A DNA stretch of 64,000 nucleotides from an uncultured Candidatus Saccharibacteria bacterium. GTDB lineage: Bacteria; Patescibacteriota; Minisyncoccia; Sungbacterales; HO2-52-23. A model generated the notes under the pieces. The model saw only the letters and a list, made by a program, of their open reading frames with translations, was not told where the DNA came from and ran no database searches. This document shows, one piece after another, positions 1 through 64,000 of the stretch. The DNA lies in NCBI GenBank assembly GCA_964412615.1, contig CAYPPK010000001.1:54983-118982 (forward strand), given 5' to 3'. The first letter of the stretch is position 1; every line of letters begins with the position of its first letter. The position numbers were made by a program, and so were the translations under genes.

Positions 1-1
1 T

Positions 2-343
2 CCCGAACAAAAAGCCGAACTTAAAGAAAAAGGATTTTTCACTCATCCTACTCCCCAGCCCAATTCACGCCCATACATTCGTATTGCCCGTGAATTTATA
101 GCCGAGCGTGAATCGGTTGACCAAAAATCAATTCTGCAAAAAATTAAGGTTCCAGTGCTCATTATTCAGGGGGATAGGGATTCAGTAGTTCCATTGAAAG
201 AATCGCGGGAGGCCATGCAATATTTACCCGCGGGTTCACGCCTGGAAATAATTCCGGGCGCGGAGCATCGTTTTGGTGAATCTTTAGCGGCTGCAATCAA
301 GCTTACTGCGGGTTGGTTTAATGACCACCTGCGGGCAAGTTAA
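2..343 (+). CDS. alpha/beta hydrolase-fold protein, C-terminal part (gene starts upstream of window)
   Basis: Open frame runs from window edge to stop at 343; C-terminal motif VLIIQGDRDSVVP...GAEHRF typical of dienelactone hydrolase/peptidase S9-like alpha/beta hydrolases. Confidence 0.5.
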   Translation, partial: PEQKAELKEKGFFTHPTPQPNSRPYIRIAREFIAERESVDQKSILQKIKVPVLIIQGDRDSVVPLKESREAMQYLPAGSRLEIIPGAEHRFGESLAAAIKLTAGWFNDHLRAS

Positions 344-353
344 GTTATAGTGG

Positions 354-1436
354 GTGATGAGAATTTCTTCCGTTGACACTTACACACTCGCAGTTCCCTT
401 GCCGTACCCGATATCGCTTGAAGCCAAGGAGCATCGGCTAGTTGTTGCCGAAATAAAAACCGACGAAGGTGTCTCCGGACTTGGGTATACGCTTTGTTTC
501 GGCGGGATGGCGGCCGATGTCATCCGGCTGTATTTGGAAACGCGCCTTAAACCGCGGCTTTTAGGCGCGGACCCGGAGAATATCGGCGCGCTCTGGGAGA
601 AAATGTTTAGAGCCGACCAGAATGTGCGCAAAGTCGGCATTGGCGGATATGCTTTGAGCGTTCTGGATATTGCTCTTTGGGACTTGAACGGAAAAATTAA
701 AGGTCTTTCTCTCTACAAACTCTGGGGAGGAAAAAACAACAAGGTTCCGGCCTACGGCAGTGGCGGCTGGCCCAAGTATTCGGTAAAGGAAATTATTGAG
801 GAAGCGGAGCGTTACGGGGAAAAAGGATGCGAATTTTATAAATTTAAGCTCGGCAGCAAGGATTTTTCCGAGAACCGCCAGCGGCTTGAAGAAGTGGCAA
901 AAATTCTGGGAGGCAGGTTCAAGTTGATGGCAGATGTAAATCAGCGGTTTAGCGTTGAGGAAAATATTGAACAAGCGCGCCTGCTTGATGATTTCAATCT
1001 TTTTTGGTATGAGGAGCCGGTGTTGGCCGATGATTTCCCGGCCTGTGAGAAGGTTGCCAAAAACATTAAAATCCCGGTGGCTACCGGCGAAAATAATTAC
1101 ACCAGATACGAATTTAAGGAACTTATTGACAGAGAAGCTGCCAAATTCTTGATGCCCAATGTTACCCGAGCCAATGGTTTTAGCGAGGTTGCGAGAATAG
1201 CCCAAATGGCTGCCACCGCGGGCATTCAGATAACTCCTCATCTGGTGCATGAACTTTCCATACAACTTATGGGAGCGATACCCAACGGTTTTGCGGTGGA
1301 ATTTGTGGATTGGATTCCTGACGACCTTTTTGAAAATCAGCCAAGATGCGCGGACGGTCGCTTCACTATTCCGGAAACTCCCGGCCACGGATTGAAATTT
1401 ACCCCTACTGCCTTAGAAAAATATTCAGTAAGCTGA
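354..1436 (+). CDS. enolase-superfamily enzyme (mandelate racemase/muconate lactonizing enzyme family, sugar-acid dehydratase-like)
   Basis: 360 aa; KTDEGVSGLGYT N-terminal capping domain and ADVNQRF...EEP barrel metal-ligand motifs characteristic of MR/MLE family. Confidence 0.7.
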   Translation: MMRISSVDTYTLAVPLPYPISLEAKEHRLVVAEIKTDEGVSGLGYTLCFGGMAADVIRLYLETRLKPRLLGADPENIGALWEKMFRADQNVRKVGIGGYALSVLDIALWDLNGKIKGLSLYKLWGGKNNKVPAYGSGGWPKYSVKEIIEEAERYGEKGCEFYKFKLGSKDFSENRQRLEEVAKILGGRFKLMADVNQRFSVEENIEQARLLDDFNLFWYEEPVLADDFPACEKVAKNIKIPVATGENNYTRYEFKELIDREAAKFLMPNVTRANGFSEVARIAQMAATAGIQITPHLVHELSIQLMGAIPNGFAVEFVDWIPDDLFENQPRCADGRFTIPETPGHGLKFTPTALEKYSVS

Positions 1437-1440
1437 AACT

Positions 1441-2130
1441 ATGCGCATTTTGATTACCGGTTCGGAAGGATTAGTCGGAGGCATACTTTTTAAGGCGCTA
1501 GCAAAAGAGCATGAGCTTTTCGGTTTAGACGCGAAAACAGGAGAAGATATTGCCGAGTTTGATAAGGGTCTAGAGATTTTCCGCAAGTTAAAGCCGCTGG
1601 ATGCGGTTATGCATCTGGCCGCCGATTCCGGGGCCGAGGCGCCGTGGGGATCGGTATTGAAAAATAATATTATCGGTACGCGCAATGTCTATGAAGCCGC
1701 GAGGGTGACTGGCGTAAAAAGAATCGTTTTGGCGAGCTCTAACCGGGTTACCGAGGGCTATGAGAAAGAGGCGCCAAAAATTATTTTTACCGAAGGCCCG
1801 GTCCGTCCGGATAGCTACTACGGAGTAAGCAAGGTATTCGGCGAGGCGCTGGCCCGGATGTATTGGGAAGCGTACGGTCTGGAATCAATTTGCCTCCGTA
1901 TCGGCAGCGTTAGAGCCGATGACGATCCGCGGACAAGTCCGCGCTACGCCAAGACCTGGCTCTCTCATCGTGATTTGGTTCAGCTTTTTCAAAAAGCGCT
2001 GGTTGCCAAGGTTCCCTTTGGAATATATTATGGCGTATCCGCGAATAAAAGCCGATTTTGGGATATAGAAAACGCGAGGCGCGAACTGGGGTATGAGCCG
2101 CAAGATGACGCCGCTTCTTATAAGCATTAA
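1441..2130 (+). CDS. NAD-dependent epimerase/dehydratase family protein (short SDR-like)
   Basis: 229 aa; N-terminal ILITGSEGLVGG Rossmann motif, YxxxK-like YGVSK motif. Confidence 0.6.
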   Translation: MRILITGSEGLVGGILFKALAKEHELFGLDAKTGEDIAEFDKGLEIFRKLKPLDAVMHLAADSGAEAPWGSVLKNNIIGTRNVYEAARVTGVKRIVLASSNRVTEGYEKEAPKIIFTEGPVRPDSYYGVSKVFGEALARMYWEAYGLESICLRIGSVRADDDPRTSPRYAKTWLSHRDLVQLFQKALVAKVPFGIYYGVSANKSRFWDIENARRELGYEPQDDAASYKH

Positions 2131-2140
2131 CTAGCCAATA

Positions 2141-2857
2141 ATGAAAAATCCGCAAAAACGCGCCGTTGCTTATATGACCGCGGAGGAACGACGGGGCCGC
2201 AAGGAGGAGGTTAAAAAAATTATAGGTATGGCAGATAACGATACTCCTACCAATCTTGACCGGCTTTATGCCGACAGTCGCTTTCTTTCCGTTTTGGAAA
2301 AATATTTTAAGCCATCGGGGCCGACTTTGGATGCCGGAGCTGGCCAAGGGATTTTTTTAAGCATGCTTCATCGCCTAGGATTTACCGAAACTTACGGGGT
2401 GGATATTGACGATTATCTTACCCTCGCGCGGCCTACCAGAGAGTTCAAAATTGCCGATTTTAATTTTGACCGCCTGCCCTGGAGCAATAATTTTTTCCGC
2501 AATGTTGCCGCCATAGAAGTCATGGAACATCTGGAGAATCCGTATCACTTCCTGCGCGAAGTCGCGAGAGTCCTTGCACCCGAAGGAATTTTCATCCTGA
2601 CTACCCCTAATCCGGAGCATCTTTGGAACAAAATTTCATTTTTCCGCAAAGGCGAATTTTACCGGTTTCTCAAAGGCAATGACCATTTAACTCTTTTTGC
2701 CGATCCGGTACTCAAGAAGGGGGCTCTTGGTTATTTTAAATTAAGGGAAACCAAATATAGTTTTGGGACATTTCCTTACCGCCTGTTCCGCTTTTTTACG
2801 TATCCTGCCAACAAATATTTCGGACACTCCGTTATTTACGTGTTTCAGAAAAAATGA
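2141..2857 (+). CDS. class I SAM-dependent methyltransferase
   Basis: 238 aa; DAGAGQG motif I, VMEHLENP motif, typical Methyltransf_11/23 layout. Confidence 0.65.
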   Translation: MKNPQKRAVAYMTAEERRGRKEEVKKIIGMADNDTPTNLDRLYADSRFLSVLEKYFKPSGPTLDAGAGQGIFLSMLHRLGFTETYGVDIDDYLTLARPTREFKIADFNFDRLPWSNNFFRNVAAIEVMEHLENPYHFLREVARVLAPEGIFILTTPNPEHLWNKISFFRKGEFYRFLKGNDHLTLFADPVLKKGALGYFKLRETKYSFGTFPYRLFRFFTYPANKYFGHSVIYVFQKK

Positions 2858-4239
2858 CTATTTTTGTGACAATTGAAGATTCAGTTACGGCAAGAAACAT
2901 ATTTTCCACCCCGTTTTGGGAGTCATTTTTGGCAAATAATCGGAGGGAAAGAATAGTGGTGCTGACTCTTCCCGGAAATAAAGAGCGCTATACGAGGATG
3001 TTTGGAACTTCGGCCGGAAACGTTACCGTTGAGGCGCTAAATCCGCAATTCCATTCCCGCTTCGCGGGTTTGGTAACGTCGCTGCAGCGATCGGCGATTA
3101 ACTCCCACACCAATCTTTGGTCAAAAATGCGCGCCTATGAACGCGGCCAGACCGGCTTTATGGTTACGTTTCTCAAGCGGTTTCTTACCTGGATTTTAGG
3201 CGGTTTTCCCCCTTATAAACGTTTTTTGCGATATCTCTTGCTGAAGGCAAAACCCAGCCGAAGAGTAAGGGAAATTTTTAATAAATATAAGCCGGATTTG
3301 CTGCTTGCAAGTTATATCGCCAACTTTAATTTTGACGTTCCTTTGGTCTGCGAGGCCCAAAGAAGGGGAATAAAAACTGTGGGGATTACACGAGGATGGG
3401 ACACCTTGTCCAGTCACGGACTTCTTCGCGTGGTTCCGGACAAGCTAGTAGTGCAAAGCGGATTTCTTAAAAAAATGGCCCTGACTTATCAAGGGGTAAA
3501 AGAGGAAAAAATTACGGTTATGGGCAGCCCCTTTTATGATGTGATGTTCAAGAATCTTCCTTCTCTCTTGGAGGCGCGGGAAAAATTTTTCGCCAAACTC
3601 GGCCTTGATCCCCAAAAAAAGTTTATCCTTTACGGGGCCATGGGAGATTTTCTTTTTCCCTGCGAGGGATGGATTGCCGATGTCCTGGAAGAGTTGATTA
3701 CAAAAGGAGCGATTGCCTATCCGGCTCAAGCGATTTTCCGCCCCCATCCCAAATTTGAAAGCCCGGTGGAACGCCTGGGCAATTTCAAGCATATCCGGCC
3801 GGATCGGGACCTGAAACACTTTGAGAACAACCACGAACGCACGGATACGGAACTTGCGGATACGGGCCATCTGCTGAACCTTATTTACCACAGCGATGTG
3901 GTTGTTACCGGAGCATCCACCATTGCGCTGGACGCCGCGGTGTTCGGGAAGCCGGTGATTTGCGTAGGATTTGACCCCGGCGGATGCCGGCCGAAATACT
4001 GGCACTCGGTTAGGAGATTTTACGACCATTACACGCATTTTGAAGCGTTTATGGAAACCGGCGCGGCCCGCCTGGCCCGCACGCCGGAGGAACTTGCCAA
4101 GCACATCAACGCGTATTTGCCTAATCCCGCGCTGGACGAGGAAAAAAGAAAAGAGGCCGTCCGCCTTTTTGCCGAGCCGCTTGACGGAAAGGCAAGCGAG
4201 CGTCTGGAAAAAATTCTTTCTGAGGAAATTAGGGCATAA
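2854..4239 (+). CDS. putative TagF/capsule-biosynthesis-like glycosyl- or glycerophospho-transferase (paralog of 7827..9206)
   Basis: 461 aa; clear paralogy with ORF 7827..9206 (GI.TVG.T.GWD..SS..LRV.PD); C-terminal GT-B-like region; 4-bp overlap with upstream gene. Confidence 0.45.
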   Translation: MTIFVTIEDSVTARNIFSTPFWESFLANNRRERIVVLTLPGNKERYTRMFGTSAGNVTVEALNPQFHSRFAGLVTSLQRSAINSHTNLWSKMRAYERGQTGFMVTFLKRFLTWILGGFPPYKRFLRYLLLKAKPSRRVREIFNKYKPDLLLASYIANFNFDVPLVCEAQRRGIKTVGITRGWDTLSSHGLLRVVPDKLVVQSGFLKKMALTYQGVKEEKITVMGSPFYDVMFKNLPSLLEAREKFFAKLGLDPQKKFILYGAMGDFLFPCEGWIADVLEELITKGAIAYPAQAIFRPHPKFESPVERLGNFKHIRPDRDLKHFENNHERTDTELADTGHLLNLIYHSDVVVTGASTIALDAAVFGKPVICVGFDPGGCRPKYWHSVRRFYDHYTHFEAFMETGAARLARTPEELAKHINAYLPNPALDEEKRKEAVRLFAEPLDGKASERLEKILSEEIRA

Positions 4240-4309
4240 AAAATCACAAATTTATATTTTGTCAAACAAACCTTTCTTAAGTCAATCTTGTTCTAATATA
4301 TATACACGC

Positions 4310-4702
4310 ATGACGTTCATTATTACCAAAGAAAAAATAGAGGAAGCAGCATCCTCAATTCCCGAAGGGGTAAAGAAGTCGGTCTTGCTCTCTGGCTCCA
4401 AAGAAGGTCCCTACTCGGTGATGACCGTGGTAGTAGACAATGTCTTGCCAAAAGCCGAGGTGCACGAAAAGTCGGCCGATGTATGGCAGGTGCTTAAAGG
4501 AGAGGCTCTATTTATTATCAGCGGAGAGCTGGAAAATAAAACTCTGCATAAACCGAATGAATGGGTGGCCGACTCGATCCAGGGAGGACGTGAGTACTCC
4601 GTCAAGACCGGAGATGTGATTGATATTCCAGCGGGAGTCCCTCACCAAATTGACGCGAGGGGCCGAAGAGTTGAGCTCTTAATAGTAAAAATCAATAGCT
4701 AA
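4310..4702 (+). CDS. cupin-domain protein
   Basis: ORF-track entry 3971..4702 overlaps the preceding gene; internal ATG at 4310 gives a 130-aa protein with cupin beta-barrel motifs (G.V.DIPAGVPHQ). Confidence 0.5.
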   Translation: MTFIITKEKIEEAASSIPEGVKKSVLLSGSKEGPYSVMTVVVDNVLPKAEVHEKSADVWQVLKGEALFIISGELENKTLHKPNEWVADSIQGGREYSVKTGDVIDIPAGVPHQIDARGRRVELLIVKINS

Positions 4703-5421
4703 TGATTAAAAACTATAAAATACTCGCTTTAATTCCCGCCCGGGGAGGATCCAAACGCGTACCCAGAAAAAATATTAAAGAACTTGGCGGTAAGCCGTTG
4801 CTCGCTTATACCATTGAGCAGGGCAAAGCGTCCAAATACATTGACCGTTTGATTGTTTCCACCGATGACGAAGAGATTGTCAAAGTTGCCAAAGAGTACG
4901 GCGCGGAGGTTCCGTTTACTCGGCCAGCAGAACTTGCCGGGGATGCCGTTACTGATTTTCCGGTGTTCGTGCACACTCTTGAATGGCTCCGCGACCATGA
5001 ACAGTACCGGCCGGATATTGTAGTCCAATTGCGCCCCACTCATCCGCTGCGAAAACCGGAAGACATTGACCGAGCAATTGAGCTTTTGGCCGAACATCCG
5101 GAGGCGGATTCGGTGCGAACCATAAAGGAGCCGGATCAGACACCGTATAAAATGTATAAAATTGGCGATGGGGAATTTCTTGAACCGCTGCTTCCCATTC
5201 CCGGCGTCCCGGAATCGTTCAATCTGCCCCGTCAGAAACTTCCCAAGGCCTATGAGCATGTTGGAGTAGCAGATGTGATGTGGCATCGCACGCTCATGGA
5301 GAAAAAGCAAATGACAGGAGCAAAAATAATTCCCCTTGTTCTTGAGGATTATCCTTATAGCGGCATAAACACCCTGGAGGACTGGGAAAAATATGAGTAT
5401 TGGATCGGCAAGAAACGATGA
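4702..5421 (+). CDS. N-acylneuraminate (CMP-nonulosonate/CMP-KDO type) cytidylyltransferase family protein
   Basis: 239 aa; N-terminal ILALIPARGGSKRVPRKN motif diagnostic of CTP_transf_3 family. Confidence 0.7.
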   Translation: MIKNYKILALIPARGGSKRVPRKNIKELGGKPLLAYTIEQGKASKYIDRLIVSTDDEEIVKVAKEYGAEVPFTRPAELAGDAVTDFPVFVHTLEWLRDHEQYRPDIVVQLRPTHPLRKPEDIDRAIELLAEHPEADSVRTIKEPDQTPYKMYKIGDGEFLEPLLPIPGVPESFNLPRQKLPKAYEHVGVADVMWHRTLMEKKQMTGAKIIPLVLEDYPYSGINTLEDWEKYEYWIGKKR

Positions 5422-6032
5422 TAATTTATTTGGTAAGACACGGAAAATCAGAATCGCGGAACGGCTTGGGGGACACGGAGGCCGCTGATAAAATACCCTT
5501 GTCCAAGTTTGGCATAATGCAGGCCAGGGCTCTCGGCCGCAAACTTAAGAAAAGAAAGATAGAGGCGGTTTACTCCAGTTCCATTTCGCGCGCCAGAGAA
5601 ACAGCCGAAATTATTTCCGCCGCTTGCGGCGTTAAAGTCCGGGAGGATTCCCGGCTTAACGAGCTAGTCATCTCCAGGACAATTTCAGATAAAGCTTCGC
5701 GCCGGCCGCTGCGTGCGCGGACTTTTCAGGAAAGGAATTTTATCCCTCCTTACGGCGAATCATTCAATCAATCCGTGGCGCGCTTTCTTGCTGCTCTGCA
5801 GGACATCGGGCGGTCCAGCCTAAATTCGGCCTGCTTAGTTTCGCATCGTGAGATTATGCAAAATGTACTGATGGATTTATTTTCTTTTGCCTCACCCCCT
5901 CCTATTCATGAGACGAGCGTTACCACGATTGTTTTCAACGGCGGTAAGTTTGAACTTATTTCTGTCAATGAACGCACTTGGTCGCCGGAAATACTCTGGC
6001 AAAAGCTAAGGGATAAATTATTTAAGTCGTAA
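5418..6032 (+). CDS. histidine phosphatase family protein (phosphoglycerate mutase-like)
   Basis: Start taken at internal ATG 5418 (4-bp overlap); LVRHGKS catalytic RHG motif. Confidence 0.6.
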   Translation: MIIYLVRHGKSESRNGLGDTEAADKIPLSKFGIMQARALGRKLKKRKIEAVYSSSISRARETAEIISAACGVKVREDSRLNELVISRTISDKASRRPLRARTFQERNFIPPYGESFNQSVARFLAALQDIGRSSLNSACLVSHREIMQNVLMDLFSFASPPPIHETSVTTIVFNGGKFELISVNERTWSPEILWQKLRDKLFKS

Positions 6033-6036
6033 GAAG

Positions 6037-7830
6037 ATGGATATTAAAGCCACAAAAACAATTCTGCTTCTCTGGAGAGCTTTCCGGGAATACCGCTACC
6101 GGATTGTTTTTTTTGTGATTTTAGGATTTTTGGCAAGTATCTTGGCTGGAGTCGGCGTTACGGTCGTTATTCCTCTTTTTGCCCTGCTGGTCGGCAACCA
6201 GGGCGGGGAAGCGGGCGACATTACCAGGTACTTTTTGCAAATTTTCAATATTCTACCTTTTGCTCTTACGCCTCGGATCCTGATCTTGGGAATTGTGTCC
6301 TTGTTTGTTTCGCGGGCGGCAATTTTATATCTATTCAGCTATGTTCGTTCCCAGGCAAGATTTGATTATCAAAACAAAGCCATGTCGGAAACTTTTTCCG
6401 GGCTGCTGGAAGCGCGCTGGCCGTATTTGCTCAAGCAGAAGCTGGGGCATGTGCAGATGGCTTTGGGCCGCGATATCCAGCAAAGCTCAACTCTCTTGGA
6501 AAATTCCGCGGAAATTCTTTTTTCTTCCGCGAGCATCATAACTTTTCTGGCCTTTGCCATGACTATTTCTCCGCAAATTACTCTTTACACAGCGGCGGCA
6601 GGGGCTCTTCTACTCGGGGGGCTTCGGCCATTGGTGGTGGCCACTAAGAGAAATGCCCGGCTTTCTACTTTTCAGGAAAGACAAGTAGCCCACTTTGTTG
6701 CCGAAAGCACCCTGGGCTTAAAAACCGTTAAAACACTTGGTGCTGAAACAGCGCTATTCAAGAAAGGCGGGGAATTTTTTAAGGTTTTGCGGGATTTGAA
6801 CTTGAAAAGGGCTCTTACCGTCTCTTTATCCAGAATATCCGGAGAGCCGGTCAGCGTTGTTTTTATTTCTGCCATCTTCCTGCTTTCTTATCGCAGCGGA
6901 GGATTTGATTTTGCGGTTTTTGCGGCGGCGATTTATCTGATCCAGCGCATTTTCGTGAATCTGCAGGCCGCCCACGATGTGTTCCAGGCCATGAATGAGC
7001 GTCTTCCCCATCTGGAGAATTTTTTGAAATTCAAGGAAACGCTTGAGGAAGAACGGGAAGAGAACAAAAAAGAAGGATTATCGTTCGGTTTCTCGCGAGA
7101 GATTATCTTCAAAGACGTTTCTTTTGCTTATGAGGAGAGAACGCCGGTTTTGCAAGGAATGGGTATGGTTCTAAAAAAAGGAGAGATGCTTGCCCTCATC
7201 GGTCCTTCCGGGGCGGGCAAGACCTCGGTTGCTGATTTGCTGCTGCGGCTATTCAAACCCGGCAACGGCGCAATTTTTTGTGACGGAACTGAAGCAGAGC
7301 GTTTTGACTTAGGCGGCTGGCGCCGGTCTTTGGGGTATGTGTCGCAAGATCTCTTTTTGTTCAATGATTCAATCCAAAATAATATTAGATTTTACAATCC
7401 GGAGGTGAGCGACAGCGAGATTATTGAAGCAGCCAAGCAGGCGAATTCGTTTGAATTTATATCCAAACTGCCGGAAGGATTTCAAACCGTGATCGGTGAG
7501 CGGGGAGTCATGCTTAGCGCCGGTCAGCGTCAGCGAGTGGTTCTGGCGCGCGTGCTTGCCCGTCGCCCCCAGATTCTTATACTGGATGAAGCAACAAGCG
7601 CTCTGGATGCCGAGTCCGAGGCCTTGGTTCAGAAATCCATCCAGGCCCTTCGCGGCTCCATTACCGTTTTTGTCATCGCGCATCGGCTATCCACGGTGGT
7701 TGATGCCGATCGGGTGCTGGTACTTGATCAAGGAAAAATAATTGAAGAAGGGGATCCGCAAAAACTTCTTGCTGATAATAATTCATATTTTCACAGAATG
7801 TACTATCTGAAGGAAGAACAGAAAAAATGA
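6037..7830 (+). CDS. ABC transporter, fused permease/ATP-binding exporter (MsbA-like)
   Basis: 597 aa; 6 N-terminal TM helices; Walker A GPSGAGKT, signature LSAGQRQR, Walker B ILILDEATSALD. Confidence 0.8.
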   Translation: MDIKATKTILLLWRAFREYRYRIVFFVILGFLASILAGVGVTVVIPLFALLVGNQGGEAGDITRYFLQIFNILPFALTPRILILGIVSLFVSRAAILYLFSYVRSQARFDYQNKAMSETFSGLLEARWPYLLKQKLGHVQMALGRDIQQSSTLLENSAEILFSSASIITFLAFAMTISPQITLYTAAAGALLLGGLRPLVVATKRNARLSTFQERQVAHFVAESTLGLKTVKTLGAETALFKKGGEFFKVLRDLNLKRALTVSLSRISGEPVSVVFISAIFLLSYRSGGFDFAVFAAAIYLIQRIFVNLQAAHDVFQAMNERLPHLENFLKFKETLEEEREENKKEGLSFGFSREIIFKDVSFAYEERTPVLQGMGMVLKKGEMLALIGPSGAGKTSVADLLLRLFKPGNGAIFCDGTEAERFDLGGWRRSLGYVSQDLFLFNDSIQNNIRFYNPEVSDSEIIEAAKQANSFEFISKLPEGFQTVIGERGVMLSAGQRQRVVLARVLARRPQILILDEATSALDAESEALVQKSIQALRGSITVFVIAHRLSTVVDADRVLVLDQGKIIEEGDPQKLLADNNSYFHRMYYLKEEQKK

Positions 7831-9206
7831 CGCCTACGGAAATGAAAACAATATTTATTACCGTTTCCTCCGGTGCGGAAATTAAGAATTTCATGCTGGG
7901 TGATTTTTATAAATTGGCTAAAAATAGCGATGATATTCGCTTGGTGGTCTTCGTACCTGCGGAAAAAATTATCCGGTATAAGCAGGAATTTAACCACGAG
8001 CGCTGTATAGTGGAGCCGATGCCTGACTTTGGCGGCGGCAAAGCCAAGCAGTTATTTCAGGTCCTGACTCTAGCCAGTATTCCCACGGCAACCATCCGCT
8101 CCCGCCAAAGGTTTACTTATCTGAGCGGAGGATCGCTTTTGGCGTTTTGGGGCAAGCGGTTGATCTGGCTCCTGGGCCATCGGAAAATTTTTCGCGCCCT
8201 CCTGCGTGCCGTTGATTATCATCTCTTTCGCGAAGACCGCGTCTGGGAGGCGTACTTTATCCGCTATAATCCCGATGTTGTATTTGCTCCGGCCTTAAAG
8301 TTTGAGGAATCAATGGCGCTTATGAAGGCCGCTAAGCGTCAGGGAATTCCATGCGTGGGTATGACCGGAGGATGGGATAACATATCCTCCAAACTTTTTT
8401 TGCGCGTGCACCCGGACCTTATGCTCGTGCAAAATCCGACTATGCTCCGTGAACTTATGGAGCTCAACGATTATCCGGCAAAAAAAATACGGGTGGTTGG
8501 CTTTCCGCAATGGGACCACTATAAAGACCCGGCCTGGGAAATGAGCAAAGCCGAGGTAGCAAAAATCATCGGTGTGAATCCGGAAAAGCGCTGGATTACC
8601 TATTTTACCGGCGGGCTACTAATCGGGGGCTTAACCATGGAGGACTTGAGAGACCAAGCCGATATCTTAACCAAAGCTATAGAGTCGGGTGAGATCCAAA
8701 ACGCTCAGCTCCTGGTCCGCATACATCCTCTGGACAAAGTAACCTTGGAGGCAAAGAATCCCAGCAGCAAAGTTCTTGATTTTGGCAAAGGATTTAATTT
8801 CAGCACGGACGACATAAAGCTGCTGGCCAATCTGGTTCGCTTGAGCGAGGTGACTATCAATTTCGGCTCCACCATGACTTTGGAGGCGGCAATTTTTGAT
8901 CGGCCGGTTATTTCCATCGGCTTTAATGGATATAACGATAAAAAAATTCCTGTTTTTAAACGGCTTTCCTACGCCCTTGATAACGCTACGCATTATTTTC
9001 CCATTGAAAAAAGCGGGGGAGTGTGGCGCGCCAAAAATCCCCGGGATTTCGTGGAAGCGGTAAAAAATTATCTCCAAAATCCCCAATTGCATCACGAAGG
9101 GCGGTTAGCCATTATGCGAGACTTGGTAGGGCCGCAGGACGGCAATTCCAGCCGGAGGGTTCTGGAAGAAATTGTTGGCTTGATAAAACCAATGACCCCG
9201 AAATGA
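7827..9206 (+). CDS. putative TagF/capsule-biosynthesis-like transferase (paralog of 2854..4239)
   Basis: 459 aa; paralogous to 2854..4239 over the full length; ATGA overlap with upstream ABC gene. Confidence 0.45.
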   Translation: MTPTEMKTIFITVSSGAEIKNFMLGDFYKLAKNSDDIRLVVFVPAEKIIRYKQEFNHERCIVEPMPDFGGGKAKQLFQVLTLASIPTATIRSRQRFTYLSGGSLLAFWGKRLIWLLGHRKIFRALLRAVDYHLFREDRVWEAYFIRYNPDVVFAPALKFEESMALMKAAKRQGIPCVGMTGGWDNISSKLFLRVHPDLMLVQNPTMLRELMELNDYPAKKIRVVGFPQWDHYKDPAWEMSKAEVAKIIGVNPEKRWITYFTGGLLIGGLTMEDLRDQADILTKAIESGEIQNAQLLVRIHPLDKVTLEAKNPSSKVLDFGKGFNFSTDDIKLLANLVRLSEVTINFGSTMTLEAAIFDRPVISIGFNGYNDKKIPVFKRLSYALDNATHYFPIEKSGGVWRAKNPRDFVEAVKNYLQNPQLHHEGRLAIMRDLVGPQDGNSSRRVLEEIVGLIKPMTPK

Positions 9207-10450
9207 AAATTTTATACATAAATAATTTTTTGAAGGGGCATAACGTCAAGCCTCTGACCGGAGGCAGAAATAAAATGGCTTTTCTCCTGATGCAGTATTT
9301 TGCCGGCGTCAAGACGTATAAGCCGGAGAAAGGTTTAGCCGGATACGAAAGCCATGAAGTTTTTATTTTCCCGTGGGGGGAGAGGGTAATGGAAGTGCTA
9401 AATTTTAGTCTGGGAGACGGACTTGTTGCAACCGTGTTGCCGACAGTTCCACCCTTTTCTTTCCGGAGGTTAATCAAGGCCATACCGAGATTAATCGCGG
9501 GCCGGGGACTGTCGCTTCGCCCTTATAAACGGGTATGGGAGTGGGCTAAGAGTGTTGTTTTTGACCAAGGGGCTGCTTTATCCTTGGCCATTGAAAAGAT
9601 AAAACCGGATATCGTCCACTCCCATCTCACCGCGTCTGACCTTCCTTTTGTCTACCGCAAATTAGGGATCAAAAGGCCTTTTATACTTACGCATCATGCG
9701 CCCGGGGAAGGAAGCGGTTTGGAGTTGTATGACTATGTGATATTTCCTTCGGAATTTCAGCGCCGGGAAATTTTACGAAAATATCCTTCTTTGGCCGGTA
9801 AATCCAAGACAATATACAACTACCTGGATAACGGATTTTGCGCCTGCCCGGGAGAAGGCAAGGACATTGTTTTTATTGGCAATCTGGGGAATAACCGTAA
9901 GGGCCTGGATATTGTGCTTAAGGCCTATACGCAAGACCCGTTTCTCAACCGCTGGAAATTTGTAGTGATAGGAGACGGTACAATGAGAGCCGAATACGAA
10001 AATTTTGCGAAAGAAAAAGAGCTTAACATTCATTTTGTCGGCAGATTGTCCGCAGCGGGCAACGCCGAAACAATGCAAAAAGCGGCCCTTTTTGTTATGC
10101 CCTCCCGGGCCGAGGGTTTTGCCATAGTATATCAGGAAGCCATCTGCTCCGGTCTTCCCGTCATAGGATATCCGCCGAATGTCAGTGAGCTTAGCGAGAT
10201 TTTGAAAATGCCGGTTGGTTTGCCTTTTGACGCCTCACGCGACAGTCCGAAAAAATTGGCGGAACTTATTAAAACAATGATGACTCCCGAGAGCGGATTT
10301 GGCCTGGAAATAAGGCAAGAAATAGCCCGGCGAGCGAGGAAGATTTTTTCTCTGGAAGGGTTCGGGTCGGAGCATGTTAATCTTTACCAAGCAGTAAGAG
10401 CCGAAGTCCTTAGAAAAGAGCATTTAAGCACGGTTCTGATTCAGGATTAA
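9203..10450 (+). CDS. glycosyltransferase family 4 (GT-B, Glycos_transf_1)
   Basis: Start at internal ATG 9203 (ATGA overlap with preceding stop); C-terminal E..G.PVI motif of GT1/GT4 retaining transferases. Confidence 0.7.
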   Translation: MKILYINNFLKGHNVKPLTGGRNKMAFLLMQYFAGVKTYKPEKGLAGYESHEVFIFPWGERVMEVLNFSLGDGLVATVLPTVPPFSFRRLIKAIPRLIAGRGLSLRPYKRVWEWAKSVVFDQGAALSLAIEKIKPDIVHSHLTASDLPFVYRKLGIKRPFILTHHAPGEGSGLELYDYVIFPSEFQRREILRKYPSLAGKSKTIYNYLDNGFCACPGEGKDIVFIGNLGNNRKGLDIVLKAYTQDPFLNRWKFVVIGDGTMRAEYENFAKEKELNIHFVGRLSAAGNAETMQKAALFVMPSRAEGFAIVYQEAICSGLPVIGYPPNVSELSEILKMPVGLPFDASRDSPKKLAELIKTMMTPESGFGLEIRQEIARRARKIFSLEGFGSEHVNLYQAVRAEVLRKEHLSTVLIQD

Positions 10451-10466
10451 TTTTAAAGCAAAAATT

Positions 10467-11042
10467 ATGAATAAAATCTTCGCGCAAGATAAAATAATAA
10501 TTTTTGATACCGAATATACCACTTGGGAAGGAGCACAAGAAAGAAAATGGTCAGGTCCCGGGGAACACCGCGAGATCGTGGAAATCGGAGCAATCCTGGC
10601 CGATACGGAAAATTATCAAGAGCTGGATTCGTTTACTATTTTCGTAAAACCAAAGAAAAATCCCATACTCTCCGAATATTTTATTAAACTTACGGGAATT
10701 ACCCAGGAAAAAGTGGACCAGGAAGGAATTGATTTTCCTCTGGCTATTAAAAAATTCTCGGAATGGGCCGAGAATTTTCATCTTTATTGTTTCGGCAGTG
10801 ATTTAAAAGTATTGCAGGAAAACTGCGAACTTTCCGGGATTGAGCTGCCGTTCTCCACCGAGTATTTTCATAATCTGCGCGATACTTTTTCTTCTTACGG
10901 CATCGCGAGTGAAAATTATATGTCCAGCACCATTGTAGAGGCCTTTGGCGAAAAGCCGAAGCGCGAAGGCCATGACGCCTTAAACGATGCCCGCACGCTT
11001 TTGGACGGCCTGCGTTTGCTTGCTAAAAAAATTAAGGGTTGA
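10467..11042 (+). CDS. DEDDh-type 3'-5' exonuclease domain protein
   Basis: 191 aa; FDTEYT (Exo I), H..DA.ND (Exo III with His) motifs. Confidence 0.6.
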   Translation: MNKIFAQDKIIIFDTEYTTWEGAQERKWSGPGEHREIVEIGAILADTENYQELDSFTIFVKPKKNPILSEYFIKLTGITQEKVDQEGIDFPLAIKKFSEWAENFHLYCFGSDLKVLQENCELSGIELPFSTEYFHNLRDTFSSYGIASENYMSSTIVEAFGEKPKREGHDALNDARTLLDGLRLLAKKIKG

Positions 11043-11097
11043 CTTTTTAAGATCATTGTGTAACAATTTCTGCGGACTGTTCTGAGGGAGGATAAAA

Positions 11098-12240
11098 GTG
11101 AATACAACGGCTCCTCGTGTGCTTATTATTGTAGGTGATGCGCTAGATGCAGAGAGTCTAATTCCCGTATACTGGCATCTAAGCCAACTTGGAGTATACG
11201 TAGAAATGTGTGCCGACCCCAAGGGAATTGCTAAAAAAATCTTGGAACGGCAAGAAGTTCCTTTTTCGGCCGTAGATGAAATCCCTAATTGGGATCGGGT
11301 GCGCATGGTGGTATGTGCCACTTCCAGCAAGGCAAAGGAACTAGCAGTTAGGGCTCTTTATGGGGCTCGCGCCGTGAATGCTCGGCTTCCTGGGTCTGAA
11401 GCTATTATCAGAGTGGGGGTTGAGTGTCTCTACGGAGATAGCAGCAAATGGGAACGTGAAGATATTGGGTTATTTGGCTGGATGATCGTTATGGATGAAC
11501 TGGCCAAGGCCTCATTTCTTGCCAACCAGCCAAGTTTCCAAGAAGGAAAGATTCTCGCTCTTGGCAATGCCAGCTTTGATAATCTCTCCTTGCTTCACCA
11601 GCAAAAAGAAAATTTGCGGGCAAGTGTTCGTTCTGCTTGGTCAATTCTTCCTGGGAAAAAAGTGGTGGTGTTCTTTGCTTCCGATTCCCGCCAGATTGAT
11701 ATGAGCGAAGGACTGGATCAAGTGCTGGCCGCTGTTGCCGATTCGGATGCATTATTAGTTGCCAAGTTCCATGAGTCAGATCCAGAACGAGAGCGGTGGA
11801 TCAATTACGTGCGGGAAAAGTTTACCGCCAAAGGCCATTTAATTACTGATACTCCGGAGTTCAACAATGAGCAGTTAATTTGCGCAGCAGATCTAGTGGT
11901 GGGACACTATTCAACTCTGCTTATTCGCTCCTCACTCCTTTCCGTGCCAACGCTCTTTCTTCTCCTGCCATCTTCGCGCAGCTATTTGGAGGAACAAAAA
12001 AAGCTGCGGTCTCCATACTTTTCGCAAGTTGATACCTCGGCCCTTGCCGCGAGAACTGTTGAGAATATACGATTGCTCCTTGCGGCATGTCTTGGATGTC
12101 AAGATACAGCGCCCTACGTTAAGGCAATGGAAAACACAAATAGAAATCTATTTGCCGGTTTGGTAGATGGAAAAGCAACCGAACGTATTGCGACACTACT
12201 CCATCGGCTTCTGTTGGAACAGCAGTCAATTTCATTGTAA
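11098..12240 (+). CDS. hypothetical protein, possibly GT-B-fold transferase; GTG start
   Basis: 380 aa ORF starting at GTG preceded by GGGAGGA spacer; codon style differs slightly from neighbours; followed by strong intrinsic terminator. Confidence 0.35.
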   Translation: MNTTAPRVLIIVGDALDAESLIPVYWHLSQLGVYVEMCADPKGIAKKILERQEVPFSAVDEIPNWDRVRMVVCATSSKAKELAVRALYGARAVNARLPGSEAIIRVGVECLYGDSSKWEREDIGLFGWMIVMDELAKASFLANQPSFQEGKILALGNASFDNLSLLHQQKENLRASVRSAWSILPGKKVVVFFASDSRQIDMSEGLDQVLAAVADSDALLVAKFHESDPERERWINYVREKFTAKGHLITDTPEFNNEQLICAADLVVGHYSTLLIRSSLLSVPTLFLLLPSSRSYLEEQKKLRSPYFSQVDTSALAARTVENIRLLLAACLGCQDTAPYVKAMENTNRNLFAGLVDGKATERIATLLHRLLLEQQSISL

Positions 12241-12266
12241 GGTCCGACTTTAAGTCGGCCTTTTTT
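12241..12266 (+). terminator. rho-independent terminator
   Basis: GGTCCGACTT-TA-AAGTCGGCC hairpin followed by TTTTTT. Confidence 0.6.
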
Positions 12267-12300
12267 GTTAGATTTAGCGGGAAACAAATTTTAGTGCTTT

Positions 12301-13056
12301 TTGGTTATATTTTTATATATGACCGCAGACAAAAAACTTGAAGTCTTGGGAATTGTGGGCGCGCGCTCCGGCTCCAAAGGCATGCTGCATAAAAACATTA
12401 CCCCTCTGGCCGGCAAGCCGCTTATGGCCTGGATTATGGAAACGGCCCAAAAATCCCGTTATATAAATCGCTTGATTCTCTCCACGGATTCTCCGGAATA
12501 TGCCGAAGTGGGAAAAAAATACGGAGCCGAGGCGCCTTTTTTGCGTCCTGCCGAACTTGCGGCAGATACCTCCATTGTGGGAGAGTTTATTTTGCATGCG
12601 CTGGAATGGCTTGAAAAAAATGAATCGTACACCCCGGACTTGGTGGTTTATCTTTCTCCCACTGTTCCTCTGGTGCGCTCCGAGGATATTGACACGGCCA
12701 TAGAACTTCTGCTGTCGGACGAGAAGGCCGATTCCGCAATTTTGGCATCTCCCAGCCATGGCAGTCCGCACAAAATGGTGAAGCTGGCATCCGACGGGAA
12801 GGGCGTTGTTTCTTATATCACCAGAAATTCACGGGATGTCGCGGCGTCCAATCGGCAGGCGTATGAAAAAGCTTTTAACCGCGAGAGTTTGCCGATAGTC
12901 AGCCGGGTCTCGTCACTGCGGCGACTGAAGTCTCAATCCGGAGACCGGGTTCTCCATCATCTAATTTCTCAGGAGTCCGCGTTTGATATTGACACTCCGA
13001 CAGATTTTTTTATCGCCGAACAGCTTATGCTGCGCAAACTTAATGACCCTTCCTAG
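12301..13056 (+). CDS. second CMP-nonulosonate-type cytidylyltransferase family protein (paralog of 4702..5421)
   Basis: 251 aa; LGIVGARSGSKGMLHKN motif; clear paralogy with 4702..5421; true start may be ATG 12319. Confidence 0.7.
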   Translation: MVIFLYMTADKKLEVLGIVGARSGSKGMLHKNITPLAGKPLMAWIMETAQKSRYINRLILSTDSPEYAEVGKKYGAEAPFLRPAELAADTSIVGEFILHALEWLEKNESYTPDLVVYLSPTVPLVRSEDIDTAIELLLSDEKADSAILASPSHGSPHKMVKLASDGKGVVSYITRNSRDVAASNRQAYEKAFNRESLPIVSRVSSLRRLKSQSGDRVLHHLISQESAFDIDTPTDFFIAEQLMLRKLNDPS

Positions 13057-13921
13057 TATTTTAAAATCCTGGGTCCGCCCACTGGTTGCTTGGGTAGCCA
13101 AGCCCTATCTGGAAAGCTACGCCGGCCTGGAGGATGTTTTTTACCGGAGAAACCATATCGTTGCCTTTGACCTGGAGGATGTGCGGATGAATGTTCGCTC
13201 CCCCTGGAATCCACCTCCCGAAGTCGGGGAATACATAAAAAACGGCCTGCTTTCCAGACCTCCGCTTTATGACGGTCTTTCTCTTAAGTTATGGTCTTTT
13301 GCTTTTGATCGCGGCACGGGGGTTCTTAATCTGGAAGTAAGCTACGGCTGCTACAGCCAGTATTTTTTTACTAACCTTGACGATGAATTTCGGAGGAAAT
13401 TTTCTAACTCGCGATATTGGTTCAATGCTTTAAATATCGGCGCTTTGTTGATTACCGCCGACAACAAATTACGCCTGCATAAGAGATCGCCTGATGCCCG
13501 GCAGTCACCTGGTAAACTGGATACTCCTTGCGGGCACCCCACCGGGATGAAAGAAGTTCCCGCCAAGGAACTTATTCCGGCTGCTTTGGAGGCAATTTTA
13601 AAAAAGGAGTTGGGTTTTGCGGTAACCATAACTTCAACCCTTCCCTTGGTGGCTTTTATTGCTCATCCCAATTTAGATTTTAATTTGATGTATTTGGTCA
13701 AAGTAGCCGAGACCGGCAAAGAATTGGAGGCGCGAAAAATGGCTTTATCAGGCGAGAAGCACAAAGAGGTTTACTTTATTGACGCGGCTACGGAAAACCT
13801 TACTTCTTTTCTTAAATCCAGGCGGCGGGAATTAAGCCGTTCTTTGCCCGAAGCCATACTTCATCTTATTCGCCGAGAGCGTCTGAAAATTCGCCATTCC
13901 CAAAATTCTAAGATGGCATAA
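13043..13921 (+). CDS. hypothetical protein
   Basis: Internal ATG 13043 avoids long overlap with preceding gene; no family recognised with confidence. Confidence 0.35.
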   Translation: MTLPSILKSWVRPLVAWVAKPYLESYAGLEDVFYRRNHIVAFDLEDVRMNVRSPWNPPPEVGEYIKNGLLSRPPLYDGLSLKLWSFAFDRGTGVLNLEVSYGCYSQYFFTNLDDEFRRKFSNSRYWFNALNIGALLITADNKLRLHKRSPDARQSPGKLDTPCGHPTGMKEVPAKELIPAALEAILKKELGFAVTITSTLPLVAFIAHPNLDFNLMYLVKVAETGKELEARKMALSGEKHKEVYFIDAATENLTSFLKSRRRELSRSLPEAILHLIRRERLKIRHSQNSKMA

Positions 13922-15255
13922 CTCGCCAGAACAAAAATAAAGGCGTTTATCGGATAACGATGCCGGCCCTGGTCCGAAAAGCCGGCCGCCAGCGATCCTC
14001 CGGCATAAATCAAAATTATGGCGGCCAGAACAAGGCTGACGAAACGCTCGCGGCCTACATTCCTTAAAGCAAAAATGGCGCCGGCAATCCAGAGTAAGGT
14101 AAGCGCTATCCAGAAAGCGCGCCCGAGGACAGGGATGACGGCAAGCAGCCCCATCGTACTCCAGACGCGGCTGGCAAGCTCCAACGGGCCTTCCCGCAGA
14201 AGCAGCACCGAAGGAGAAAAATCAATCGGGAAATGAGGGATAACTTTAAAGTAGCGAAGATAGGTCGTATAGAGGTCCTGGGTGAAAAAGGAGTTGGCGG
14301 TAATTGCCAGAGTCGCAGCGGTCGCGCGAGGATGCTCAAGCATAATCCGAAAACCTTCTTTGGCCAGCACTGGCCCCAGCGCCGGATTTTCACTGATATC
14401 TTTGGGATCTACGCCGAGACGCTGGGCGAGTGAAAGTTTTAGCTCTTCTTCCACAAGGTGATAGGGGCGCCCCGTGCGATAGGTTTCAACCGAAACCGCT
14501 AGGTCGGTATAAATATTGCGCGCCCCGGTGGTAGTTCCGGAAAGTGAACCGAACTCGGCGTAATTTCTTGTCAGCCACGGAGACATTACGGCGATAAAAA
14601 TCAGCGGAAAAATCAAAACGGTCTGCCAGGAAAGCTTTTTAAATAATGCAGCCAGGAGAAGAAATAACATGGCAACCGGGAAAAGATAATATGGTTCCGG
14701 ACGAGTAAGAGCCGCCAGAGCCAAGACAAGACCGGCAAGGAGAGCGTATACTCTTGAATTATTTTGGACAAATCGGATGAAAAAAAGCGCGGCTAAAGTA
14801 AGAAAAAATACGGCGATGGCGTCAGTCAGCACCGTAAAACTCCAAAGCATGCCTAAGGGCTCAAAAGCGGTAAGGCCCGCGGCTATAAGCGGAACTTTTT
14901 CTCTCTCAGTCAGTTCTAATCCGATTTTCCATACTAAGATCGGCATGAGCGCGGAAAGGATAATTTGAAAAAATATCAAAGGGACTACCGAGTTGCTTAA
15001 GAAAAGAGACGCTGAAACAAGCAAAGAGTAAAGTGGAGGAAAAAAAGCGCTCGCCCGGAAAGGTTCAGAAATATCACGGGAGAAGCCGCGCCCCTCAAGT
15101 AAATTTTGCGCGGTTTGGTAGAATCCTTGGGAATCGGGAAGAAAAAAACCCTGTTCTCCGAAATTGAAAAAAACAAGTCCAGCTAAGGCCAGTCGTATCA
15201 AAAAAGCGCCTATAATTAGGAATAAGAGAAGACGCTGATTCTTGAGCATAATCAT
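13861..15255 (-). CDS. GT-C-fold membrane glycosyltransferase (ArnT/PMT-like, polyprenol-phosphate-sugar dependent)
   Basis: 464 aa, >10 predicted TM helices, layout typical of GT39/GT83-like GT-C enzymes. Confidence 0.55.
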   Translation of the reverse strand: MIMLKNQRLLLFLIIGAFLIRLALAGLVFFNFGEQGFFLPDSQGFYQTAQNLLEGRGFSRDISEPFRASAFFPPLYSLLVSASLFLSNSVVPLIFFQIILSALMPILVWKIGLELTEREKVPLIAAGLTAFEPLGMLWSFTVLTDAIAVFFLTLAALFFIRFVQNNSRVYALLAGLVLALAALTRPEPYYLFPVAMLFLLLAALFKKLSWQTVLIFPLIFIAVMSPWLTRNYAEFGSLSGTTTGARNIYTDLAVSVETYRTGRPYHLVEEELKLSLAQRLGVDPKDISENPALGPVLAKEGFRIMLEHPRATAATLAITANSFFTQDLYTTYLRYFKVIPHFPIDFSPSVLLLREGPLELASRVWSTMGLLAVIPVLGRAFWIALTLLWIAGAIFALRNVGRERFVSLVLAAIILIYAGGSLAAGFSDQGRHRYPINAFIFVLASYAILEFWEWRIFRRSRRIR

Positions 15256-15314
15256 AAAATACTCCAGAAACCACGCTCTTGTCCAGATAGTTGTATAGTT
15301 GTAAATTTGTCAAA

Positions 15315-15447
15315 ATGAATCCCACACATAACTTGCACAATTTATGTAAACAAAGGTCTATCGGCCATAAATATCACTTGCCTGACAGCTTTGTATACTC
15401 CACAGGAGGATACAGAATTTCTCAGTGCAGGTTATGTGTGGGATGAA
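15315..15447. repeat. palindromic intergenic element family A, copy 1 (133 bp)
   Basis: ATGAA-TCCCACACATAAC ... GTTATGTGTGGGA-TGAA; termini identical to copies at 43543 and 59556; inverted repeat extends to about 19 bp with one mismatch. Confidence 0.8.
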
Positions 15448-16549
15448 GATTCCGCAACTTAATTTAACGCGGTACATGAATTCCGTAAAGAAAGATTGGC
15501 TCTCCCAAATAGAAGAGATTATTTCGTCAGGGAAAATAATCAACGGGCCCCATAAGCAGGGATTTGAAGAAGAATTTGCAAAATTTCTAGGTGTAAAGCA
15601 TGTTCTGGGAGTTGCTTGCGGCACGGATGCTATTGAATTATCACTCCGAGCATTAGGCGTAGGCCCTGGAGACGAAGTCATCACTCATGCCAACGCCTTT
15701 ATTGCCGCCATAGAGCCAGTGGTGGCTTTGGGCGCCAGACCGGTTTTGGTAGACATTTCTGCCGTTGACTACGGGCCTGACCCGGAGGCAATCAAAAAAG
15801 CGATAACTCCCCGCACCAAAGCAATTATTGTTGTACATCTCCTGGGTTTGCCGGTGGACTTTGATGCAATTAACACTGTTGCTCGCCAAGCCAATATTCC
15901 TGTCCTGGAAGATGCCTCGCACGCCCAAGGAGCCGTATATAAAGGAAGAAGAACGGGTGCCTTGGGAGAAATAAATGCCATCAGTTTGGGTCCGGTTAAA
16001 AATCTTTCTACTGTCGGCGATGCCGGTTGTGTCGCAACTGACAGCGATGAACTTTTTGAAAAATTGCGCTATCTTCCGGTTCACGGACAGGTTAAGAAAT
16101 ATAAGCACGCGCTTTACGGCAAAAACAGCCGATTGGACGAAGTGCACGCGTCTTATCTTCGCCTCGGCTTGAAGACCCTGGATGAAAGAAATCAGCGCCG
16201 GAGAGAAATTTATGCCAAGTATAAAAGTGATCTTGTTGATTTGCCATTATCTTTCATACCGGAATTTCCAGACCGAACAGCAGTTTTCCACCAGGCGGTT
16301 ATACATACAGACCAACGCGATCAACTGCGGGAATATCTAAAGGAGCAAGGAGTGGAAACGGGAATGTACTATCCTGATGCCCTGCATGAACAGGAGGCGT
16401 GGAGTAACGCCGGCTTTCCCGGGGGAGGGAATTTCCCCCGAGTTGAAAAGTATGTAAAAACCAACTTATCGTTGCCCATATTTGCCGAGCTTACCGATCA
16501 AGAAGTGGAACACGTGATAAGTTCTGTCCGCTCGTTTTTTGGAAAATAG
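15443..16549 (+). CDS. DegT/DnrJ/EryC1/StrS-family PLP-dependent sugar aminotransferase
   Basis: Start at ATG 15443 (inside right end of repeat); PLP-lysine region and family-typical motifs; ORF track used GTG 15425. Confidence 0.8.
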   Translation: MKIPQLNLTRYMNSVKKDWLSQIEEIISSGKIINGPHKQGFEEEFAKFLGVKHVLGVACGTDAIELSLRALGVGPGDEVITHANAFIAAIEPVVALGARPVLVDISAVDYGPDPEAIKKAITPRTKAIIVVHLLGLPVDFDAINTVARQANIPVLEDASHAQGAVYKGRRTGALGEINAISLGPVKNLSTVGDAGCVATDSDELFEKLRYLPVHGQVKKYKHALYGKNSRLDEVHASYLRLGLKTLDERNQRRREIYAKYKSDLVDLPLSFIPEFPDRTAVFHQAVIHTDQRDQLREYLKEQGVETGMYYPDALHEQEAWSNAGFPGGGNFPRVEKYVKTNLSLPIFAELTDQEVEHVISSVRSFFGK

Positions 16550-16553
16550 TAAA

Positions 16554-17519
16554 ATGTCCATCTTAGGAACAAAAATACAAGAAAGTCCGGAAAAAATTCA
16601 AGGTTTAGCGGTGTCCGGGCCAGAAATATCTGTCGTGGCGGCCATGCATAATGAAGAAGATAATGTCCTGCCTCTCTATCAAGCCCTGGAAGAAACTTTG
16701 GGCAAAATGGGACGGGACTATGAGATCATTTTTGTAAATGACGCTTCCCAAGACCGAACGCTGGAAGAAATAAAAAAAGTAAAAGCGAAGAACCCTCGAT
16801 TCCGTTACTGCGACCTGGAGTACAATGCGGGTGAGAACTGGGCATTTTTAGCTGGCTTTAGCAAAGCGCGGGGAGATATTATCGCTACTATTGACGGCGA
16901 TTTCCAAAACGATCCCAAATTTCTTCCTCGCCTCATACGCAAAATTGACGAAGGTTATAAGGCGGCCAGCGGCTGGCGGAAAAATCGCGTGGGTGGTTTT
17001 TTTGACCGCATCCTTCCCTCGGTAGCTGCCAATTTCCTTATCTCGCTTGTCAGTGGGGTGCGGATACATGATTGCGGCTGCGGCCTCAGGGCCTTTCGCA
17101 GAGAAGTAGTGGCTAATAAATTTGTGCCAAGGGGGTTTATGAACAGATTTGCGCCAATAATCTTTGGCATAAAACAGCATGAATTTTGCGAAGTGGAGGT
17201 GGAGGATCGCATGCGCGTTGCCGGAAAATCGCATTACGGACTGGAGAGGATTTTTATCGTATTCAATGACATTCTTGCTCTGCCTTTTATATTGCGCGGA
17301 CCGGAAAGAGCAATTGGCACAGTTAAAATATGGCAATCGGCTGGCGCCGGACTTTTCGCGGTTTCCGTTTTCGGGGCAATTGTCTATTCTGCCTGGTGGT
17401 GGACTCTTGTCTTTATGGGTTTGCTTTTTTGGGCGGCGTTCACCAGCATAAGATGGAACCTTAATCGTTTTATCGCTGTCAAAGCAAAACCGGAATTTAA
17501 GATTAAAGATTTTAATTAA
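16554..17519 (+). CDS. glycosyltransferase family 2 (polyprenol-phosphate sugar transferase, DPM1/ArnC-like) with C-terminal TM segments
   Basis: ISVVAAMHNEEDN...DYEIIFVNDASQD GT-A DxD-type motifs; C-terminal hydrophobic helices. Confidence 0.7.
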   Translation: MSILGTKIQESPEKIQGLAVSGPEISVVAAMHNEEDNVLPLYQALEETLGKMGRDYEIIFVNDASQDRTLEEIKKVKAKNPRFRYCDLEYNAGENWAFLAGFSKARGDIIATIDGDFQNDPKFLPRLIRKIDEGYKAASGWRKNRVGGFFDRILPSVAANFLISLVSGVRIHDCGCGLRAFRREVVANKFVPRGFMNRFAPIIFGIKQHEFCEVEVEDRMRVAGKSHYGLERIFIVFNDILALPFILRGPERAIGTVKIWQSAGAGLFAVSVFGAIVYSAWWWTLVFMGLLFWAAFTSIRWNLNRFIAVKAKPEFKIKDFN

Positions 17520-17523
17520 AGTT

Positions 17524-18477
17524 ATGGAAAAATTACGGGTAGGCATCGTCGGATTGGGATACTGGGGCCCTAAATTAGTGGAATCGTTCAGGGGCATGGC
17601 TGGAGCGGAGGTAACTCAAGTTTGTGATCTCAATCCGCAGCTGCTTGGCGAAATTGCTCAAAAATATAATCTTGCCGGAACAACTTCTTTTGCTGAATTG
17701 CTTGCAGACCAGACGGAGGCCGTAGCCATTGCCACTCCGCCTTCCACTCATGCGGTCCTGGTCCGCCAGGCGCTGGAGGCGGGGAAACACGTATTTATTG
17801 AAAAGCCGCTTGCGACGGATTTTGACGAGGCACGATCACTTGCCGAACTTGCCAAGAGCAAAAATCTAGTTTTATTCGTAGACCATACCTTCTGTTACGA
17901 CGAAGCATTTGGCAGAGTGCGCGAACTGGTTCAAAACGGAGACCTGGGTAAAATACAAAAAGCGAGTTTTGAATGGTTGGGAGCGCGTCCCAAGCCCCGC
18001 GGTCCGGATGTTTTATGGGATTCCGGGCCGCATGCGGTTGCGGCCATGAATTTTGTCATGAATCAATCGGCCACCTTAATTTCAGCCGAGGTGCTTGCGC
18101 GCCTGGAGACCGGAGTTCCTTCGGCTTTGTCCGCGAAATTTACGTTTCCGGGCGGAAGCAAGGCAGATGTACTGCTTGCCTGGAAAGACCAGGAAATTGA
18201 CGGCAGTCCCGTACCCAAGGCCGCCCGCGTAGTTCTATCTGGAGATAAGGAACTTGTTTTTGAAGGAAGTTTTGGCGCCAGAGCTGTTTCGGTGCGCGAA
18301 AATGGAGTAGCTCATCCGCTGGCCGGATTGACTTTTGCCGATGAGCCGTTGAAGAGTGCTTTGGGGGCGTTTGTGGATGCTGTTAAATACGGCAAAAAAA
18401 TTCCTTCCGATGGCAAATTCGGGGCAGAAGTGGTAAAGATTTTAGAAATGACGGCTAAATCCGCGGGCTTGGTTTAG
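17524..18477 (+). CDS. Gfo/Idh/MocA family NAD(P)-dependent oxidoreductase
   Basis: LRVGIVGLGYWG Rossmann motif and EKP motif typical of the family; could be a WbpB-like UDP-sugar 3-dehydrogenase partner of the adjacent DegT aminotransferase. Confidence 0.75.
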   Translation: MEKLRVGIVGLGYWGPKLVESFRGMAGAEVTQVCDLNPQLLGEIAQKYNLAGTTSFAELLADQTEAVAIATPPSTHAVLVRQALEAGKHVFIEKPLATDFDEARSLAELAKSKNLVLFVDHTFCYDEAFGRVRELVQNGDLGKIQKASFEWLGARPKPRGPDVLWDSGPHAVAAMNFVMNQSATLISAEVLARLETGVPSALSAKFTFPGGSKADVLLAWKDQEIDGSPVPKAARVVLSGDKELVFEGSFGARAVSVRENGVAHPLAGLTFADEPLKSALGAFVDAVKYGKKIPSDGKFGAEVVKILEMTAKSAGLV

Positions 18478-18483
18478 ATTTAC

Positions 18484-20199
18484 ATGAGCAGAGGGTCGTA
18501 TTTAAAAATTATTTTTTCCAGCGCTGTTGCCGCGGTTATTTTTTATTTTCTGTTCAGCCGTTTTGCAGGAGCGGACCTGAAAACAAATCTTATTCAATTT
18601 AATTGGGAGTTAGGCATCTTGGCCTTAGCCATGTATGGACTATCGCTTGCGTTGAAAGCATTGCGTTTTAAATTCTTTCTTGGAAGAGCGATTGCTTTCC
18701 GGACAATTTACGGCATTACGGCCATCCACAGCTTCTGGAATAACCTGCTCCCGTTCCGCGCCGGAGAACTTGCTTATTTTTATTTGTTAAAAAAAGGAGG
18801 CACGGTTTCCGGCAGCGCCAATGTGGTATCGCTCCTGGTGGCGCGCCTTTTTGATGCCGTGGTGGTGTCGCTGCTGGCCGTTATCTCGGCATCTTTTCTT
18901 TTTACTGCCGCCGACCAGCTTTTAGGCGAGTTTTTAAGATATATACTTCTCGGCTCGGCCTTCGCGGTGCTTCTGGTTTTGGCCATAGCGTCTAGGTGGA
19001 GCGAAAAGTTTTCCCTATTTTTAGGTAATTTTACCGGAGGGAGGGAAAAGTCAGTGACGGTTGTGATTTTAAGCCGGATTCGCGAGGCGCTAGCGGCACT
19101 CTCTACTCTTAAAAGTTTTGCTAAGTTCGCTGTATTTTTGCTGCTTTCTCTGGCTATTTGGTTCGGTGACTTTTTGTTTGTCTGGACGGCTTTTAAAGCC
19201 GGCGGTTTAAATCTTACTCCTCTGCAAGGTTTATTTATCACTGCTTTTCCGGTAATTGCCATTATGATCCCCTTGCAAAGCCCTGCCGGCCTAGGGACTT
19301 TTGAGGGAACGCTGCTGGTCGGACTCCTCGCTTTGGGGATCAGCGGGGACGTTGGTCTGGGGGCAAGTGTTTTTTTACACGGGCAACTGCTTTTATTTTC
19401 CTTCTTATCGTTTTTGATCGCTACCTGGTTTCGCCGCCGCGATTCCGGGAATATGGAAACGCCGCGCACCAACTCGGACCTTTATGCTTCATTTTCCGAT
19501 CCAGAAAAAGATTTCCGCAACGCCAATCTTTCCGATCTTATTATCACTTTCGCTAGAGGAAATACGCTTCTGGATATTGGCTGCGGCTACGGACAATTGC
19601 TGAAGAAAGCCGCTAAATTGGGATTTGCGGCTTTGGGTGTTGAGCCCGATCCCGTAGCGCGGGAAATCGCCCGCCAGCATTATCCCGAGGTTGAAATAAT
19701 TCCAATTGAGGCAAAGAATTTCACGGCCGAACATTGCTTTGATACGGTGACCGTGCTGGACGTACTTGAGGATATAAAAGAAGACAAACAATTTTTGCAG
19801 AAGGCAGGTAATTTCGTGTGTCCCGGCGGGCGGCTTATAATTTCCGCTCCTGCTTTTCCAGCGCTCTACGGAGAGCGGGATCGCATGATGGGTTATTTCC
19901 GCCGTTATGACGCTCAGAACTTGGAAGCGATGCTTAAAAATCTAGGTTTTAATATCCGCCTGCGCAGATACTGGAATACGTTAAGTTTTGCGCCATATTT
20001 TATCCTTTATAAAGTGTTGAGGCGTTCTACGCACGCAGCAAAGCTTAGAGGGGGAAATACCAAAGGGTTTTCAGGCGGCCTTATCTCCCGCGTACTCTTT
20101 TGGTGGTTTAAAAACGTGGAGAATAAGTTCAATTTCGGTTTTGGCTTAACGATTATTTTGGTTGCCGAGAAAACGGGGGTTGCCAAGATGAAAAATTAA
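18484..20199 (+). CDS. fusion protein: N-terminal flippase-like/lysylphosphatidylglycerol-synthase-type TM domain + C-terminal class I SAM methyltransferase
   Basis: About 300 aa with 8 TM helices followed by LLDIGCGYGQL (motif I) ... VLDVLEDI methyltransferase domain. Confidence 0.5.
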   Translation: MSRGSYLKIIFSSAVAAVIFYFLFSRFAGADLKTNLIQFNWELGILALAMYGLSLALKALRFKFFLGRAIAFRTIYGITAIHSFWNNLLPFRAGELAYFYLLKKGGTVSGSANVVSLLVARLFDAVVVSLLAVISASFLFTAADQLLGEFLRYILLGSAFAVLLVLAIASRWSEKFSLFLGNFTGGREKSVTVVILSRIREALAALSTLKSFAKFAVFLLLSLAIWFGDFLFVWTAFKAGGLNLTPLQGLFITAFPVIAIMIPLQSPAGLGTFEGTLLVGLLALGISGDVGLGASVFLHGQLLLFSFLSFLIATWFRRRDSGNMETPRTNSDLYASFSDPEKDFRNANLSDLIITFARGNTLLDIGCGYGQLLKKAAKLGFAALGVEPDPVAREIARQHYPEVEIIPIEAKNFTAEHCFDTVTVLDVLEDIKEDKQFLQKAGNFVCPGGRLIISAPAFPALYGERDRMMGYFRRYDAQNLEAMLKNLGFNIRLRRYWNTLSFAPYFILYKVLRRSTHAAKLRGGNTKGFSGGLISRVLFWWFKNVENKFNFGFGLTIILVAEKTGVAKMKN

Positions 20200-20206
20200 C
20201 TGTATA

Positions 20207-22465
20207 GTGGCCTTCATGCGCGCATCATCTTGGGAAAAAGCTTTGCTTCTGACCATAAAAATCGGCATCTGGATTTTGCCGATTTTGCCGCTATATATTT
20301 CCGGAGGAATGCTTTTCCCTTTTATAGCCGGAAAAAATTTTTTCTTCCGCATCATCGTGGAGATTGTATTTGCGCTTTGGGTGAGCCTGGCCATAATCCG
20401 GCCATATTACCGTCCTAAATTAACGCCTCTTTTTAAAGCCGCGACTATTTTCATCACTATCCTTTTCCTGGCTGATCTTTTCGGACCCAATCCTTACCGT
20501 TCCTTTTTTTCAAATTACGAGCGCATGGAAGGATTTATGATGCTCTCGCACCTTTATCTTTATTTCGTGGTACTCGCAAGCGTATTTAAAACCAAAAAGG
20601 ATTGGCTGACTTTTTTGCATATAACTTTGGCCGTAAGTTTGGTTGTATCCTTTATCGGTCTTATGCAGCGTTTCGGCTGGCGGGTGTCTTTGCAGGGAGG
20701 ATACCGAGTTGATTCTACCATCGGCAACCCCGCCTATTTGGCCTCCTACCTCTCTTTCCATATCTGGCTTCTATTAATTCTTATCAAGCAATATTGGCAT
20801 AAACAGGGGCTACGGGTATTTTATTTATCGGCATTCTTTTTTGAATTAGTCATCATTTATCTTACCGCCACCAGAGGGGCGATATTGGCGCTGCTCGTTG
20901 GAGCAATATTATTGCTTGCCTCCACGGTGATCTGGTGGGGAAAAATGTTCCCTTCCTTTCCGGGATTAAGAAAATGGGCGGCTATACTGCTTGCGTTTAT
21001 TGTCCTTATGCCGATGGGCGTCTGGCTTTTGCGTGACACCCCGTTTGTCCGCTCTCAGCAGATTCTAAATCGTATGACTTCCATTTCTCTCAGCGATAAG
21101 ACAACGCAGGCGCGCTTTCTTATCTGGAATATGTCGCTTAAGGGGGTACTGGAGAGGCCGGTTTTGGGCTGGGGGCAGGAAAATTATTATCTTGTTTTTC
21201 AGAAATACTATAATCCCGCCCTTTATGGACAGGAACAATGGTTTGATCGCTCCCATAATATATTCTTTGACTGGGCCATCCATGCCGGCATCCTTGGACT
21301 CTTGAGTTTTCTTGGCATAGTCGCGGCTGTCTTGTGGAGAATAATACGGGCGCTTCGGGCCTCACAACTCCCTGCCTGGGAGGGAGTGATTCTTGTTCTG
21401 GTATTCGTGGGACACTTTTTTCAGGATCTTTTTGTCTTTGACAACCTCAATACCTATCTTTTATTTTTCGGATTCCTGGCCTACAGCCAATTTAGAACCG
21501 ACGGGGAAACCGTAGAAAAACCAGTGCCTCCGAATCGGACAAATGCCTCTCGCGCCTATCCGGCAGTCGCCGTTTTGCTCGCTATAGTTGTCGTGGCCGG
21601 ATATTATCTGCATTGGAAGCCGATGGCTGCCTCTAGAAACCTGGTTCGGGCGCTGGCGGCCTATCAAAGCAACCGCCCCTTGTCCGAAATTCAGGCCCTA
21701 TTTGCTCGGGCCTTGTCATACCATACTTTTGGAAATACGGAAATCAGAGAGCAGATGAGCAATATTGCCAGGGATGTGCTCATTGATACTCGCGGAACCG
21801 AGGAGGAGCGGGCTCAATTTATCCCCTTTGTGGCAGAAGAGCTGAGAAAAGAGACGGCATCTTCCGCCAAAGATATAAAACATATGGTTTTTCTGGCCTC
21901 GATTCTTGGCCGCGCGAAATCAATCAATCCGGCTTATCCGGCTGAAGCGGAACAGATTCTTAAGGAGGCCATCTCGCTTTCTCCCGGAAAGCAGATGCTT
22001 TACTTTGAACTGGCCCAGCTTTATCTTTCACATAACCTGACTGACCAATCCATTGAAACCCTGCGCCAGGCCCTGCGTCTTGATCCTACTTATCCGCGAG
22101 CGATTCTAAATCTTGCGTTTATGGGATATACGGCCAAGCGGCCCGAAATAGTGGCCGAAGCAGAGCCTTATTTTGGTTATATTAAACTTGGAGCGCTCAA
22201 TGAAGACGAAATTAGGATACTCGCTAGACTCCATAGTGATTCTGGAAACCTTGCGGCTGCCCGCGATACTTATTTTTATTTGATAGAAATTAACCCAAGC
22301 AATCCTCATTATCGCGCCATAGTCGCGGCTTTCTTGGCGGAACTGGGAGAGTTTGATCGTGCTATTGAGGAAGCCGAGGTTGCCGGTCGCCTGGACCCCG
22401 GATTTGCCAGGGAAGCGGAGGTTTTTATCAATCAGGTAAAAGCAAAACAAGCCGCCACTAAGTAG
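20207..22465 (+). CDS. O-antigen ligase/polymerase-like (Wzy_C) membrane protein with C-terminal TPR repeats
   Basis: 752 aa; about 10 TM helices then soluble C-terminal TPR-like repeats. Confidence 0.55.
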   Translation: MAFMRASSWEKALLLTIKIGIWILPILPLYISGGMLFPFIAGKNFFFRIIVEIVFALWVSLAIIRPYYRPKLTPLFKAATIFITILFLADLFGPNPYRSFFSNYERMEGFMMLSHLYLYFVVLASVFKTKKDWLTFLHITLAVSLVVSFIGLMQRFGWRVSLQGGYRVDSTIGNPAYLASYLSFHIWLLLILIKQYWHKQGLRVFYLSAFFFELVIIYLTATRGAILALLVGAILLLASTVIWWGKMFPSFPGLRKWAAILLAFIVLMPMGVWLLRDTPFVRSQQILNRMTSISLSDKTTQARFLIWNMSLKGVLERPVLGWGQENYYLVFQKYYNPALYGQEQWFDRSHNIFFDWAIHAGILGLLSFLGIVAAVLWRIIRALRASQLPAWEGVILVLVFVGHFFQDLFVFDNLNTYLLFFGFLAYSQFRTDGETVEKPVPPNRTNASRAYPAVAVLLAIVVVAGYYLHWKPMAASRNLVRALAAYQSNRPLSEIQALFARALSYHTFGNTEIREQMSNIARDVLIDTRGTEEERAQFIPFVAEELRKETASSAKDIKHMVFLASILGRAKSINPAYPAEAEQILKEAISLSPGKQMLYFELAQLYLSHNLTDQSIETLRQALRLDPTYPRAILNLAFMGYTAKRPEIVAEAEPYFGYIKLGALNEDEIRILARLHSDSGNLAAARDTYFYLIEINPSNPHYRAIVAAFLAELGEFDRAIEEAEVAGRLDPGFAREAEVFINQVKAKQAATK

Positions 22466-22481
22466 GCGTTATAGAAGGCGT

Positions 22482-23432
22482 ATGGTTCAGCCATATAAAA
22501 TAGGCATTATCGGAGTAGGGATGGTTGGTACGCCTCTGAAGCGCTATTTTGAGGAACTTTGCGGATTTGAGCGCGGAAAGAATCTTTTTGTGTTTGATAT
22601 TGATCCCCATAAGGGATATCAAGACGACGTCAACAAGGCGGATGTTATTTTTATCTCCGTTCCCACTCCTCGTTCCCCGCAAGGTTCGGCAGAACTTTCC
22701 GCGGTTGAGTCAGCTTTTGGCCGCATCAAGGGAGAAAAGATAGTGGTCATTAAATCAACCGTTCCTCCGGGTACTACCGAAGCATTTCAAAAAAAATTTC
22801 CCCAGCATAAAATTTTATTCAATCCGGAGTTTCTTACCGAGAAGCAAGGATGGTACGATTTTATCCGGCCCGATCGCCAGATAGTCGGATTTACCAGCGT
22901 GAGCATAGACGCCGCTTATGCCGTATTATCTCTGCTGCCCAAAGCTCCCTTTATGTCTCCTTGGGGTTCCCACACTTATCGTTCTACGAAGATTACGGCG
23001 ACCGAAGCGGAAATTATCAAATATGGGGGAAATGTGCACTTCGCGCGAAAAATAAATTTTGCCAATTCGCTGGCCTTGCTTGCGGATTCGCATGGCGTCA
23101 ATTATGAAAATATCCGGGCCGGCCTGGCTGCGGACTTTCGCATAGGGGACTCGCACCTGGATGTTAACCACGGAGGATACAGAGGATTTGGAGGATACTG
23201 TTTCCCCAAAGACCTGCACGCGCTTCTCTCCCATTTCGAGCAGAGGGGGCTTAAAGAATGCGCGGATCTCCTGCGGAATGACTGGGAATTTAACGAAGAG
23301 CTTCTCCTGAAACAGGGGCTTACGGTTGAGGATGTCAGTGTGCACGACCATGAATGGATAAAACGCAAGCTGGAGGCAATAAATAAGAATCAAGAAGCGA
23401 GGATTACCGACGCGGTATCCCTTGATTCTTAA
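22482..23432 (+). CDS. UDP-glucose/GDP-mannose dehydrogenase family protein (short form)
   Basis: IGIIGVGMVG Rossmann; central domain motifs of UDPG-DH family; only 316 aa so the C-terminal UDP-binding domain may be reduced. Confidence 0.55.
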   Translation: MVQPYKIGIIGVGMVGTPLKRYFEELCGFERGKNLFVFDIDPHKGYQDDVNKADVIFISVPTPRSPQGSAELSAVESAFGRIKGEKIVVIKSTVPPGTTEAFQKKFPQHKILFNPEFLTEKQGWYDFIRPDRQIVGFTSVSIDAAYAVLSLLPKAPFMSPWGSHTYRSTKITATEAEIIKYGGNVHFARKINFANSLALLADSHGVNYENIRAGLAADFRIGDSHLDVNHGGYRGFGGYCFPKDLHALLSHFEQRGLKECADLLRNDWEFNEELLLKQGLTVEDVSVHDHEWIKRKLEAINKNQEARITDAVSLDS

Positions 23433-23451
23433 CTCTTGATTTCTAATTCTA

Positions 23452-24375
23452 ATGAAGATACTCATCACCGGCGGTTCCGGCTATATTGGTTCGGAAGTCA
23501 GAAAAAATCTAGGGCATACATTTTCTTTTGTTAATTTTGATATCCGCCAAAACCCCAAAGATGACGTGCGTAATCTTGCTCGGCTGTGCAAAGCAGTGAG
23601 AAAGGTGGATGGAGTTCTGCATTTTGCCGCTATTTCGCGTCCAAAATGGGGATATGAAAATCCCCATCTTTGTTTGGATACGAATATTCGCGGAACCTAT
23701 AACTTGCTTGAGGCGGTACGACGGGAAAATCCCAAGGCCTGGGTTATCTTAGGGTCAAGCCGGGAAGTATTTGCCGGACTGGCAAAGTTTCCCCTAACCG
23801 AAAAAGACCCGAAATTTCCGCTTAATGCTTATGGCGTCTCCAAAGCAACCGGAGAGGATCTGCTTAAACAATATGCGGAGAACTATAATTTGCGAACGCT
23901 GGTAATTCGTTTTTGCGGTGTCTATACGGGCAGGAAAGATATTTTAGACCGGGTTATTCCGCGATTTATCGGACAAGCAATTAAAGGCAAAAAACTGGTA
24001 ATTGAGGGAGATGGAAAAAAGAAGGCGTATGATTATGTCTACATAACCGATGTGGTGAGAGCCATAGAAAAAGCCGCTAATTTTATCAATAAAAAACCGA
24101 AAGGTTTTTTTGAAGATATCAACCTGGTTGCCGATGCGCCCTTAACCATGTTTAATCTCGCGCGATTGATTATTGCGCTGGCAAAAAGCAAGAGCAAAAT
24201 ATCTTATTTGCCGGAACGATCTTATGATACCGGCAGGGGATTTACCGGCAGCTACCGCAAGGCGCAAAAATTACTATCCTGGTCTCCCCGGGTTGGTTTT
24301 AAAGAAGGACTGACTCGCTCTATTGAGGAACTAAAACCTATCTTTGCCCGAGGTGGTTATAAAAGTGATGAATAA
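23452..24375 (+). CDS. NAD-dependent epimerase/dehydratase (extended SDR)
   Basis: ILITGGSGYIGS motif, YGVSK catalytic motif. Confidence 0.65.
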   Translation: MKILITGGSGYIGSEVRKNLGHTFSFVNFDIRQNPKDDVRNLARLCKAVRKVDGVLHFAAISRPKWGYENPHLCLDTNIRGTYNLLEAVRRENPKAWVILGSSREVFAGLAKFPLTEKDPKFPLNAYGVSKATGEDLLKQYAENYNLRTLVIRFCGVYTGRKDILDRVIPRFIGQAIKGKKLVIEGDGKKKAYDYVYITDVVRAIEKAANFINKKPKGFFEDINLVADAPLTMFNLARLIIALAKSKSKISYLPERSYDTGRGFTGSYRKAQKLLSWSPRVGFKEGLTRSIEELKPIFARGGYKSDE

Positions 24376-25285
24376 AGCAGGGGCAAAAGTAATCGTAACT
24401 GGAGGAGCGGGGTTTATCGGTTCGCATCTGGCTGATGTTTTGGTCAGTCAGGGATATGAAGTGCATGTCATAGACAATCTTCTGGGCGGCAAACGCGAGC
24501 GAGTGCATCGGGAAGCAATATTCCATGAGATGGATATCCGCGATTTTTCCAAGATAGCTCCGGTATTTTCCGGCGCTAATTACGTATTTCATACTGCCGC
24601 TCTGCCAAGAGTGCAGCCTTCTATTAAAGATCCCCGCACCACCCATGACATCAATGTTACCGGCACCCTCAACGTGCTTCTGGCCTCGCGTGACGCAGGA
24701 GTAAAAAGGGTTATCTATTCGGCTTCTTCATCTGCCTACGGAAACCAGCCAGTCCTACCTTTGCGGGAAGACATGCCCGCGCGGCCCTTAAGCCCCTACG
24801 GCCTGCAAAAATACATGGGTGAACAATTAGCGGCGCTATTCTCGGAAATTTACGGTTTGCAGACAGTGTCTCTCCGCTATTTTAATGTTTATGGTCCGCG
24901 TGCCTCATCCGAGGGCGCTTATGCGTTGGTTGTCTCCCGCTTTCTTGACCAGCGCAAGCGCGAGGAGCCGTTAACCGTGGTGCCTGATGGTTTGCAGTCC
25001 AGGGACTTTACTCATGTGAGAGACGTGGTAAGAGCAAACATCCTGGCTGCCGAATCCCCTAAGGTTGGAAGAGGTGAAGTGATAAACATTGGAGGAGGCA
25101 GAAACCGGACCGTTCTGGAAGTTGCCGACTTGATCGGGGGCCCCAGGATTTTCGTTGAACCGCGCCTGGAGCCAAAACATACGCTGGCCGATATTGCCAA
25201 AGCCAAAGAACTTCTGGGCTGGGAACCGCAAGTACTGTTTGAAGATGGTATTAAGGAGTTAAAAAAGCTTTACCAACTGGCATAG
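24368..25285 (+). CDS. NAD-dependent epimerase/dehydratase (UDP-glucose 4-epimerase/UDP-glucuronate decarboxylase-like)
   Basis: Start at internal ATG 24368; VIVTGGAGFIGSH, YGLQK motifs. Confidence 0.7.
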   Translation: MNKAGAKVIVTGGAGFIGSHLADVLVSQGYEVHVIDNLLGGKRERVHREAIFHEMDIRDFSKIAPVFSGANYVFHTAALPRVQPSIKDPRTTHDINVTGTLNVLLASRDAGVKRVIYSASSSAYGNQPVLPLREDMPARPLSPYGLQKYMGEQLAALFSEIYGLQTVSLRYFNVYGPRASSEGAYALVVSRFLDQRKREEPLTVVPDGLQSRDFTHVRDVVRANILAAESPKVGRGEVINIGGGRNRTVLEVADLIGGPRIFVEPRLEPKHTLADIAKAKELLGWEPQVLFEDGIKELKKLYQLA

Positions 25286-25321
25286 AAGTTTAAGGAAAGT
25301 TGGGCCGATTAAAATTTTAAT

Positions 25322-26689
25322 TTAACGGCCTTCGCGGCGAAGAAGGGTAAACATAGTTTTAAGTGCGATCAGAAGATCGAGCAGGGGCGCTCGATTTTTT
25401 ATATAGTAAAGATCATACTGCAGTTTCTCGGTGGCATCTTCCACGGAAGCATCATTTTCCATATGAATTTGCGCCCAGCCGGTGATTCCCGGGGGAACTA
25501 GAAGGCGCATCTCATAAAAAGGTGTTTTTTGTTTCAATTGGGCCACGTATTCCGGACGTTCCGGCCGCGGCCCAATAAAAGACATGTCTCCTTTCAGAAT
25601 ATTTATTATTTGGGCAAGTTCGTCTAGGTAATTTTTACGCAAGAAACTGCCCACCCGGGTATGGCGCAAGTCACGTCCATTGCCTTTGTAGCCGTTAAGA
25701 TTTTCAGCGTTTTTTACCATGGAGCGGAATTTAATTAATTCAAATTCTTTGCCGCCCCTGCCTACTCTTTTTTGGCGGAAAAATATAGGCCCTTCCGAGT
25801 CCAGTTTGATGGCCAGGGCGATAAAAGGGAAAAACAACAAAGCCAAGAGGCCAAGCATGCCCCCTAATGTAATATCCAGACCGCGCTTAAAAAATTCGTA
25901 ACTTGTTTTTTTAACCCCCACCAGGTTTTCCAAAAACCACACTTCCCCGATCAAGGAAAGGGGAATTTTGCCGATATTCATCTCGTAAAATTTGGGCAGC
26001 TCCACTACGCCAATGCCCAGAGGAATAAGCTGAAATAAAGTTGCCACAAAAACCCGGTTTTCTTTCAGTTCGGGTGAAATAACTACCGTGTCCACGGCAA
26101 AATTCTTGATGATCGGAGTTAAATCCTGCTGCGGTTCGAAGTGGGGAAGCGGCATCGGGGTCGGCGGATTTTCCCCGGGCAGGACCATAAAGGCAACCGG
26201 CGCAAATCCCAATTGGGGATTTCTTAGAAGATATTCAACCAACTCTCTGGCATCAGAACTTGTTCCCCAAAATAAAACTTTGGCGCTCGGAGCGCGAATT
26301 ATGGCCAGGTTAAAAAGATAGCGCCAAATAAATATGAACAAGGTAGAAATAATCGCCACCAGGAAAAGATTTCGTCTTGGCTCAATTTCAAACGCCGGAA
26401 TCAGATAAAATACCAATATGGAAATAACCAGGTTGGTTGCCATGGCGCGCAGCAGCCGGTAAAGAAAGCGCTTGTTGTTTTTAATGAAACGGAAATCGTG
26501 CAGGCCGAAAGCCACAAAAAGAATGATCCAAAGCAAAAAAATCACCGAGAAAGGAAAGAAATGTCTGGCAATAAGATCCGGTTCCGCGGAGTTGGCGTAA
26601 CGAAGAAGCAGGGTAACAAAAAGCGCCAGATACAGAAGCAGGATATCTCCGACTATCAGTATAAAAAGTTTAAGCCGGCGGTTATTCAT
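25322..26689 (-). CDS. polyprenyl-phosphate sugar phosphotransferase (WbaP/bacterial sugar transferase family), initiating enzyme
   Basis: 455 aa; N-terminal TM helices, C-terminal KRGLDI...IKLDSEGPIFFRQKRVGR...KFRSM family signature. Confidence 0.75.
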   Translation of the reverse strand: MNNRRLKLFILIVGDILLLYLALFVTLLLRYANSAEPDLIARHFFPFSVIFLLWIILFVAFGLHDFRFIKNNKRFLYRLLRAMATNLVISILVFYLIPAFEIEPRRNLFLVAIISTLFIFIWRYLFNLAIIRAPSAKVLFWGTSSDARELVEYLLRNPQLGFAPVAFMVLPGENPPTPMPLPHFEPQQDLTPIIKNFAVDTVVISPELKENRVFVATLFQLIPLGIGVVELPKFYEMNIGKIPLSLIGEVWFLENLVGVKKTSYEFFKRGLDITLGGMLGLLALLFFPFIALAIKLDSEGPIFFRQKRVGRGGKEFELIKFRSMVKNAENLNGYKGNGRDLRHTRVGSFLRKNYLDELAQIINILKGDMSFIGPRPERPEYVAQLKQKTPFYEMRLLVPPGITGWAQIHMENDASVEDATEKLQYDLYYIKNRAPLLDLLIALKTMFTLLRREGR

Positions 26690-27857
26690 AAATATTTATG
26701 GTATTTTCCAGCATATTTTTTATGGAGAATTTTTCCTGGATTTTATGGGCGGCTTTTTGGATCATTGCCTCACTTTGGGTTCGGTTATTTATGGCTTGCA
26801 TAATTGCGTCAGCCAAGGCAGTCGTATTCCGAGTTGATACTAAATATCCTTCTTGACCATCGGTAATTAAATCCGGCAGCCCTCCCACCCTGGTAGCTAT
26901 AATCTGTACCCGGGCAGCCATGGCTTCCATGACCACGTAGGGCAACCCTTCCTTTAGGGAAGGAAGAACTAGCAGATCAAATCCTTTAAGGTATTGCCTT
27001 GCTTCCGGGACAAAGCCGGTAAGCTTTACAAATTCTTCCAACTTGAGGTCCTTTATTTTTTGCTCCAGGTTTTTCCTTTCTTTCCCTTCTTCCCCGATAA
27101 TAAATGTCATCCATTTCACCTGCGGAAACCGGCGTCTAACTTCACCAACGGCTTCAATTAAGTAAGCCAGTCCTTTGTTGGAAGTATACTCGGCAATGGC
27201 GCCAATGATCACGGAATTGTCCGAAACCTTTTCTTTCGTAAATTTAAATAAGAAATTGTGCGCCTCTTCTTTGGACAAAAAATCAAACGCCGCCAAACCG
27301 TTAAAAATTAAGTGCAGCTTTTTACGGGGAATAAATTTTTTGCCGATCTTAAAATCCTTGCTGTTTATGGTTATGACCGAGTCCTGCAGAATAGTTCCGA
27401 TCCAGGTCAAGAAAAAAATAATTGCTTTTTGCCAATGGGGCCTTGGCTCCAGAAACGGCCAGCCGTGGGCGGTGAAAATTATCTTGATATGATGGCGGAA
27501 GGAAATGCGGGAAAGGCGCGCAGCCACCGCTCCTATGCCTCCTATCTTGGAGCTATTCAGATGAACGATGTCGGGTTTCTCGCGGCGGAAAATGGAAATG
27601 AGTATGAAAAATGCCTGCAGGTTGCGAAAAGAAAAAAGAACCAACCAGAAGCCATTTCCTTTTTGCAGCAAAGGCAAGGCAATGGTCCGGATTCCGGCAC
27701 CAGCCAACTTCTCAACCAAGGGCCCTTTGCCTCCGGTTATTACTGCCACCTCAAATTGGTCCGGGGGCAGGTGAGTAGCCAAATCAAACACATAGCGCTG
27801 TGCTCCTCCCCAGTTGGATTTGGTTATGATATACAGGACCTTCTTTCGTTTCTGCAT
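26682..27857 (-). CDS. glycosyltransferase family 4 (GT-B)
   Basis: GT1/GT4 C-terminal EG.P motif region; start taken at ATG giving MQKRKKVLYI. Confidence 0.65.
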   Translation of the reverse strand: MQKRKKVLYIITKSNWGGAQRYVFDLATHLPPDQFEVAVITGGKGPLVEKLAGAGIRTIALPLLQKGNGFWLVLFSFRNLQAFFILISIFRREKPDIVHLNSSKIGGIGAVAARLSRISFRHHIKIIFTAHGWPFLEPRPHWQKAIIFFLTWIGTILQDSVITINSKDFKIGKKFIPRKKLHLIFNGLAAFDFLSKEEAHNFLFKFTKEKVSDNSVIIGAIAEYTSNKGLAYLIEAVGEVRRRFPQVKWMTFIIGEEGKERKNLEQKIKDLKLEEFVKLTGFVPEARQYLKGFDLLVLPSLKEGLPYVVMEAMAARVQIIATRVGGLPDLITDGQEGYLVSTRNTTALADAIMQAINNRTQSEAMIQKAAHKIQEKFSIKNMLENTINIYE

Positions 27858-27966
27858 ATATACAATATAACGCAAAACAAGAGGGGATAGTTATGACAAA
27901 ACGTCTACCTTTCTCCTTTTAATTTAAGCAGATGGTCAAGCCCATGCAACTGTTTATATCCCCCGC

Positions 27967-28100
27967 TTGACTTTTTTCTCCCGATCTGCTACTAATAGGG
28001 GCAGTGTGAGTGTCTTTTAGGAGGTGCCCAGCTGCAAAGCGGGGTATTCCTAAAACTCCAATTTGTCCGGTAAAAACCCCGCAAGGGGTTTTTGCTTTTT
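27967..28100 (+). ncRNA. candidate small transcript: sigma70-like promoter (TTGACT-17-TACTAA) to intrinsic terminator (AAAACCCC-GCAA-GGGGTTTT-TGCTTTTT), about 100 nt
   Basis: Promoter-like hexamers with 17-bp spacer at 27967..27995, perfect 8-bp hairpin + T-run at 28072..28100, no ORF between; function unknown. Confidence 0.25.
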
Positions 28101-28162
28101 AAGGGCTTGGCCTAAAATTTCAAGTACTGAAGCACGACGAAATTTTAGCTGCCAAACCTTAA

Positions 28163-28313
28163 CCCCGCTCTAATTTTGCAATATAAGACGGCCATGAGAT
28201 ACTATGGGAAAAAGAATTTGATTGTTTATAGCGGCCCGCGTGCAGCGAATAGCTGCTTACCTTTATGGGAGAAGCGGGCCGTATAAAATATATCTCGCAA
28301 AATTAGAGCGGGG
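28163..28313. repeat. hairpin repeat family B, copy 1 (17-bp perfect inverted repeat CCCCGCTCTAATTTTGC, arms 113 bp apart)
   Basis: Left arm CAAACCTTAACCCCGCTCTAATTTTGC is near-identical to 62544..62568; right arm is its reverse complement. Confidence 0.6.
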
Positions 28314-28326
28314 TAGCACAAAATTT

Positions 28327-29451
28327 ATGAAATCAAAAGGTATCATTCTTTTATATGGCGCTACCGAAATTGGCTCATCACATTTTTCAGCCGATCTTTT
28401 GTGGCGGACTAAATTCAGGGCTCCTGATCCTTTTTTCTTGATGGAAGGTAAAGATAAAACCTATCTTTTTGCTTCTGCCTTGGAGCGAAACAGGGCGATG
28501 CGCGAAGCTGAAGTTGATGCCGTTTTACCGATTGCAAAGCTGAAGGACGTTGTTACCTTTCTTAAGCATTTGAAAATCAACAAAATTGTCGTTCCTTTTT
28601 CTTTCCCCCATGGTTTGGCAAAGTTTTTAGCACGTCATTTTCTGGTAACGATAAATAATCATCTTTTTTATCCGGGACGTTTTCAAAAAACTCCTTTTGA
28701 GATCAAGGAAATAAAAAAAGCCCAGGCCGCGGCCGAGGTGGCCTTTCTTAAAGCCCGGAATATTTTGCAGAAAAGCAAAATAAAAGAAAAAGGAATTTAC
28801 TTTGGCAAAAAACTAGTTACTTCAGAAATGCTGCGTGAAATCATAGATGAAGATCTTTTTGCCAAAGGATTTTTGGGAATAGGTACGATCGTAGCTTCTG
28901 GAATTCAGGCTGCTGATCCTCATGCTCTTGGCCGAGGGCCGGTAATTCCCCATACGGCAATTGTTTTTGATGTTTTTCCGGTCTCTCGTTCTTCACATTA
29001 TTTTGCCGATATGAGCCGTACTGTCTTTAAAGGAAGGCCAAACGATAGGCTTATAGAAATGTACGAAGCGGTGCGTGCCACTCAAGAGAAATCAATAACT
29101 ATGGTTAAAGCAGGGGCAGATGGAGCAAGGATTTATAATTGGGCAAAAAATAATTTTGCCAGGCTGGGATTCCCGACAGAATTTAAAAAAGAAAAACCAG
29201 AAGGGTTTTTCCATAGTTTGGGACACGGCGTGGGTTTGGATATTCACGAGCCGCCGAATCTGGGCAGTATTTCTTGCCGGCTGCAAAAAAGAAATGTGGT
29301 GACGGTTGAACCCGGTCTTTACTACCGGGAGAACCGCAAAAATATATCTGCGGGGGGTATAAGAATTGAAGATATGGTATTAGTGGAAAGAGACAGCTGT
29401 CAAAATCTAACAAAAATGCCCAAATCCATAGCTTGGGCCGTAATTCCATAG
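28327..29451 (+). CDS. M24-family metallopeptidase (Xaa-Pro aminopeptidase/creatinase-like)
   Basis: Start at ATG 28327 (MKSKG...); C-terminal metal-ligand motifs (HGVGLDIHE, VEPG). Confidence 0.7.
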   Translation: MKSKGIILLYGATEIGSSHFSADLLWRTKFRAPDPFFLMEGKDKTYLFASALERNRAMREAEVDAVLPIAKLKDVVTFLKHLKINKIVVPFSFPHGLAKFLARHFLVTINNHLFYPGRFQKTPFEIKEIKKAQAAAEVAFLKARNILQKSKIKEKGIYFGKKLVTSEMLREIIDEDLFAKGFLGIGTIVASGIQAADPHALGRGPVIPHTAIVFDVFPVSRSSHYFADMSRTVFKGRPNDRLIEMYEAVRATQEKSITMVKAGADGARIYNWAKNNFARLGFPTEFKKEKPEGFFHSLGHGVGLDIHEPPNLGSISCRLQKRNVVTVEPGLYYRENRKNISAGGIRIEDMVLVERDSCQNLTKMPKSIAWAVIP

Positions 29452-29606
29452 CCAATTTCAGCCAAGGTTACTTTAGAGGCACGAGAAGGGTTTTAACTCC
29501 AAAGCTTTGTCCTTATGTGAGTACCTGCTACTCGTGCCACTGAAGCAGCCGAAATCTATGTTTAAGATATTGTATCTGCCTGAATTTTGCAATAGAATTT
29601 CACTAC

Positions 29607-30551
29607 ATGAAGCTTGCCATCCAGGAACAAGTTTCCTTAGCGCCGCACACTATTTATAAAATCGGAGGTCCGGCGCGTTTTTTTGCTGAAATCAAAAATA
29701 CCGAGGAACTGCGGGAGGCAGTTCATTTTGCCCAAACCGGCAATCTGCCTATTTTTATTTTGGGAGCTGGTTCAAATATTTTAATTGCCGATAGCGGTTT
29801 TGCCGGACTGGTGATTCATCTTCGCCAAGGAACAGTAGCGGCGGAAAATAATAAACTGATAGTGGGAGCGGATGTCATGATGGCCCAAGCCGTCCTAAAG
29901 GCGGCAGCCGCCGGACTTAGCGGTTTTGAGTGGGGGATTGGCGTGCCGGGAACTGTCGGCGGATCAGTCCGAGGCAATGCCGGCTGTTTTGGCGGCGAGA
30001 TGAAAGATATAGTGGAGGAAGTTTCAATTTTCAATTTGCAATCGGGAGCAAAGGAAGAATTAAATCGGCAGCAATGCCAATTTGGCTACCGGGATTCTAT
30101 CTTCAAGAAGCATCCGGAATGGTTCATTCTTTCCGTAACTTTAAAATTGCGTCCGGGTGAGGTCAAACAAATCCAGGAGGCAATCAGGCGTATCAGCACG
30201 GAGCGCACCGAAAAACAAGATATTGGAACCAAATCTTGCGGCTGCATTTTCAAAAATGTTGCCTGGAATCGGCCTGACCTCAACAAAAATAAATTGCTGG
30301 AAAAATTTCCTGAACTGCGGAATTTCAAAGATCGGGAGAATATTCCTGCTTCTTTCCTGCTGGATGCGGCGGGACTGAAGGGGAAACAAATAGGAAAAGC
30401 GGCAATTTCTTCCCGGCACGCCAATTTTTTTATCAATGAAGGCGGCGCCACGGCGGAAGAAGTAATAATGCTAATAGCTGCAGCTAAAGAAACAGTGAAG
30501 AGGAAGTTCGGGATTGTTCTGGAAGAGGAAATTCAATATGTAGGTTTCTAA
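29607..30551 (+). CDS. murB: UDP-N-acetylenolpyruvoylglucosamine reductase
   Basis: 314 aa; FAD-binding GAGSN motif, GGSVRGNAGCFG motif, MurB C-terminal domain. Confidence 0.8.
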   Translation: MKLAIQEQVSLAPHTIYKIGGPARFFAEIKNTEELREAVHFAQTGNLPIFILGAGSNILIADSGFAGLVIHLRQGTVAAENNKLIVGADVMMAQAVLKAAAAGLSGFEWGIGVPGTVGGSVRGNAGCFGGEMKDIVEEVSIFNLQSGAKEELNRQQCQFGYRDSIFKKHPEWFILSVTLKLRPGEVKQIQEAIRRISTERTEKQDIGTKSCGCIFKNVAWNRPDLNKNKLLEKFPELRNFKDRENIPASFLLDAAGLKGKQIGKAAISSRHANFFINEGGATAEEVIMLIAAAKETVKRKFGIVLEEEIQYVGF

Positions 30552-30602
30552 CTTTTTGTTTTTTTAGCATTAAAATCTTTGCTTTTCCTAAAATTTTGCA
30601 AA

Positions 30603-30628
30603 ATATCCGCACCGGCGGATATTTTTTG
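30603..30628 (+). terminator. rho-independent terminator after murB
   Basis: ATATCCGC-ACCG-GCGGATAT hairpin + TTTTTT. Confidence 0.65.
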
Positions 30629-30659
30629 TGATGGCAGCGCTAAAATAGTTGACATTTAG

Positions 30660-30688
30660 TTGACAAAGAATGAAAATAAAACTAAAAT
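30660..30688 (+). promoter_or_regulatory. sigma70-like promoter (TTGACA-17-TAAAAT)
   Basis: Consensus -35 (duplicated TTGACA) and -10 with 17-bp spacer, about 35 nt upstream of ATG 30722. Confidence 0.5.
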
Positions 30689-30721
30689 TACTGAGGCTAA
30701 GGTATTTTTAAGAAATTTTGC

Positions 30722-32059
30722 ATGGCAGAACACCCTAACGGCAACGGTTCGGGCAAAAACGGATTTAAAACGCCGCTAAAATTTTTATTTGTATCGCTGG
30801 AAAGTTTAAGCGGCGATCTGGCTTGGACCGTAAAAAAAGAAGGACACGAAGTTAAGGTCTACATTAAAGAAAAAGGCGATGCTGATGTCTATAATGGTTT
30901 TGTAGACAAGGTTAATAAATGGGAAGAGTGGTCTGACTGGGCGGATGTGATAGTTTTTGATGATGTGGAATTCGGCGATATAGCTGAAAAATTGCGGAAA
31001 AAAGGCAAATTAGTGGTGGGAGGGTCTCCTTATACCGACAAACTGGAAATAGATCGCGAATTTGGACAAGCGGAAATGAAAAAATACGGCGTAAATATTT
31101 TGCCCAGCTCCAACTTCACTGCTTATGATGATGCTATCGCCTATATAAAAGAAAACCCTGCTCGTTATGTTTTTAAACCTAGCGGCAACACGCCCTCGGG
31201 GGGAAAAGGACTTCTCTTTATAGGTCAGGAGGAAGACAGTAAAGATTTAGTGGAGCTGCTGGAGCAGAACAAGAATGTCTGGCAGAAAAAAGCCCCTACT
31301 TTTATTCTGCAGAAATTTGTGGCCGGTGTGGAGGTGGCGGTGGGAGCTTATTTTAACGGCAAAAATTTCATTTATCCCATCAATGTCAATTTTGAACACA
31401 AACGGGTGTTCCCGGGTGACATCGGCCCTTTTGCCGGCGAAATGGGCACGCTTTGTTTTTGGAGCGAACCCAATGAATTGTTCCGGGCCACTTTGGGTAA
31501 AATGCTTCCGGCTCTGCAGGAATCTGGTTATGTCGGCTACATAGACATAAACTGCATCGTTAACGGCCGCGGAATTTACCCCCTAGAATTTACTTCCCGC
31601 CTCGGTTATCCGACTATTTTTATGCATTTAGAGGGGATCCAGATGCCGGCAGGAGAGTGGTTCTGGCGAATGGCTAAAGGGGAAGATTTTGAATTAAAGA
31701 CCAAAAAGGGATTTCAAATCGTGGTGCGGATCAGCGTTCCTACCTTTTTTGCTAAAGCCAAGGACCGGGAAACGGTTGAAATGTATCGCGATCTGCCTAT
31801 TCTTTTTAAAAAATCTTCCAATTTAGACGGCATTCATATTGAAGACGTAAAAATAGAAGACGGGGTTTGGCGCATAGCCGGGGAATCGGGCGTAATTTTA
31901 TCCGTTACCGGTTCAGGCACTACGGTTGAGGAAGCTCGCCGTCAGGTTTATGCCCGCGTGCAAAACATCATGCTTCTTAATATGTTTTATCGAACCGATA
32001 TTGGCGCCAAGTGGGGCGAGGATTCGGACAAGTTGCACACCTGGGGCATACTTGATTAA
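30722..32059 (+). CDS. ATP-grasp enzyme of the PurD (phosphoribosylamine-glycine ligase) family
   Basis: 445 aa; alignable to PurD across N, ATP-grasp and C domains (e.g. NFEHKRVFPGDIGPFAGEMG vs PurD SQDHKR..GD.GPNTGGMG). Confidence 0.55.
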   Translation: MAEHPNGNGSGKNGFKTPLKFLFVSLESLSGDLAWTVKKEGHEVKVYIKEKGDADVYNGFVDKVNKWEEWSDWADVIVFDDVEFGDIAEKLRKKGKLVVGGSPYTDKLEIDREFGQAEMKKYGVNILPSSNFTAYDDAIAYIKENPARYVFKPSGNTPSGGKGLLFIGQEEDSKDLVELLEQNKNVWQKKAPTFILQKFVAGVEVAVGAYFNGKNFIYPINVNFEHKRVFPGDIGPFAGEMGTLCFWSEPNELFRATLGKMLPALQESGYVGYIDINCIVNGRGIYPLEFTSRLGYPTIFMHLEGIQMPAGEWFWRMAKGEDFELKTKKGFQIVVRISVPTFFAKAKDRETVEMYRDLPILFKKSSNLDGIHIEDVKIEDGVWRIAGESGVILSVTGSGTTVEEARRQVYARVQNIMLLNMFYRTDIGAKWGEDSDKLHTWGILD

Positions 32060-32067
32060 ATTATATT

Positions 32068-32484
32068 ATGCGCGTCACTATTCGCCAGAAAAATTTAAAA
32101 ATCACTCCCGTTCTGATGCGCTACATTGAGCAGAAAATACTAAAACCAATCCGCCGGCTGCTGAAAGAAAATACCGCTCAAGAATTGCCGATTTTAGACT
32201 TGGAGTTCGGGCGTACAACTCGCCATCATCGCAAAGGAAAGGTATTTCGCGCCCAAGCCAATTTAACCTTGGGAAAGTATTTGCTGAGGGCGGAAGTGGA
32301 TGAGGAGGATATCCGCGCGGCTTGTGATTTGCTGGAAGAGGAATTGGAGGAAGAAATAAGAACTTTCAAAGGCAAGTCTTTCTCTTTGTTAAAACGGCAA
32401 GGACGTTCCATTAAAGGAGAATCTCGTTACCATCCAGCGGCCCGATTTCGCCGCGCCAGCCGGGTGCGCCAAGAAGGCCGGTAA
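32068..32484 (+). CDS. hpf: ribosome hibernation promoting factor / RaiA family (sigma-54 modulation protein S30EA)
   Basis: 138 aa; N-terminal V.I.QKNL.ITP.L..YIE.K pattern typical of HPF/YfiA. Confidence 0.6.
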   Translation: MRVTIRQKNLKITPVLMRYIEQKILKPIRRLLKENTAQELPILDLEFGRTTRHHRKGKVFRAQANLTLGKYLLRAEVDEEDIRAACDLLEEELEEEIRTFKGKSFSLLKRQGRSIKGESRYHPAARFRRASRVRQEGR

Positions 32485-32556
32485 AGCTCTTATCCACAGT
32501 GCAGAAAAAATTTTTTGCTTCTATACTTATGGCAGAACCTTGTGGGAGGATAAGCC

Positions 32557-32940
32557 ATGCAAGCACTTGGCCAGCACTTGCTTTTAGAATTGTTTGATTG
32601 CGATCCGAGTTCAATCAATAACTTAACCGAAATAAAAGCAATTTTAGTGGAAGCCGCCAAACGGGCGCGAGCCACCATTGTTGATTTAGTCTTTCATGAG
32701 TTTAATCCTTTTGGGATCAGCGGAATAGTTATAATTGCCGAATCTCACCTCTCCGTGCATACTTGGCCGGAGTATCGCTATGCGGCTGCAGATATTTTCT
32801 CGTGCGGAAAAAATATGCAGGTAGAAATCGCGGCTGATTATATAATCACGGAATTTAAACCAGGACGAGTTAGCATAGTAAAATTTCCACGCGGAACTTT
32901 TATGGATTTGCCTGCTCAAAAACAGGCGATTCATTCCTAA
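32557..32940 (+). CDS. speH: S-adenosylmethionine decarboxylase proenzyme, class 1B
   Basis: 127 aa; conserved ESHLSVHTWPE self-processing serine motif; GGGAGGA RBS upstream. Confidence 0.75.
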   Translation: MQALGQHLLLELFDCDPSSINNLTEIKAILVEAAKRARATIVDLVFHEFNPFGISGIVIIAESHLSVHTWPEYRYAAADIFSCGKNMQVEIAADYIITEFKPGRVSIVKFPRGTFMDLPAQKQAIHS

Positions 32941-32941
32941 T

Positions 32942-32968
32942 TCAGCCCTTCCGGGGCTGATTTAAATT
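32942..32968 (+). terminator. rho-independent terminator after speH
   Basis: TCAGCCC-TTCC-GGGGCTGA hairpin + TTTAAATT. Confidence 0.55.
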
Positions 32969-33054
32969 AAAAAAACCAGCTTGGTGTTGAGGTGGTTTCT
33001 GCCCATTGTTTTTCTCTTTAAAAAAGGCGGAATTTGTGCTACACTAATCCCGAC

Positions 33055-35805
33055 GTGTCAATCTTCGGGAAAATTTTTGGGGATGCCAACGAGCGCTATG
33101 TAAAATCGCTGGAATCGGTAGTGGAGGAAATAAATCGCCTGGAAGCTGAATTTACTAAACTTTCTGATGAGGAATTAAAAAATAAAACCCCCGAATTTAA
33201 AAGCCGCCTGCAGGCCGGGGAAGAATTAGATCAAATTCTACCAGAAGCTTTTGCGGCGGTGCGGGAGGCGGGCAAACGCACTTTGGGTCTGCGGCATTTT
33301 GACGTGCAATTGGTCGGCGGCGTGGTTTTACATCAGGGTAAAATCGCCGAGATGAAAACCGGGGAAGGAAAGACCCTGGTGGCCACTCTTCCTTTATATT
33401 TAAATTCTCTTGAGGGCTCGGGAGCGCATCTGGTTACCCCCAACGACTATCTTTCCCGCATTGGCGCGGGCTGGATGGGCCCTTTGTATCACGCGCTTGG
33501 CGTATCAGTGGGGGTGGTGTCGCACGAATGGTCCGGTATTTATGATTCTGATTACACTGATCCTGCTCCGCATGGAGACGAGCGACTTTTGCATTTCCGG
33601 CCGGTTTCGCGTAAAGAGGCCTATCACGCGGATATTACCTATGGAACCAATAATGAATTTGGTTTTGACTATCTGCGCGATAATCTTGAATATCTGCCTG
33701 ATGCTTTGCGTCAGCGAGAACATCATTTTGCCATTGTGGATGAAGTTGACTCTATTTTGATTGATGAAGCGCGGACTCCTTTAATTATTTCCATGCCGGA
33801 TGCTGACTCCGCGGATCTATACAACGTATTTGCCCGCCTTACTCCCCAGCTGAAAGAAGGAGCTGATTACAATGTGGATGAAAAAATGAGAGCTGTTTCC
33901 ATCACCGAAGAAGGGATAAATAAGATAGAGAAGATTTTAAACGTTGATAATATTTACGAAGAAAAAGGAATTAGTTTTGTCCGGCACCTGGAGCAAGCCC
34001 TGCGGGCGCAAGCCCTTTTTCATCGCGACAAGGACTATGTAGTTAAAAACGGCGAAGTAATTATTGTGGATGAATTTACCGGGCGGCTCATGCCGGGACG
34101 CAGATGGTCCGAGGGCTTGCACCAGGCAGTAGAAGCCAAGGAAGGAGTGGAAATTCAAAAAGAATCCAGGACGCTGGCCACCATAACTTTTCAAAATTAT
34201 TTCCGCATGTATGAAAAGTTGGCGGGCATGACCGGAACCGCGCAAACCTCCGCCGAAGAATTTCATAAAGTATATAAATTGGACGTTATCACCATTCCCA
34301 CCCATCGGCCCATGATCCGAAAAGACAAAGCCGATCTGATATTTCGGACAACCAAAGGCAAGTTTCAGGCAGTGGCGCGGGAAGTGAAAGAACGGCATCA
34401 AAAAGGCCAGCCGGTTTTAATCGGCACGGTTTCCATTGAAAAAAATGAACTTCTTTCCAAAATTTTGGAGATGGAGGGAGTTAGGCATGAAGTGCTGAAT
34501 GCCAAAAACCATGAACGAGAAGCGCTGATCATTGCCCAAGCCGGCCGCCAAGGCGCGGTTACGGTTGCCACCAACATGGCCGGCAGAGGAGTGGACATTA
34601 TCCTCGGAGGAACGGCCTCCGAGGAGGATAAAATTCAAAAGACCCCACACCAGAACAAGTTCGGGATGGGGCAGGTAAAAGATAAAAATGCCGACGGAGA
34701 CGAGGTCAGGGCATTAGGAGGCCTGCATGTCATTGGAACCGAGCGGCATGAAGCGCGGCGAATTGACAACCAGCTTCGGGGCCGCGCCGGAAGACAAGGA
34801 GATCCCGGCTCTTCGCAATTTTTCGTTTCCATGGAAGATGACCTGATGCGTATTTTCGGCTCGGACAAAATAAAGCGCATGATGGAAACACTCGGCCTGC
34901 CGGAGGACCAGCCGATTGAAAATAAAATGGTGTCCCGGGCCATTGAAGCATCCCAAGCCAAGATTGAGGGCTTTCATTTTGACAGCCGCAAGCATGTGCT
35001 GGAATTTGATGATGTTTTAAATAAACAAAGGGACTCCATTTATAAAATGAGAAAGGAAATTCTCTTTGCCGGTGATCAGGCAGTTCTAAAAGAGAAAATT
35101 TTTAGGATGTTTGAAGAGGAAATCGCGAGATTGGTTGAATTTCATACCCAAGCAAATGCGGCGGAAGAATGGAATCATGAGGAAATTTTTGAAACGATCA
35201 AGGCCATGTCCGGCGTCTCTGATGAAGTGCACCAGAAATTGCGCGATATTGCTAGCGCGGATTCGGAAGACCAAAGAACGGAAATGGAGCAATATCTTCT
35301 GGATACTCTTAAGAATCTTTATGAAGAAAGAGAAAATAAAATCGGCTCTCAAGGCATGCGGAATATTGAACGCGCGGTAATGCTTAGAGCCATAGATATG
35401 CTTTGGATGGATCATCTGGACCAGATGGAGCATTTGCGCGATTCCGTGCGTCTGCGCGCTTACGGCCAGCGTGATCCTTTGGTAGAGTATAAGCACGAGG
35501 GGGCAAAACTTTTTCGCGAATTACAAGCCGCCATCCGCAGCCAAATTGTCAGCTCCATCTTTAAAATCGGCGGTGCTCCGGAGGCTGATACTCCTAGGAA
35601 AGTTGAAGAGCGAAAACCCGAAACTGCTGAAATTATGAATAAGGAATTGGGAATTAGGGAAGCGGTTACTGCTAATCAGCATAGCAAACAACCTGAACCC
35701 GAAATAGGCAGAAATGAGTTATGCCCTTGCGGGTCAGGTAGAAAATACAAACGCTGCGGACTTTTGGAAACAGAGGAGCATAAGAGATTTGTGGCACGAA
35801 AATAA
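33055..35805 (+). CDS. secA: preprotein translocase ATPase SecA
   Basis: GTG start at 33055 gives canonical (M)SIFGKIFGDANER N-terminus; DEAD-like motor motifs; C-terminal CPCGSGRKYKRC zinc-binding tail. Confidence 0.9.
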   Translation: MSIFGKIFGDANERYVKSLESVVEEINRLEAEFTKLSDEELKNKTPEFKSRLQAGEELDQILPEAFAAVREAGKRTLGLRHFDVQLVGGVVLHQGKIAEMKTGEGKTLVATLPLYLNSLEGSGAHLVTPNDYLSRIGAGWMGPLYHALGVSVGVVSHEWSGIYDSDYTDPAPHGDERLLHFRPVSRKEAYHADITYGTNNEFGFDYLRDNLEYLPDALRQREHHFAIVDEVDSILIDEARTPLIISMPDADSADLYNVFARLTPQLKEGADYNVDEKMRAVSITEEGINKIEKILNVDNIYEEKGISFVRHLEQALRAQALFHRDKDYVVKNGEVIIVDEFTGRLMPGRRWSEGLHQAVEAKEGVEIQKESRTLATITFQNYFRMYEKLAGMTGTAQTSAEEFHKVYKLDVITIPTHRPMIRKDKADLIFRTTKGKFQAVAREVKERHQKGQPVLIGTVSIEKNELLSKILEMEGVRHEVLNAKNHEREALIIAQAGRQGAVTVATNMAGRGVDIILGGTASEEDKIQKTPHQNKFGMGQVKDKNADGDEVRALGGLHVIGTERHEARRIDNQLRGRAGRQGDPGSSQFFVSMEDDLMRIFGSDKIKRMMETLGLPEDQPIENKMVSRAIEASQAKIEGFHFDSRKHVLEFDDVLNKQRDSIYKMRKEILFAGDQAVLKEKIFRMFEEEIARLVEFHTQANAAEEWNHEEIFETIKAMSGVSDEVHQKLRDIASADSEDQRTEMEQYLLDTLKNLYEERENKIGSQGMRNIERAVMLRAIDMLWMDHLDQMEHLRDSVRLRAYGQRDPLVEYKHEGAKLFRELQAAIRSQIVSSIFKIGGAPEADTPRKVEERKPETAEIMNKELGIREAVTANQHSKQPEPEIGRNELCPCGSGRKYKRCGLLETEEHKRFVARK

Positions 35806-35807
35806 TT

Positions 35808-36212
35808 ATGCTTCTTATAAAAACAAAACTTAAAGAGAGTAGTATTCACGGCATCGGCTTATTTGCCGATGAATTTATACCTAAAGGAACGAAAATCTGG
35901 AAATTCATGCCGGGATTCGATCTTGCTTTTACTCCAAGAGAATTGCAAAAATTTCCTGAAACAGCAAGAAAATTTATTCATTGGTATGGCTATAGAAGTT
36001 TACATAGTGGACGATATATCTTGTGTGCCGATGATGCTCGGTTCTATAATCATCACGAAATTCCTAATACTATCGGCATAGATTTAGAAGGAACCGAAGA
36101 GGAGGGAGCGGATATCGCAGTACGAGATATACAAAAAGGTGAAGAGATAACATATAACTACAAAGATCCAAAAGAAGGAGATGCGGATTGGAAAATAAAG
36201 CTTTCCCGCTGA
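35808..36212 (+). CDS. SET-domain protein (putative lysine methyltransferase)
   Basis: 134 aa; GIGLFA, RFYNHHEIPN (NHSCxPN-like) and GEEITYNY (ELTxDY-like) SET motifs. Confidence 0.6.
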   Translation: MLLIKTKLKESSIHGIGLFADEFIPKGTKIWKFMPGFDLAFTPRELQKFPETARKFIHWYGYRSLHSGRYILCADDARFYNHHEIPNTIGIDLEGTEEEGADIAVRDIQKGEEITYNYKDPKEGDADWKIKLSR

Positions 36213-36251
36213 GTATGCCCGAAACCATCTGTATCATACGTCAAAAATCCT

Positions 36252-36647
36252 ATGGGCAATAATTATCAAGGCGCAATAATTGAAGAAAGCTTGGAAGATA
36301 AAAATATCTTGAAAGATATGCGGATTTTAAATACGAAAGTTGAAAAGGTGACCGAAGAACATAAAACCCCCTGGATTGAACAATGGACTTTGCACACCGT
36401 GGAGATTCCGGCAGAGAAAGCCCTAGTAGTAGCAGAAAAAATCAGCAGGTCGCTTGATTCAAAACACGCCTGGTATGCCGATTTCAAAAATGATCACTAC
36501 CACTACATTATTTTCCGTGACAAGGTTTTTTTCGTTGATCGGCAAAGCAAGGAGCAATACGATAAAGCAAGCCAATACGGGATTTCTCTCGGTATCCCAG
36601 AATATCAGGTTGATTTTCATCCCGAGGTAAAAGGATGGGAGAGGTGA
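36252..36647 (+). CDS. hypothetical protein
   Basis: 131-aa ORF, no recognised family. Confidence 0.3.
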   Translation: MGNNYQGAIIEESLEDKNILKDMRILNTKVEKVTEEHKTPWIEQWTLHTVEIPAEKALVVAEKISRSLDSKHAWYADFKNDHYHYIIFRDKVFFVDRQSKEQYDKASQYGISLGIPEYQVDFHPEVKGWER

Positions 36648-36650
36648 TTT

Positions 36651-36953
36651 ATGAAATATAACAAACTCGTTCGCGACAAAATCCCGGAGTACATTCGGAG
36701 CAAAGGAGGACACCCGGTAACCCATATTGCGGATAAGATGGAATATTGGGAAAAATTGAAAGAAAAGTTGCTGGAAGAAATTGAGGAGTTTAGGAAAGAC
36801 GAAAGTCCCGAGGAATTTGCCGATATTCTTGAAGTAATTGATGCAATAGCTGAATATAAAAAATTTGATATGAACGAAGTAAAAGAAATAAAAGAAAAGA
36901 AAGCCAAAGAACGAGGAAAATTTAAGGGTCGCATTATACTGGATGAATCTTGA
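36651..36953 (+). CDS. MazG-like nucleoside triphosphate pyrophosphohydrolase domain protein
   Basis: 100 aa; KLVRDKIPE ... EE.EE..E ... E.ADILEVI pattern of all-alpha NTP-PPase (MazG/PRA-PH) family. Confidence 0.5.
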   Translation: MKYNKLVRDKIPEYIRSKGGHPVTHIADKMEYWEKLKEKLLEEIEEFRKDESPEEFADILEVIDAIAEYKKFDMNEVKEIKEKKAKERGKFKGRIILDES

Positions 36954-37016
36954 TCGCGCGTACCGGAACGAAAAAAATTCAAAGGTCGGTTTATATTTAA
37001 TAACTTTAGCAAAGCT

Positions 37017-37403
37017 ATGGAAATTATTTTACTTATAGGAAGAATTCTTTTCGGCGGGTTTTTTGTAATGAATGGGATAAATCATCTTGTGAAGTCAGAC
37101 ATGCTTACTGTTTATGCCCAGTCCAAGGGCGTTCCCGCTGCCAAAGTCACAGTTCTATTAACCGGCCTTTTGATTCTTTTCGGGGGACTGGGCGTGATCT
37201 TGGGCGTATGGATTGAGTGGGCGGTTTTGGCACTGGTTATTTTTCTGGTCGGTGTTTCTTTCAAGATGCACAACTACTGGGCGGATCAGGATCCGAACAT
37301 GAAGATGGCTAATATGGTGAATTTCACCAAAAATATGGCCCTGGCCGGAGCATCTTTGATGCTGCTTGCTGTTCCTACTCCCTGGCCTTACAGCTTGTTT
37401 TAG
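37017..37403 (+). CDS. DoxX-family membrane protein
   Basis: 128 aa, 4 TM helices, RILFGG..V.NG motif. Confidence 0.55.
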   Translation: MEIILLIGRILFGGFFVMNGINHLVKSDMLTVYAQSKGVPAAKVTVLLTGLLILFGGLGVILGVWIEWAVLALVIFLVGVSFKMHNYWADQDPNMKMANMVNFTKNMALAGASLMLLAVPTPWPYSLF

Positions 37404-37542
37404 CAAGTATTGCGCCGATTTTGAGGCAGGGGTAAACCCCTCCCTTAATTTTGTGCAGTATTTTCCCAACGGTAAAGACAATAAAACTATCAGGGCAAAG
37501 GAACGGATAAGCGCCTTGCCCCAAGGTTAAGGCAGGGGTAAA

Positions 37543-37572
37543 GTTGAAGCAAGAAGCAGCTTCAACTTTTTT
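37543..37572 (+). terminator. intrinsic terminator-like hairpin (GTTGAAGC-8nt-GCTTCAAC + TTTTTT)
   Basis: Perfect 8-bp stem and T6; ends 6 nt before ATG of UDG gene; intergenic region also has duplicated GGCAGGGGTAAA motif (37428, 37534). Confidence 0.5.
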
Positions 37573-37578
37573 CATATT

Positions 37579-38190
37579 ATGTCTGCGGAAACAAGCGACA
37601 ACCGAACCGAGCAACTGCGGCAGATTAAAGAAGAGGTGATTAATTTCAAAGAATCGCCGCTTTACCAAGAGCGGATACGGAATAAAGTGTTTCCGGTGAT
37701 CGGGGAGGGCAATCATTATGCCCAAATCATGTTTGTGGGCGAGGCGCCGGGCAGGGTGGAGGCCGCGACCGGTCGGCCTTTTTCCGGCCCTGCCGGAAAA
37801 ATCCTGGATGATCTCCTGAAGCAAATCGGGATTGAGCGCCAAGACGTCTATATAACTAACGTGGTAAAGGATAGGCCGCCTAATAATCGGGATCCGTTTC
37901 CGGATGAGATTGCGCTTTATGCGGCTTTTCTTGATCGGCAGATTGAGATTATACAGCCAAAAATAATTGTGGCTCTGGGGCGCCATTCCATGAAATATCT
38001 TTTGCAGAAGTTTGGGCTTCCTTTGGCGCAATCCATAAGTAAAATTCATGGCCAGGTTTTTGAAGCGGAAACAAAATACGGGAAAATAAAATTCATGCCT
38101 TCCTTTCATCCGGCTACCGTGCTTTATAATCCGGAAGCAAGAAAAGAATTGGAGGAAGATTTCCAAACTCTTAAGAAGTTGCTTGCCTAA
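37579..38190 (+). CDS. udg: uracil-DNA glycosylase, family 4
   Basis: 203 aa; GEAPG..E...G.PF.G.AG..L motif A and HPA motif B region of family-4 UDG. Confidence 0.75.
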   Translation: MSAETSDNRTEQLRQIKEEVINFKESPLYQERIRNKVFPVIGEGNHYAQIMFVGEAPGRVEAATGRPFSGPAGKILDDLLKQIGIERQDVYITNVVKDRPPNNRDPFPDEIALYAAFLDRQIEIIQPKIIVALGRHSMKYLLQKFGLPLAQSISKIHGQVFEAETKYGKIKFMPSFHPATVLYNPEARKELEEDFQTLKKLLA

Positions 38191-38242
38191 TTTTTAGGAT
38201 AGGTTTAATATTTCCGCAGATAGTTCACATAGAGGAAAAGCC

Positions 38243-38524
38243 ATGGTGAGAGAGGTTTCTTCAGGCGGATTTGAGGTAAAGCCCAATGAACACGCCTTTG
38301 CGGTTAGAAAAAAGGCAAATAACGGCCATACTCCTGGACGAAATCCACAGGTAAGGGCACAGAAGCGGAATAATACCCGGTTGCTACTGCTGGCGATCCT
38401 AGCTGCCCTAATTGTCTATTTCCTCTTTTTTCCCGATGCCGCCAGCAATAAAATCATCACTCCCGATCCTTTAGTATCGCCTTTTTGGCATAGAATTATT
38501 GAAATACTTATGCCCAGAACATAG
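38243..38524 (+). CDS. hypothetical small membrane protein
   Basis: 93 aa, single TM helix; followed by terminator at 38527..38554 (GGTGCTTC-ACCG-GAAGCATC + T7). Confidence 0.3.
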   Translation: MVREVSSGGFEVKPNEHAFAVRKKANNGHTPGRNPQVRAQKRNNTRLLLLAILAALIVYFLFFPDAASNKIITPDPLVSPFWHRIIEILMPRT

Positions 38525-38626
38525 CGGGTGCTTCACCGGAAGCATCCTTTTTTTGCGGGGCGGAAAACTTGGTTTGCTTTTATTGAGTTATCCTGTTAGA
38601 GTAAGAAAATAAAATTAAATAATAAT

Positions 38627-38818
38627 TTATCAAGAGTGCGGGCGCTCCGACACGAGGTTGGAGCGGAGGAACTGGCCTCTCAATCCGCCGACAACTTGCC
38701 ATCGATATTAATGGTAAAGTGCCAAATCCAGCCTTGTCCGCCGGAGCTTTAGCGAATGGCGGGCCGCAAGGAGAGATAAGTGTTGTCGCCTCTTCTTGCC
38801 GAAGGCGATTATTTTTTT
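38627..38818 (+). promoter_or_regulatory. SAM-I (S-box) riboswitch with intrinsic-terminator expression platform, 5' leader of metK
   Basis: UUAUCAAGAG...GGAGGAACUGGCC...GCCGACAAC...GGUAAAGUGCCAAAUCCAGCC...AAGGAGAGAUAAG matches SAM-I consensus (P1-P4, kink-turn); followed by GTCGCCT...AGGCGA hairpin + TATTTTTTT at 38783..38818. Confidence 0.85.
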
Positions 38819-38830
38819 AACTTTAAAATT

Positions 38831-39892
38831 ATGAGATCTACTTATACCGTAGAAAGTGTTACTGCTTCTCATCCGGATAAAATGTGCGATCAAATATCAG
38901 ATGCCATCCTGGATGCTTATCTTGCTCAAGATCCGCAAGCGCGGGTGGCCATGGAAACCTTTGGCGCGCATGACCTTTTGGTAATTGGAGGTGAGGTAAC
39001 TGCTAAAGCCCGAGTTGACGCGGCCGAAATCGCGCGCAAAATTTATCATAATGAAATCGGCTACCAAGAGCCGCTTTCCATAGTAACCAATATCATTCAG
39101 CAATCCCCGGACATCGCCCAAGGGGTAGACACCGGCGGAGCAGGAGACCAAGGTATAATGTACGGTTATGCTACTAATGAGACCCTTGAACTTCTGCCCA
39201 GAGGAGTAGTGTTTGCGCATCGTCTGGCCAAAAAACTGGAAGAGCTTGGGCAAGGCGATCCTGAATGCGCTTGGCTGCGTCCGCAAGGAAAGGCCCACGC
39301 TAAAACCCAGGTTACTATGCGGAACGGAAATGTTGTTTCTGCATTAGTTTCCTGCCAGCATTCCGAGGAAATATCGCAATCGGAAATTCGGGCTGCGCTG
39401 GTTAAAAAATTGTTCCAACCGGTTTTGGAAGACACTAAGGATGTGGAAATTTTGGTAAATCCTACCGGGAAATTTGTAGTTGGCGGTTTTGTGGCCGACA
39501 CTGGCCTGACCGGCAGGAAAATAATGGTTGATACTTACGGAGGGTTGATTCCCCATGGCGGCGGCGCATTTTCAGGCAAAGATCCCACCAAAGTTGACCG
39601 CTCGGCCGCTTATATGGCCAGATTCGCGGCCAAAAACCTGGTGGCCAACAATTTTGCCAAAGAATGTTTGGTTTCCGTGGCTTATGCCATTGGCAGAGCA
39701 GAGCCTTTAATGATCCATGCCGAAACCGAAGACGGCCGGGATTTAGGCCCTTTGGTAAGCAAGAAATTTGATTTCCGGCCGCGGGCGATTATTGAGCGCC
39801 TGAATCTGCGTCGGCCCATATATCAAGCAACTGCCTCATACGGACATTTCGGCAAAGCAGGCCTGCCCTGGGAAGAAGTCGTATCTATATAG
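38831..39892 (+). CDS. metK: S-adenosylmethionine synthetase
   Basis: Start at ATG 38831; SHPDKMCDQISDAILDA motif, GGGAFSGKDP P-loop, MetK central and C-terminal domains. Confidence 0.9.
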   Translation: MRSTYTVESVTASHPDKMCDQISDAILDAYLAQDPQARVAMETFGAHDLLVIGGEVTAKARVDAAEIARKIYHNEIGYQEPLSIVTNIIQQSPDIAQGVDTGGAGDQGIMYGYATNETLELLPRGVVFAHRLAKKLEELGQGDPECAWLRPQGKAHAKTQVTMRNGNVVSALVSCQHSEEISQSEIRAALVKKLFQPVLEDTKDVEILVNPTGKFVVGGFVADTGLTGRKIMVDTYGGLIPHGGGAFSGKDPTKVDRSAAYMARFAAKNLVANNFAKECLVSVAYAIGRAEPLMIHAETEDGRDLGPLVSKKFDFRPRAIIERLNLRRPIYQATASYGHFGKAGLPWEEVVSI

Positions 39893-39963
39893 TAGATGTG
39901 GATAAGGCGGATTGAATTTTGCGCCTAATTAGGGATAATGAAGTATATTCTAAGATAGCCATT

Positions 39964-40788
39964 ATGAAAAAAATCGTATCACTGGTAGCGAGCTTTGTTT
40001 TGTTTGTGCAATTAATGCCTTTGGCAGTTATGGCATCGGTACAGGATGACTTGCGGGAAAGAAGGGAAACAGCCAAACAAGAAGTGGAATTGCGGCGGGA
40101 ACAATTTCTACAGGAAGTAGAAAATAAGCGTGATGGTTTTCGTTCCGAGACCGAAAGAAAAAAAGAAGAAGCAAGAAAGTTGCTGGAAACAAAAAAAGAA
40201 GAGCAGGAAGCGCTCCGGCAAAAAATTAAGGAGGAAATTAAAGAGCGGCAGGAAGAAGTAAAACAGAAACGAGAAGTTGCCAAAGAAAAAATAAAGGAGT
40301 TGCGCCAGCAGTTTGAGGACGAGAAGCGAAAAAGGAAAGAGGAGCTTAAGAAAAAATTAGGGCAGGAGCGGGCCGAAAGAGTGGAAGATTTTTTTGCGCA
40401 AATGGTTCGGAAATTTGAAGCCGCCATTGAACGGCTTGATAACTTCGCGGATAGGATAGAAGAGCATATTGCCAAGGCGGAAGAGAAAGGAATAGACACC
40501 AATAACGCAAAAAGTCAACTTTTAACGGCCCGGGAAAAAATAGTAGAAGCGGAAAGGGCCCTGGAAGATGCGAAGACAAAGTACCATGAGGCTGTTCAAA
40601 ACCCGGATCTTAAAAAGGCCTTTGAAAAAGTGAGAGAACTGGTGAAGCAAGTTTCCGAGAAAGTAAGAGAAGCGCACAAAACCCTGGCCGAATCAGTTGC
40701 GGCACTGAAAGGATCAGTCAATGGAGAAGATGACGAAGAAAGTGAAACCGAATCGGAATCAGCAACCAGCAGCCAAACTAATCAATAA
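39964..40788 (+). CDS. secreted coiled-coil protein (Glu/Lys/Arg-rich), hypothetical
   Basis: Signal-peptide-like N-terminus MKKIVSLVASFVLFVQLMPLAVMA, then about 230 aa highly charged heptad-like sequence. Confidence 0.4.
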   Translation: MKKIVSLVASFVLFVQLMPLAVMASVQDDLRERRETAKQEVELRREQFLQEVENKRDGFRSETERKKEEARKLLETKKEEQEALRQKIKEEIKERQEEVKQKREVAKEKIKELRQQFEDEKRKRKEELKKKLGQERAERVEDFFAQMVRKFEAAIERLDNFADRIEEHIAKAEEKGIDTNNAKSQLLTAREKIVEAERALEDAKTKYHEAVQNPDLKKAFEKVRELVKQVSEKVREAHKTLAESVAALKGSVNGEDDEESETESESATSSQTNQ

Positions 40789-40808
40789 ATTTAAACTAAT
40801 ATTCTTTT

Positions 40809-41228
40809 ATGGAAGAATATCAATTTCAGCCACCTCCTCAACCAACTCTTTCTAACCCGGAATCTTCAACTCAAATGCCGTCTCAGCCGCAGCCGGCCCC
40901 GGTGCGGACGCCGGAATTGCCGCCGCAAACGCCACCGGCAGTCCCCAAGCCGGAACCTCAACCCAATTTATCTAAAGAATATCCATTGCTGCTTGAGCCC
41001 CAAAAACGAAATAAAGTTTTGTGGATTCTATCGGGAATCATGGCGCTGGCGGTATTATTTGTAGCATTTGTAATCTACTATGGCTCTTTGCCCGAACCGG
41101 GTGATACCGGGGCTCAAGCGGGGACTCCGGAAGCAATTACTAATCTTGAAGCAGAATTGCAGGCGGTGGACTTGCAGGACTTGGGCACGGAGCTGGAAGA
41201 CATAGAAAAAGAACTGCAAGGATTATAA
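40809..41228 (+). CDS. proline-rich single-pass membrane protein, hypothetical
   Basis: N-terminal P/Q-rich low complexity, one TM helix; followed by terminator 41232..41270. Confidence 0.35.
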   Translation: MEEYQFQPPPQPTLSNPESSTQMPSQPQPAPVRTPELPPQTPPAVPKPEPQPNLSKEYPLLLEPQKRNKVLWILSGIMALAVLFVAFVIYYGSLPEPGDTGAQAGTPEAITNLEAELQAVDLQDLGTELEDIEKELQGL

Positions 41229-41326
41229 AAAACAAAATCAGCCCGACTCTACCGGACTGATTTTGTTTTTATTTAAAAATCCGGTGTCAAATTGATTCTC
41301 CTGCGGTCATAAGATAAACTGAATTC

Positions 41327-41689
41327 ATGCTGTTTAAGAATGACAAATATATTTGGACTCATCATTCTCGCGATAAAATGCGTTATTACCGATTGACCGA
41401 AGCAAGAGTAAAAAGAATTATTCGGCATCCGGCCAGGATAGAGGAGGGAATCTTGGAGGAAGGGATCGCCTGCATGCAGCCCGCCCATGGCAGTGGGCGA
41501 GGCTTACCCATTTCTGCTGGGCGGCCGGCTAAGAATTACTCCGAGATCTGGGTCATGTATGTGCTGGCCAATACCAATGATAAAAGTAAAAAGATAAAAG
41601 TTATAACCGCTTGGCGCTATCCCGGTAAAAGCCCGGAGCGAGATCCAATACCGGTAGAAGTTTTAAAAGAAATAAAAAAATTGATATGA
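41327..41689 (+). CDS. DUF4258-domain protein (toxin-like)
   Basis: 120 aa; YIWTHHSRDKMRYYRLTEARVKRII ... VITAWRYP matches DUF4258 pattern (W..HA..RM.ERGI.....ITVY.P). Confidence 0.5.
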   Translation: MLFKNDKYIWTHHSRDKMRYYRLTEARVKRIIRHPARIEEGILEEGIACMQPAHGSGRGLPISAGRPAKNYSEIWVMYVLANTNDKSKKIKVITAWRYPGKSPERDPIPVEVLKEIKKLI

Positions 41690-42351
41690 ATCAACTCATC
41701 AAAGTTTCGCCATCCGGCATCAGTTACTTATTGGAATGCCCCCGCTGTCTTTGGCTGCATTTTAACGAAAGCGTAAAACGCCCGCGGGGCGCTTATCCCT
41801 CGCTGCCGGACGGCATGGACAATGTTTTCAAAAAATATTTTGACGAATATCGGGGCAAAGAGGAGCTTCCGCCTGAGATTGCAGGGAGAATCACCGGAAA
41901 ACTTTATACTGATCTTAAGCAACTTCACCAATGGAGGGAATTTAATTTCGGCAGGGGAGGAATACGCGCCGAATTTCCGGAGATGAATATGATGGTATCG
42001 GGCGCCATAGATGAATTAATGATTGCGCCGGACGGCAAATTTATTCCTTTTGATTTCAAAACCAGGGGCTATCCCACCAAAGAAGACACGCATGAGCATT
42101 ATCGCCATCAGCTTGATCTCTATGCTTTGCTTTTTGAGAAAAACGGCCACCAGCCGGCAGAACACGGTTACTTGCTTTTTTTCTGGCCCGAAACCTACGG
42201 CTTGGGGCAGGCATCGTTTAAAACCAACTTGGTTAAAATGGATGTTTCTCCCAGCCGCGGCTATGGGGTTTTGCAGAAAGCGCATCAAATTATCACAGGT
42301 CCTCAACCGGATGTTCATGCGGATTGCGAATACTGCGCTTACAGGGGCTAA
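41686..42351 (+). CDS. PD-(D/E)xK nuclease, Cas4/RecB-like with N- and C-terminal Cys pairs
   Basis: 221 aa; CPRC near N-terminus, D..(AIDEL)...FDFK motif II/III, Q..LY motif IV, CEYCAY C-terminus; ATGA overlap with DUF4258 gene. Confidence 0.55.
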   Translation: MNQLIKVSPSGISYLLECPRCLWLHFNESVKRPRGAYPSLPDGMDNVFKKYFDEYRGKEELPPEIAGRITGKLYTDLKQLHQWREFNFGRGGIRAEFPEMNMMVSGAIDELMIAPDGKFIPFDFKTRGYPTKEDTHEHYRHQLDLYALLFEKNGHQPAEHGYLLFFWPETYGLGQASFKTNLVKMDVSPSRGYGVLQKAHQIITGPQPDVHADCEYCAYRG

Positions 42352-42435
42352 ACATCACAAAGTGATGTCGCCCGATCTTTGCCGGTGCAGCAAAGATTTA
42401 GGGAAGTTAAAAGGCGGCTGGTTAGCCGCTATTCT

Positions 42436-42735
42436 CTATATAAATATAAACCCCTTAAGATTATTGCCTAGTAGCCAAAGAAGGGTGCTTCCCCGGGCTC
42501 TTGTTTCAACATCATCGGTATATTCTCCGGACTTGGTTTTTCGGGGAATAATTTTTTTTCGCACCAAAATCAAATCTTTTCTGATACCATCTTCCGTATG
42601 GCCGTTTTTTAAGGCAGATTCTAGCACTTCCTTTACTTTTTCGTAAAAACTCGGATTGTTTCCTTTTTCAAGATTGGCAGCAATAAGGATATCACAAGCG
42701 TAAATTTGAAGCTGAATTTCTTCCGGGGTACGCAT
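42436..42735 (-). CDS. hypothetical protein
   Basis: 99-aa ORF convergent with the nuclease gene; followed on minus strand by GCGGCT-AACC-AGCCGC hairpin + CTTTT. Confidence 0.3.
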   Translation of the reverse strand: MRTPEEIQLQIYACDILIAANLEKGNNPSFYEKVKEVLESALKNGHTEDGIRKDLILVRKKIIPRKTKSGEYTDDVETRARGSTLLWLLGNNLKGFIFI

Positions 42736-42806
42736 TTTTATGTCCTTTTGACGGGTCTAGTTACTTATGGTATTTTTATTTGGTAAAAAGTCAACCCTGC
42801 ATCAGT

Positions 42807-43541
42807 ATGCCGGTACTTGAAGTTAAAAATTTGGTGAAGATTTATAAGGACTTGGAAGCAGTCCGGGATATTTCTTTTGCGGTGGAAGAAGGAGAAATAG
42901 TGGGGCTTCTGGGGCCCAATGGCGCGGGGAAAACCACTACCATTAACATGATCCTGGGGCTGCTTACACCAACTTCCGGATCAATCAAAGCCTTCGGAAA
43001 AGATTTTGGGAAAAATCGGGAAGAAATTTTAGGGAAAGCGAACTTTGCCGCGGTTTATGCCCAACTGCCAGGCAATCTTTCCGTCTGGCAGAATCTTTTT
43101 ATTTTTGCTTTGCTTTATGGCGTACCTAGTCCAAGCGCGAAGGTGCAACAATTACTTGAAGAATTTGACCTGCAACAATTTTCCCATTCCCGCAGCGGTT
43201 TTCTTTCTTCCGGCGAACAGTCCCGGCTTAATTTAGCCAAAGCCTTGCTGAATAATCCCAAACTTTTGCTTTTAGACGAGCCTACTGCTTCCATTGATCC
43301 TAGCAACGCGCAAATTTTGCGGCAAAAAATCAAACAATATGCAAAGCAATTTAAGGCCGGAATTCTTTGGACCTCGCATAATATGAATGAAATTGACGAA
43401 GTATGCGACCGCGTCTTATTTATCTCCCACGGAAAAATCTTGCTGGGGGGCAACCCGCGTGATCTTCCCGGACAATACGGCAAGAAAAATCTGGAGGAGC
43501 TTTTCATCGCGGTAGCCAGAGAACCCTTATCTTTGCAGTAG
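42807..43541 (+). CDS. ABC transporter ATP-binding protein
   Basis: Walker A GPNGAGKTT, signature LSSGEQSR, Walker B LLLDEPT; start likely ATG 42807 (MPVLEVKNL). Confidence 0.8.
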   Translation: MPVLEVKNLVKIYKDLEAVRDISFAVEEGEIVGLLGPNGAGKTTTINMILGLLTPTSGSIKAFGKDFGKNREEILGKANFAAVYAQLPGNLSVWQNLFIFALLYGVPSPSAKVQQLLEEFDLQQFSHSRSGFLSSGEQSRLNLAKALLNNPKLLLLDEPTASIDPSNAQILRQKIKQYAKQFKAGILWTSHNMNEIDEVCDRVLFISHGKILLGGNPRDLPGQYGKKNLEELFIAVAREPLSLQ

Positions 43542-43542
43542 T

Positions 43543-43679
43543 ATGAATCCCACACATAACTTTCGCTGTGCTTTGCACCAGGAAAAGCCAGTGTGGGAAG
43601 GATAATAAATTTACCAAACCTTTCGTGATTTCTTGGAAAATTAAACCAGGTGGATTGCGAAAGTTATGTGTGGGATGAA
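43543..43679. repeat. palindromic intergenic element family A, copy 2 (137 bp)
   Basis: ATGAA-TCCCACACATAACTTTCGC ... GCGAAAGTTATGTGTGGGA-TGAA; terminal inverted repeat extends to 18+ bp in this copy. Confidence 0.8.
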
Positions 43680-44469
43680 TTTCAAACGTGCGTTCACAAT
43701 TTTTCTCCGTCAAATTTTCCTGCTCAAGAGGAGTTTTCACCGCCTGCTCGGAATTTTTTATTGGTCCATACTGGAACTCTTTTTATGGGGCTTTCTTACC
43801 GTGTATCTTAACCGGGTGGGCGAGAACCGCTTAAGTTTTATTACCGTGGTCATAGGCACGGTAATACTTTGGAACTTTTTGAATCGGATTCAGCAGGGAG
43901 TGGCCATATCTTTTCTCGAGGATGTGTGGGCCAGAAATTTCATGAATCTCTTTGCCTCTCCCCTGAACATTAAGGAATATGTGGGAGGATTGGTTCTGGT
44001 CAGTATCGTAAGCTCCACGGTATCTATTGCTGTCATGGCCCTAGCGGCTTGGCTGCTTTTTGCTTACAATCTTTTTCAATTTGGATTTCTGATGCTTCCC
44101 TTCATTGCCGTGCTCTTTTTATTCGGGCTGGCGCTTGGTTTTTACACTACGGCTATGATCTTACGCTTTGGCCCTTCTTCAGAAATTTTGGCCTGGTCCA
44201 TTCCGGCTCTTCTGCCTCCTTTCTCGGGAGTATTTTATCCTATCGCTACCCTGCCCGGCTGGATACAGCCCATCGCCAACCTCATTCCCATCTCTCATGT
44301 ATTTGAAGGCATGAGAACCATAGTAATTTCCGGCACTTTTGACCCCAACCGGCTTATTTTTGCCTCTTTGCTCGCGGCTTTCTTTTTAGTGGTTTCTTAT
44401 TGGCTGCTTTTGCGCACTTACCGTTTTGTGTTGCGTGAAGGACGGCTAACTCGCTTTCAGGTGGAATAA
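43675..44469 (+). CDS. ABC-2 type transporter permease
   Basis: 6 TM helices, ABC-2 family layout; start ATG 43675 is supplied by the right end of the repeat (ORF track started at ATG 43666 inside repeat). Confidence 0.65.
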   Translation: MNFKRAFTIFLRQIFLLKRSFHRLLGIFYWSILELFLWGFLTVYLNRVGENRLSFITVVIGTVILWNFLNRIQQGVAISFLEDVWARNFMNLFASPLNIKEYVGGLVLVSIVSSTVSIAVMALAAWLLFAYNLFQFGFLMLPFIAVLFLFGLALGFYTTAMILRFGPSSEILAWSIPALLPPFSGVFYPIATLPGWIQPIANLIPISHVFEGMRTIVISGTFDPNRLIFASLLAAFFLVVSYWLLLRTYRFVLREGRLTRFQVE

Positions 44470-44522
44470 AACTCCACTGTGGATAAAATCGCTTCTTAAG
44501 GTGAAGATTTCTATTATAATGA

Positions 44523-44804
44523 ATGGCATTACTATTAATGTCTTTATTTATGCCTGAAGAAAAGAAAGATATAGCTAAATGGGTTATAGTTTTTATCTCC
44601 TTGGCTGTCGGTTTGGGCGGCGGGTATTATTTTGGTCTTAATCGCGGGGTGGCTAAAGAAAAAGCAGCGGAAGAAGCAAGAAAACTTGAGGCAGAAAAAG
44701 CAGCGGCCAAAGCCGTGAATCCTTTTGAGCAGGTTTCCAGCAATCCTTTTGAAAAAGCCCCAGTAAATCCGTTTGAAAATGTTAAGACGAATCCGTTTGA
44801 ATAA
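44523..44804 (+). CDS. small membrane protein with four C-terminal NPFE repeats
   Basis: 93 aa; TM helix then (V/S/T)NPFE x4. Confidence 0.3.
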   Translation: MALLLMSLFMPEEKKDIAKWVIVFISLAVGLGGGYYFGLNRGVAKEKAAEEARKLEAEKAAAKAVNPFEQVSSNPFEKAPVNPFENVKTNPFE

Positions 44805-44808
44805 CTTT

Positions 44809-46761
44809 ATGCAGAAAAAAAATCTCATATTTGCTTCTGCTATTTTTGCATTAGCGCTAAGCTACTCCGCGTTCATCTATGCGCAGGAGTTCACTTATCC
44901 TGTTCCGGAGCTTGGGAACTGCGAATCGCAGGAAGCATGTAAGGCATATTGCGACGATTCTAGCCACCTTGACGAATGCGTACAATTTGGAGAGAAGCAT
45001 AACCTTCTGGATAAAGAAGAGTTAAAAAAAGCCAAAGAGTTTGAGGGGCAGACCGGCCCCGGCGGATGCCAAGGCGCCAACGAGTGCCGCGCTTATTGCG
45101 AGGACTCCAGCCATCAAAATGAATGTCTTGAGTTTGGCCAACGCAAGGGATTAATCTCCGATCAAAACGCTGAAGTCACTCGGCGCGTGCGCCAGGAAGG
45201 CGGTCCGGGAGGATGCAAAGACGAAAAAGAATGCCGTGCCTATTGCGAAGATCCGGCCAATCTTGATCAATGCTTTGCGTTTGCCGAGACCAATGGATTG
45301 ATTTCCGGAGAAGAAGCCAGCCGCCTTAAAAAAATGGCTTTAGTTTCCGGCCCCGGCGGCTGCAGGGGAAATGAATGCCGAACTTATTGCGAGGATCCCG
45401 GCCACCAACAGGAATGCATTGCGTTTGCGGAGGAAAACGGATTGATGTCTAAAGAAGAGGCGGAGCGGGCCAAAAAATTTGCCGGGAAAACCGGTCCGGG
45501 AGGATGCCGGGGAGAAGAATGCCGCACTTTTTGCGAAAATCCGGAAAGTGCGGGAGGCTGTCTGGATTTTGCGGCCAAAGAAGGATTGATGCCTCCGCAA
45601 GAATTGGAAAGAGCCCGGAAATTTATAAAAGTGTCGCAAGAAGGAGGTCCGGGGGGATGCAAAGGAGGGCAATGCCGGGAATTTTGCGCGGATCCTGCCA
45701 ATCAAAACCAATGTTTTGAGTTTGCCAAAAAGCAGGGGCTCATTAACCCCGCAGAGGAAAAACAGTTTGAGGCGGGAATGAAAATAAGGGAAAAATTGGA
45801 AACGACCGGCGGTCCGGGAGGATGTAAAAATGAAAATGACTGCCGCGCGTATTGCGCCGATCCTGATCGCGTGGAAGAATGCGTGGCCTTTGGCGCTGCG
45901 CATGGCGGCATTCCCGAAACGGAAGCGCGTGAAATGCTGAAAAATTTTCAAGAAAAGCGTTTTGAATTGCGCCAGGAGTTTCGGCCGCCGGAAGATTTTG
46001 CCCGATTTAAAGAGGAGGCGGAAAGAAGGTTTGAGGAATTTAAGCAGCTGGAAATACAATTTCGCAATCGGCCGGAATTAATGGGTCCACCCGCGGGCGG
46101 AGAATTTCCCGCGGGCAGCGGAGCTGAAAGCGGGCAAGTCGGGCCCGGCGGATGTTCTTCAGCATCGGAGTGTATAAAATATTGTTCCGAGCATAAAGAA
46201 GAATGCTTTAGTTTCGGACCGGCAGGAAAACCAGACGTGCTGCCTCCGCAGGGGGGAATTCCTCCCGGACAAGATGGATCTGCCGGCAGATCGGATTTTC
46301 CGCAACTGCGCCAGGATGCCGTGCAATTACGTCCTAGATTAGAACCACGGCCGAAAGATTTAAAAATTGAGCCGCAGCTCAAGAAAGAATTGGAGCAGCG
46401 TTTTCCTGAAGAATTTGAAAGGCGTTCGCCAGAAAATTTTTCGCCTTCTCCCGAAAATATTCAGCCACCCCAGATGAGAACTTTTCCTGCTCCGCCGGAA
46501 GGATTCAAGCCGTCAGATTTACCGTCTGTTTCGCCAAGACCGGAATCATTTTCGCCCCCAGCTGATAATTTCTCGCGTCCGCCTGACAATTCTTTCCTGC
46601 CGCCACCGGTATCGGCACCTCTGCCCAGCGGTTCATTTGAGCAGCAATTCACTCCCGCACCGGACAGCACCGGAGGAGAACAAGCACCGCCGCCTCCGCC
46701 TCCCAGCAGCAGCTTAAATAGCGGTTTTCTGGCCAGTATTATCCATTTCTTTGTCTGGTAA
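44809..46761 (+). CDS. secreted protein with about 9 tandem Cys-rich repeats (GPGGC..ECR.YCEDP....C..F) and Pro-rich C-terminal region
   Basis: Signal peptide MQKKNLIFASAIFALALSYSAFIYA; about 40-aa unit with 4 conserved Cys repeated about 9 times (tandem 120-bp DNA repeats 45040..45900); C-terminal P/S-rich region and hydrophobic tail. Confidence 0.5.
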   Translation: MQKKNLIFASAIFALALSYSAFIYAQEFTYPVPELGNCESQEACKAYCDDSSHLDECVQFGEKHNLLDKEELKKAKEFEGQTGPGGCQGANECRAYCEDSSHQNECLEFGQRKGLISDQNAEVTRRVRQEGGPGGCKDEKECRAYCEDPANLDQCFAFAETNGLISGEEASRLKKMALVSGPGGCRGNECRTYCEDPGHQQECIAFAEENGLMSKEEAERAKKFAGKTGPGGCRGEECRTFCENPESAGGCLDFAAKEGLMPPQELERARKFIKVSQEGGPGGCKGGQCREFCADPANQNQCFEFAKKQGLINPAEEKQFEAGMKIREKLETTGGPGGCKNENDCRAYCADPDRVEECVAFGAAHGGIPETEAREMLKNFQEKRFELRQEFRPPEDFARFKEEAERRFEEFKQLEIQFRNRPELMGPPAGGEFPAGSGAESGQVGPGGCSSASECIKYCSEHKEECFSFGPAGKPDVLPPQGGIPPGQDGSAGRSDFPQLRQDAVQLRPRLEPRPKDLKIEPQLKKELEQRFPEEFERRSPENFSPSPENIQPPQMRTFPAPPEGFKPSDLPSVSPRPESFSPPADNFSRPPDNSFLPPPVSAPLPSGSFEQQFTPAPDSTGGEQAPPPPPPSSSLNSGFLASIIHFFVW

Positions 46762-46822
46762 TTAATTTTGACCGCAATCCGCCTCTTTCCGTAAAGGGGC
46801 GGATTTTGTATAATTTTTTTGT

Positions 46823-47905
46823 ATGTTTGGCAAAGTTTTCATTTCGGTTTTTGTTTTGGGAATTATTGCGGCAGCTGCTGCTTTCTTTTCCTTGGTTCCA
46901 ATTTCTAAAGAAACGGCAAAAAATTCGGAGAGAACACCAGCCACTATTCCCTTGGCTGAACCGGCGAAAGAAAATCCTCCTGAGGTTCGCCAAGTTGAGA
47001 TTGCCCTGCCGCCAATGGAATTGCCTCCGGTTGCTGCTCCGGTACTGCCTCAAGCTGCAGCAACCACTAATCCGGAAGTTCCAGCAAAAATTGAAATAAA
47101 AGCAGAGGATCCGCCAACCGGTCCGCCAGCTGGCGGACTAGAAAATATACCGGAAAAACCAACACTTCCTCCTTTGCGGGAAACGGAAATTTTAAAAGCA
47201 GTAGTAAAAATTCAGTGTCCAACCACAGACGGCCTGGGTAAGTATGTCGGTTCCGGATTTGTTATGGCCGGCGGTACGGTAATTACCGCCGCGCATGTGC
47301 TTAAGGATTCCAGTAGCAGAAATTGTGATGTTATCTTCCCGAATGACCGAAGACCTGTTCATTACTTGCGCGGCATTACCGAGGACTTGGAAATCATCCG
47401 CCAGCGGCATGATAAAGAGGGGATTGATGTGGCATACCTTACTCTGCCTGCTTTGGATTCTTATCCGGAAGCGGCTGCTATTTTCAGCAGTTATCCGAAA
47501 ATTTCTTATCCGATTTGCTCTGAACCGGAAATGCTTAATGATCGGCTGCTGCACTTTGGTTATCCTTCCAACTATGCGGATCAGTCATATCTTTCCCGAC
47601 AAGAAGGCAAAGCCGTAATTTATGCTGATATTAAAAGCGTAAAGAACCAGCTTTCTGAGGATCAAACCTATATCTATAGAACTCCTGTTTTTGCCTATAC
47701 CTATGATCAAAGTGAAATGCGTTCGTATATGGTAAGCCAAGTGGCTTCTTTTTACGGCGATTCAGGGGGTCTGGCTTTCAACGCGGATAAGCAATGCGTC
47801 ATCGGCCCGCATCGGGGAGGAACCATCGGCAAAGCAGCCGGAGAAAATTATTCCGTATTCATGAATTTGGGCTGGGAAAAAGCAAAATCCGTTTTGCCTA
47901 ATTAA
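46823..47905 (+). CDS. trypsin-like serine protease (S1 family) with N-terminal TM anchor and Pro-rich linker
   Basis: TAAHV (His), GDSGG (Ser) catalytic motifs; N-terminal hydrophobic helix. Confidence 0.65.
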   Translation: MFGKVFISVFVLGIIAAAAAFFSLVPISKETAKNSERTPATIPLAEPAKENPPEVRQVEIALPPMELPPVAAPVLPQAAATTNPEVPAKIEIKAEDPPTGPPAGGLENIPEKPTLPPLRETEILKAVVKIQCPTTDGLGKYVGSGFVMAGGTVITAAHVLKDSSSRNCDVIFPNDRRPVHYLRGITEDLEIIRQRHDKEGIDVAYLTLPALDSYPEAAAIFSSYPKISYPICSEPEMLNDRLLHFGYPSNYADQSYLSRQEGKAVIYADIKSVKNQLSEDQTYIYRTPVFAYTYDQSEMRSYMVSQVASFYGDSGGLAFNADKQCVIGPHRGGTIGKAAGENYSVFMNLGWEKAKSVLPN

Positions 47906-47995
47906 TGTTTGACATCTTTTTTAACACCCTGAGGGTACTTGACTTTTTTGGGCCGTAGTGTAAACCGGTATTTAGAACATGAACAAGGAGACGCT

Positions 47996-49618
47996 ATGGC
48001 AAAGCCCTCTGCGGAATATTGGGAATCTCGAGGAATTCCAAAAGAACTGTGTGAAGCCTATAAAGTTTTCTATGATGCCTGCAGGGTAATAAAAGTAGGC
48101 GGGGTTGATTGGCGTATCTTCCCTGGCGTGCCGGCAACTGACTCAATGGATGAAGGTCTCAAGAGACTGGATGAATTTGGCTTAGCCATTAGACTGGGGT
48201 TTTATTCAATTCTTTTGGGTCCAAATGAGGAAGCGACAAAATTTTTGGATAGTATGCAATGGGATGAGAGAAGAGTTGTTCTTTACAGGGTAGGTATGGA
48301 ATTTGCTAGGTCAAACATGGACGGAGGATTGAAATCTCCTGTTATACTTAGACATGCCGGCCAATTGCTCGGGGATAGTCCTTTATTAAATGAGGTTAGA
48401 GACCTGATACGTCAAGCGGCCCTGAGACCTATTACCGTTGTCCTAGAAGGAGATACTGGCACAGGCAAAGAACTGGTTGCCCGTCTTCTGCATAACGACA
48501 GCGATAGGAGAGAGCAACCATTTGTACCCATAAACTGCGCGGCGGTCCCCGAAACTCTTATGGAAAGCACGCTCTTCGGTCACGAAAGGGGTGCTTTTAC
48601 CGGCGCCGTAAATCGGCATCACGGTGTTTTTGAACAAGCAAATCACGGGACTCTCTTTCTAGATGAGATTACCGAACTTCAGTTGCACCTCCAGGCTAAG
48701 CTCCTGCGGGTTCTGCAGGAAGGAAAAATCAGAAGAGTTGGGGGGAAAGAAGATCTTGTAGTTGACGTGCGAGTGGTCGCGGCTACCAATAAAGGCCTTC
48801 TTAAAGCGCTTGCCGAAAGGACTCTCCGCCAGGATCTTTTCTATCGGCTGGACGTGGTGAGAATCCACATGCCTTCGCTAAGGGACCGTCCAGAGGACAT
48901 TGTCCTCTTGGCTCAGCATTTTTTGCTAAAAACATGCGCCTCCTGGGGAATTAATCCTCTTCCGGGGTTTTCTCCCGAGGCAATAGCTGCAATGCGTCTG
49001 CATTCCTGGCCGGGCAATGTCCGGGAGCTGGAAGCATGCGTTACTCGGGCACTGGTTAAGCATACGGGCGGCGTGATCGCCGAGAAGGATTTGGGAATCA
49101 ACGGCAAAAATACGGGAATTGAATCAGAACCGGATGAAGCGGAAGTGCTAAAGACATATTATGAGGTTCAGAGGGGACATGTTCTGCGGGTGCTAGAAGC
49201 CTGCAACTGGAACAGAACACATGCGGCTAAGATCTTGGGGGTTACCGTGAGGACTATAAGAAACAATCTGCGCAGAGAGAAAGAAGAAAGGATGCGCCGT
49301 GGTCAAAAAGGACTTGTGATTCCAGCCGGAGGCGATGGTCGCTCAATATCGGGGGTTCCAAGACCAGGGTTTGAAAAAGAGATTAAGAAAGGCGTAAGCA
49401 AACTTTTGGGTGATAAAGATTTTGGACCGGTTCATAAGCAAGATTGGCCTCCAAGAGGAGATAAAGGTTCCGATGTTACTAGAATTAGACTATTGCTTGT
49501 CGCACGAGCTCTCCGCCAAACAGACTTCCAAAAACGAAAAGCAGCCGAGTTACTAGGTATTTCGGAAGGCACTCTCGCTGCTTGGGCGAGCATGATTCGA
49601 AGGGTATACAGCCGATAA
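47996..49618 (+). CDS. sigma-54-dependent transcriptional activator (bacterial enhancer-binding protein), Fis-type HTH plus extra C-terminal HTH
   Basis: AAA+ domain with Walker A GDTGTGKE, GAFTGA loop, Walker B LFLDEI, R-finger; HTH LEACNWNRTHAAKILGVTVRTIRN; second HTH-like AAELLGISEGTLAAW; start ATG 47996 preceded by AAGGAG. Confidence 0.75.
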   Translation: MAKPSAEYWESRGIPKELCEAYKVFYDACRVIKVGGVDWRIFPGVPATDSMDEGLKRLDEFGLAIRLGFYSILLGPNEEATKFLDSMQWDERRVVLYRVGMEFARSNMDGGLKSPVILRHAGQLLGDSPLLNEVRDLIRQAALRPITVVLEGDTGTGKELVARLLHNDSDRREQPFVPINCAAVPETLMESTLFGHERGAFTGAVNRHHGVFEQANHGTLFLDEITELQLHLQAKLLRVLQEGKIRRVGGKEDLVVDVRVVAATNKGLLKALAERTLRQDLFYRLDVVRIHMPSLRDRPEDIVLLAQHFLLKTCASWGINPLPGFSPEAIAAMRLHSWPGNVRELEACVTRALVKHTGGVIAEKDLGINGKNTGIESEPDEAEVLKTYYEVQRGHVLRVLEACNWNRTHAAKILGVTVRTIRNNLRREKEERMRRGQKGLVIPAGGDGRSISGVPRPGFEKEIKKGVSKLLGDKDFGPVHKQDWPPRGDKGSDVTRIRLLLVARALRQTDFQKRKAAELLGISEGTLAAWASMIRRVYSR

Positions 49619-49627
49619 TTCATCCTT

Positions 49628-49656
49628 GCCAGAGGGAGAACCCTCTGGCCTTTTTT
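49628..49656 (+). terminator. rho-independent terminator (GCCAGAGGG-AGAA-CCCTCTGGC + TTTTTT)
   Basis: Perfect 9-bp stem, T6; adjacent second hairpin AAGAACCC-GGAA-GGGTTCTT (49659..49678) probably terminates convergent guaA. Confidence 0.7.
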
Positions 49657-49686
49657 AAAAAAATTTAAAAGAACCCGGAAGGGTTC

Positions 49687-51291
49687 TTAATGTTGTTCGG
49701 TCGTGGCAAGTGGTTTTGGCGATATGTCAATCCAGATGCCAACAATGCGAGTACCATCCGCCATTTGAACTTCATGTGCAAGACGCCAGTAGATCTCACG
49801 AGCTACTTCCGGGGTCGGGAAGAATGGGTTTACGGTAGCATATGTTTCTCTCCCGGAAGTAACTAATCTTACCCCCAATTGAAAACCGTCTATGCGCATA
49901 TCACCAAATAGACCGCGTCGCCACAAAGGCATAAAACAAACATAGTATTGCTGCGGTCGTTCCCGCGGATCCGGATAGTATTTTATTATAATTTCTCCAA
50001 GAATCCGGTTGGCCTTATTTACTACATTGGCGACTCCTCTAGTCATGGGGCCGTAAGCTCGGATAGCGCTTCCTGGGCCAGGAGAAGGTTGGCGATACAC
50101 CTCTTCCTTAGTAAAGCGAAGGGGAATGGCAATCAGACGAATCTCAGTCTTATACAAGCCGGCCAAGGGCTCAACTGTATCAAATCCTATTTCTTCCGGC
50201 AGTCCTCCTACGTTATGGTGATCCACCAGTTTAGTTTGGCTGCTAATGATATCAGAGTAGTTGGTCCCCATAACCAGTTTAAATTTTCTACCCAGTTTCC
50301 TCGCCTCTTTCTCAAAGACCCTGATGAATTTCCAGCCGATTACTTTTCGGAGCTTGTCGTAATAATGCCTGTCATCCCAGGAAAACGGAACGGCTTCTAC
50401 GGCTTGGTAAAATTCTTCTGCGGCATCAACAAAAAGCATGTTTTGTCTATCACGGAATCTTTCTTGCAGTGCTTCAAATTCTCCTTCTACCAAAAAACCA
50501 TTATTCACCACGACGGCAACTACTCTTGGAGCGCTGAGGGCTCTGACTGCTAACTCATAGGCAACAGAAGAATCTACTCCGCCGGAAAGTCCCACCAATA
50601 GGTCATCGTTTCCCGCCGCTTCTTTTATAAAGGCGCAGGCCTTTTCCACAAACAATAGGGGATTAAAGAAGTAATCCTGTCTGCAGCCGGCAGTATCAAA
50701 GAGTATATTTTTTAGGAATTTATCTCCGTTCATCGCATCTCCCATTTCCGGATGCCATTGCGTGCATATGATTGCGCGGTCCTCTCGGCCAAAGAGGGCA
50801 TGATGACAACTTTCGGTGCTTCCAAAGTTTTTCCATCCCGGTGGAAGAATTGATACTTCATCTCCATGGTTCATCACCACCTGGCCGCCGAAGTATTCAG
50901 CAAAATCACTTGTAATTGTAAGTTCAGTAGGTCCTGATTCTGTTTGTGCCGCTCTTTTTACGGCTCCACCAAAGAGATCAGCCAGCAGCTGGGCACCGTA
51001 ACAAATTCCCAGAAATTTTACTCCGCGCGTGAGCAGCTGTTCAACAATCTCTTTTGGAATTCTTAAGGCATTATGTTGATAAATACTGTCTGGGCCGCCT
51101 GATAAAATTACTATCCGAAGATTGCTTGCCCTGAGGGCTTCTTTGCAGAATTCCTCAACCGTATAAATCCTTGCGCACATTCCTACCTCTCGGCAGGCCT
51201 CTGCAATTAACGGCATAGATTTTGAACGGCAATCTACAATTGCAATATCTGCATCTTGCTTGATTCCCCAGGGGAATCTATGGGCCTTCAT
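49687..51291 (-). CDS. guaA: GMP synthase (glutamine-hydrolysing)
   Basis: Class I GATase domain (GICYGAQL, H/E) + ATP-PPase SGGVDSS P-loop + GMP synthase C-terminal dimerisation domain; start at ATG 51291 (AAAGGAG RBS), the longer ORF-track extension would contain the upstream hairpin. Confidence 0.85.
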   Translation of the reverse strand: MKAHRFPWGIKQDADIAIVDCRSKSMPLIAEACREVGMCARIYTVEEFCKEALRASNLRIVILSGGPDSIYQHNALRIPKEIVEQLLTRGVKFLGICYGAQLLADLFGGAVKRAAQTESGPTELTITSDFAEYFGGQVVMNHGDEVSILPPGWKNFGSTESCHHALFGREDRAIICTQWHPEMGDAMNGDKFLKNILFDTAGCRQDYFFNPLLFVEKACAFIKEAAGNDDLLVGLSGGVDSSVAYELAVRALSAPRVVAVVVNNGFLVEGEFEALQERFRDRQNMLFVDAAEEFYQAVEAVPFSWDDRHYYDKLRKVIGWKFIRVFEKEARKLGRKFKLVMGTNYSDIISSQTKLVDHHNVGGLPEEIGFDTVEPLAGLYKTEIRLIAIPLRFTKEEVYRQPSPGPGSAIRAYGPMTRGVANVVNKANRILGEIIIKYYPDPRERPQQYYVCFMPLWRRGLFGDMRIDGFQLGVRLVTSGRETYATVNPFFPTPEVAREIYWRLAHEVQMADGTRIVGIWIDISPKPLATTEQH

Positions 51292-51362
51292 CGCATGCTC
51301 CTTTAAAGGGTCTACTTTTTTCTTACTATAATTTTTTTCCAATGGCAATTTTTTAAATCTTG

Positions 51363-51383
51363 CCAGAGGGGTCGCCCTCTGGT
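51363..51383. repeat. GCCAGAGGG-GTCG-CCCTCTGG hairpin, second copy of the stem found at 49628
   Basis: Same 8-9 bp stem sequence as terminator at 49628; lies 15 nt upstream of secD start in the guaA/secD divergent region. Confidence 0.6.
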
Positions 51384-51397
51384 ATTTTGATTGGGTC

Positions 51398-52777
51398 ATG
51401 GCAAATGCCAAAAAAGGCAAAAAAGGATTAAAGCCCGGATTGGCGCGTATTTTTGGCGTTGTCTTTTTACTGCTGGGATTGGGTCTGGGTATTTTTGACT
51501 TTGCCGATTATTTTGGGAAAATGACCGGTTATAATTTGCCGCCACCGTTTAATTTTCCCTATCGTTTGGGATTAGATATCCAAGGCGGGACGCATTTGGT
51601 ATATAAGGCCGAGGTGGAAAATATCCCGGCCGGGGAGCGAGCTGAATCCATGGAGTCGGTGCGCAATGTTATTGAACGCCGGGTAAATCTTTTCGGAGTG
51701 GCCGAACCAGTGGTGCAAGTTGAGCGCGCTGGAGAGGAACAGCGGTTGATTGTAGAGCTTGCCGGCATCAAAGACGTAAATGCCGCAATTCAGTTAATAG
51801 GAGAAACCCCGTTTCTGGAATTCAGAGAAGAACGGGGGATTGAAGAGGTGGAAGCAATCTTAAAAACACAAAACGAAGGGGAACTTACGCCGGAAGCAAA
51901 TGTTTTATTTAAACCGACTGCGCTTACCGGCAGATTTGTAAAAAAAGCAACTCTGGAATTTGATTCTACTTCCAACCAACCATATATCGGCCTGGAGCTG
52001 ACTTCTGAAGGAGCGGGAATTTTTGCGGAACTAACGGCGCGTAACATTGAAAAACGCTTGGCTATTTTTCTTGACGGAACTCCTATTTCCGCTCCCATAG
52101 TGCGGGAAGAAATCAAAGACGGGAAAGCGCAAATCTCCGGCGGCTTTACGCCGCAGGAAGCAAAAGAATTAGTGCAGCGCCTTAATGCCGGCGCCTTGCC
52201 GGTTCCCATTTCCTTAATCGTCCAGCAGACCGTGGGTCCTGCTTTGGGGCAGGAATCCTTGCAAAGAAGCATACAAGCGGGAGTTTATGGATTCCTGGCG
52301 GTGGCACTTTTTATGATTTTTTGGTATCGCCTGCCGGGGATTCTCGCAGTGTTTGCTCTTCTTTTTTACGCAGCTATTGTTTTGGCCGTATTTAAGTTGA
52401 TTCCGGTAACACTGACCATAGCCGGCATTGCCGGATTTATTCTTTCAGTGGGTATGGCCGTAGACGCCAATGTGCTTATCTTTGAACGGTTAAAAGAAGA
52501 ATTAAAAAAAGGAAAAGCACTGGAGGAAGCGGTAAAAGAAGGATTTGGTCGCGCCTGGACTTCTATTCGCGATTCCAATGTTTCCAGTTTAATAACTTCG
52601 GCCATTCTTTATTGGATGGGCACCGGCGTGGTGCAAGGATTTGCTTTGACCCTTTCTATTGGAATTCTGGTTTCCATGTTTTCCGCCATTTGGGTCACCA
52701 GAACTCTTTTGCTCGCGGTTATGACTAGAAAATTACAAAACTGGAAAGTTCTGTTCCTGAGCGGAGTTACTAGATAA
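51398..52777 (+). CDS. secD: protein-export membrane protein SecD
   Basis: 459 aa; N-terminal TM, large periplasmic domain, C-terminal 5-TM bundle with SecD signature region. Confidence 0.85.
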   Translation: MANAKKGKKGLKPGLARIFGVVFLLLGLGLGIFDFADYFGKMTGYNLPPPFNFPYRLGLDIQGGTHLVYKAEVENIPAGERAESMESVRNVIERRVNLFGVAEPVVQVERAGEEQRLIVELAGIKDVNAAIQLIGETPFLEFREERGIEEVEAILKTQNEGELTPEANVLFKPTALTGRFVKKATLEFDSTSNQPYIGLELTSEGAGIFAELTARNIEKRLAIFLDGTPISAPIVREEIKDGKAQISGGFTPQEAKELVQRLNAGALPVPISLIVQQTVGPALGQESLQRSIQAGVYGFLAVALFMIFWYRLPGILAVFALLFYAAIVLAVFKLIPVTLTIAGIAGFILSVGMAVDANVLIFERLKEELKKGKALEEAVKEGFGRAWTSIRDSNVSSLITSAILYWMGTGVVQGFALTLSIGILVSMFSAIWVTRTLLLAVMTRKLQNWKVLFLSGVTR

Positions 52778-52784
52778 ATCTAAT

Positions 52785-53702
52785 ATGAATATCATCAGTA
52801 AAAAATATATCTTTCTTTCCATCTCCGGTTTTTTGGTATTGGCAAGCATCGTTGCCGTTTCCGTCTGGGGCCTCAATTTTGGTCTTGATTTTACCGGGGG
52901 ATCTTTGCTGGAAATCAGATTTTTGCAGGATCGTCCTTCCGGCGCCGCTGTGCGAGAAAACTTGGCTTCCATAATAGACGGCGTGCAAATTCAGCCTAGT
53001 GGGGAAAAAGAAATGATTTTGCGTTTCCGGCATGCCAGCGAAGACGAACATCAAGCTATTTTAAATAAGTTGAAGGCTTTTGGCGAAGCGGAAGAATTGC
53101 GGTTTGATACCATTGGTCCAACTATCGGCGCCGAGCTTAGGCAAAAAGCAATTCTGGCGTTAGCTTTGGCGATTGCGGCAATAATTTTGTATATTGCCTG
53201 GGCTTTCCGCAAGGTCTCTAACCCGGTGTCTTCCTGGAAATACGGAGTGGTGGCAATTATCGCTTTGATCCACGATGTTGTTATACCCACCGGTATTTTT
53301 GCTTTTCTGGGAGAATGGAAAGGAGTTGAAGTGGATACTCTTTTTATCACCGCTCTCTTGACAATTCTGGGCTTTTCCGTACACGATACCATAGTAGTAT
53401 TTGACCGAATCAGAGAAAATCTGCGTAATCAAAAAGCCTTGGCAGGATCAGAAATGCGGCCGGAAGTATTTGCCTTAATAGTAAATGCCAGCATAAAAGA
53501 GACTGTTGCTCGTTCTCTTAATACGTCTTTAACGGTGCTGTTAGTTTTGTCTGCTGTCTTTATACTGGGAGGGGAAACTACTAAATATTTCTCTTTAGCC
53601 TTGATGCTGGGAATCATTTTTGGAACCTATTCTTCCATTTTTGTCGCCAGCCCTTTGCTGGTGGTGTGGAATAACTGGACCCAGCGGCAAAGAAGGGTCT
53701 AA
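52785..53702 (+). CDS. secF: protein-export membrane protein SecF
   Basis: 305 aa; SecF topology and conserved TM region; immediately downstream of secD. Confidence 0.85.
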   Translation: MNIISKKYIFLSISGFLVLASIVAVSVWGLNFGLDFTGGSLLEIRFLQDRPSGAAVRENLASIIDGVQIQPSGEKEMILRFRHASEDEHQAILNKLKAFGEAEELRFDTIGPTIGAELRQKAILALALAIAAIILYIAWAFRKVSNPVSSWKYGVVAIIALIHDVVIPTGIFAFLGEWKGVEVDTLFITALLTILGFSVHDTIVVFDRIRENLRNQKALAGSEMRPEVFALIVNASIKETVARSLNTSLTVLLVLSAVFILGGETTKYFSLALMLGIIFGTYSSIFVASPLLVVWNNWTQRQRRV

Positions 53703-53764
53703 ATTTGGCGCGGGGTAGACAAAAAAGAAGTAATGTGATATTCTTGCTTTGCTAATATCAATAC

Positions 53765-54805
53765 ATGACTCAACTCATGTTACCCATAAGACCGGAGGAG
53801 GCGACCCGAACGCTACTAAAAAAGCTGCCTACTAAGCGTATGCGCGACGTGGTGGAAAAACGCTTTGGTCTGCGGGGAGGGAAAAAGAAAACTTTAGAAG
53901 CAATCGGCCGGGAATACAAAATTACCAGGGAGCGAGTGCGCCAAATTGAAGCCGATGCTTTAAAACATTTGGCTAAACCTGAAAACTATCAGGAAATAGA
54001 GCCGACTTTGGCTGCTCTGGAAAATCATTTTCAAAATTGGGGAGGAGTCATTGCCGAACATCATTTCATTGCTATGGTTGAAAATTCTCGGCAAGTTCCG
54101 CATCTGGTTTTACTTTTAAAAATAGGGAAAGCATTTTCCGAGCTGCCTGAAAACAATCATTTGCATCGTCGCTGGGCGACGGATAAAAATGCGGCTTTGG
54201 CAGCGGAAAAAATAGTAGAAAAAGCTAAAACTCATTTAATGGAATGCGGCCAGCCTTTGCCTCGGCCCGAGCTGCAAGGGGTGGTGGCAAAATTCGCCAC
54301 TGAAATTTTTGGAAAGGAATTAACGCCCAATATCCACGAAGCGCAGCTTGGAATATCTCGGGACATCCGCAAAAATCCTTACGGCGAATACGGTTTGACC
54401 AGCTGGCCAACCATAAACCCCCGAGGGGTGAAGGACAAAGCTTACTTGGTACTTTCTAAAACCAAAAAGCCCATGCACTTCCGGGAAGTCGCTGATGCCA
54501 TTAATCATCTGGGCTGGAACAAACGCAAAGCTCATCCGCAAACCGTGCACAACGAACTGATTAAAGACAACCGTTTTGTTTTGGTGGGAAGAGGGCTCTA
54601 TGCTTTGCAAGAATGGGGTTATGAACCGGGAACCGTGCGAGAAATCCTGGTATCGATATTTAAACAAGCCGGCAAACCATTAAGCAAAGACGAAGTTATA
54701 AAAAAGGTATTGGAAAAGAGGTTTGTCAAACCACCCACTATTTTGCTCAATCTGCAAGATAAATCTTTATTTAAGCGGGCTGACGACGAATACACCTTGG
54801 CCTAG
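53765..54805 (+). CDS. hypothetical protein with N-terminal sigma-70 region-4-like HTH
   Basis: EAIGREYKITRERVRQIEADALKHL resembles sigma-70 r4 HTH; remainder unassigned. Confidence 0.4.
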   Translation: MTQLMLPIRPEEATRTLLKKLPTKRMRDVVEKRFGLRGGKKKTLEAIGREYKITRERVRQIEADALKHLAKPENYQEIEPTLAALENHFQNWGGVIAEHHFIAMVENSRQVPHLVLLLKIGKAFSELPENNHLHRRWATDKNAALAAEKIVEKAKTHLMECGQPLPRPELQGVVAKFATEIFGKELTPNIHEAQLGISRDIRKNPYGEYGLTSWPTINPRGVKDKAYLVLSKTKKPMHFREVADAINHLGWNKRKAHPQTVHNELIKDNRFVLVGRGLYALQEWGYEPGTVREILVSIFKQAGKPLSKDEVIKKVLEKRFVKPPTILLNLQDKSLFKRADDEYTLA

Positions 54806-54855
54806 AGTCCTGGGCTATTTAACAAAAACCTGGTATAATTATACCAGGTTTTTGT

Positions 54856-56169
54856 TTGGCCATGCTTGACCTATTGCAAATAATTTTTGCGGTCCAAACC
54901 TGGATCTTTTCGCTCTGGTGGCTTTGGCTTTTTCTTGTTTTGGTTTATTTGGCATTTTCTATCTGGATGGCCTACGTGCAGGATTATTTTAAAAAATCCA
55001 TTAAGTGGGTGATGCTGGAAATGCGCGTTCCTCGCGAACTCCGCAAAAGCCCCCGGGCCATGGAGCAGATTTTTATGTCCATGCACGCCATGAGAAATTC
55101 TCCCGGCCAAGTGAAAGATAAGTATTGGGAAGGAGAGACCTCCATGTGGTTTTGCTGCGAAGTGGTTAGTTTTGGCGGAGAGATCCATTTTTATTTGCGG
55201 GTTCCGGAAAAAAATAAAAACATGGTGCAGTCGGCTTTTTACGCCCATTATCCGGACATTGAAATTACCGAAGTAGGTGAAGATTACATCCATCGTTTTC
55301 CCGAAAAAGTAGAAGAGGTGGAAGCGCTTGGTTATAATTTTTTTGGCAACGAGTTGATCTTGGCTAAACAAGACGCTTATCCTATCCGCACTTTTTACGA
55401 TTTTGAAGCAAATGAGGAAGAGCAGCAGCTGGATCCGGTGGCAACCCTGCTGGAAAACTTAAACAAACTTACGCCGCAGGAAAATATTATGGTGCAGATT
55501 TTAATTCGCCCTACCGATGATTCTTGGAAAAAGGAGTCGGAAAAATTAGTACAGGTATTAAAAGAGAAAGTTAGGACCGAATTTTCTACGGCCAGCGGCA
55601 AAATTGCTTTTACCGAGCGGACGCCGGGGGAAATGGAAACCATGAAGGCAATTGAGCGCAATATCAGCAAGCCCGGCTTTGATACGGTTATTCGCTATCT
55701 TTATATTGCTAAGAAAGAAGTATACAGCATGCATTTTGCCAGGCGGGGAGTTTTTTCCTCTTTTAATCAGTATGCTTCCGAAGCCTTAAATAAATTCAAG
55801 CACAATGTAAAAGCTTGGACCACTTCCAGCATGTGGGACCCTCCTTATGTTTTCCCCAAACACAGGGTCAAAGATAGAAAAGACCGTATTTATGCTAATT
55901 ACCGCCAGCGCTGGATGCATGAGGACACTTTTACCGGCAAATTGCTGCAAATGAAATTTGCTGACTGGGGTTTTACCGGTCAGCGCAAAGAAGCAAGTTA
56001 TGTGCTTAATGTGGAGGAGCTAGCCACTATTTATCATCCGCCAACCAACATAGTTCTGACTGGGCCCCTTATTAAGCGAATAGAAGCCAAAAAAATTGGT
56101 CCTCCGGCTGGTTTGCCTATTTACGGGGAAGAAGGGGAAGAACCTAATCTGCCTGGAATTAAAAAATAG
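54856..56169 (+). CDS. membrane-anchored hypothetical protein (2 N-terminal TM helices), upstream partner of VirD4/TraG-like ATPase
   Basis: 437 aa; 5-bp gap to next gene (likely operon). Confidence 0.35.
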   Translation: MAMLDLLQIIFAVQTWIFSLWWLWLFLVLVYLAFSIWMAYVQDYFKKSIKWVMLEMRVPRELRKSPRAMEQIFMSMHAMRNSPGQVKDKYWEGETSMWFCCEVVSFGGEIHFYLRVPEKNKNMVQSAFYAHYPDIEITEVGEDYIHRFPEKVEEVEALGYNFFGNELILAKQDAYPIRTFYDFEANEEEQQLDPVATLLENLNKLTPQENIMVQILIRPTDDSWKKESEKLVQVLKEKVRTEFSTASGKIAFTERTPGEMETMKAIERNISKPGFDTVIRYLYIAKKEVYSMHFARRGVFSSFNQYASEALNKFKHNVKAWTTSSMWDPPYVFPKHRVKDRKDRIYANYRQRWMHEDTFTGKLLQMKFADWGFTGQRKEASYVLNVEELATIYHPPTNIVLTGPLIKRIEAKKIGPPAGLPIYGEEGEEPNLPGIKK

Positions 56170-56174
56170 ATAGC

Positions 56175-57629
56175 ATGTCTATGCCGAAAGAAGGCAGGAT
56201 ACATCTAAATAAATACGCTCCGCCGCCTCCCGAGTTGCCGGTCTACCAGCAAATAGATCCGCGGGAGGTTTCTTTTATCGGCCGCACCAATTACGAGGCG
56301 CCTCTGGAATCCAAGAAATATATTTTTGGCATCAGGCGCAAAGACCGCCGGCGCCATGTTTATATCGTGGGCAAGTCCGGAGTGGGCAAATCAAAACTTT
56401 TGGAACTTATGGCACGCCAGGATATTGCTTACGGCCATGGGGTTTGTTTGATTGACCCGCACGGAGACGTGATAGAAGAAGTTTTAAAATTTATTCCGGA
56501 AGAGCGCGTTGGAGACGTGATTTTGATTGATCCGGCCGACGCCGATTGGCCTATTTCTTTTAACCCCTTGCAAAAAGTGCCGCCTGATTTAAAGCATCAA
56601 ATGGCGCAGGGTTTGATTGAAGTCATGGAAAAACAATTCGGAGCCAACTGGACCCCGCGCCTGGAGCATGTTTTTCGCTTTACAACCTTGGCTTTATTGG
56701 ATTATCCCGAGGCGACTTTGCGGGGTATGATCTCCATGCTAACTGACCGACCGTATCGCCAAAAAGTCATTGAATACATTACCGATGACATGGTAAAGCG
56801 CTTTTTTGCGGTAGAATTCGCCGATTGGTCGGAGAAGTTTGATACTGACGCCATCATTCCTTTGGTAAATAAACTCGGCCAATTTCTTTCCATGCCCATG
56901 CTGCGCAATATTTTTGCCCAGAAAGAAAATAAAATTGACTTGGAGGAGATAATGAACAATAAAAAAATCCTTCTGATTAACCTTTCCAAGGGCAAACTGG
57001 GAGAGGAAAATTCCAGTTTCTTCGGTTCCATGTTTATTACCAAGATCAAACAGGCCGGCATGGCGCGGGCCGGCATGCCGGAGGAAAAACGAACGGACTT
57101 TTATCTATATGTAGACGAGTTCCATAATTTAGTAACCGATTCTTTTACCAATCTTTTTTCTGAAGCGCGCAAGTACGGGCTTAACCTTACCGTCGCTCAC
57201 CAATATACCGCTCAGCTTTTACCTGAAGTGCTGGCTACTGTTTTGGGTAATGTGGCCAATATTATTATTTTCCGGGTTGGGGGCGATGACGCGGCCAAAC
57301 TGGAATCCGAAATGACTCCGGTTTTCAAGGCCAAAGACATGATTAACTTAGGCACGCAGGAATTTTATATCAAAGAAACAATTGACGGAGAGACCTATGA
57401 TCCTTTTTCTGCCGAAACTCTTAAGATTCTTCCGGCTCCGCATCCTTCTTACAAAAGCAAAATTATAGAGGCTTCCCATCAAAAATACGCCATGCACGTG
57501 GAGGAAGTTAAAAAAATGCTCAAAGAGGAAGAAGAGGCGGTGATTTTCAGGAAAAATGGCAATACTTCTTCTGCCACTTCCGCCGACAATGCGAATGGCT
57601 ACGAGTCTCCACCCGAACCACTGATTTAA
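56175..57629 (+). CDS. VirD4/TraG/TraD-like P-loop ATPase (DUF87/TraG-D_C type, 'type IV secretion DNA-binding domain' family)
   Basis: Walker A GKSGVGKS, Walker B FYLYVDEFHN, AHQY motif; paralog of 60508..62505. Confidence 0.6.
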   Translation: MSMPKEGRIHLNKYAPPPPELPVYQQIDPREVSFIGRTNYEAPLESKKYIFGIRRKDRRRHVYIVGKSGVGKSKLLELMARQDIAYGHGVCLIDPHGDVIEEVLKFIPEERVGDVILIDPADADWPISFNPLQKVPPDLKHQMAQGLIEVMEKQFGANWTPRLEHVFRFTTLALLDYPEATLRGMISMLTDRPYRQKVIEYITDDMVKRFFAVEFADWSEKFDTDAIIPLVNKLGQFLSMPMLRNIFAQKENKIDLEEIMNNKKILLINLSKGKLGEENSSFFGSMFITKIKQAGMARAGMPEEKRTDFYLYVDEFHNLVTDSFTNLFSEARKYGLNLTVAHQYTAQLLPEVLATVLGNVANIIIFRVGGDDAAKLESEMTPVFKAKDMINLGTQEFYIKETIDGETYDPFSAETLKILPAPHPSYKSKIIEASHQKYAMHVEEVKKMLKEEEEAVIFRKNGNTSSATSADNANGYESPPEPLI

Positions 57630-57631
57630 TT

Positions 57632-57802
57632 ATGACTGCAAATCTCACGAAACGCATTTGGATTTTTTTATCCGCCTATGGTGTCTTTTTTGCGCTGCTT
57701 TCCTTTAGTCAGGAAATTTGGACCAAAGGTCTTTGGTGGAAAGGACTAGGCGCGTTAGCCCTTGGTTTTATTTTATACCGGGTTGTGATACATAAAGTGT
57801 AA
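57632..57802 (+). CDS. small hypothetical membrane protein (56 aa, below ORF-track cutoff)
   Basis: ATG 57632 to TAA 57800-57802, TAATG overlap with next gene; two hydrophobic segments. Confidence 0.25.
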   Translation: MTANLTKRIWIFLSAYGVFFALLSFSQEIWTKGLWWKGLGALALGFILYRVVIHKV

Positions 57803-59559
57803 TGAACCAAGAAACCAAAATTTGCCAAAATTGCAAACAAAACTTCATCATTGAGCCGGAAGATTTTGCGTTCTATGAAAAAATTAAAGTTCCTCCGCCG
57901 ACTTGGTGCCCGGAGTGCAGATTTCAGCGGCGGGCAGTATCCAGAAACGAGCGCAATCTTTTTCGGGTGAAAGACGCGCATGACGGGAAAGAAATCTTTT
58001 CCGGCATTCCGCCGCAGGCCAACCTAAGGGTTTATGAGCGTGATTTCTGGTGGTCAGACGGTTGGGATCCCATGGACTACGGTCGTGATTATGATTTCTC
58101 GCGGCCTTTCTTTGAGCAGTTTAGAGAACTGATGCACGAAGTACCATTTCCTGCACGCAATATACTTCGCCTGATAAATTCGGATTATTCTGATAATTGT
58201 GGAGATTCGAGGAACTGCTATTTGTGTTTTAACGTCGGGAATATAGAAGATTCTCTGTATATGGTTAGTGCCTATAACTGCCGGAATTGTTCTGACATTA
58301 GTATGACTTCAGAAACCGAACTTTCCTATGATTCTTTTGAAGTCGGCAATTCGTACAAGATATTTTTCTCTCATCATATAGATGATTCAAACAATATCTG
58401 GTTTTCTAAGGACCTTACGGGCTGTTCTTATTGTTTTGGATGTATAAATCTGCGCGGCAAGCAGTACTACATTTTTAATCAGCCGTATTCTAAAGAGCAA
58501 TATTTTGAGGAACTCAATAGAATAGATCTTGGCTCCTACGCAAATTTAGTTTCTATCGCTAAACGTGTAGAAAGTTTTTGGCAAAGTAATCCGAAAAAAT
58601 ATTATCATGGAGTACACAATGTTAATTCTACCGGAGACCATATCCATAACAGCAAAAACGTCCAGTGGTGTTTTGGCGTAACCGAGACCGAGGACTCAAA
58701 ATATTGCCAGGAAGTTTATAGAGGAGTGAAAGATTCCTATGACTATATGGACTGGGGGGATAAGTGTGAATTAATATACGAAGCCTGTGAGGTTGGACTT
58801 GGCGGGAGAGAAGTCAAATTTTCAACAGTATGCTGGCCGGAGGTTTTTGATATTGAGTATTCTATGAGATGCGGGTCGTCCTCTAATCTATTTGGTTGTA
58901 TTGGACTACGCAACAAGCAATACTGCATCTTGAACAAGCAATACTCAAAGGAAGATTATTTTAATCTTCGGGAAAAAATTATTAAACACATGGACGAGGT
59001 GCCGTATCAGGATAATAGAGGACATATTTATAAATATGGCGAGTATTTTCCTCCGGAATTTTCCTTAATTGCTTATAACGAAAGCTTAGCGCAAGATTAT
59101 TTTCCGCTAACAAAAGAAGAAGCACTCCGGCAGGGATACTTATGGCGAGATCCAAGCCCTCACGAGTTTCGAACCACAATTGCTGCCGAGGAACTTCCTG
59201 ATCATATAAAAGATGTAACCGACTCCGTCTTGAAAGAAATAATAAAATGTTTCAGTTGCGGCAAGGCTTATCGTTTTATTGAGCCCGAATTTTCTCTTCT
59301 CAAACAAAATGGAATCCCTCTCCCGCGGCTTTGTTGGATTTGTCGGCACAATCGTCGCCTAAAACTCCGTAATTATCCCCACTATTTTAGGAGAAAATGT
59401 ATGTGCGGTGGGACAAAAAGCAAGGATGGAAAATATGAGAATCAAGCCTCTCATTTTCACGGCCAGCAGCATTGCCCGAATGATTTTTTTACAACATTTA
59501 AATCTGACCGGCCTGATATAGTTTACTGCGAGCCATGTTATCAAGCAGAAATTCTATGA
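57802..59559 (+). CDS. Cys-rich protein with homologous N- and C-terminal zinc-ribbon modules and internal duplicated LFGCI.LR.KQY motifs, hypothetical
   Basis: 585 aa; CQNC...CPECR at N-terminus and CFSCG...CWICR at C-terminus flanked by similar FIEPE...P(P)..C motifs; about 30 Cys total. Confidence 0.4.
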   Translation: MNQETKICQNCKQNFIIEPEDFAFYEKIKVPPPTWCPECRFQRRAVSRNERNLFRVKDAHDGKEIFSGIPPQANLRVYERDFWWSDGWDPMDYGRDYDFSRPFFEQFRELMHEVPFPARNILRLINSDYSDNCGDSRNCYLCFNVGNIEDSLYMVSAYNCRNCSDISMTSETELSYDSFEVGNSYKIFFSHHIDDSNNIWFSKDLTGCSYCFGCINLRGKQYYIFNQPYSKEQYFEELNRIDLGSYANLVSIAKRVESFWQSNPKKYYHGVHNVNSTGDHIHNSKNVQWCFGVTETEDSKYCQEVYRGVKDSYDYMDWGDKCELIYEACEVGLGGREVKFSTVCWPEVFDIEYSMRCGSSSNLFGCIGLRNKQYCILNKQYSKEDYFNLREKIIKHMDEVPYQDNRGHIYKYGEYFPPEFSLIAYNESLAQDYFPLTKEEALRQGYLWRDPSPHEFRTTIAAEELPDHIKDVTDSVLKEIIKCFSCGKAYRFIEPEFSLLKQNGIPLPRLCWICRHNRRLKLRNYPHYFRRKCMCGGTKSKDGKYENQASHFHGQQHCPNDFFTTFKSDRPDIVYCEPCYQAEIL

Positions 59560-59664
59560 ATCCCACACATAACCCTGGGCAAGATATACAATCAGCTTTG
59601 CATAAAATACTTATAGCTACTTTGTTGTTGGGGAAAACCGGCACAAAGTTATGTGTGGGATGAA
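59556..59664. repeat. palindromic intergenic element family A, copy 3 (109 bp)
   Basis: ATGAA-TCCCACACATAAC ... GTTATGTGTGGGA-TGAA; left ATGAA contains the TGA stop of the upstream gene, right end supplies ATG 59660. Confidence 0.8.
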
Positions 59665-60079
59665 AAAAAAGAAGGTAATGGTTTTTGGGGTTTTTGATAA
59701 ATTGCATCAAGGGCATATTTATTTTCTGAAGCAGGCAAAAAAATACGGTGAAGTTGTGGCCGTGGTGGCTCCTCATAAAGTTGTCGCTCAACTTAAAAAA
59801 AAGACGCTACTTCAATCAGAAAAAGAGAGAATGCGGGCCTTGAAAAAACTGGTTGCCAAAGCAATTTTGGGTGATAAAGTACAAGGTAGTTATATGGTGT
59901 TAAAGAGGTATAAGCCGGATATTATCTGCCTGGGGTATGATCAGAAGTGGTTAAAAAAAGACCTTAAAGAGAAGATAAGGAAGAGGGCAATTCCTCGCAT
60001 TCTATTGATTGATATAAAGTCTTATTTTCCAGAGAAATTTCATTCTTCTTTGTTAAGAAAAGTCCCCATTAAAAATTAA
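59660..60079 (+). CDS. cytidylyltransferase-like nucleotidyltransferase (HxGH family; FMN adenylyltransferase/glycerol-3-P cytidylyltransferase-like)
   Basis: FGVFDKLHQGH motif of the nucleotidyl-transferase alpha/beta phosphodiesterase superfamily; start ATG 59660 from repeat. Confidence 0.55.
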   Translation: MKKKKVMVFGVFDKLHQGHIYFLKQAKKYGEVVAVVAPHKVVAQLKKKTLLQSEKERMRALKKLVAKAILGDKVQGSYMVLKRYKPDIICLGYDQKWLKKDLKEKIRKRAIPRILLIDIKSYFPEKFHSSLLRKVPIKN

Positions 60080-60110
60080 AAGGTCGCTAGTTAGGAGGGA
60101 GATCAAATTT

Positions 60111-60410
60111 ATGGTTTTCCTATATATTACTTGTCATAACGAAGAACAAGCAAGATCGCTGGGCAAAGCTTTGCTGGCTCGCCGAGCCGCGGGGAATATT
60201 CATTTTTTTCCCGCTTTTGCCATGAACCGCGGCAAGGGCGAAGCAGCAGAAACAAAAGAGATAGTAATGCTGGTGCAGACTGTTGATCAAAAAGTGCAGG
60301 AAATTGAAGACATCATCAGAAATATGAAGGCCGTGCCAAAAATCTGCGTGATTGCCATGTCCCGCCTAAGTCGTGAACATAAAGAATGGCTGACAACTCA
60401 AATTTCTTAA
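60111..60410 (+). CDS. cutA: divalent-cation tolerance protein CutA-like
   Basis: 99 aa; alignable to CutA1 (ferredoxin-like fold trimer) over full length. Confidence 0.6.
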   Translation: MVFLYITCHNEEQARSLGKALLARRAAGNIHFFPAFAMNRGKGEAAETKEIVMLVQTVDQKVQEIEDIIRNMKAVPKICVIAMSRLSREHKEWLTTQIS

Positions 60411-60507
60411 TTTTACAGTGGTAAAAGAGTTCATCCTTTCCATGCCTACCCTAGAAGCTAGGGTTTAAATGCTTGGCCAAAAATGTTATAATATAGCGAC
60501 CTGACCC

Positions 60508-62505
60508 ATGGCCAAAAACGAAAAAGATATTATTTATATAGGCAAATGCAATTTCCGCGGCAATGAGCGGGTTTTTGGCATTAAAACCAAAGATCGCCGC
60601 CAGCATATGTATGTAATCGGCAAGACCGGAGTGGGCAAGACCGCGCTTCTTAAAAATTTAGCGCTGCAAGATATCCGAGCGGGAAGAGGTTTGGCCATAA
60701 TTGATCCGCACGGTGAATTCGTGGAGGAAGTTCTCTCGCAAATTCCGCCAGAGCGAACCAACGATGTAATTTATTTCAATCCCGTTGATACGGAATTTCC
60801 CATCGGATTTAATGTTTTGGAAGTACCGGATCAAAAATACAAACACTTGGTAGTGTCTGACTTGTTGGGCATTTTTACTAAAATCTGGGCCAATGTCTGG
60901 TCGGCCCGCATGGAATACATTCTGCAAAATTGCATCATGGCCCTTTTGGATACTCCCGGCACCACGCTTTTGGGGATTCCGCGTCTTTTGGTAGACAAGG
61001 ACTATCGGCAAAAAATAATTGCCAACGTCAAAGATCCGGTAGTAAAATCCTTCTGGGTGCATGAATACGAGACCTGGCGGGATCAATTTAGAAACGAAGC
61101 CATAGTTCCAATTCAAAATAAGGTAAACCAGTTTTTAAATACCGCTTTTATCCGCAATATCGTAGGCCAGCCCAAATCCACGCTTAATATCCCAGAGATC
61201 ATGAATTCCCGGAAGATCCTTCTGGTTAATGTTTCCAAGGGAAGAATAGGAGAGGATAATTCCGCGCTCTTGGGCGCCATGATTATTACCAAAATACAAC
61301 TCGCGTCCATGGAACGCGTGAGAATTCTGGAAGACGAACGGGTGGATTTTTATTTATATGTGGATGAGTTCCAGAATTTTGCTACCGATTCTTTTGCCAG
61401 CATTTTATCCGAAGCAAGAAAATACCGACTAAACATTATTATCGCGCATCAATATGTAGGGCAGTTGGTAACTGATGTCTCCACTAAAGTCCGCGACGCG
61501 GTATTTGGTAACGTAGGAACTATGATTACATTTCGGGTGGGAGCTACGGATGCCGAATTTCTGGAGCCGGAATTTACTCCCGAGTTCATGGGACAGGATA
61601 TAATAAATCTTCCCAACCATCATGTTTATTTGAAATTAATGGTGGATGGAGTTACTTCTCGGCCGTTTTCTTCCGTTACGCTGCCCCCTTTGCAGTTTGA
61701 AACCGATCCGGAAGTGCGGGAGAAAATCATCAAGGTTTCGCGGCAGCGTTATGCTAAACCAAGAGTAGAAGTGGAAGATAAAATTTCACGCTGGAGTGGA
61801 CTTTCTGGAGAATTAGAGGAGAGGGGGAGCAGCGGAACCCCAGCTCTGCCGCCAGGCCAACTTATAGAAACTCCTTGCTGGAACTGCGGCAAAACCGCCA
61901 CCGTGCCGTTTAAGCCCGATGGCCGCCGGCCGGTTTATTGCATGTCCTGTCTTAAGCAGATAGAAGAGGGCAAACTTATTCCTATTCCCGAACGCATGCC
62001 TAAAGTTGGCCGGGAAAAATACAGCCAGTCTCTAGAAGGACTGGGAATTGAATTTGGAGCAGCAAGTAAGGAGACTCGGCCTTCTTATAACCAAAACCAA
62101 GATAGAAAGGAGCCAATGGCAGTTCCTGATAGAATTGGGAATCGTCCCGCTATGCCCAAAGGAAATAATTTTCAGCGCAATAAGCGACGGGAGGATGAAC
62201 GCGTGAAAACGCCCAGCAAAAAGGAAGAAATAAAAATGGGGATACGCTCGCAACCCGTGGTGCGGTCGGCTTCGGGAGTAAAGCCTATTTCACTTTCTTC
62301 TTTGGAGCCCAAAATAGAAGAAGAAAGTCCGACGAACGAAGAAAAAAAATCTCCAAATAAATTTCCCGGATTAAAAGAGCTTTTGCGCGAAGTACTCAAA
62401 ACTGATCAAAATCATAAAGAAGAAATAAAAACGACAGAAAATAAAAAAAGAGAAGCAAAAGAAAATAGCAAAATAGTAAAACCCGGAGATGTAATAAAAT
62501 TTTAA
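60508..62505 (+). CDS. VirD4/TraG/TraD-like P-loop ATPase with C-terminal zinc-ribbon and Lys/Glu-rich tail (paralog of 56175..57629)
   Basis: Walker A GKTGVGKT, Walker B FYLYVDEFQN, AHQY; C-terminal CWNCG...CMSC zinc ribbon and low-complexity K/E-rich tail. Confidence 0.6.
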   Translation: MAKNEKDIIYIGKCNFRGNERVFGIKTKDRRQHMYVIGKTGVGKTALLKNLALQDIRAGRGLAIIDPHGEFVEEVLSQIPPERTNDVIYFNPVDTEFPIGFNVLEVPDQKYKHLVVSDLLGIFTKIWANVWSARMEYILQNCIMALLDTPGTTLLGIPRLLVDKDYRQKIIANVKDPVVKSFWVHEYETWRDQFRNEAIVPIQNKVNQFLNTAFIRNIVGQPKSTLNIPEIMNSRKILLVNVSKGRIGEDNSALLGAMIITKIQLASMERVRILEDERVDFYLYVDEFQNFATDSFASILSEARKYRLNIIIAHQYVGQLVTDVSTKVRDAVFGNVGTMITFRVGATDAEFLEPEFTPEFMGQDIINLPNHHVYLKLMVDGVTSRPFSSVTLPPLQFETDPEVREKIIKVSRQRYAKPRVEVEDKISRWSGLSGELEERGSSGTPALPPGQLIETPCWNCGKTATVPFKPDGRRPVYCMSCLKQIEEGKLIPIPERMPKVGREKYSQSLEGLGIEFGAASKETRPSYNQNQDRKEPMAVPDRIGNRPAMPKGNNFQRNKRREDERVKTPSKKEEIKMGIRSQPVVRSASGVKPISLSSLEPKIEEESPTNEEKKSPNKFPGLKELLREVLKTDQNHKEEIKTTENKKREAKENSKIVKPGDVIKF

Positions 62506-62554
62506 GGGCTTTGTCCAAAAATCCGAGCCATCAGGCGACGGATTTTTGGTTACA

Positions 62555-62653
62555 AAACCTTAACCTCGCTCTAACTCAAAGAAATACTCAGATGTCCGAT
62601 CGGTAAGCCGAAGGCGTTGCCGCGAGATAACCCTATACCGCAAAAGACGGAGT
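62555..62653. repeat. hairpin repeat family B, copy 2 (degenerate)
   Basis: Left arm CAAAACCTTAACCTCGCTCTAACTC about 90% identical to 28153..28179; right arm GAGTTAGGGCGTGG is imperfect reverse complement; lies between convergent genes (TraG-like ATPase and efp) and may act as a bidirectional terminator. Confidence 0.5.
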
Positions 62654-62664
62654 TAGGGCGTGGA

Positions 62665-63234
62665 TTAGGCCTTTTTTACCCTCTCCACATACTCTCCTTT
62701 TTCCGTATTGATGCGAATTATATCCCCCGTATTTATAAATAAGGGCACTTGAACAGCGGCTCCGGTTTCCAGGGTCGCTGTTTTTGTTCCGGCAGAGGAA
62801 CGGTCGCCTTGAACCCCCGGAGGAGCTTCGGTAACTTCAAAATCCATCTTGATTGGCAAAATAATAGTAAGCAGCTCTTCATTAAAGAATACGGCAGTAA
62901 TTTCGGTATTTGGTTTTAGCCATTTTTTGTTCTCGCCAATAAATTCTTCCCTCACAGGAAAGCGCTCATTCGGCTTTTGCGGATCTATAAATGTATATTC
63001 ACCCCGATGTTGGAATAAAAACTTCAAAGGGCGTTTTTCCACATCAGCCTCCTTAAACATATCTGCCGGCTTGAAGTTGCGCGAAAGAACCTGTCCGGTT
63101 TTCAAATGCCGGATTTTGGTCTGCACCGAAGACCCGCCCCGGCCAATGTGCTGGTGGGCAACTTCAAGAACCTGATAGGGGACACCGTCAAGTTCAATTA
63201 GGGAACCTGGTTCTAAGTCGTTTATGGAAAGCAT
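62665..63234 (-). CDS. efp: elongation factor P
   Basis: 189 aa; KOW-like N-domain with conserved loop (KTGQVLSRNFK), OB domains II/III. Confidence 0.85.
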   Translation of the reverse strand: MLSINDLEPGSLIELDGVPYQVLEVAHQHIGRGGSSVQTKIRHLKTGQVLSRNFKPADMFKEADVEKRPLKFLFQHRGEYTFIDPQKPNERFPVREEFIGENKKWLKPNTEITAVFFNEELLTIILPIKMDFEVTEAPPGVQGDRSSAGTKTATLETGAAVQVPLFINTGDIIRINTEKGEYVERVKKA

Positions 63235-64000
63235 AACGATTTTAAATTACAAATTATATTGACTTTTTCCACTGCAGGTGCCCGGCTGGCGCGATAGCGC
63301 TGTTCAACCAGGCCGGTGTCGAAGGGCCTGTGACTGGGGAGGAGATCAAGAAGCATTTCCTGAACGGCTCACCTGAGCCGATTCAAATCGGTCGAGAACC
63401 AATTCGTGCTTCCAGCCTTCCCGGAAGGAAGAAATAACACGCCCGCGACGAGCCCAGCGCTCCTCGCGGGCTTCGTCATTTTTACGGCAGCTTTTGAGCT
63501 GCTACCACAAGAAAAATCTTTTAGTGAACGGTCTGCTAGAGCTGTTCTGCTCGTATGCGAACTTGCGTAGCTCGGCTACAAATTACCGAAGCAAGGAGGG
63601 CTGGGAAACAGGGGCTCCGCCAAACAATCTCTGTCTATTTCCTCTAATTCAGACCTATAAATTTAAAGATACAAACATTTAAAGGTTTCAGCTAAGCGGA
63701 GAACACTGAGGGGCTCCCACCGACGAGCGAGGATAATTTGTCCAAGCGAAGCAGGCTAAGCACTAGAGCAGACGGCGGGAAAGCAGACAAGCGAGCGGAC
63801 TCTGTGGATAACTTTTCTTTATTACTTCTACCGGAATATTATAATGAAATTAAGCCATTAAATCAACTCGCTTTTGCCTTGCGGGAAAAGGTCGTACCCT
63901 TGTTTGGGGTAAATCATGGTAGATGGTTATTGTGCACAATAACTTTTATTCTTAATTTTTTATTTTTAATTGAATAACCTATGGTATTACAAACTTGGGG
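63235..64000. other. ORF-less, locally high-GC (about 55-58%) region of unknown nature; contains a start-less open frame fragment (63245..63433) and several strong hairpins
   Basis: No convincing CDS; composition differs from neighbourhood; hairpins GCCCGCGA-15nt-TCGCGGGC + T-run (about 63411..63460) and CCGAT-TCAA-ATCGG; no tRNA/tmRNA/RNase P signatures could be confirmed by eye. Confidence 0.3.

What the first reader, a model, noticed from the sequence alone, without database searches (positions are those of the whole stretch)
44523..47905. Secreted module: NPFE-repeat mini-protein, about 9x tandem 4-Cys repeat protein, membrane-anchored S1 protease
The 662-aa protein has a signal peptide followed by about nine tandem copies of a 40-aa unit, GPGGC(..)ECR(A/T)YCEDP....C..F(G/A)...GL...E, with four invariant Cys per unit. 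It is encoded by near-identical 120-bp DNA repeats, which are prone to copy-number variation. It ends with a P/S-rich region and a hydrophobic tail. Upstream is a small TM protein ending in four NPFE repeats. Downstream is a trypsin-like protease (TAAHV/GDSGG) with a TM anchor and a Pro-rich stalk. This looks like a cell-surface or adhesin-like system, possibly involved in host/episymbiont attachment, whose repeat number could phase-vary.
Basis: seen in the sequence. Interest (0 to 1): 0.5.

Follow-up and report, generated by a model that had tools for sequence, protein, structure and literature searches.

The report
Parcubacterial exported cysteine-repeat protein pair
This is a conserved, uncharacterised two-gene unit of Parcubacteria (ultra-small candidate-phyla bacteria): a tiny membrane protein with four NPF motifs next to an exported protein built of eight cysteine-rich helical units, most likely a fixed part of the cell envelope and not a phase-variable adhesin.

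Summary
The three genes are real, but several details and the main interpretation do not hold. The repeat protein starts at ATG 44809 (650 aa). It has eight ~48-55-aa units, not nine of 40 aa, each with four invariant Cys (C-x4/5-C-x3-C-x6/8-C). The DNA units are only 44-67% identical, the longest exact repeat is 17 nt, and TRF finds nothing, so slippage-type phase variation is unsupported. The module has no Pfam, NCBIfam or PDB relative. About 1,900 representatives exist worldwide, and every source-named hit is Patescibacteria/Parcubacteria. Most of the 120 closest homologs have nine position-specific units. AlphaFold gives a confident all-helical array with three helices per unit. The NPF mini-protein lies directly upstream in 40/40 testable loci and in 4/4 reciprocal look-ups, so the two genes form an obligate pair. 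The S1 protease is intact but adjacent in only 10/40 loci, and it follows a terminator-like hairpin. Best reading: a Sec-exported, probably disulfide-stapled helical envelope scaffold, possibly tethered by its NPF partner. Function remains inferred.

The parts
44523..44804 (+). NPF-repeat mini-protein gene. The ORF runs from ATG 44523 (93 aa), but the probable true start is ATG 44550 (84 aa).
   Evidence: ORF. An identical 84-aa protein is in the database (P0124). Orthologs lie directly upstream of the Cys-repeat gene in 40 of 44 loci, and the other 4 have no upstream DNA. A TATAAT box sits at 44514-44519.
44580..44636 (+). Single transmembrane segment of the mini-protein (WVIVFISLAVGLGGGYYFG), followed by a charged helix.
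   Evidence: Read from the sequence. Two Gly of the segment are invariant in 22 orthologs, and a Lys usually lies just before it. The topology is not settled by flank charges.
44718..44801 (+). C-terminal tail with four NPFE motifs (NPFEQVSSNPFEKAPVNPFENVKTNPFE).
   Evidence: NP[FLY] occurs four times in 33 of 36 orthologs, and N-P-F columns are invariant. The Pfam NPF model scores only 19.8 bits against a cut-off of 27.6.
44809..46761 (+). Gene for the exported 4-Cys repeat protein (650 aa). Its ATG lies 4 nt after the mini-protein's stop codon.
   Evidence: A 100% identical 650-aa protein is in the database (P0001, P0268). No Pfam or NCBIfam family passes its cut-off.
44809..44883 (+). Sec-type signal peptide (MQKKNLIFASAIFALALSYSAFIYA, probable cleavage before QE).
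   Evidence: Hydropathy and small-x-small analysis give the same features in 102-104 of 106 homologs. There is no twin-arginine motif and no lipobox. No dedicated signal-peptide predictor was available.
44902..45948 (+). Seven tandem 4-Cys units. Unit frames are 44902-45045, 45049-45192, 45196-45339, 45343-45486, 45487-45630, 45640-45783 and 45805-45948.
   Evidence: The motif is C-x4/5-C-x3-C-x8-C. AlphaFold pLDDT is above 90 with three helices per unit. All four Cys are kept in 768 of 768 units from 120 homologs.
45949..46134 (+). Conserved charged helical spacer (FRPPEDF.RFEEEA..RFEEF.QLE..FR) followed by a Gly/Pro linker.
   Evidence: Consensus of 88 homologs. The model shows helices 370-388 and 394-419 with pLDDT 83-95.
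46135..46278 (+). Eighth, isolated 4-Cys unit (GPGGCSSASECIKYCSEHKEECFSFG; C-x5-C-x3-C-x6-C).
   Evidence: This terminal unit type is conserved, with 101 occurrences of the x5/x3/x6 spacing in 120 homologs.
46279..46722 (+). Pro/Ser-rich tail predicted to be disordered. This is the variable region of the family.
   Evidence: P 21.7% and S 13%. pLDDT is below 50 for most of the tail. Homolog tails carry optional Kazal, LamG or extra Cys modules, always with even Cys counts.
46723..46758 (+). Short C-terminal amphipathic helix (GFLASIIHFFVW).
   Evidence: The motif type ...FFA..l..F..R is conserved at the C-terminus of most homologs. It is too short for a membrane span. There is no LPXTG or PEP-CTERM signal.
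46776..46814 (+). Terminator-like hairpin (AATCCGCC...GGCGGATT plus a T-rich run), then a TATAAT box ahead of the protease gene.
   Evidence: Sequence. The scan lists a shorter stem at 46788-46803. This is a consensus match only.
46823..47905 (+). Membrane-anchored S1 (Trypsin_2) serine protease of 360 aa: N-terminal TM (46832-46903), Pro-rich stalk (46913-47197), catalytic domain (47198-47902).
   Evidence: Pfam Trypsin_2 at 4.6e-9 and Trypsin at 1.3e-6. H, D and S plus four Cys are conserved in 11 orthologs, except that one ortholog reads GSSGG instead of GDSGG. The stalk is 22% Pro. No PDZ domain was found and there is no PDB sequence match.

Best explanation
The core of the finding is a strict two-gene unit found in Parcubacteria/Patescibacteria.

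Gene 1 encodes an ~84-aa single-pass membrane protein. After a charged helix it ends in four NPF(E) motifs. Gene 2 starts 4 nt later. It encodes a Sec-exported 650-aa protein with four parts:
- eight small three-helix units, each holding four invariant cysteines;
- a conserved charged helical spacer;
- a disordered Pro/Ser-rich tail;
- a short amphipathic C-terminal helix.

Shown: the architecture, the export-type signal, the confident all-helical repeat fold, the invariance of the Cys, the obligate adjacency of the two genes, and the location in a conserved housekeeping block next to secDF.

Inferred:
- The four Cys of each unit form two intra-unit disulfides. This would make a rigid, protease-resistant helical rod outside the cytoplasmic membrane.
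- The rod is a constitutive envelope scaffold of these wall-bearing, outer-membrane-less cells.
- It is held at the surface by its partner, whose NPF tail would act as a set of four short docking motifs for the repeat array. This requires the mini-protein to be oriented N-in/C-out.
- Its own amphipathic C-terminus may contribute to anchoring.
- The variable tail carries lineage-specific accessory modules (Kazal, lectin-like).

The neighbouring S1 protease is a separate, probably separately transcribed, membrane-anchored extracytoplasmic protease. It is a frequent syntenic neighbour, not an obligate partner.
For: Family and distribution:
- More than 1,834 homologs were found, and every hit that a source names is Patescibacteria/Parcubacteria.
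- A profile of a single unit finds only 1,869 proteins in 1.84 billion representatives. The 150 best listed have 6-13 units.

Fold:
- pLDDT exceeds 90 over residues 30-420, all helical, three helices per unit.

Export and disulfides:
- Signal-peptide features occur in 102/106 homologs, and there is no Tat motif.
- The Cys count of the mature protein is even in 105/106 homologs.
- Extra Cys in homolog tails always come in even numbers.
- True Kazal domains, which depend on disulfides, pass Pfam cut-offs in the same polypeptide in some homologs.
- CPR genomes are reported to be enriched in an MdbA-like disulfide-forming oxidoreductase (PMC6744442).

Pairing:
- An NPF mini-protein ortholog lies directly upstream on the same strand in 40/44 loci, and the other four lack upstream DNA.
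- Intergenic gaps are mostly under 50 nt, and 4 nt in the window.
- Starting from NPF proteins, 4/4 are followed by a large exported Cys-rich protein.
- NP[FLY] occurs four times in 33/36 orthologs.

Housekeeping character:
- The conserved block is PDDEXK nuclease, (ABC-2 transporter), the pair, (protease), SecD, SecF, sigma-70-like.
- Nine units occur in 90 of 120 homologs.
Against: - No experiment or coordinate-level model was available, so the disulfide pairing and the rod shape are inferred.
- pTM is only 0.59, so the arrangement between units is uncertain.
- The topology of the mini-protein is unresolved. Mean flank charges are 0.53 (N side) against 0.39 (C side). If its tail is cytoplasmic, it cannot dock the exported protein.
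- Docking of NPF motifs to the repeats was not tested at all.
- Four invariant Cys per unit fit a metal site as well as two disulfides.
- Conserved synteny in small genomes can keep unrelated genes adjacent, although a 4-nt gap and 40/40 adjacency go beyond ordinary synteny.
Confidence: 0.55

Rival explanations
1. Extracytoplasmic metal-binding array. Each unit would use its four cysteines to coordinate a metal ion or cluster (Zn, Cu(I) or Fe-S). The protein would then be a metal store, buffer or redox rod, not a disulfide-stapled scaffold.
For: All four Cys are kept in 768/768 units with near-fixed spacing. Two of them sit one helical turn apart (C-x3-C) and a third lies on the facing helix. 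That geometry can converge on one site. From my own knowledge, Cys-lined helical bundles such as the Csp copper storage proteins exist.
Against: The signal is Sec-type and lacks a twin-arginine motif, whereas cofactor-loaded proteins are normally exported folded through Tat (established knowledge). Homolog tails carry 2, 4, 6 ... extra Cys and Kazal domains, which points to an oxidising, disulfide-forming destination. There are no His/Asp co-ligands or known metal motifs, and no Pfam metal-binding family matched.
Confidence: 0.15
2. One reading: a surface adhesin for host or episymbiont attachment, whose repeat number phase-varies through recombination or slippage between repeats.
For: The layout is that of a surface protein: signal, repeats, Pro-rich tail. 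Some homolog tails carry a lectin-like LamG domain. Within one 90%-identity Azambacteria cluster, alleles of 825 and 777 aa differ by exactly one unit. A few homologous genes hold exact DNA repeats of 50-60 nt.
Against: In the window, TRF finds no array, units are 44-67% identical at the DNA level, and the longest exact repeat is 17 nt. The three members of the window protein's own cluster are 650, 650 and 660 aa, so no unit differs. Unit number is 9 in 75% of homologs, and the units are positionally orthologous across candidate phyla. That is stable ancient repeat structure with purifying selection, not an on/off or size-switching locus. The one-unit indel could also be an assembly collapse.
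Confidence: 0.07
3. Protease-linked function. The repeat protein would be a substrate, decoy, inhibitor or regulator of the neighbouring membrane-anchored S1 protease, and the three genes would form one functional system.
For: The protease ortholog lies 81-1146 nt downstream in 10/40 distinct loci, with E-values of 1e-94 to 1e-111. About one sixth of homologs (20/120) carry a Kazal-type serine-protease-inhibitor motif in the tail. The two such homologs that were scanned pass the Pfam cut-offs. Loci with Kazal tails and loci with the protease neighbour do not overlap (0 with both).
Against: The protease is absent from the neighbourhood in 30/40 loci. In the window a terminator-like hairpin and a TATAAT box separate the genes. 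The window protein has no Kazal domain. The Kazal-versus-protease exclusivity is not significant (Fisher p = 0.17) and probably follows phylogeny.
Confidence: 0.1
4. Extracytoplasmic secretion or folding helper. The pair would work with SecDF (and SecA, also in the window) as a lineage-specific chaperone or thiol-redox buffer for exported proteins.
For: secD-secF follow the pair within 5 kb in about 18 of 40 distinct loci, and after two inserted genes in the window. The mini-protein occupies the operon position and has the size of YajC-like small Sec partners (my own knowledge). The protein is very rich in Cys.
Against: No YajC, thioredoxin or DsbA match was found for either protein. There is no CxxC redox motif. 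The confident rigid fold and the invariant Cys suggest structural cysteines, not reactive ones. The adjacency to secDF may be plain synteny.
Confidence: 0.08

Closest known systems
Helicobacter cysteine-rich proteins (HcpA/B/C), Sel1-like repeat family (comparison from my own knowledge)
   Same: These are Sec-exported bacterial proteins built of tandem alpha-helical repeats, each repeat stapled by cysteines, forming a solenoid-like array.
   Different: Hcp repeats are about 36 aa with two helices and one disulfide. Here the units are about 48 aa with three helices and four Cys. There is no Pfam Sel1/TPR hit. The only Sel1-repeat structure in the Foldseek list has E = 4.8 and TM 0.10-0.16. Hcp proteins have no NPF partner gene.
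Gram-positive wall-anchored surface proteins (LPXTG/sortase substrates)
   Same: The overall layout matches: signal peptide, tandem repeats, Pro-rich putative wall-spanning region, hydrophobic C-terminus. The host cells are reported to lack a Gram-negative envelope (PMC6744442).
   Different: No LPXTG motif occurs in this protein or in 120 homologs. The C-terminal segment is 12 residues or fewer and amphipathic, so it is not a membrane span with a basic tail. The sequence is highly conserved, not variable.
   Same: An exported protein with tandem repeats. One example of a one-unit length difference between near-identical alleles was seen in a related lineage.
   Different: Those systems depend on near-identical DNA repeats. 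Here unit identity is 44-67% and TRF finds no array.
Eukaryotic NPF motifs that bind EH domains (Pfam PF16601, Rabenosyn-5 NPF repeats)
   Same: Several closely spaced Asn-Pro-Phe motifs, often followed by an acidic residue, sit in a flexible tail. This is the format of a multivalent short linear docking motif.
   Different: The match is below the Pfam cut-off (19.8 against 27.6 bits). No EH domain was detected in any protein scanned in the window. The resemblance is in format only, and the partner proposed here is the Cys-repeat array.
HtrA/DegP and MarP membrane-associated S1 proteases (for the third gene)
   Same: An extracytoplasmic trypsin-fold serine protease tethered to the membrane, with an intact His/Asp/Ser triad.
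   Different: No PDZ domain was detected. The MarP model scores 23 bits against a 250-bit cut-off. There is a single TM plus a Pro-rich stalk, and no PDB sequence relative at E < 0.01.

Membership tests
Peptidase S1 / Pfam Trypsin_2 (third gene) | Profile match above the gathering score | tested here: met
   Trypsin_2 scores 37.6 bits (cut-off 27.6) and Trypsin 28.9 bits (cut-off 20.6).
Peptidase S1 / Pfam Trypsin_2 (third gene) | Catalytic His, Asp and Ser present and conserved | tested here: met
   TAAH155, GID200 and GDSGG312 are present. These columns are conserved in 11 orthologs, except that one ortholog reads GSSGG.
HtrA/DegP (S1C) | One or more C-terminal PDZ domains | tested here: not met
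   No PDZ family appears in the Pfam scan at E <= 0.1, and the protein ends shortly after the catalytic domain.
MarP family protease (NCBIfam NF033740) | Equivalog score above the cut-off | tested here: not met
   23 bits against a cut-off of 250.
Kazal-type inhibitor domain (PF00050/PF07648) | Six-Cys Kazal domain in the window protein | tested here: not met
   The window protein has no Kazal hit. Kazal passes the cut-off only in the tails of some homologs, for example P0014 and P0063. The 4-Cys unit itself is not Kazal.
Sel1-like / TPR helical repeats (Hcp-type) | Profile or fold match to Sel1-like or TPR repeats | tested here: not met
Sortase-anchored (LPXTG) surface proteins | LPXTG-type motif followed by a membrane span and a basic tail | tested here: not met
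   No LP.TG motif in the window protein or in the last 60 aa of 120 homologs. The C-terminal uncharged run is 12 aa or fewer in 119/120.
Phase- or size-variable tandem-repeat genes | Near-identical head-to-tail DNA repeats | tested here: not met
   TRF finds 0 arrays. Unit identity is 44-67%, and the longest exact repeat is 17 nt.
Phase- or size-variable tandem-repeat genes | Different repeat numbers among near-identical strains | tested here: inconclusive
   The window's own cluster has members of 650, 650 and 660 aa, with no unit change. A related Azambacteria cluster has 825-aa and 777-aa alleles that differ by one unit. An assembly artefact is not excluded.
Sec-exported proteins | N-terminal signal peptide with n, h and c regions | tested here: met
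   Heuristic analysis only: a basic n-region, a 12-aa hydropathy of 2.7, and a small-x-small site. The same features occur in 102-104 of 106 homologs. SignalP or DeepTMHMM were not available.
Tat-exported cofactor proteins | Twin-arginine motif in the signal peptide | tested here: not met
   The window protein has no RR in its first 15 residues, and only 6 of 120 homologs have RR in the first 12.
EH-domain-binding NPF repeat (PF16601) | Profile match above the gathering score | tested here: not met
   19.8 bits against a cut-off of 27.6, E = 0.0012.
Disulfide-bonded extracytoplasmic protein (general class) | Cysteines paired as disulfides | not testable with these tools
   The evidence is indirect: an even Cys count in 105/106 homologs and Kazal modules in homologs.

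The most novel reading that the evidence does not exclude
The NPF mini-protein and the Cys-repeat protein form a previously undescribed bacterial surface-tethering system. Four extracellular NPF motifs on a membrane stalk would dock multivalently into the 8-9 three-helix, disulfide-stapled units. This would be a prokaryotic counterpart of short-linear-motif/repeat-domain recognition. The result would be a lineage-defining envelope layer of Parcubacteria, whose variable tail (Kazal, lectin-like modules) faces the host or the environment.
Probability: 0.2. Interest if true: 0.65.

Novelty: new variant of a known kind. Interest (0 to 1): 0.42.

Why it matters
Parcubacteria are abundant, uncultivated, ultra-small bacteria, and most of their lineage-specific proteins are unannotated. 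This pair is conserved across several candidate phyla and sits in a housekeeping block next to secDF. It has no Pfam, NCBIfam or PDB relative, yet it folds with high predicted confidence. That makes it a good candidate for a core envelope component of these cells, a clean target for a new domain-family definition, and a candidate for structural and localisation work. For the scan itself, the result removes a tempting but wrong reading (a phase-variable adhesin). It also replaces a three-gene 'system' with a strictly conserved two-gene unit.

Tried and rejected
- Tandem Repeats Finder found no array. Direct-repeat search found only short diverged cores. The near-identical-repeat claim is rejected.
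- Pfam and NCBIfam gave only sub-threshold spurious hits for the repeat protein (HepT-like) and for the mini-protein (NPF, FliL).
- A PDB sequence search with the family profile found nothing at E <= 1. The protease found nothing at E <= 0.01.
- I tried to read the disulfide pairing from partial Cys loss in homologs. No unit has lost any Cys (768/768), so there is no information.
- Model coordinates are not exposed, so S-S distances could not be measured.
- Flank-charge analysis did not settle the topology of the mini-protein.
- The correlation between NPF-motif count and unit count (rho 0.52) rests on three outliers and is not interpreted.
- The Kazal-versus-protease exclusivity is not significant (p = 0.17).
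- Literature searches for the GPGGC module, for Cys-rich Patescibacteria surface proteins and for bacterial NPF proteins found no description.
- Rfam and tRNA scans of the window were empty.

Full report
**1. What is in the sequence**

The region holds three co-oriented ORFs:
- 44523-44804, 93 aa;
- an ORF listed from TTG 44773 to 46761, 662 aa;
- 46823-47905, 360 aa.

The 662-aa reading overlaps the upstream gene. The in-frame ATG at 44809 gives a 650-aa protein beginning MQKKNLIFASAIFALALSYSAFIYAQE. An identical 650-aa protein is the form present in public collections (P0001 and P0268).

The mini-protein most likely starts at ATG 44550 (84 aa). That form is in the database (P0124), and it matches the short N-termini of its orthologs.

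**2. The repeats**

- The large protein contains 32 Cys, all in eight in-register units with the motif C-x4/5-C-x3-C-x6/8-C. Seven units are preceded by GPGG.
- The motif occurs 8 times, against a mean of 0.0015 in 2000 shuffles. It occurs nowhere else in the six frames of the window.
- Seven units are in tandem with starts 48-55 aa apart. The eighth follows a 62-aa spacer made of a charged helical stretch and a Gly/Pro linker.

At the DNA level:
- Tandem Repeats Finder reports nothing.
- Pairwise unit identity is 44-67%.
- The longest exact direct repeat in the gene is 17 nt.
- The repeat finder recovers only 28-57-nt cores at 60-89% identity, spaced 144-168 nt apart.

The repeats are old and diverged. 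They are not a substrate for slippage.

**3. Family and distribution**

- No Pfam or NCBIfam model passes its cut-off for the repeat protein.
- A profile of 88 homologs matches no PDB sequence.
- The protein search returned more than 1,834 homologs. Every hit that a source names is Patescibacteria/Parcubacteria (Wildermuth-, Sung-, Azam- and Colwellbacteria, Paceibacterales). The names given are 'hypothetical', 'proline-rich domain-containing' or 'Kazal-like domain-containing'.
- A profile of the single unit, run against 1.84 billion representatives, found only 1,869 proteins (981 at E <= 1e-30). The 150 best listed have 6-13 units and 386-1,555 aa. On this evidence the module belongs essentially to this one protein family.
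- Among the 120 best homologs, 90 have nine units, with a range of 6-11. The window protein has eight and lacks consensus unit 2.
- Whole-protein identity to homologs is 41-60%. For the three units tested, identity to their positional counterparts is 48-71%. Units within this protein share only 22-59%. The units therefore appear positionally orthologous, and the array is ancient and under purifying selection.
- All four Cys are kept in 768 of 768 units.

**4. Structure**

- AlphaFold2 with 88 sequences gives pLDDT above 90 for residues 30-420. This region is all helical with three helices per unit. A long conserved helical spacer follows, and then a mostly disordered tail.
- A three-unit fragment gives a mean pLDDT of 88.
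- pTM is 0.59 in both models, so the packing between units is less certain.
- Foldseek against the PDB found nothing better than E = 1, and those hits are generic alpha-solenoids.

The unit is thus a small Cys-rich three-helix module without a recognisable solved relative.

**5. Export and cysteine chemistry**

- The N-terminus has a basic n-region, a strong h-region and a small-x-small site. Equivalent features occur in 102-104 of 106 homologs.
- There is no twin-arginine motif, lipobox, LPXTG or PEP-CTERM signal.
- The mature protein has an even number of Cys in 105/106 homologs.
- Extra Cys in the variable tails come as 2, 4... 14.
- Some tails carry Kazal domains that pass Pfam cut-offs, and one homolog carries a LamG-like domain.
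- Meheust et al. 2019 report that CPR genomes are enriched in an MdbA-like disulfide-forming oxidoreductase (PMC6744442).

Together these points favour an extracytoplasmic, disulfide-bonded protein.

The C-terminal 'hydrophobic tail' is a 12-residue amphipathic segment. Its type is conserved (...FFA..l..F..R), but it is too short for a membrane span.

**6. The partner**

In 44 loci fetched through the repeat protein, an ortholog of the mini-protein lies directly upstream on the same strand in 40. The other four loci begin at the repeat gene and have no upstream DNA. Gaps are mostly under 50 nt and 4 nt in the window.

The orthologs are 74-105 aa long. They share:
- one N-terminal TM, with two invariant Gly and a conserved aromatic residue;
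- a Gly-x3-Gly run;
- a charged helix;
- four NP[FLY] motifs in 33/36, with the protein ending in NPF(E/K).

The reciprocal test started from NPF proteins on long contigs. All four are followed within 2-54 nt by a large exported Cys-rich protein:
- two are canonical, with 9 and 6 units;
- two are divergent, Cys-rich proteins of 1,541 and 952 aa.

This is therefore an obligate two-gene unit. The pairing appears to extend beyond the canonical 4-Cys family.

Whether the NPF tail is outside the cell is unresolved, because flank charges are uninformative. A Lys just before the TM in most orthologs is the usual N-in/C-out signal-anchor design, but that is inference.

**7. The protease and the wider context**

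- The third gene is a bona fide S1 protease. It has Trypsin_2 above the cut-off, a His/Asp/Ser triad and four Cys conserved in 11 orthologs (one ortholog reads GSSGG), a TM anchor and a 22%-Pro stalk. No PDZ domain was detected.
- Its ortholog lies downstream of the pair in only 10 of 40 distinct loci.
- In the window, a terminator-like hairpin (46776-46804) with a T-rich run and a TATAAT box lie between the genes.
- The pair sits in a syntenic housekeeping block: SAM synthetase ... PDDEXK nuclease, (ABC-2 transporter), the pair, (protease), SecD, SecF, a sigma-70-like/HARE-HTH protein, and DUF87/TrwB ATPases.
- In the window, a sigma-54-type activator and a GMP-synthase-like gene are inserted before secD.

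I therefore treat the protease as a frequent neighbour, not as part of the unit.

**8. Interpretation**

The best-supported reading is a constitutive, lineage-specific envelope protein. It would be a Sec-exported, probably disulfide-stapled helical array with a variable Pro-rich tail. It is co-expressed with, and possibly tethered by, a membrane mini-protein that displays four NPF motifs (confidence about 0.55 for the general picture, lower for the tether).

Rivals:
- a metal-binding array (0.15);
- a protease-linked role (0.10);
- a Sec/folding helper (0.08);

One fact favours some plasticity in copy number. In a related Azambacteria cluster, near-identical alleles of 825 and 777 aa differ by exactly one unit, and a few homologous genes hold exact repeats of 50-60 nt. 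Against this, the window's own cluster shows no unit variation, and its DNA units are diverged.

**9. Novelty**

I found no description of the module or of the NPF partner in the searchable literature. In kind it resembles secreted Cys-stapled helical-repeat proteins, such as the Helicobacter Hcp/Sel1-like proteins. It fails every membership test for the known families that were tested. I rate it as a new variant of a known kind. Its interest is moderate: it is a clean candidate for a new domain family and for a core envelope component of Parcubacteria, but its function is untested.

Noticed in passing
window 47939-49618 (+); also L027:3579-4580, L005/L006:1240-2310, L020:117-1187: A sigma-54-type AAA+ activator (Sigma54_activat 2e-66, HTH_8, an unassigned N-terminal 140 aa and a second C-terminal HTH) lies right after the protease. 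Related genes recur beside the pair in three other Parcubacteria lineages. Whether these genomes encode RpoN was not checked.
   Followed up: partly
window 1-27900: A long cell-surface glycopolymer biosynthesis cluster. It includes two CDP-glycerol glycerophosphotransferase-like genes, cytidylyltransferases, DegT aminotransferase, GT2/GT4 transferases, a Wzy_C ligase fused to TPR, a PMT-type mannosyltransferase, sugar epimerases, an LPG_synthase_TM-methyltransferase fusion and a Bac_transf priming enzyme.
   Followed up: no
window 56175-57629 and 60508-62505 (+): Two TrwB/DUF87-type coupling-protein-like ATPases, one of them with a treble-clef zinc finger, lie downstream of secDF and the sigma-70-like gene. 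The same arrangement follows in L001.
   Followed up: no
P0030 versus P0286 and P0040 (Azambacteria clusters): Near-identical alleles differ by a clean in-frame loss of one 48-50-aa unit (825 against 777 or 775 aa). P0055 lacks a 69-aa tail segment. This is either real population-level unit indels or assembly collapse of similar units.
   Followed up: partly
L045:4327-8273 and L048:2509-5367: Downstream of divergent NPF mini-proteins lie much larger exported Cys-rich proteins of 1,541 aa (77 Cys in the 1,315 aa held in the locus) and 952 aa (43 Cys). Each has only one canonical 4-Cys unit. L048 keeps the amphipathic C-terminal motif and a CPxMPT...C module that is also seen in the tails of canonical homologs. 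The NPF partner may define a broader superfamily of pairs.
   Followed up: partly
40 distinct loci: A Kazal domain in the tail (8 loci) and a downstream S1 protease neighbour (10 loci) never co-occur. The effect is not significant (Fisher p = 0.17) and is probably phylogenetic, but it could hint at interplay between protease and inhibitor.
   Followed up: partly
window 41686-42351 (+) and 42780-44469 (+): A PD-(D/E)XK (Cas4-like) nuclease is a conserved upstream neighbour of the pair in many loci. In the window, L007/L008 and L013 an ABC-2 transporter (ATPase plus permease) is inserted between them.
   Followed up: no
window 45340-46059 (-): A 239-aa antisense ORF lies inside the repeat gene. 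It is most likely a by-product of the repeat composition and not a gene. It was not examined further.
   Followed up: no
window 33034-35805 (+): SecA is encoded about 9 kb upstream. The window therefore carries SecA, SecD and SecF around the exported pair.
   Followed up: no

Follow-up and report, generated by a model that had tools for sequence, protein, structure and literature searches.

The window analysed here is a 64,000-nt stretch of a Patescibacteria chromosome (contig CAYPPK010000001.1, positions 54,983-118,982 of the forward strand; assembly GCA_964412615.1). Four open reading frames in it, encoding a membrane protein, two P-loop ATPases (ATP1 and ATP2) and a Cys-rich protein, had been singled out in an earlier note as a candidate translocation module, and all are present where that note placed them (Table 1). 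(An ATG at 54862 may be the real start of the membrane protein.)

Table 1. Features of the locus (positions are those of the window; aa, residues of the protein concerned)
Feature	Position	Strand	Remarks
Sigma-70 region 4 (aa 23-70) and HARE-HTH (aa 222-284) protein, 346 aa	53765..54805	+	Pfam
DUF8128 (PF26449) protein, 437 aa	54856..56169	+	TM anchor, cytoplasmic domain of predicted VirB4-like fold, disordered C-terminal peptide
Hydrophobic TM segment of DUF8128, about aa 17-42, WIFSLWWLWLFLVLVYLAFSIWMAYV	54904..54981	+	Kyte-Doolittle maximum 2.2
Invariant C-terminal peptide of DUF8128, aa 404-425, ...KRIEAKKIGPPAGLPIYGEEG	56065..56130	+	Linker in fused homologues
ATP1, soluble T4CP-like P-loop ATPase, 484 aa	56175..57629	+	'T1' paralogue clade (NJ tree)
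Cys-rich protein, 585 aa	57802..59559	+	Two (β-solenoid + helices) units flanked by zinc ribbons
Cytidylyltransferase-like nucleotidyltransferase, 142 aa	59651..60079	+	Pfam CTP_transf_like, E 9e-12
CutA1 homologue, 99 aa	60111..60410	+	Pfam CutA1, E 3e-13
ATP2, soluble T4CP-like P-loop ATPase, 665 aa	60508..62505	+	'T2' (ancestral-type) clade
CxxC-x17-CxxC treble-clef zinc ribbon of ATP2, aa 453-484	61864..61959	+	zf_Tbcl_2 / TIGR04272

The membrane protein belongs to the DUF8128 family: PF26449 is listed, in precomputed Pfam annotation, for the identical protein P0001 and for most of its homologues. (A local copy of Pfam, presumably lacking PF26449, gives no family match to the 437-aa protein, the VirB4 N-terminal families included.) Two N-terminal TM helices had been claimed for it, and its predicted model does have helices at residues 2-19 and 21-48. 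The count of two is uncertain because only one segment is clearly hydrophobic and conserved (its WWLWLF core is retained among homologues); the preceding helix is weaker and poorly conserved. The TM segment is followed by a Lys-rich stretch, which suggests an N-out/C-in topology. The predicted model of the ~400-residue cytoplasmic domain that follows has a VirB4-like fold, which we infer to be that of the VirB4 N-terminal domain. The idea that the usual VirD4 membrane anchor is encoded separately falls short, in that the separate gene also contributes this large domain of predicted VirB4-like fold. At the C-terminus of DUF8128, residues G415, P416, P417, A418 and I422 are invariant despite a pLDDT of about 42.

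ATP1 and ATP2 are paralogues, as had been proposed (45% identity over 422 aa, E 6e-130), and their motifs are intact: Walker A reads GKSGVGKS or GKTGVGKT (aa 66-73 of ATP1, aa 38-45 of ATP2), Walker B ends in YLYVDEF (about aa 310-316 and 282-288, respectively) and AHQY follows (aa 341 and 313). Sequences that are 34-61% identical to ATP2 all retain Walker A, the Walker B glutamate and the QY motif unchanged. Assignment of both proteins to the VirD4/TraG/TraD type is upheld by HMM comparison, in which TrwB_AAD_bind (40.1 and 53.0 bits against a cut-off of 20.5), DUF87 and TraG-D_C (24.3 and 27.7 bits against 22) all score above the Pfam gathering thresholds. The ~240 residues between Walker A and Walker B align to the TrwB_AAD_bind model (positions 11-311 of 387); this is compatible with, but does not prove, insertion of an all-alpha domain in this span, as in T4CPs. 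Neither ATPase has a TM segment of its own: no 19-residue hydrophobic window of ATP2 exceeds 1.6, and the sole hydrophobic window of ATP1 is internal (about aa 348), within the ATPase fold. On the other hand, both fall far short of the NCBIfam equivalog and subfamily cut-offs (SXT_TraD 59 against 366 bits, conju_CD1115 50.8 against 250, TOL TraD 48.5 against 647), and these low scores for TraD and VirD4 count against the T4CP-based explanation that we favour.

The VirB4-like model of DUF8128 raises the question of a different ATPase family. The locus could encode a divergent VirB4-type assembly ATPase whose domains reside on separate genes, like TrsD/TrsE of pGO1 and pSK41. The layout of N-terminal domain followed by ATPase would suit such an enzyme, an N-terminal TM segment is reminiscent of VirB3-VirB4 fusions, and a TrsD + VirB4 split is reported to be common in Patescibacteria (PMC12102498). 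The ATPases themselves point elsewhere, in that they match T4CP models, and neither has a Pfam match to AAA_10 or CagE_TrbE_VirB; NCBIfam VirB4-like models match only weakly and in part (TrbE 23.5 bits against 1020, CD1110 23.8 against 325). A profile of 26 orthologues compared with the PDB finds TrwB (E 4e-9) and DotL (E 1e-5), and VirB4 is absent among its matches. No sequence similarity is detected between DUF8128 and TrsD of pSK41 (hhalign probability 0.3%, a weak test in that TrsD is a single sequence), and Patescibacteria have a separate VirB4/TrsD pair near dnaA (PMC12102498). Bacillus plasmids that carry a fused form of the DUF8128-ATPase pair (discussed below) also encode a bona fide AAA_10 VirB4. 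A split VirB4 is, on this evidence, quite improbable.

ATP2 is distinguished by its C-terminus. The zinc ribbon and K/E-rich tail that had been noticed there are confirmed: the ribbon scores 46.9 bits against a cut-off of 27 in Pfam and 48 against 36 in NCBIfam, and Glu and Lys account for 29 residues each in the low-complexity 235-aa tail. The pattern C..C-x(10-25)-C..C is present in 22 of the 45 complete T2 ATPases (ATP2 of the window among them); the T1 ATPases all lack it. Where a lineage has only one ATPase, its gene is of the T2 type and directly follows DUF8128, and one ATP2-type ATPase in this position looks like the ancestral state in related loci. ATP1 has a distinguishing feature at its other end, a PPPPELPVY motif (aa 16-24) that is weakly similar to the C-terminal peptide of DUF8128 (E 0.16 for the window's own ATP1).

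DUF8128 is a true partner of the ATPase, and not an unrelated conserved neighbour, because adjacency of the two genes is conserved and because they are found fused, both in Patescibacteria and in plasmids of Bacillaceae. The gap of 5 nt between the membrane protein gene and ATP1 is as originally described. Of 71 related loci, 65 have the ATPase gene downstream of DUF8128 in the same orientation, and in 58 the two are no more than about 1.1 kb apart; in single-ATPase lineages the gaps are mostly between -4 and about 230 nt. One related locus (L049) has a single fused DUF8128-ATPase ORF, and fused proteins of ~815 aa combining PF26449, PF10412 and PF01935 make up at least 120 Patescibacteria protein clusters (NCBI name: 'type IV secretory system conjugative DNA transfer family protein'). 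In the fused protein P0437, residues 22-369 align with residues 31-424 of DUF8128 (E 1e-22); here the conserved C-terminal peptide of DUF8128 aligns with the linker of the fusion, and the alignment stops at residue 369, immediately ahead of the ATPase domain. DUF8128 and the soluble ATPase together correspond to one TM–DUF8128–ATPase polypeptide divided over two genes. The fused form constitutes a separate clade in the ATPase tree, lacks the zinc ribbon, and coexists with the split pair in one genome (L085). Fused copies in L049 and L086 adjoin an FtsQ-type POTRA gene.

The Cys-rich protein contains 29 Cys, in keeping with the earlier estimate of about 30, and consists of a treble-clef zinc ribbon, a (β-solenoid + helices) unit that occurs twice, and C-terminal zinc ribbons. 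Both of its proposed internal homologies are borne out: aa 3-57 match aa 478-532 (36% identity, E 8e-7), relating its N- and C-terminal modules, and aa 130-241 match aa 278-393 (36% identity, E 6e-12), reflecting the internal duplication. It is a member of a very large unannotated family of Patescibacteria, which in one clade forms tandem arrays of divergent paralogues inside the DUF8128-ATPase locus, and is a candidate cargo or adaptor. Tandem amplification and divergence might also be expected of the sensors or effectors of a conflict or anti-phage system with a HerA/mad8-like ATPase at its core. The ATPases do score 54.6 and 48.7 bits with PADLOC mad8 (in a library that has no curated cut-off) and match HerA weakly, and related loci encode, between DUF8128 and the ATPase, a small TM protein whose Rx4H motif is HEPN-like. 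However, the mad8 match does not extend beyond the shared P-loop fold, the window has no such HEPN-like gene, the interval holds no nuclease, methylase or other defence partner, and the locus keeps one fixed chromosomal position among core genes, unlike defence islands. A role in defence is very improbable.

The gene order had been called unusual. It is instead the norm across 80 related loci of Patescibacteria (Parcubacteria-type candidate phyla), in which the block secD–secF–sigma4/HARE-HTH–DUF8128–ATPase…efp is kept; the synteny, which looks vertical, also takes in aminoacyl-tRNA synthetases and DNA pol III gamma/tau, and mobile-element genes are absent from it. In 70 of 75 related loci the sigma4/HARE-HTH gene immediately precedes DUF8128; its product may act as a regulator, or the gene may be no more than a neighbour in the synteny. 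CutA1 recurs in T1-clade loci (L008, L021, L022, L031, L040, L041 and L089) and directly precedes the ATP2-type gene in the window, L008 and L022. The cytidylyltransferase gene recurs in few related loci (L002, L030) and is probably an unrelated housekeeping gene within the interval.

The closest relative found outside the Patescibacteria is a fused protein, annotated as 'DUF87 domain-containing protein', in plasmids of Bacillaceae. In the 867-aa example from Niallia (WP_338473401.1, on NZ_CP137637.1), residues 55-182 match the DUF8128 profile (hhalign probability 97%, E 8e-11) and residues 324-746 match ATP2 (26% identity over 441 aa, E 2e-36); a TM stretch is not evident on reading the sequence of its N-terminus. 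The gene lies directly upstream of a gene for a Replic_Relax relaxase (that is, MOB_C; PMC5357655), with TcpE and an AAA_10 VirB4-like ATPase encoded nearby. A B. subtilis plasmid of 65 kb has this arrangement too, and at least 80% of the Niallia protein is covered in 17 plasmid records. In these plasmids the fused form occupies the position expected of a coupling protein. (Our literature search found no experimental study of it.)

Homologues in plasmid transfer regions, together with a split of a once-fused gene that could be read as decay, might suggest that the locus is a remnant of an integrated conjugative element and has no current function. This reading is already strongly disfavoured, to the point of being scarcely credible: the catalytic motifs are intact, about 50 positions in DUF8128 and about 50 in the ATPases are invariant among proteins with identities of 34-82% to those of the window, and the split form occupies the same locus in hundreds of genomes.

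A more substantial alternative is a housekeeping DNA pump that operates independently of any T4SS, an FtsK/SpoIIIE-like or DNA-uptake motor serving segregation, division or import rather than secretion. Membership in the FtsK-HerA superfamily is in keeping with such a function, as are the FtsQ-type neighbour of the fused copy and the reported location of T4CP genes far from virB4 (PMC12102498). So is the strict synteny of the locus: with secDF, efp and aminoacyl-tRNA synthetases as fixed neighbours, a core cellular role fits as well as secretion does. Against the pump stand the lack of a Pfam match to FtsK_SpoIIIE at E <= 0.01 and the situation of the nearest relatives outside the phylum, in plasmid transfer regions beside a relaxase gene; we consider it unlikely, though credible.

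The absence of T4SS, relaxase and pilus genes that had been remarked on holds for the 37 ORFs of the window that were scanned (most of the larger ones, and some of the small), and T4SS components are likewise absent from the related Patescibacteria loci inspected. Only the fused relatives on Bacillaceae plasmids have neighbours specifying a relaxase or mating-pair formation. What connects the locus to a T4SS channel is therefore homology only. It is already known that Patescibacteria have T4CP-like ATPases and that T4CP homologues lie away from virB4: 5,713 VirD4-like homologues, about two per genome and mostly far from virB4, have been reported, as has a widespread T4SS that lacks a relaxase (PMC12102498). 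The Saccharibacteria T4SS cluster has no recognisable coupling protein (PMC10633639). In the one patescibacterium that has been studied genetically, the T4SS is essential but the T4CP homologue is not (PMC12102498), which counts against our preferred explanation. The DUF8128 partner, its fold and the Cys-rich arrays were not found in any report.

What the locus specifies is a motor ATPase of the 'coupling' type known from conjugation, divided between a membrane-anchored protein and a soluble ATPase, together with a zinc-ribbon paralogue and a Cys-rich protein. The DUF8128 + ATPase module is real and very widespread in Patescibacteria; for its functional role, which we infer to be translocation, the account that is probably correct is that of an ATPase in two pieces, tethered to the membrane and belonging to the T4CP (VirD4/TrwB/TraD) branch of the FtsK-HerA superfamily. 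A single TM helix would anchor DUF8128, whose large domain, on the cytoplasmic side, would recruit the ATPase and organise its ring at the membrane. We propose that the GPPAGLPIYG peptide at the C-terminus of DUF8128 (in fusions, the covalent linker) docks in trans onto ATP2; ATP2 has no motif of this type and ATP1 may carry its own copy. Hydrolysis of ATP would then drive a protein or nucleic acid substrate toward a membrane channel, most plausibly that of the relaxase-less chromosomal T4SS encoded elsewhere in Patescibacteria. The zinc ribbon and K/E-rich tail of ATP2 may serve as receptor for substrates or adaptors, as do the C-terminal extensions of TraD and DotL, and the Cys-rich zinc-ribbon/β-solenoid proteins, amplified in the locus, are proposed as its candidate cargo or adaptors.

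A bolder extension, which we rate as a long shot, is that the locus is a complete 'motor plus cargo' cassette, in which the DUF8128-tethered ATPases recognise the Cys-rich proteins and feed them to the T4SS, or export them by themselves, as effectors acting on host cells. Part of this proposal is that ATP1 arose along with the Cys-rich arrays and that the zinc ribbon of ATP2 is related to the C-terminal ribbon of the Cys-rich protein. If it were true, it would provide both a first substrate family and the missing coupling proteins for a T4SS that is essential for the epibiotic lifestyle.

The match of DUF8128 to EccE of the mycobacterial ESX type VII system is much weaker than to VirB4 and is not accompanied by sequence similarity; the likeness may reflect a common α/β fold only. 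With VirB4/TrwK and the split TrsD/TrsE of pGO1 and pSK41 the difference lies in the ATPase, which here is T4CP-like, not VirB4-like, in every sequence test. With T4CPs (TrwB of R388, VirD4, TraD and DotL) the P-loop domain is common (TrwB_AAD_bind, T4SS-DNA_transf, TraG-D_C), TrwB and DotL are the best sequence matches in the PDB, and the C-terminal extension of ATP2 parallels those of TraD and DotL. However, T4CPs carry their TM domain in the ATPase polypeptide, whereas here the anchor is on the separate DUF8128 gene, and canonical VirD4 and TrwB lack the ~400-aa VirB4-like domain that DUF8128 has. The locus also differs from them in its chromosomal position among housekeeping genes, without relaxase or mating-pair genes, and in the zinc-ribbon tail of ATP2. 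The fused TM–DUF8128–T4CP proteins of Patescibacteria have the same domains in the same order, are likewise chromosomal and without T4SS neighbours, and differ in being the product of one gene, not two. In the Bacillaceae plasmid fusion and in gp156 of Bacillus phage G, both halves are homologous to, and collinear with, DUF8128 and ATP2; the plasmid protein differs in being one polypeptide, encoded in a transfer region with genes for a MOB_C relaxase, TcpE and VirB4.

The four open reading frames that the earlier note had placed in this interval, two of them as paralogous VirD4/TraG-like ATPases, are confirmed exactly in existence and coordinates. ATP1 (484 aa) and ATP2 (665 aa), paralogues that are 45% identical across 422 aa (E 6e-130), have the motifs that had been read from the sequence: GKSGVGKS / GKTGVGKT (Walker A), YLYVDEF (Walker B) and AHQY. 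The HMM search proposed as a check bears out the family assignment: both ATPases score above the Pfam gathering scores of TrwB_AAD_bind, DUF87 and TraG-D_C. They lie far under NCBIfam equivalog cut-offs. A profile of 26 ATPase orthologues matches TrwB (E 4e-9) and DotL (E 1e-5), and no VirB4. By every sequence test the ATPase domain is like that of the type IV coupling proteins (T4CPs; VirD4/TrwB/TraD/DotL). (pSK41 TrsK, which is VirD4-like, and TrsE, which is VirB4-like, were rejected as close relatives of ATP2, BLAST having aligned the Walker regions only.) ATP2 indeed carries a C-terminal zinc ribbon (CxxC-x17-CxxC; zf_Tbcl_2 / TIGR04272) and a K/E-rich tail. A promoter-like site lies just 5' of ATP2; the promoter/terminator scan was otherwise uninformative, and an Rfam scan gave no match above threshold.

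The 437-aa protein encoded 5 nt before ATP1, the gap originally reported, is a member of DUF8128 (PF26449), a family with 2,581 representatives when clustered at 50% identity. Of the two transmembrane helices attributed to it, one is a strongly hydrophobic, conserved TM segment, but the second is not evident. Its reading frame as given opens with a TTG; translation may really begin two codons later, at an in-frame ATG ('MAM…').

The surroundings of DUF8128 are conserved. Scanning a single genome from each species gave more than 515 related loci; of the best 80 of these, nearly all keep the order secD–secF–sigma4/HARE-HTH–DUF8128–ATPase…efp. All 80 come from patescibacterial MAGs, mostly under Parcubacteria-type candidate phyla labels. 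A same-strand ATPase gene lies 3' of DUF8128 in 65 of the 71 loci with sufficient sequence, and the sigma4/HARE-HTH gene lies immediately 5' in 70/75; its product could serve as a dedicated regulator, or as a factor resembling RNA polymerase delta. On the strength of this fixed core-gene context, the defence-system reading (PADLOC mad8/HerA) was rejected. Scanning covered 37 ORFs of the window, among them most of the larger ones. They encode SecA, SecDF, GuaA, EF-P, MetK, MurB, ABC transporters and glycan-synthesis enzymes; as had been noted, T4SS, relaxase and pilin genes are not among them.

More distant lineages have a single ATPase after DUF8128, at a gap of mostly -4 to about 230 nt. These single ATPases are of the ATP2 type (50-58% identity to ATP2 vs 41-51% to ATP1), and in a neighbour-joining tree the T1 (ATP1-type), T2/single and fused ATPases form separate clades. 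The zinc-ribbon pattern C..C-x(10-25)-C..C is found in 22 of 45 complete T2 ATPases, counting ATP2 itself. In the clade of the window, the T1 paralogue takes the slot after DUF8128 and the T2 gene is shifted downstream. Many related loci, though not the window, have a gene of ~170 codons between DUF8128 and the T1 ATPase, whose product combines a single TM helix at the N-terminus with a conserved domain at the C-terminus; this domain contains 'AHRxRNxLVHTPG', an Rx4H motif reminiscent of HEPN, and no Pfam match is on record for the protein.

Coordinates of features in the window and in related loci (L-numbers)
Feature	Sequence	Coordinates	Remark
Large ORF (in the window and L088 with Trypsin_2 gene)	window	44773-46761 and 46823-47905	
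	L088	500-4462	
	L090	2113-4743	
Sigma54_activat + HTH_8 gene, sigma-54 enhancer-binding-protein type	window	47939-49618	between trypsin-like protease gene and guaA
Sigma-70 region 4 (N-terminal) + HARE-HTH protein, 346 aa	window	53765-54805	50-nt gap to DUF8128
DUF8128 protein	window	54856-56169 (+)	TTG at 54856; ATG at 54862
GPPAGLPIY region of DUF8128	window	56065-56130	aa 404-425
ATP1	window	56175-57629	
PPPPELPVY region of ATP1	window	56196-56246	aa 8-24
Cys-rich protein	window	57802-59559 (+)	
Cys-rich C-terminus	window	59374-59559	aa 525-585
GC dip	window	58001-60000	
CutA1 homologue	window	60111-60410	Cys-rich-array clade
	L008	7940-8242	Cys-rich-array clade
	L022	8257-8559	Cys-rich-array clade
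	L089	13628-13933	Cys-rich-array clade
Promoter-like site	window	60464-60492	
ATP2	window	60508-62505	
ATP2 ribbon	window	61864-61959	aa 453-484
~170-aa gene	L007	~11398-11866	
	L089	4378-4896	
	L009, L013, L015, L018, L022-L024, L027, L030, L032, L034, L035, L037, L039		
Split pair	L085 (OZ246412.1)	1-2421	
Fused copy, 815 aa	L085 (OZ246412.1)	10001-12448	7.6 kb downstream
gp155 + gp156	phage G, L082 (JN638751.1)	3186-7328	

In one Portnoybacteria locus (L049) the split pair is accompanied by a single ORF that unites a TM helix, the DUF8128 domain and the ATPase. Used as query, this fused ORF retrieved proteins of ~815 aa in at least 120 clusters, with the annotation PF26449 + PF10412 + PF01935; several of them NCBI names 'type IV secretory system conjugative DNA transfer family protein'. 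In one such homologue (P0437), residues 22-369 correspond to DUF8128 31-424 (E 1e-22); the alignment stops at the conserved PP..LP motif, just ahead of the P-loop domain. A patescibacterial chromosome (L085) likewise holds both forms, its split pair consisting of DUF8128 and a 514-aa ATPase with zf_Tbcl_2. (A conserved ~124-aa ORF without Pfam match precedes this fused copy, and is also present in L086 and L049.) These gene fusions are the decisive evidence for the DUF8128–ATPase partnership; together with conserved adjacency in related loci, they mark the upstream membrane protein as a true partner of the ATPase.

Fused relatives extend beyond Patescibacteria. With DUF8128 as tblastn query against plasmids and phages, matches came from gp156 of Bacillus phage G and from a Niallia plasmid, in the latter to the N-terminal part of a 'DUF87 domain-containing protein' of 867 aa. 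Residues 55-182 of the Niallia protein match the DUF8128 profile (hhalign probability 97%, E 8e-11) and residues 324-746 match ATP2 (26% identity, E 2e-36). Downstream of its gene lie genes for a Replic_Relax protein, which is a relaxase of class MOB_C (PMC5357655), for a conjugal-transfer protein, for TcpE and for a VirB4-like ATPase (AAA_10). This gene order therefore puts the fused protein at the expected coupling-protein position of a monoderm conjugation system with a VirB4 of its own. The layout recurs in a 65-kb B. subtilis plasmid, and at least 80% of the fused protein is present in 17 plasmid records; no experimental study of it was found in the literature. A lead that the 65-kb B. 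subtilis plasmids are pLS20-like was dropped, the pLS20 papers found making no mention of Replic_Relax. In jumbo phage G, gp156 (DUF8128-like N-terminus plus DUF87/TraG-D_C ATPase) adjoins the VirB4-like gp155 (P-loop_TraG/AAA_10), making a T4SS-type ATPase pair in a phage.

DUF8128 itself has no P-loop, and beside VirB4 no other RecA-like ATPase occurs among its hits; we therefore infer that the match falls on the VirB4 N-terminal domain. At the sequence level it resembles no other Pfam family, PDB sequence or pSK41 TrsD, the test for TrsD membership being negative. The family thus joins a VirD4-type motor to an N-terminal domain of VirB4 type, a combination relevant to the divergence of VirB4 and VirD4.

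DUF8128 ends in ~25 residues (…KRVEARKVGPPAGLPIYGEEG) that are invariant despite their predicted disorder. In the fusion proteins this tail is the inter-domain linker, and T2 ATPases begin immediately after that point. Among T1 ATPases, almost every one has a copy of the motif itself, IQIIKYAPPPP[ED]LP[IV]YG (PPPPELPVY in ATP1, compared with GPPAGLPIY at the end of DUF8128), which is missing from T2. An HMM of the tail finds 8 of 31 T1 N-termini at E < 0.01 (ATP1 itself only at E 0.16) and none of 45 T2 N-termini. The T1 copy suggests an origin of T1 in a duplication across the junction of the two genes, or else in a fused ancestor. The DUF8128 tail would dock in trans, with ATP2 the likeliest site.

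The 585-aa protein encoded between the ATPases has 29 Cys, and the relatedness of its N- and C-terminal ribbons and its internal duplication hold up. Of 24 loci with a complete T1 ATPase at least 68% identical to ATP1, 20 contain one to six tandem Cys-rich genes, and no such gene lies within ±10 kb in divergent-T1 or T2-only loci. Three homologues chosen solely for their long contigs all fall in the same locus, two directly after DUF8128 and one in an array of at least eight unannotated 450-600-aa genes, probably paralogues. The extreme C-terminus, some 60 residues long (F.T.F..DRP.IVYCE.CYQ), weakly resembles the T2 ribbon (VPFKPD..RPVYC..CL), with HMM E-values of 7e-4 to 0.04 computed against a set of about 70 sequences; the N-terminal and internal C-terminal ribbons do not match (E > 0.07). 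The physical tie of this very large, unannotated zinc-ribbon/β-solenoid family to the locus in one clade makes the protein a candidate cargo or adaptor, and its placement fits that role; the association could instead be clade-specific synteny. GC content falls to 0.40 across the genes for the Cys-rich protein and the nucleotidyltransferase, vs 0.44-0.45 in the flanks. A CutA1 gene lies immediately 5' of the T2 ATPase in the window, L008 and L022; a 'divalent-cation tolerance' protein beside zinc-rich proteins may be meaningful. Farther upstream, large ORFs without Pfam match lie 5' of secD in the window (662 aa), L088 (886 aa) and L090 (876 aa), followed by a Trypsin_2 protease gene in the window and L088.

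The module is real and extremely conserved. There is good support for its identity as a T4CP-family ATPase that is split, tethered to the membrane, equipped with a VirB4-like accessory domain and, in this lineage, duplicated. We infer that it functions as a substrate-coupling or translocation motor, probably for the chromosomal T4SS. Its worth lies in concrete, testable hypotheses, not in surprise, for a group that makes up a large share of bacterial diversity. Nothing relevant was found in the literature on DUF8128, on CxxC-x17-CxxC function or on a VirB4-like N-terminal domain in coupling proteins, and the T4SS papers compared (PMC12102498, PMC10633639) describe neither the DUF8128 partner nor the Cys-rich arrays.

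Among 2,918 Patescibacteria genomes, 5,713 VirD4-like T4CP homologues have been counted, only 148 of them near virB4; relaxases are few (109, most often MOB_C, with 39 near a t4cp gene), and the T4CPs are regarded by the authors as possibly exapted (PMC12102498). The T4SS of Saccharibacteria is essential, its cluster lacking a recognisable coupling protein and relaxase; in the sole genetically tractable patescibacterium it is needed for growth on the host, with no recognised coupling protein or substrate (PMC10633639). The orphan T4CP ATPases now gain a defined partner, the membrane-anchored DUF8128 with its VirB4-like fold. This is no new kind of machine. DUF8128 and its ATPase are the split form of a protein that stands at the coupling-protein position in the genetically tractable Bacillus plasmids.
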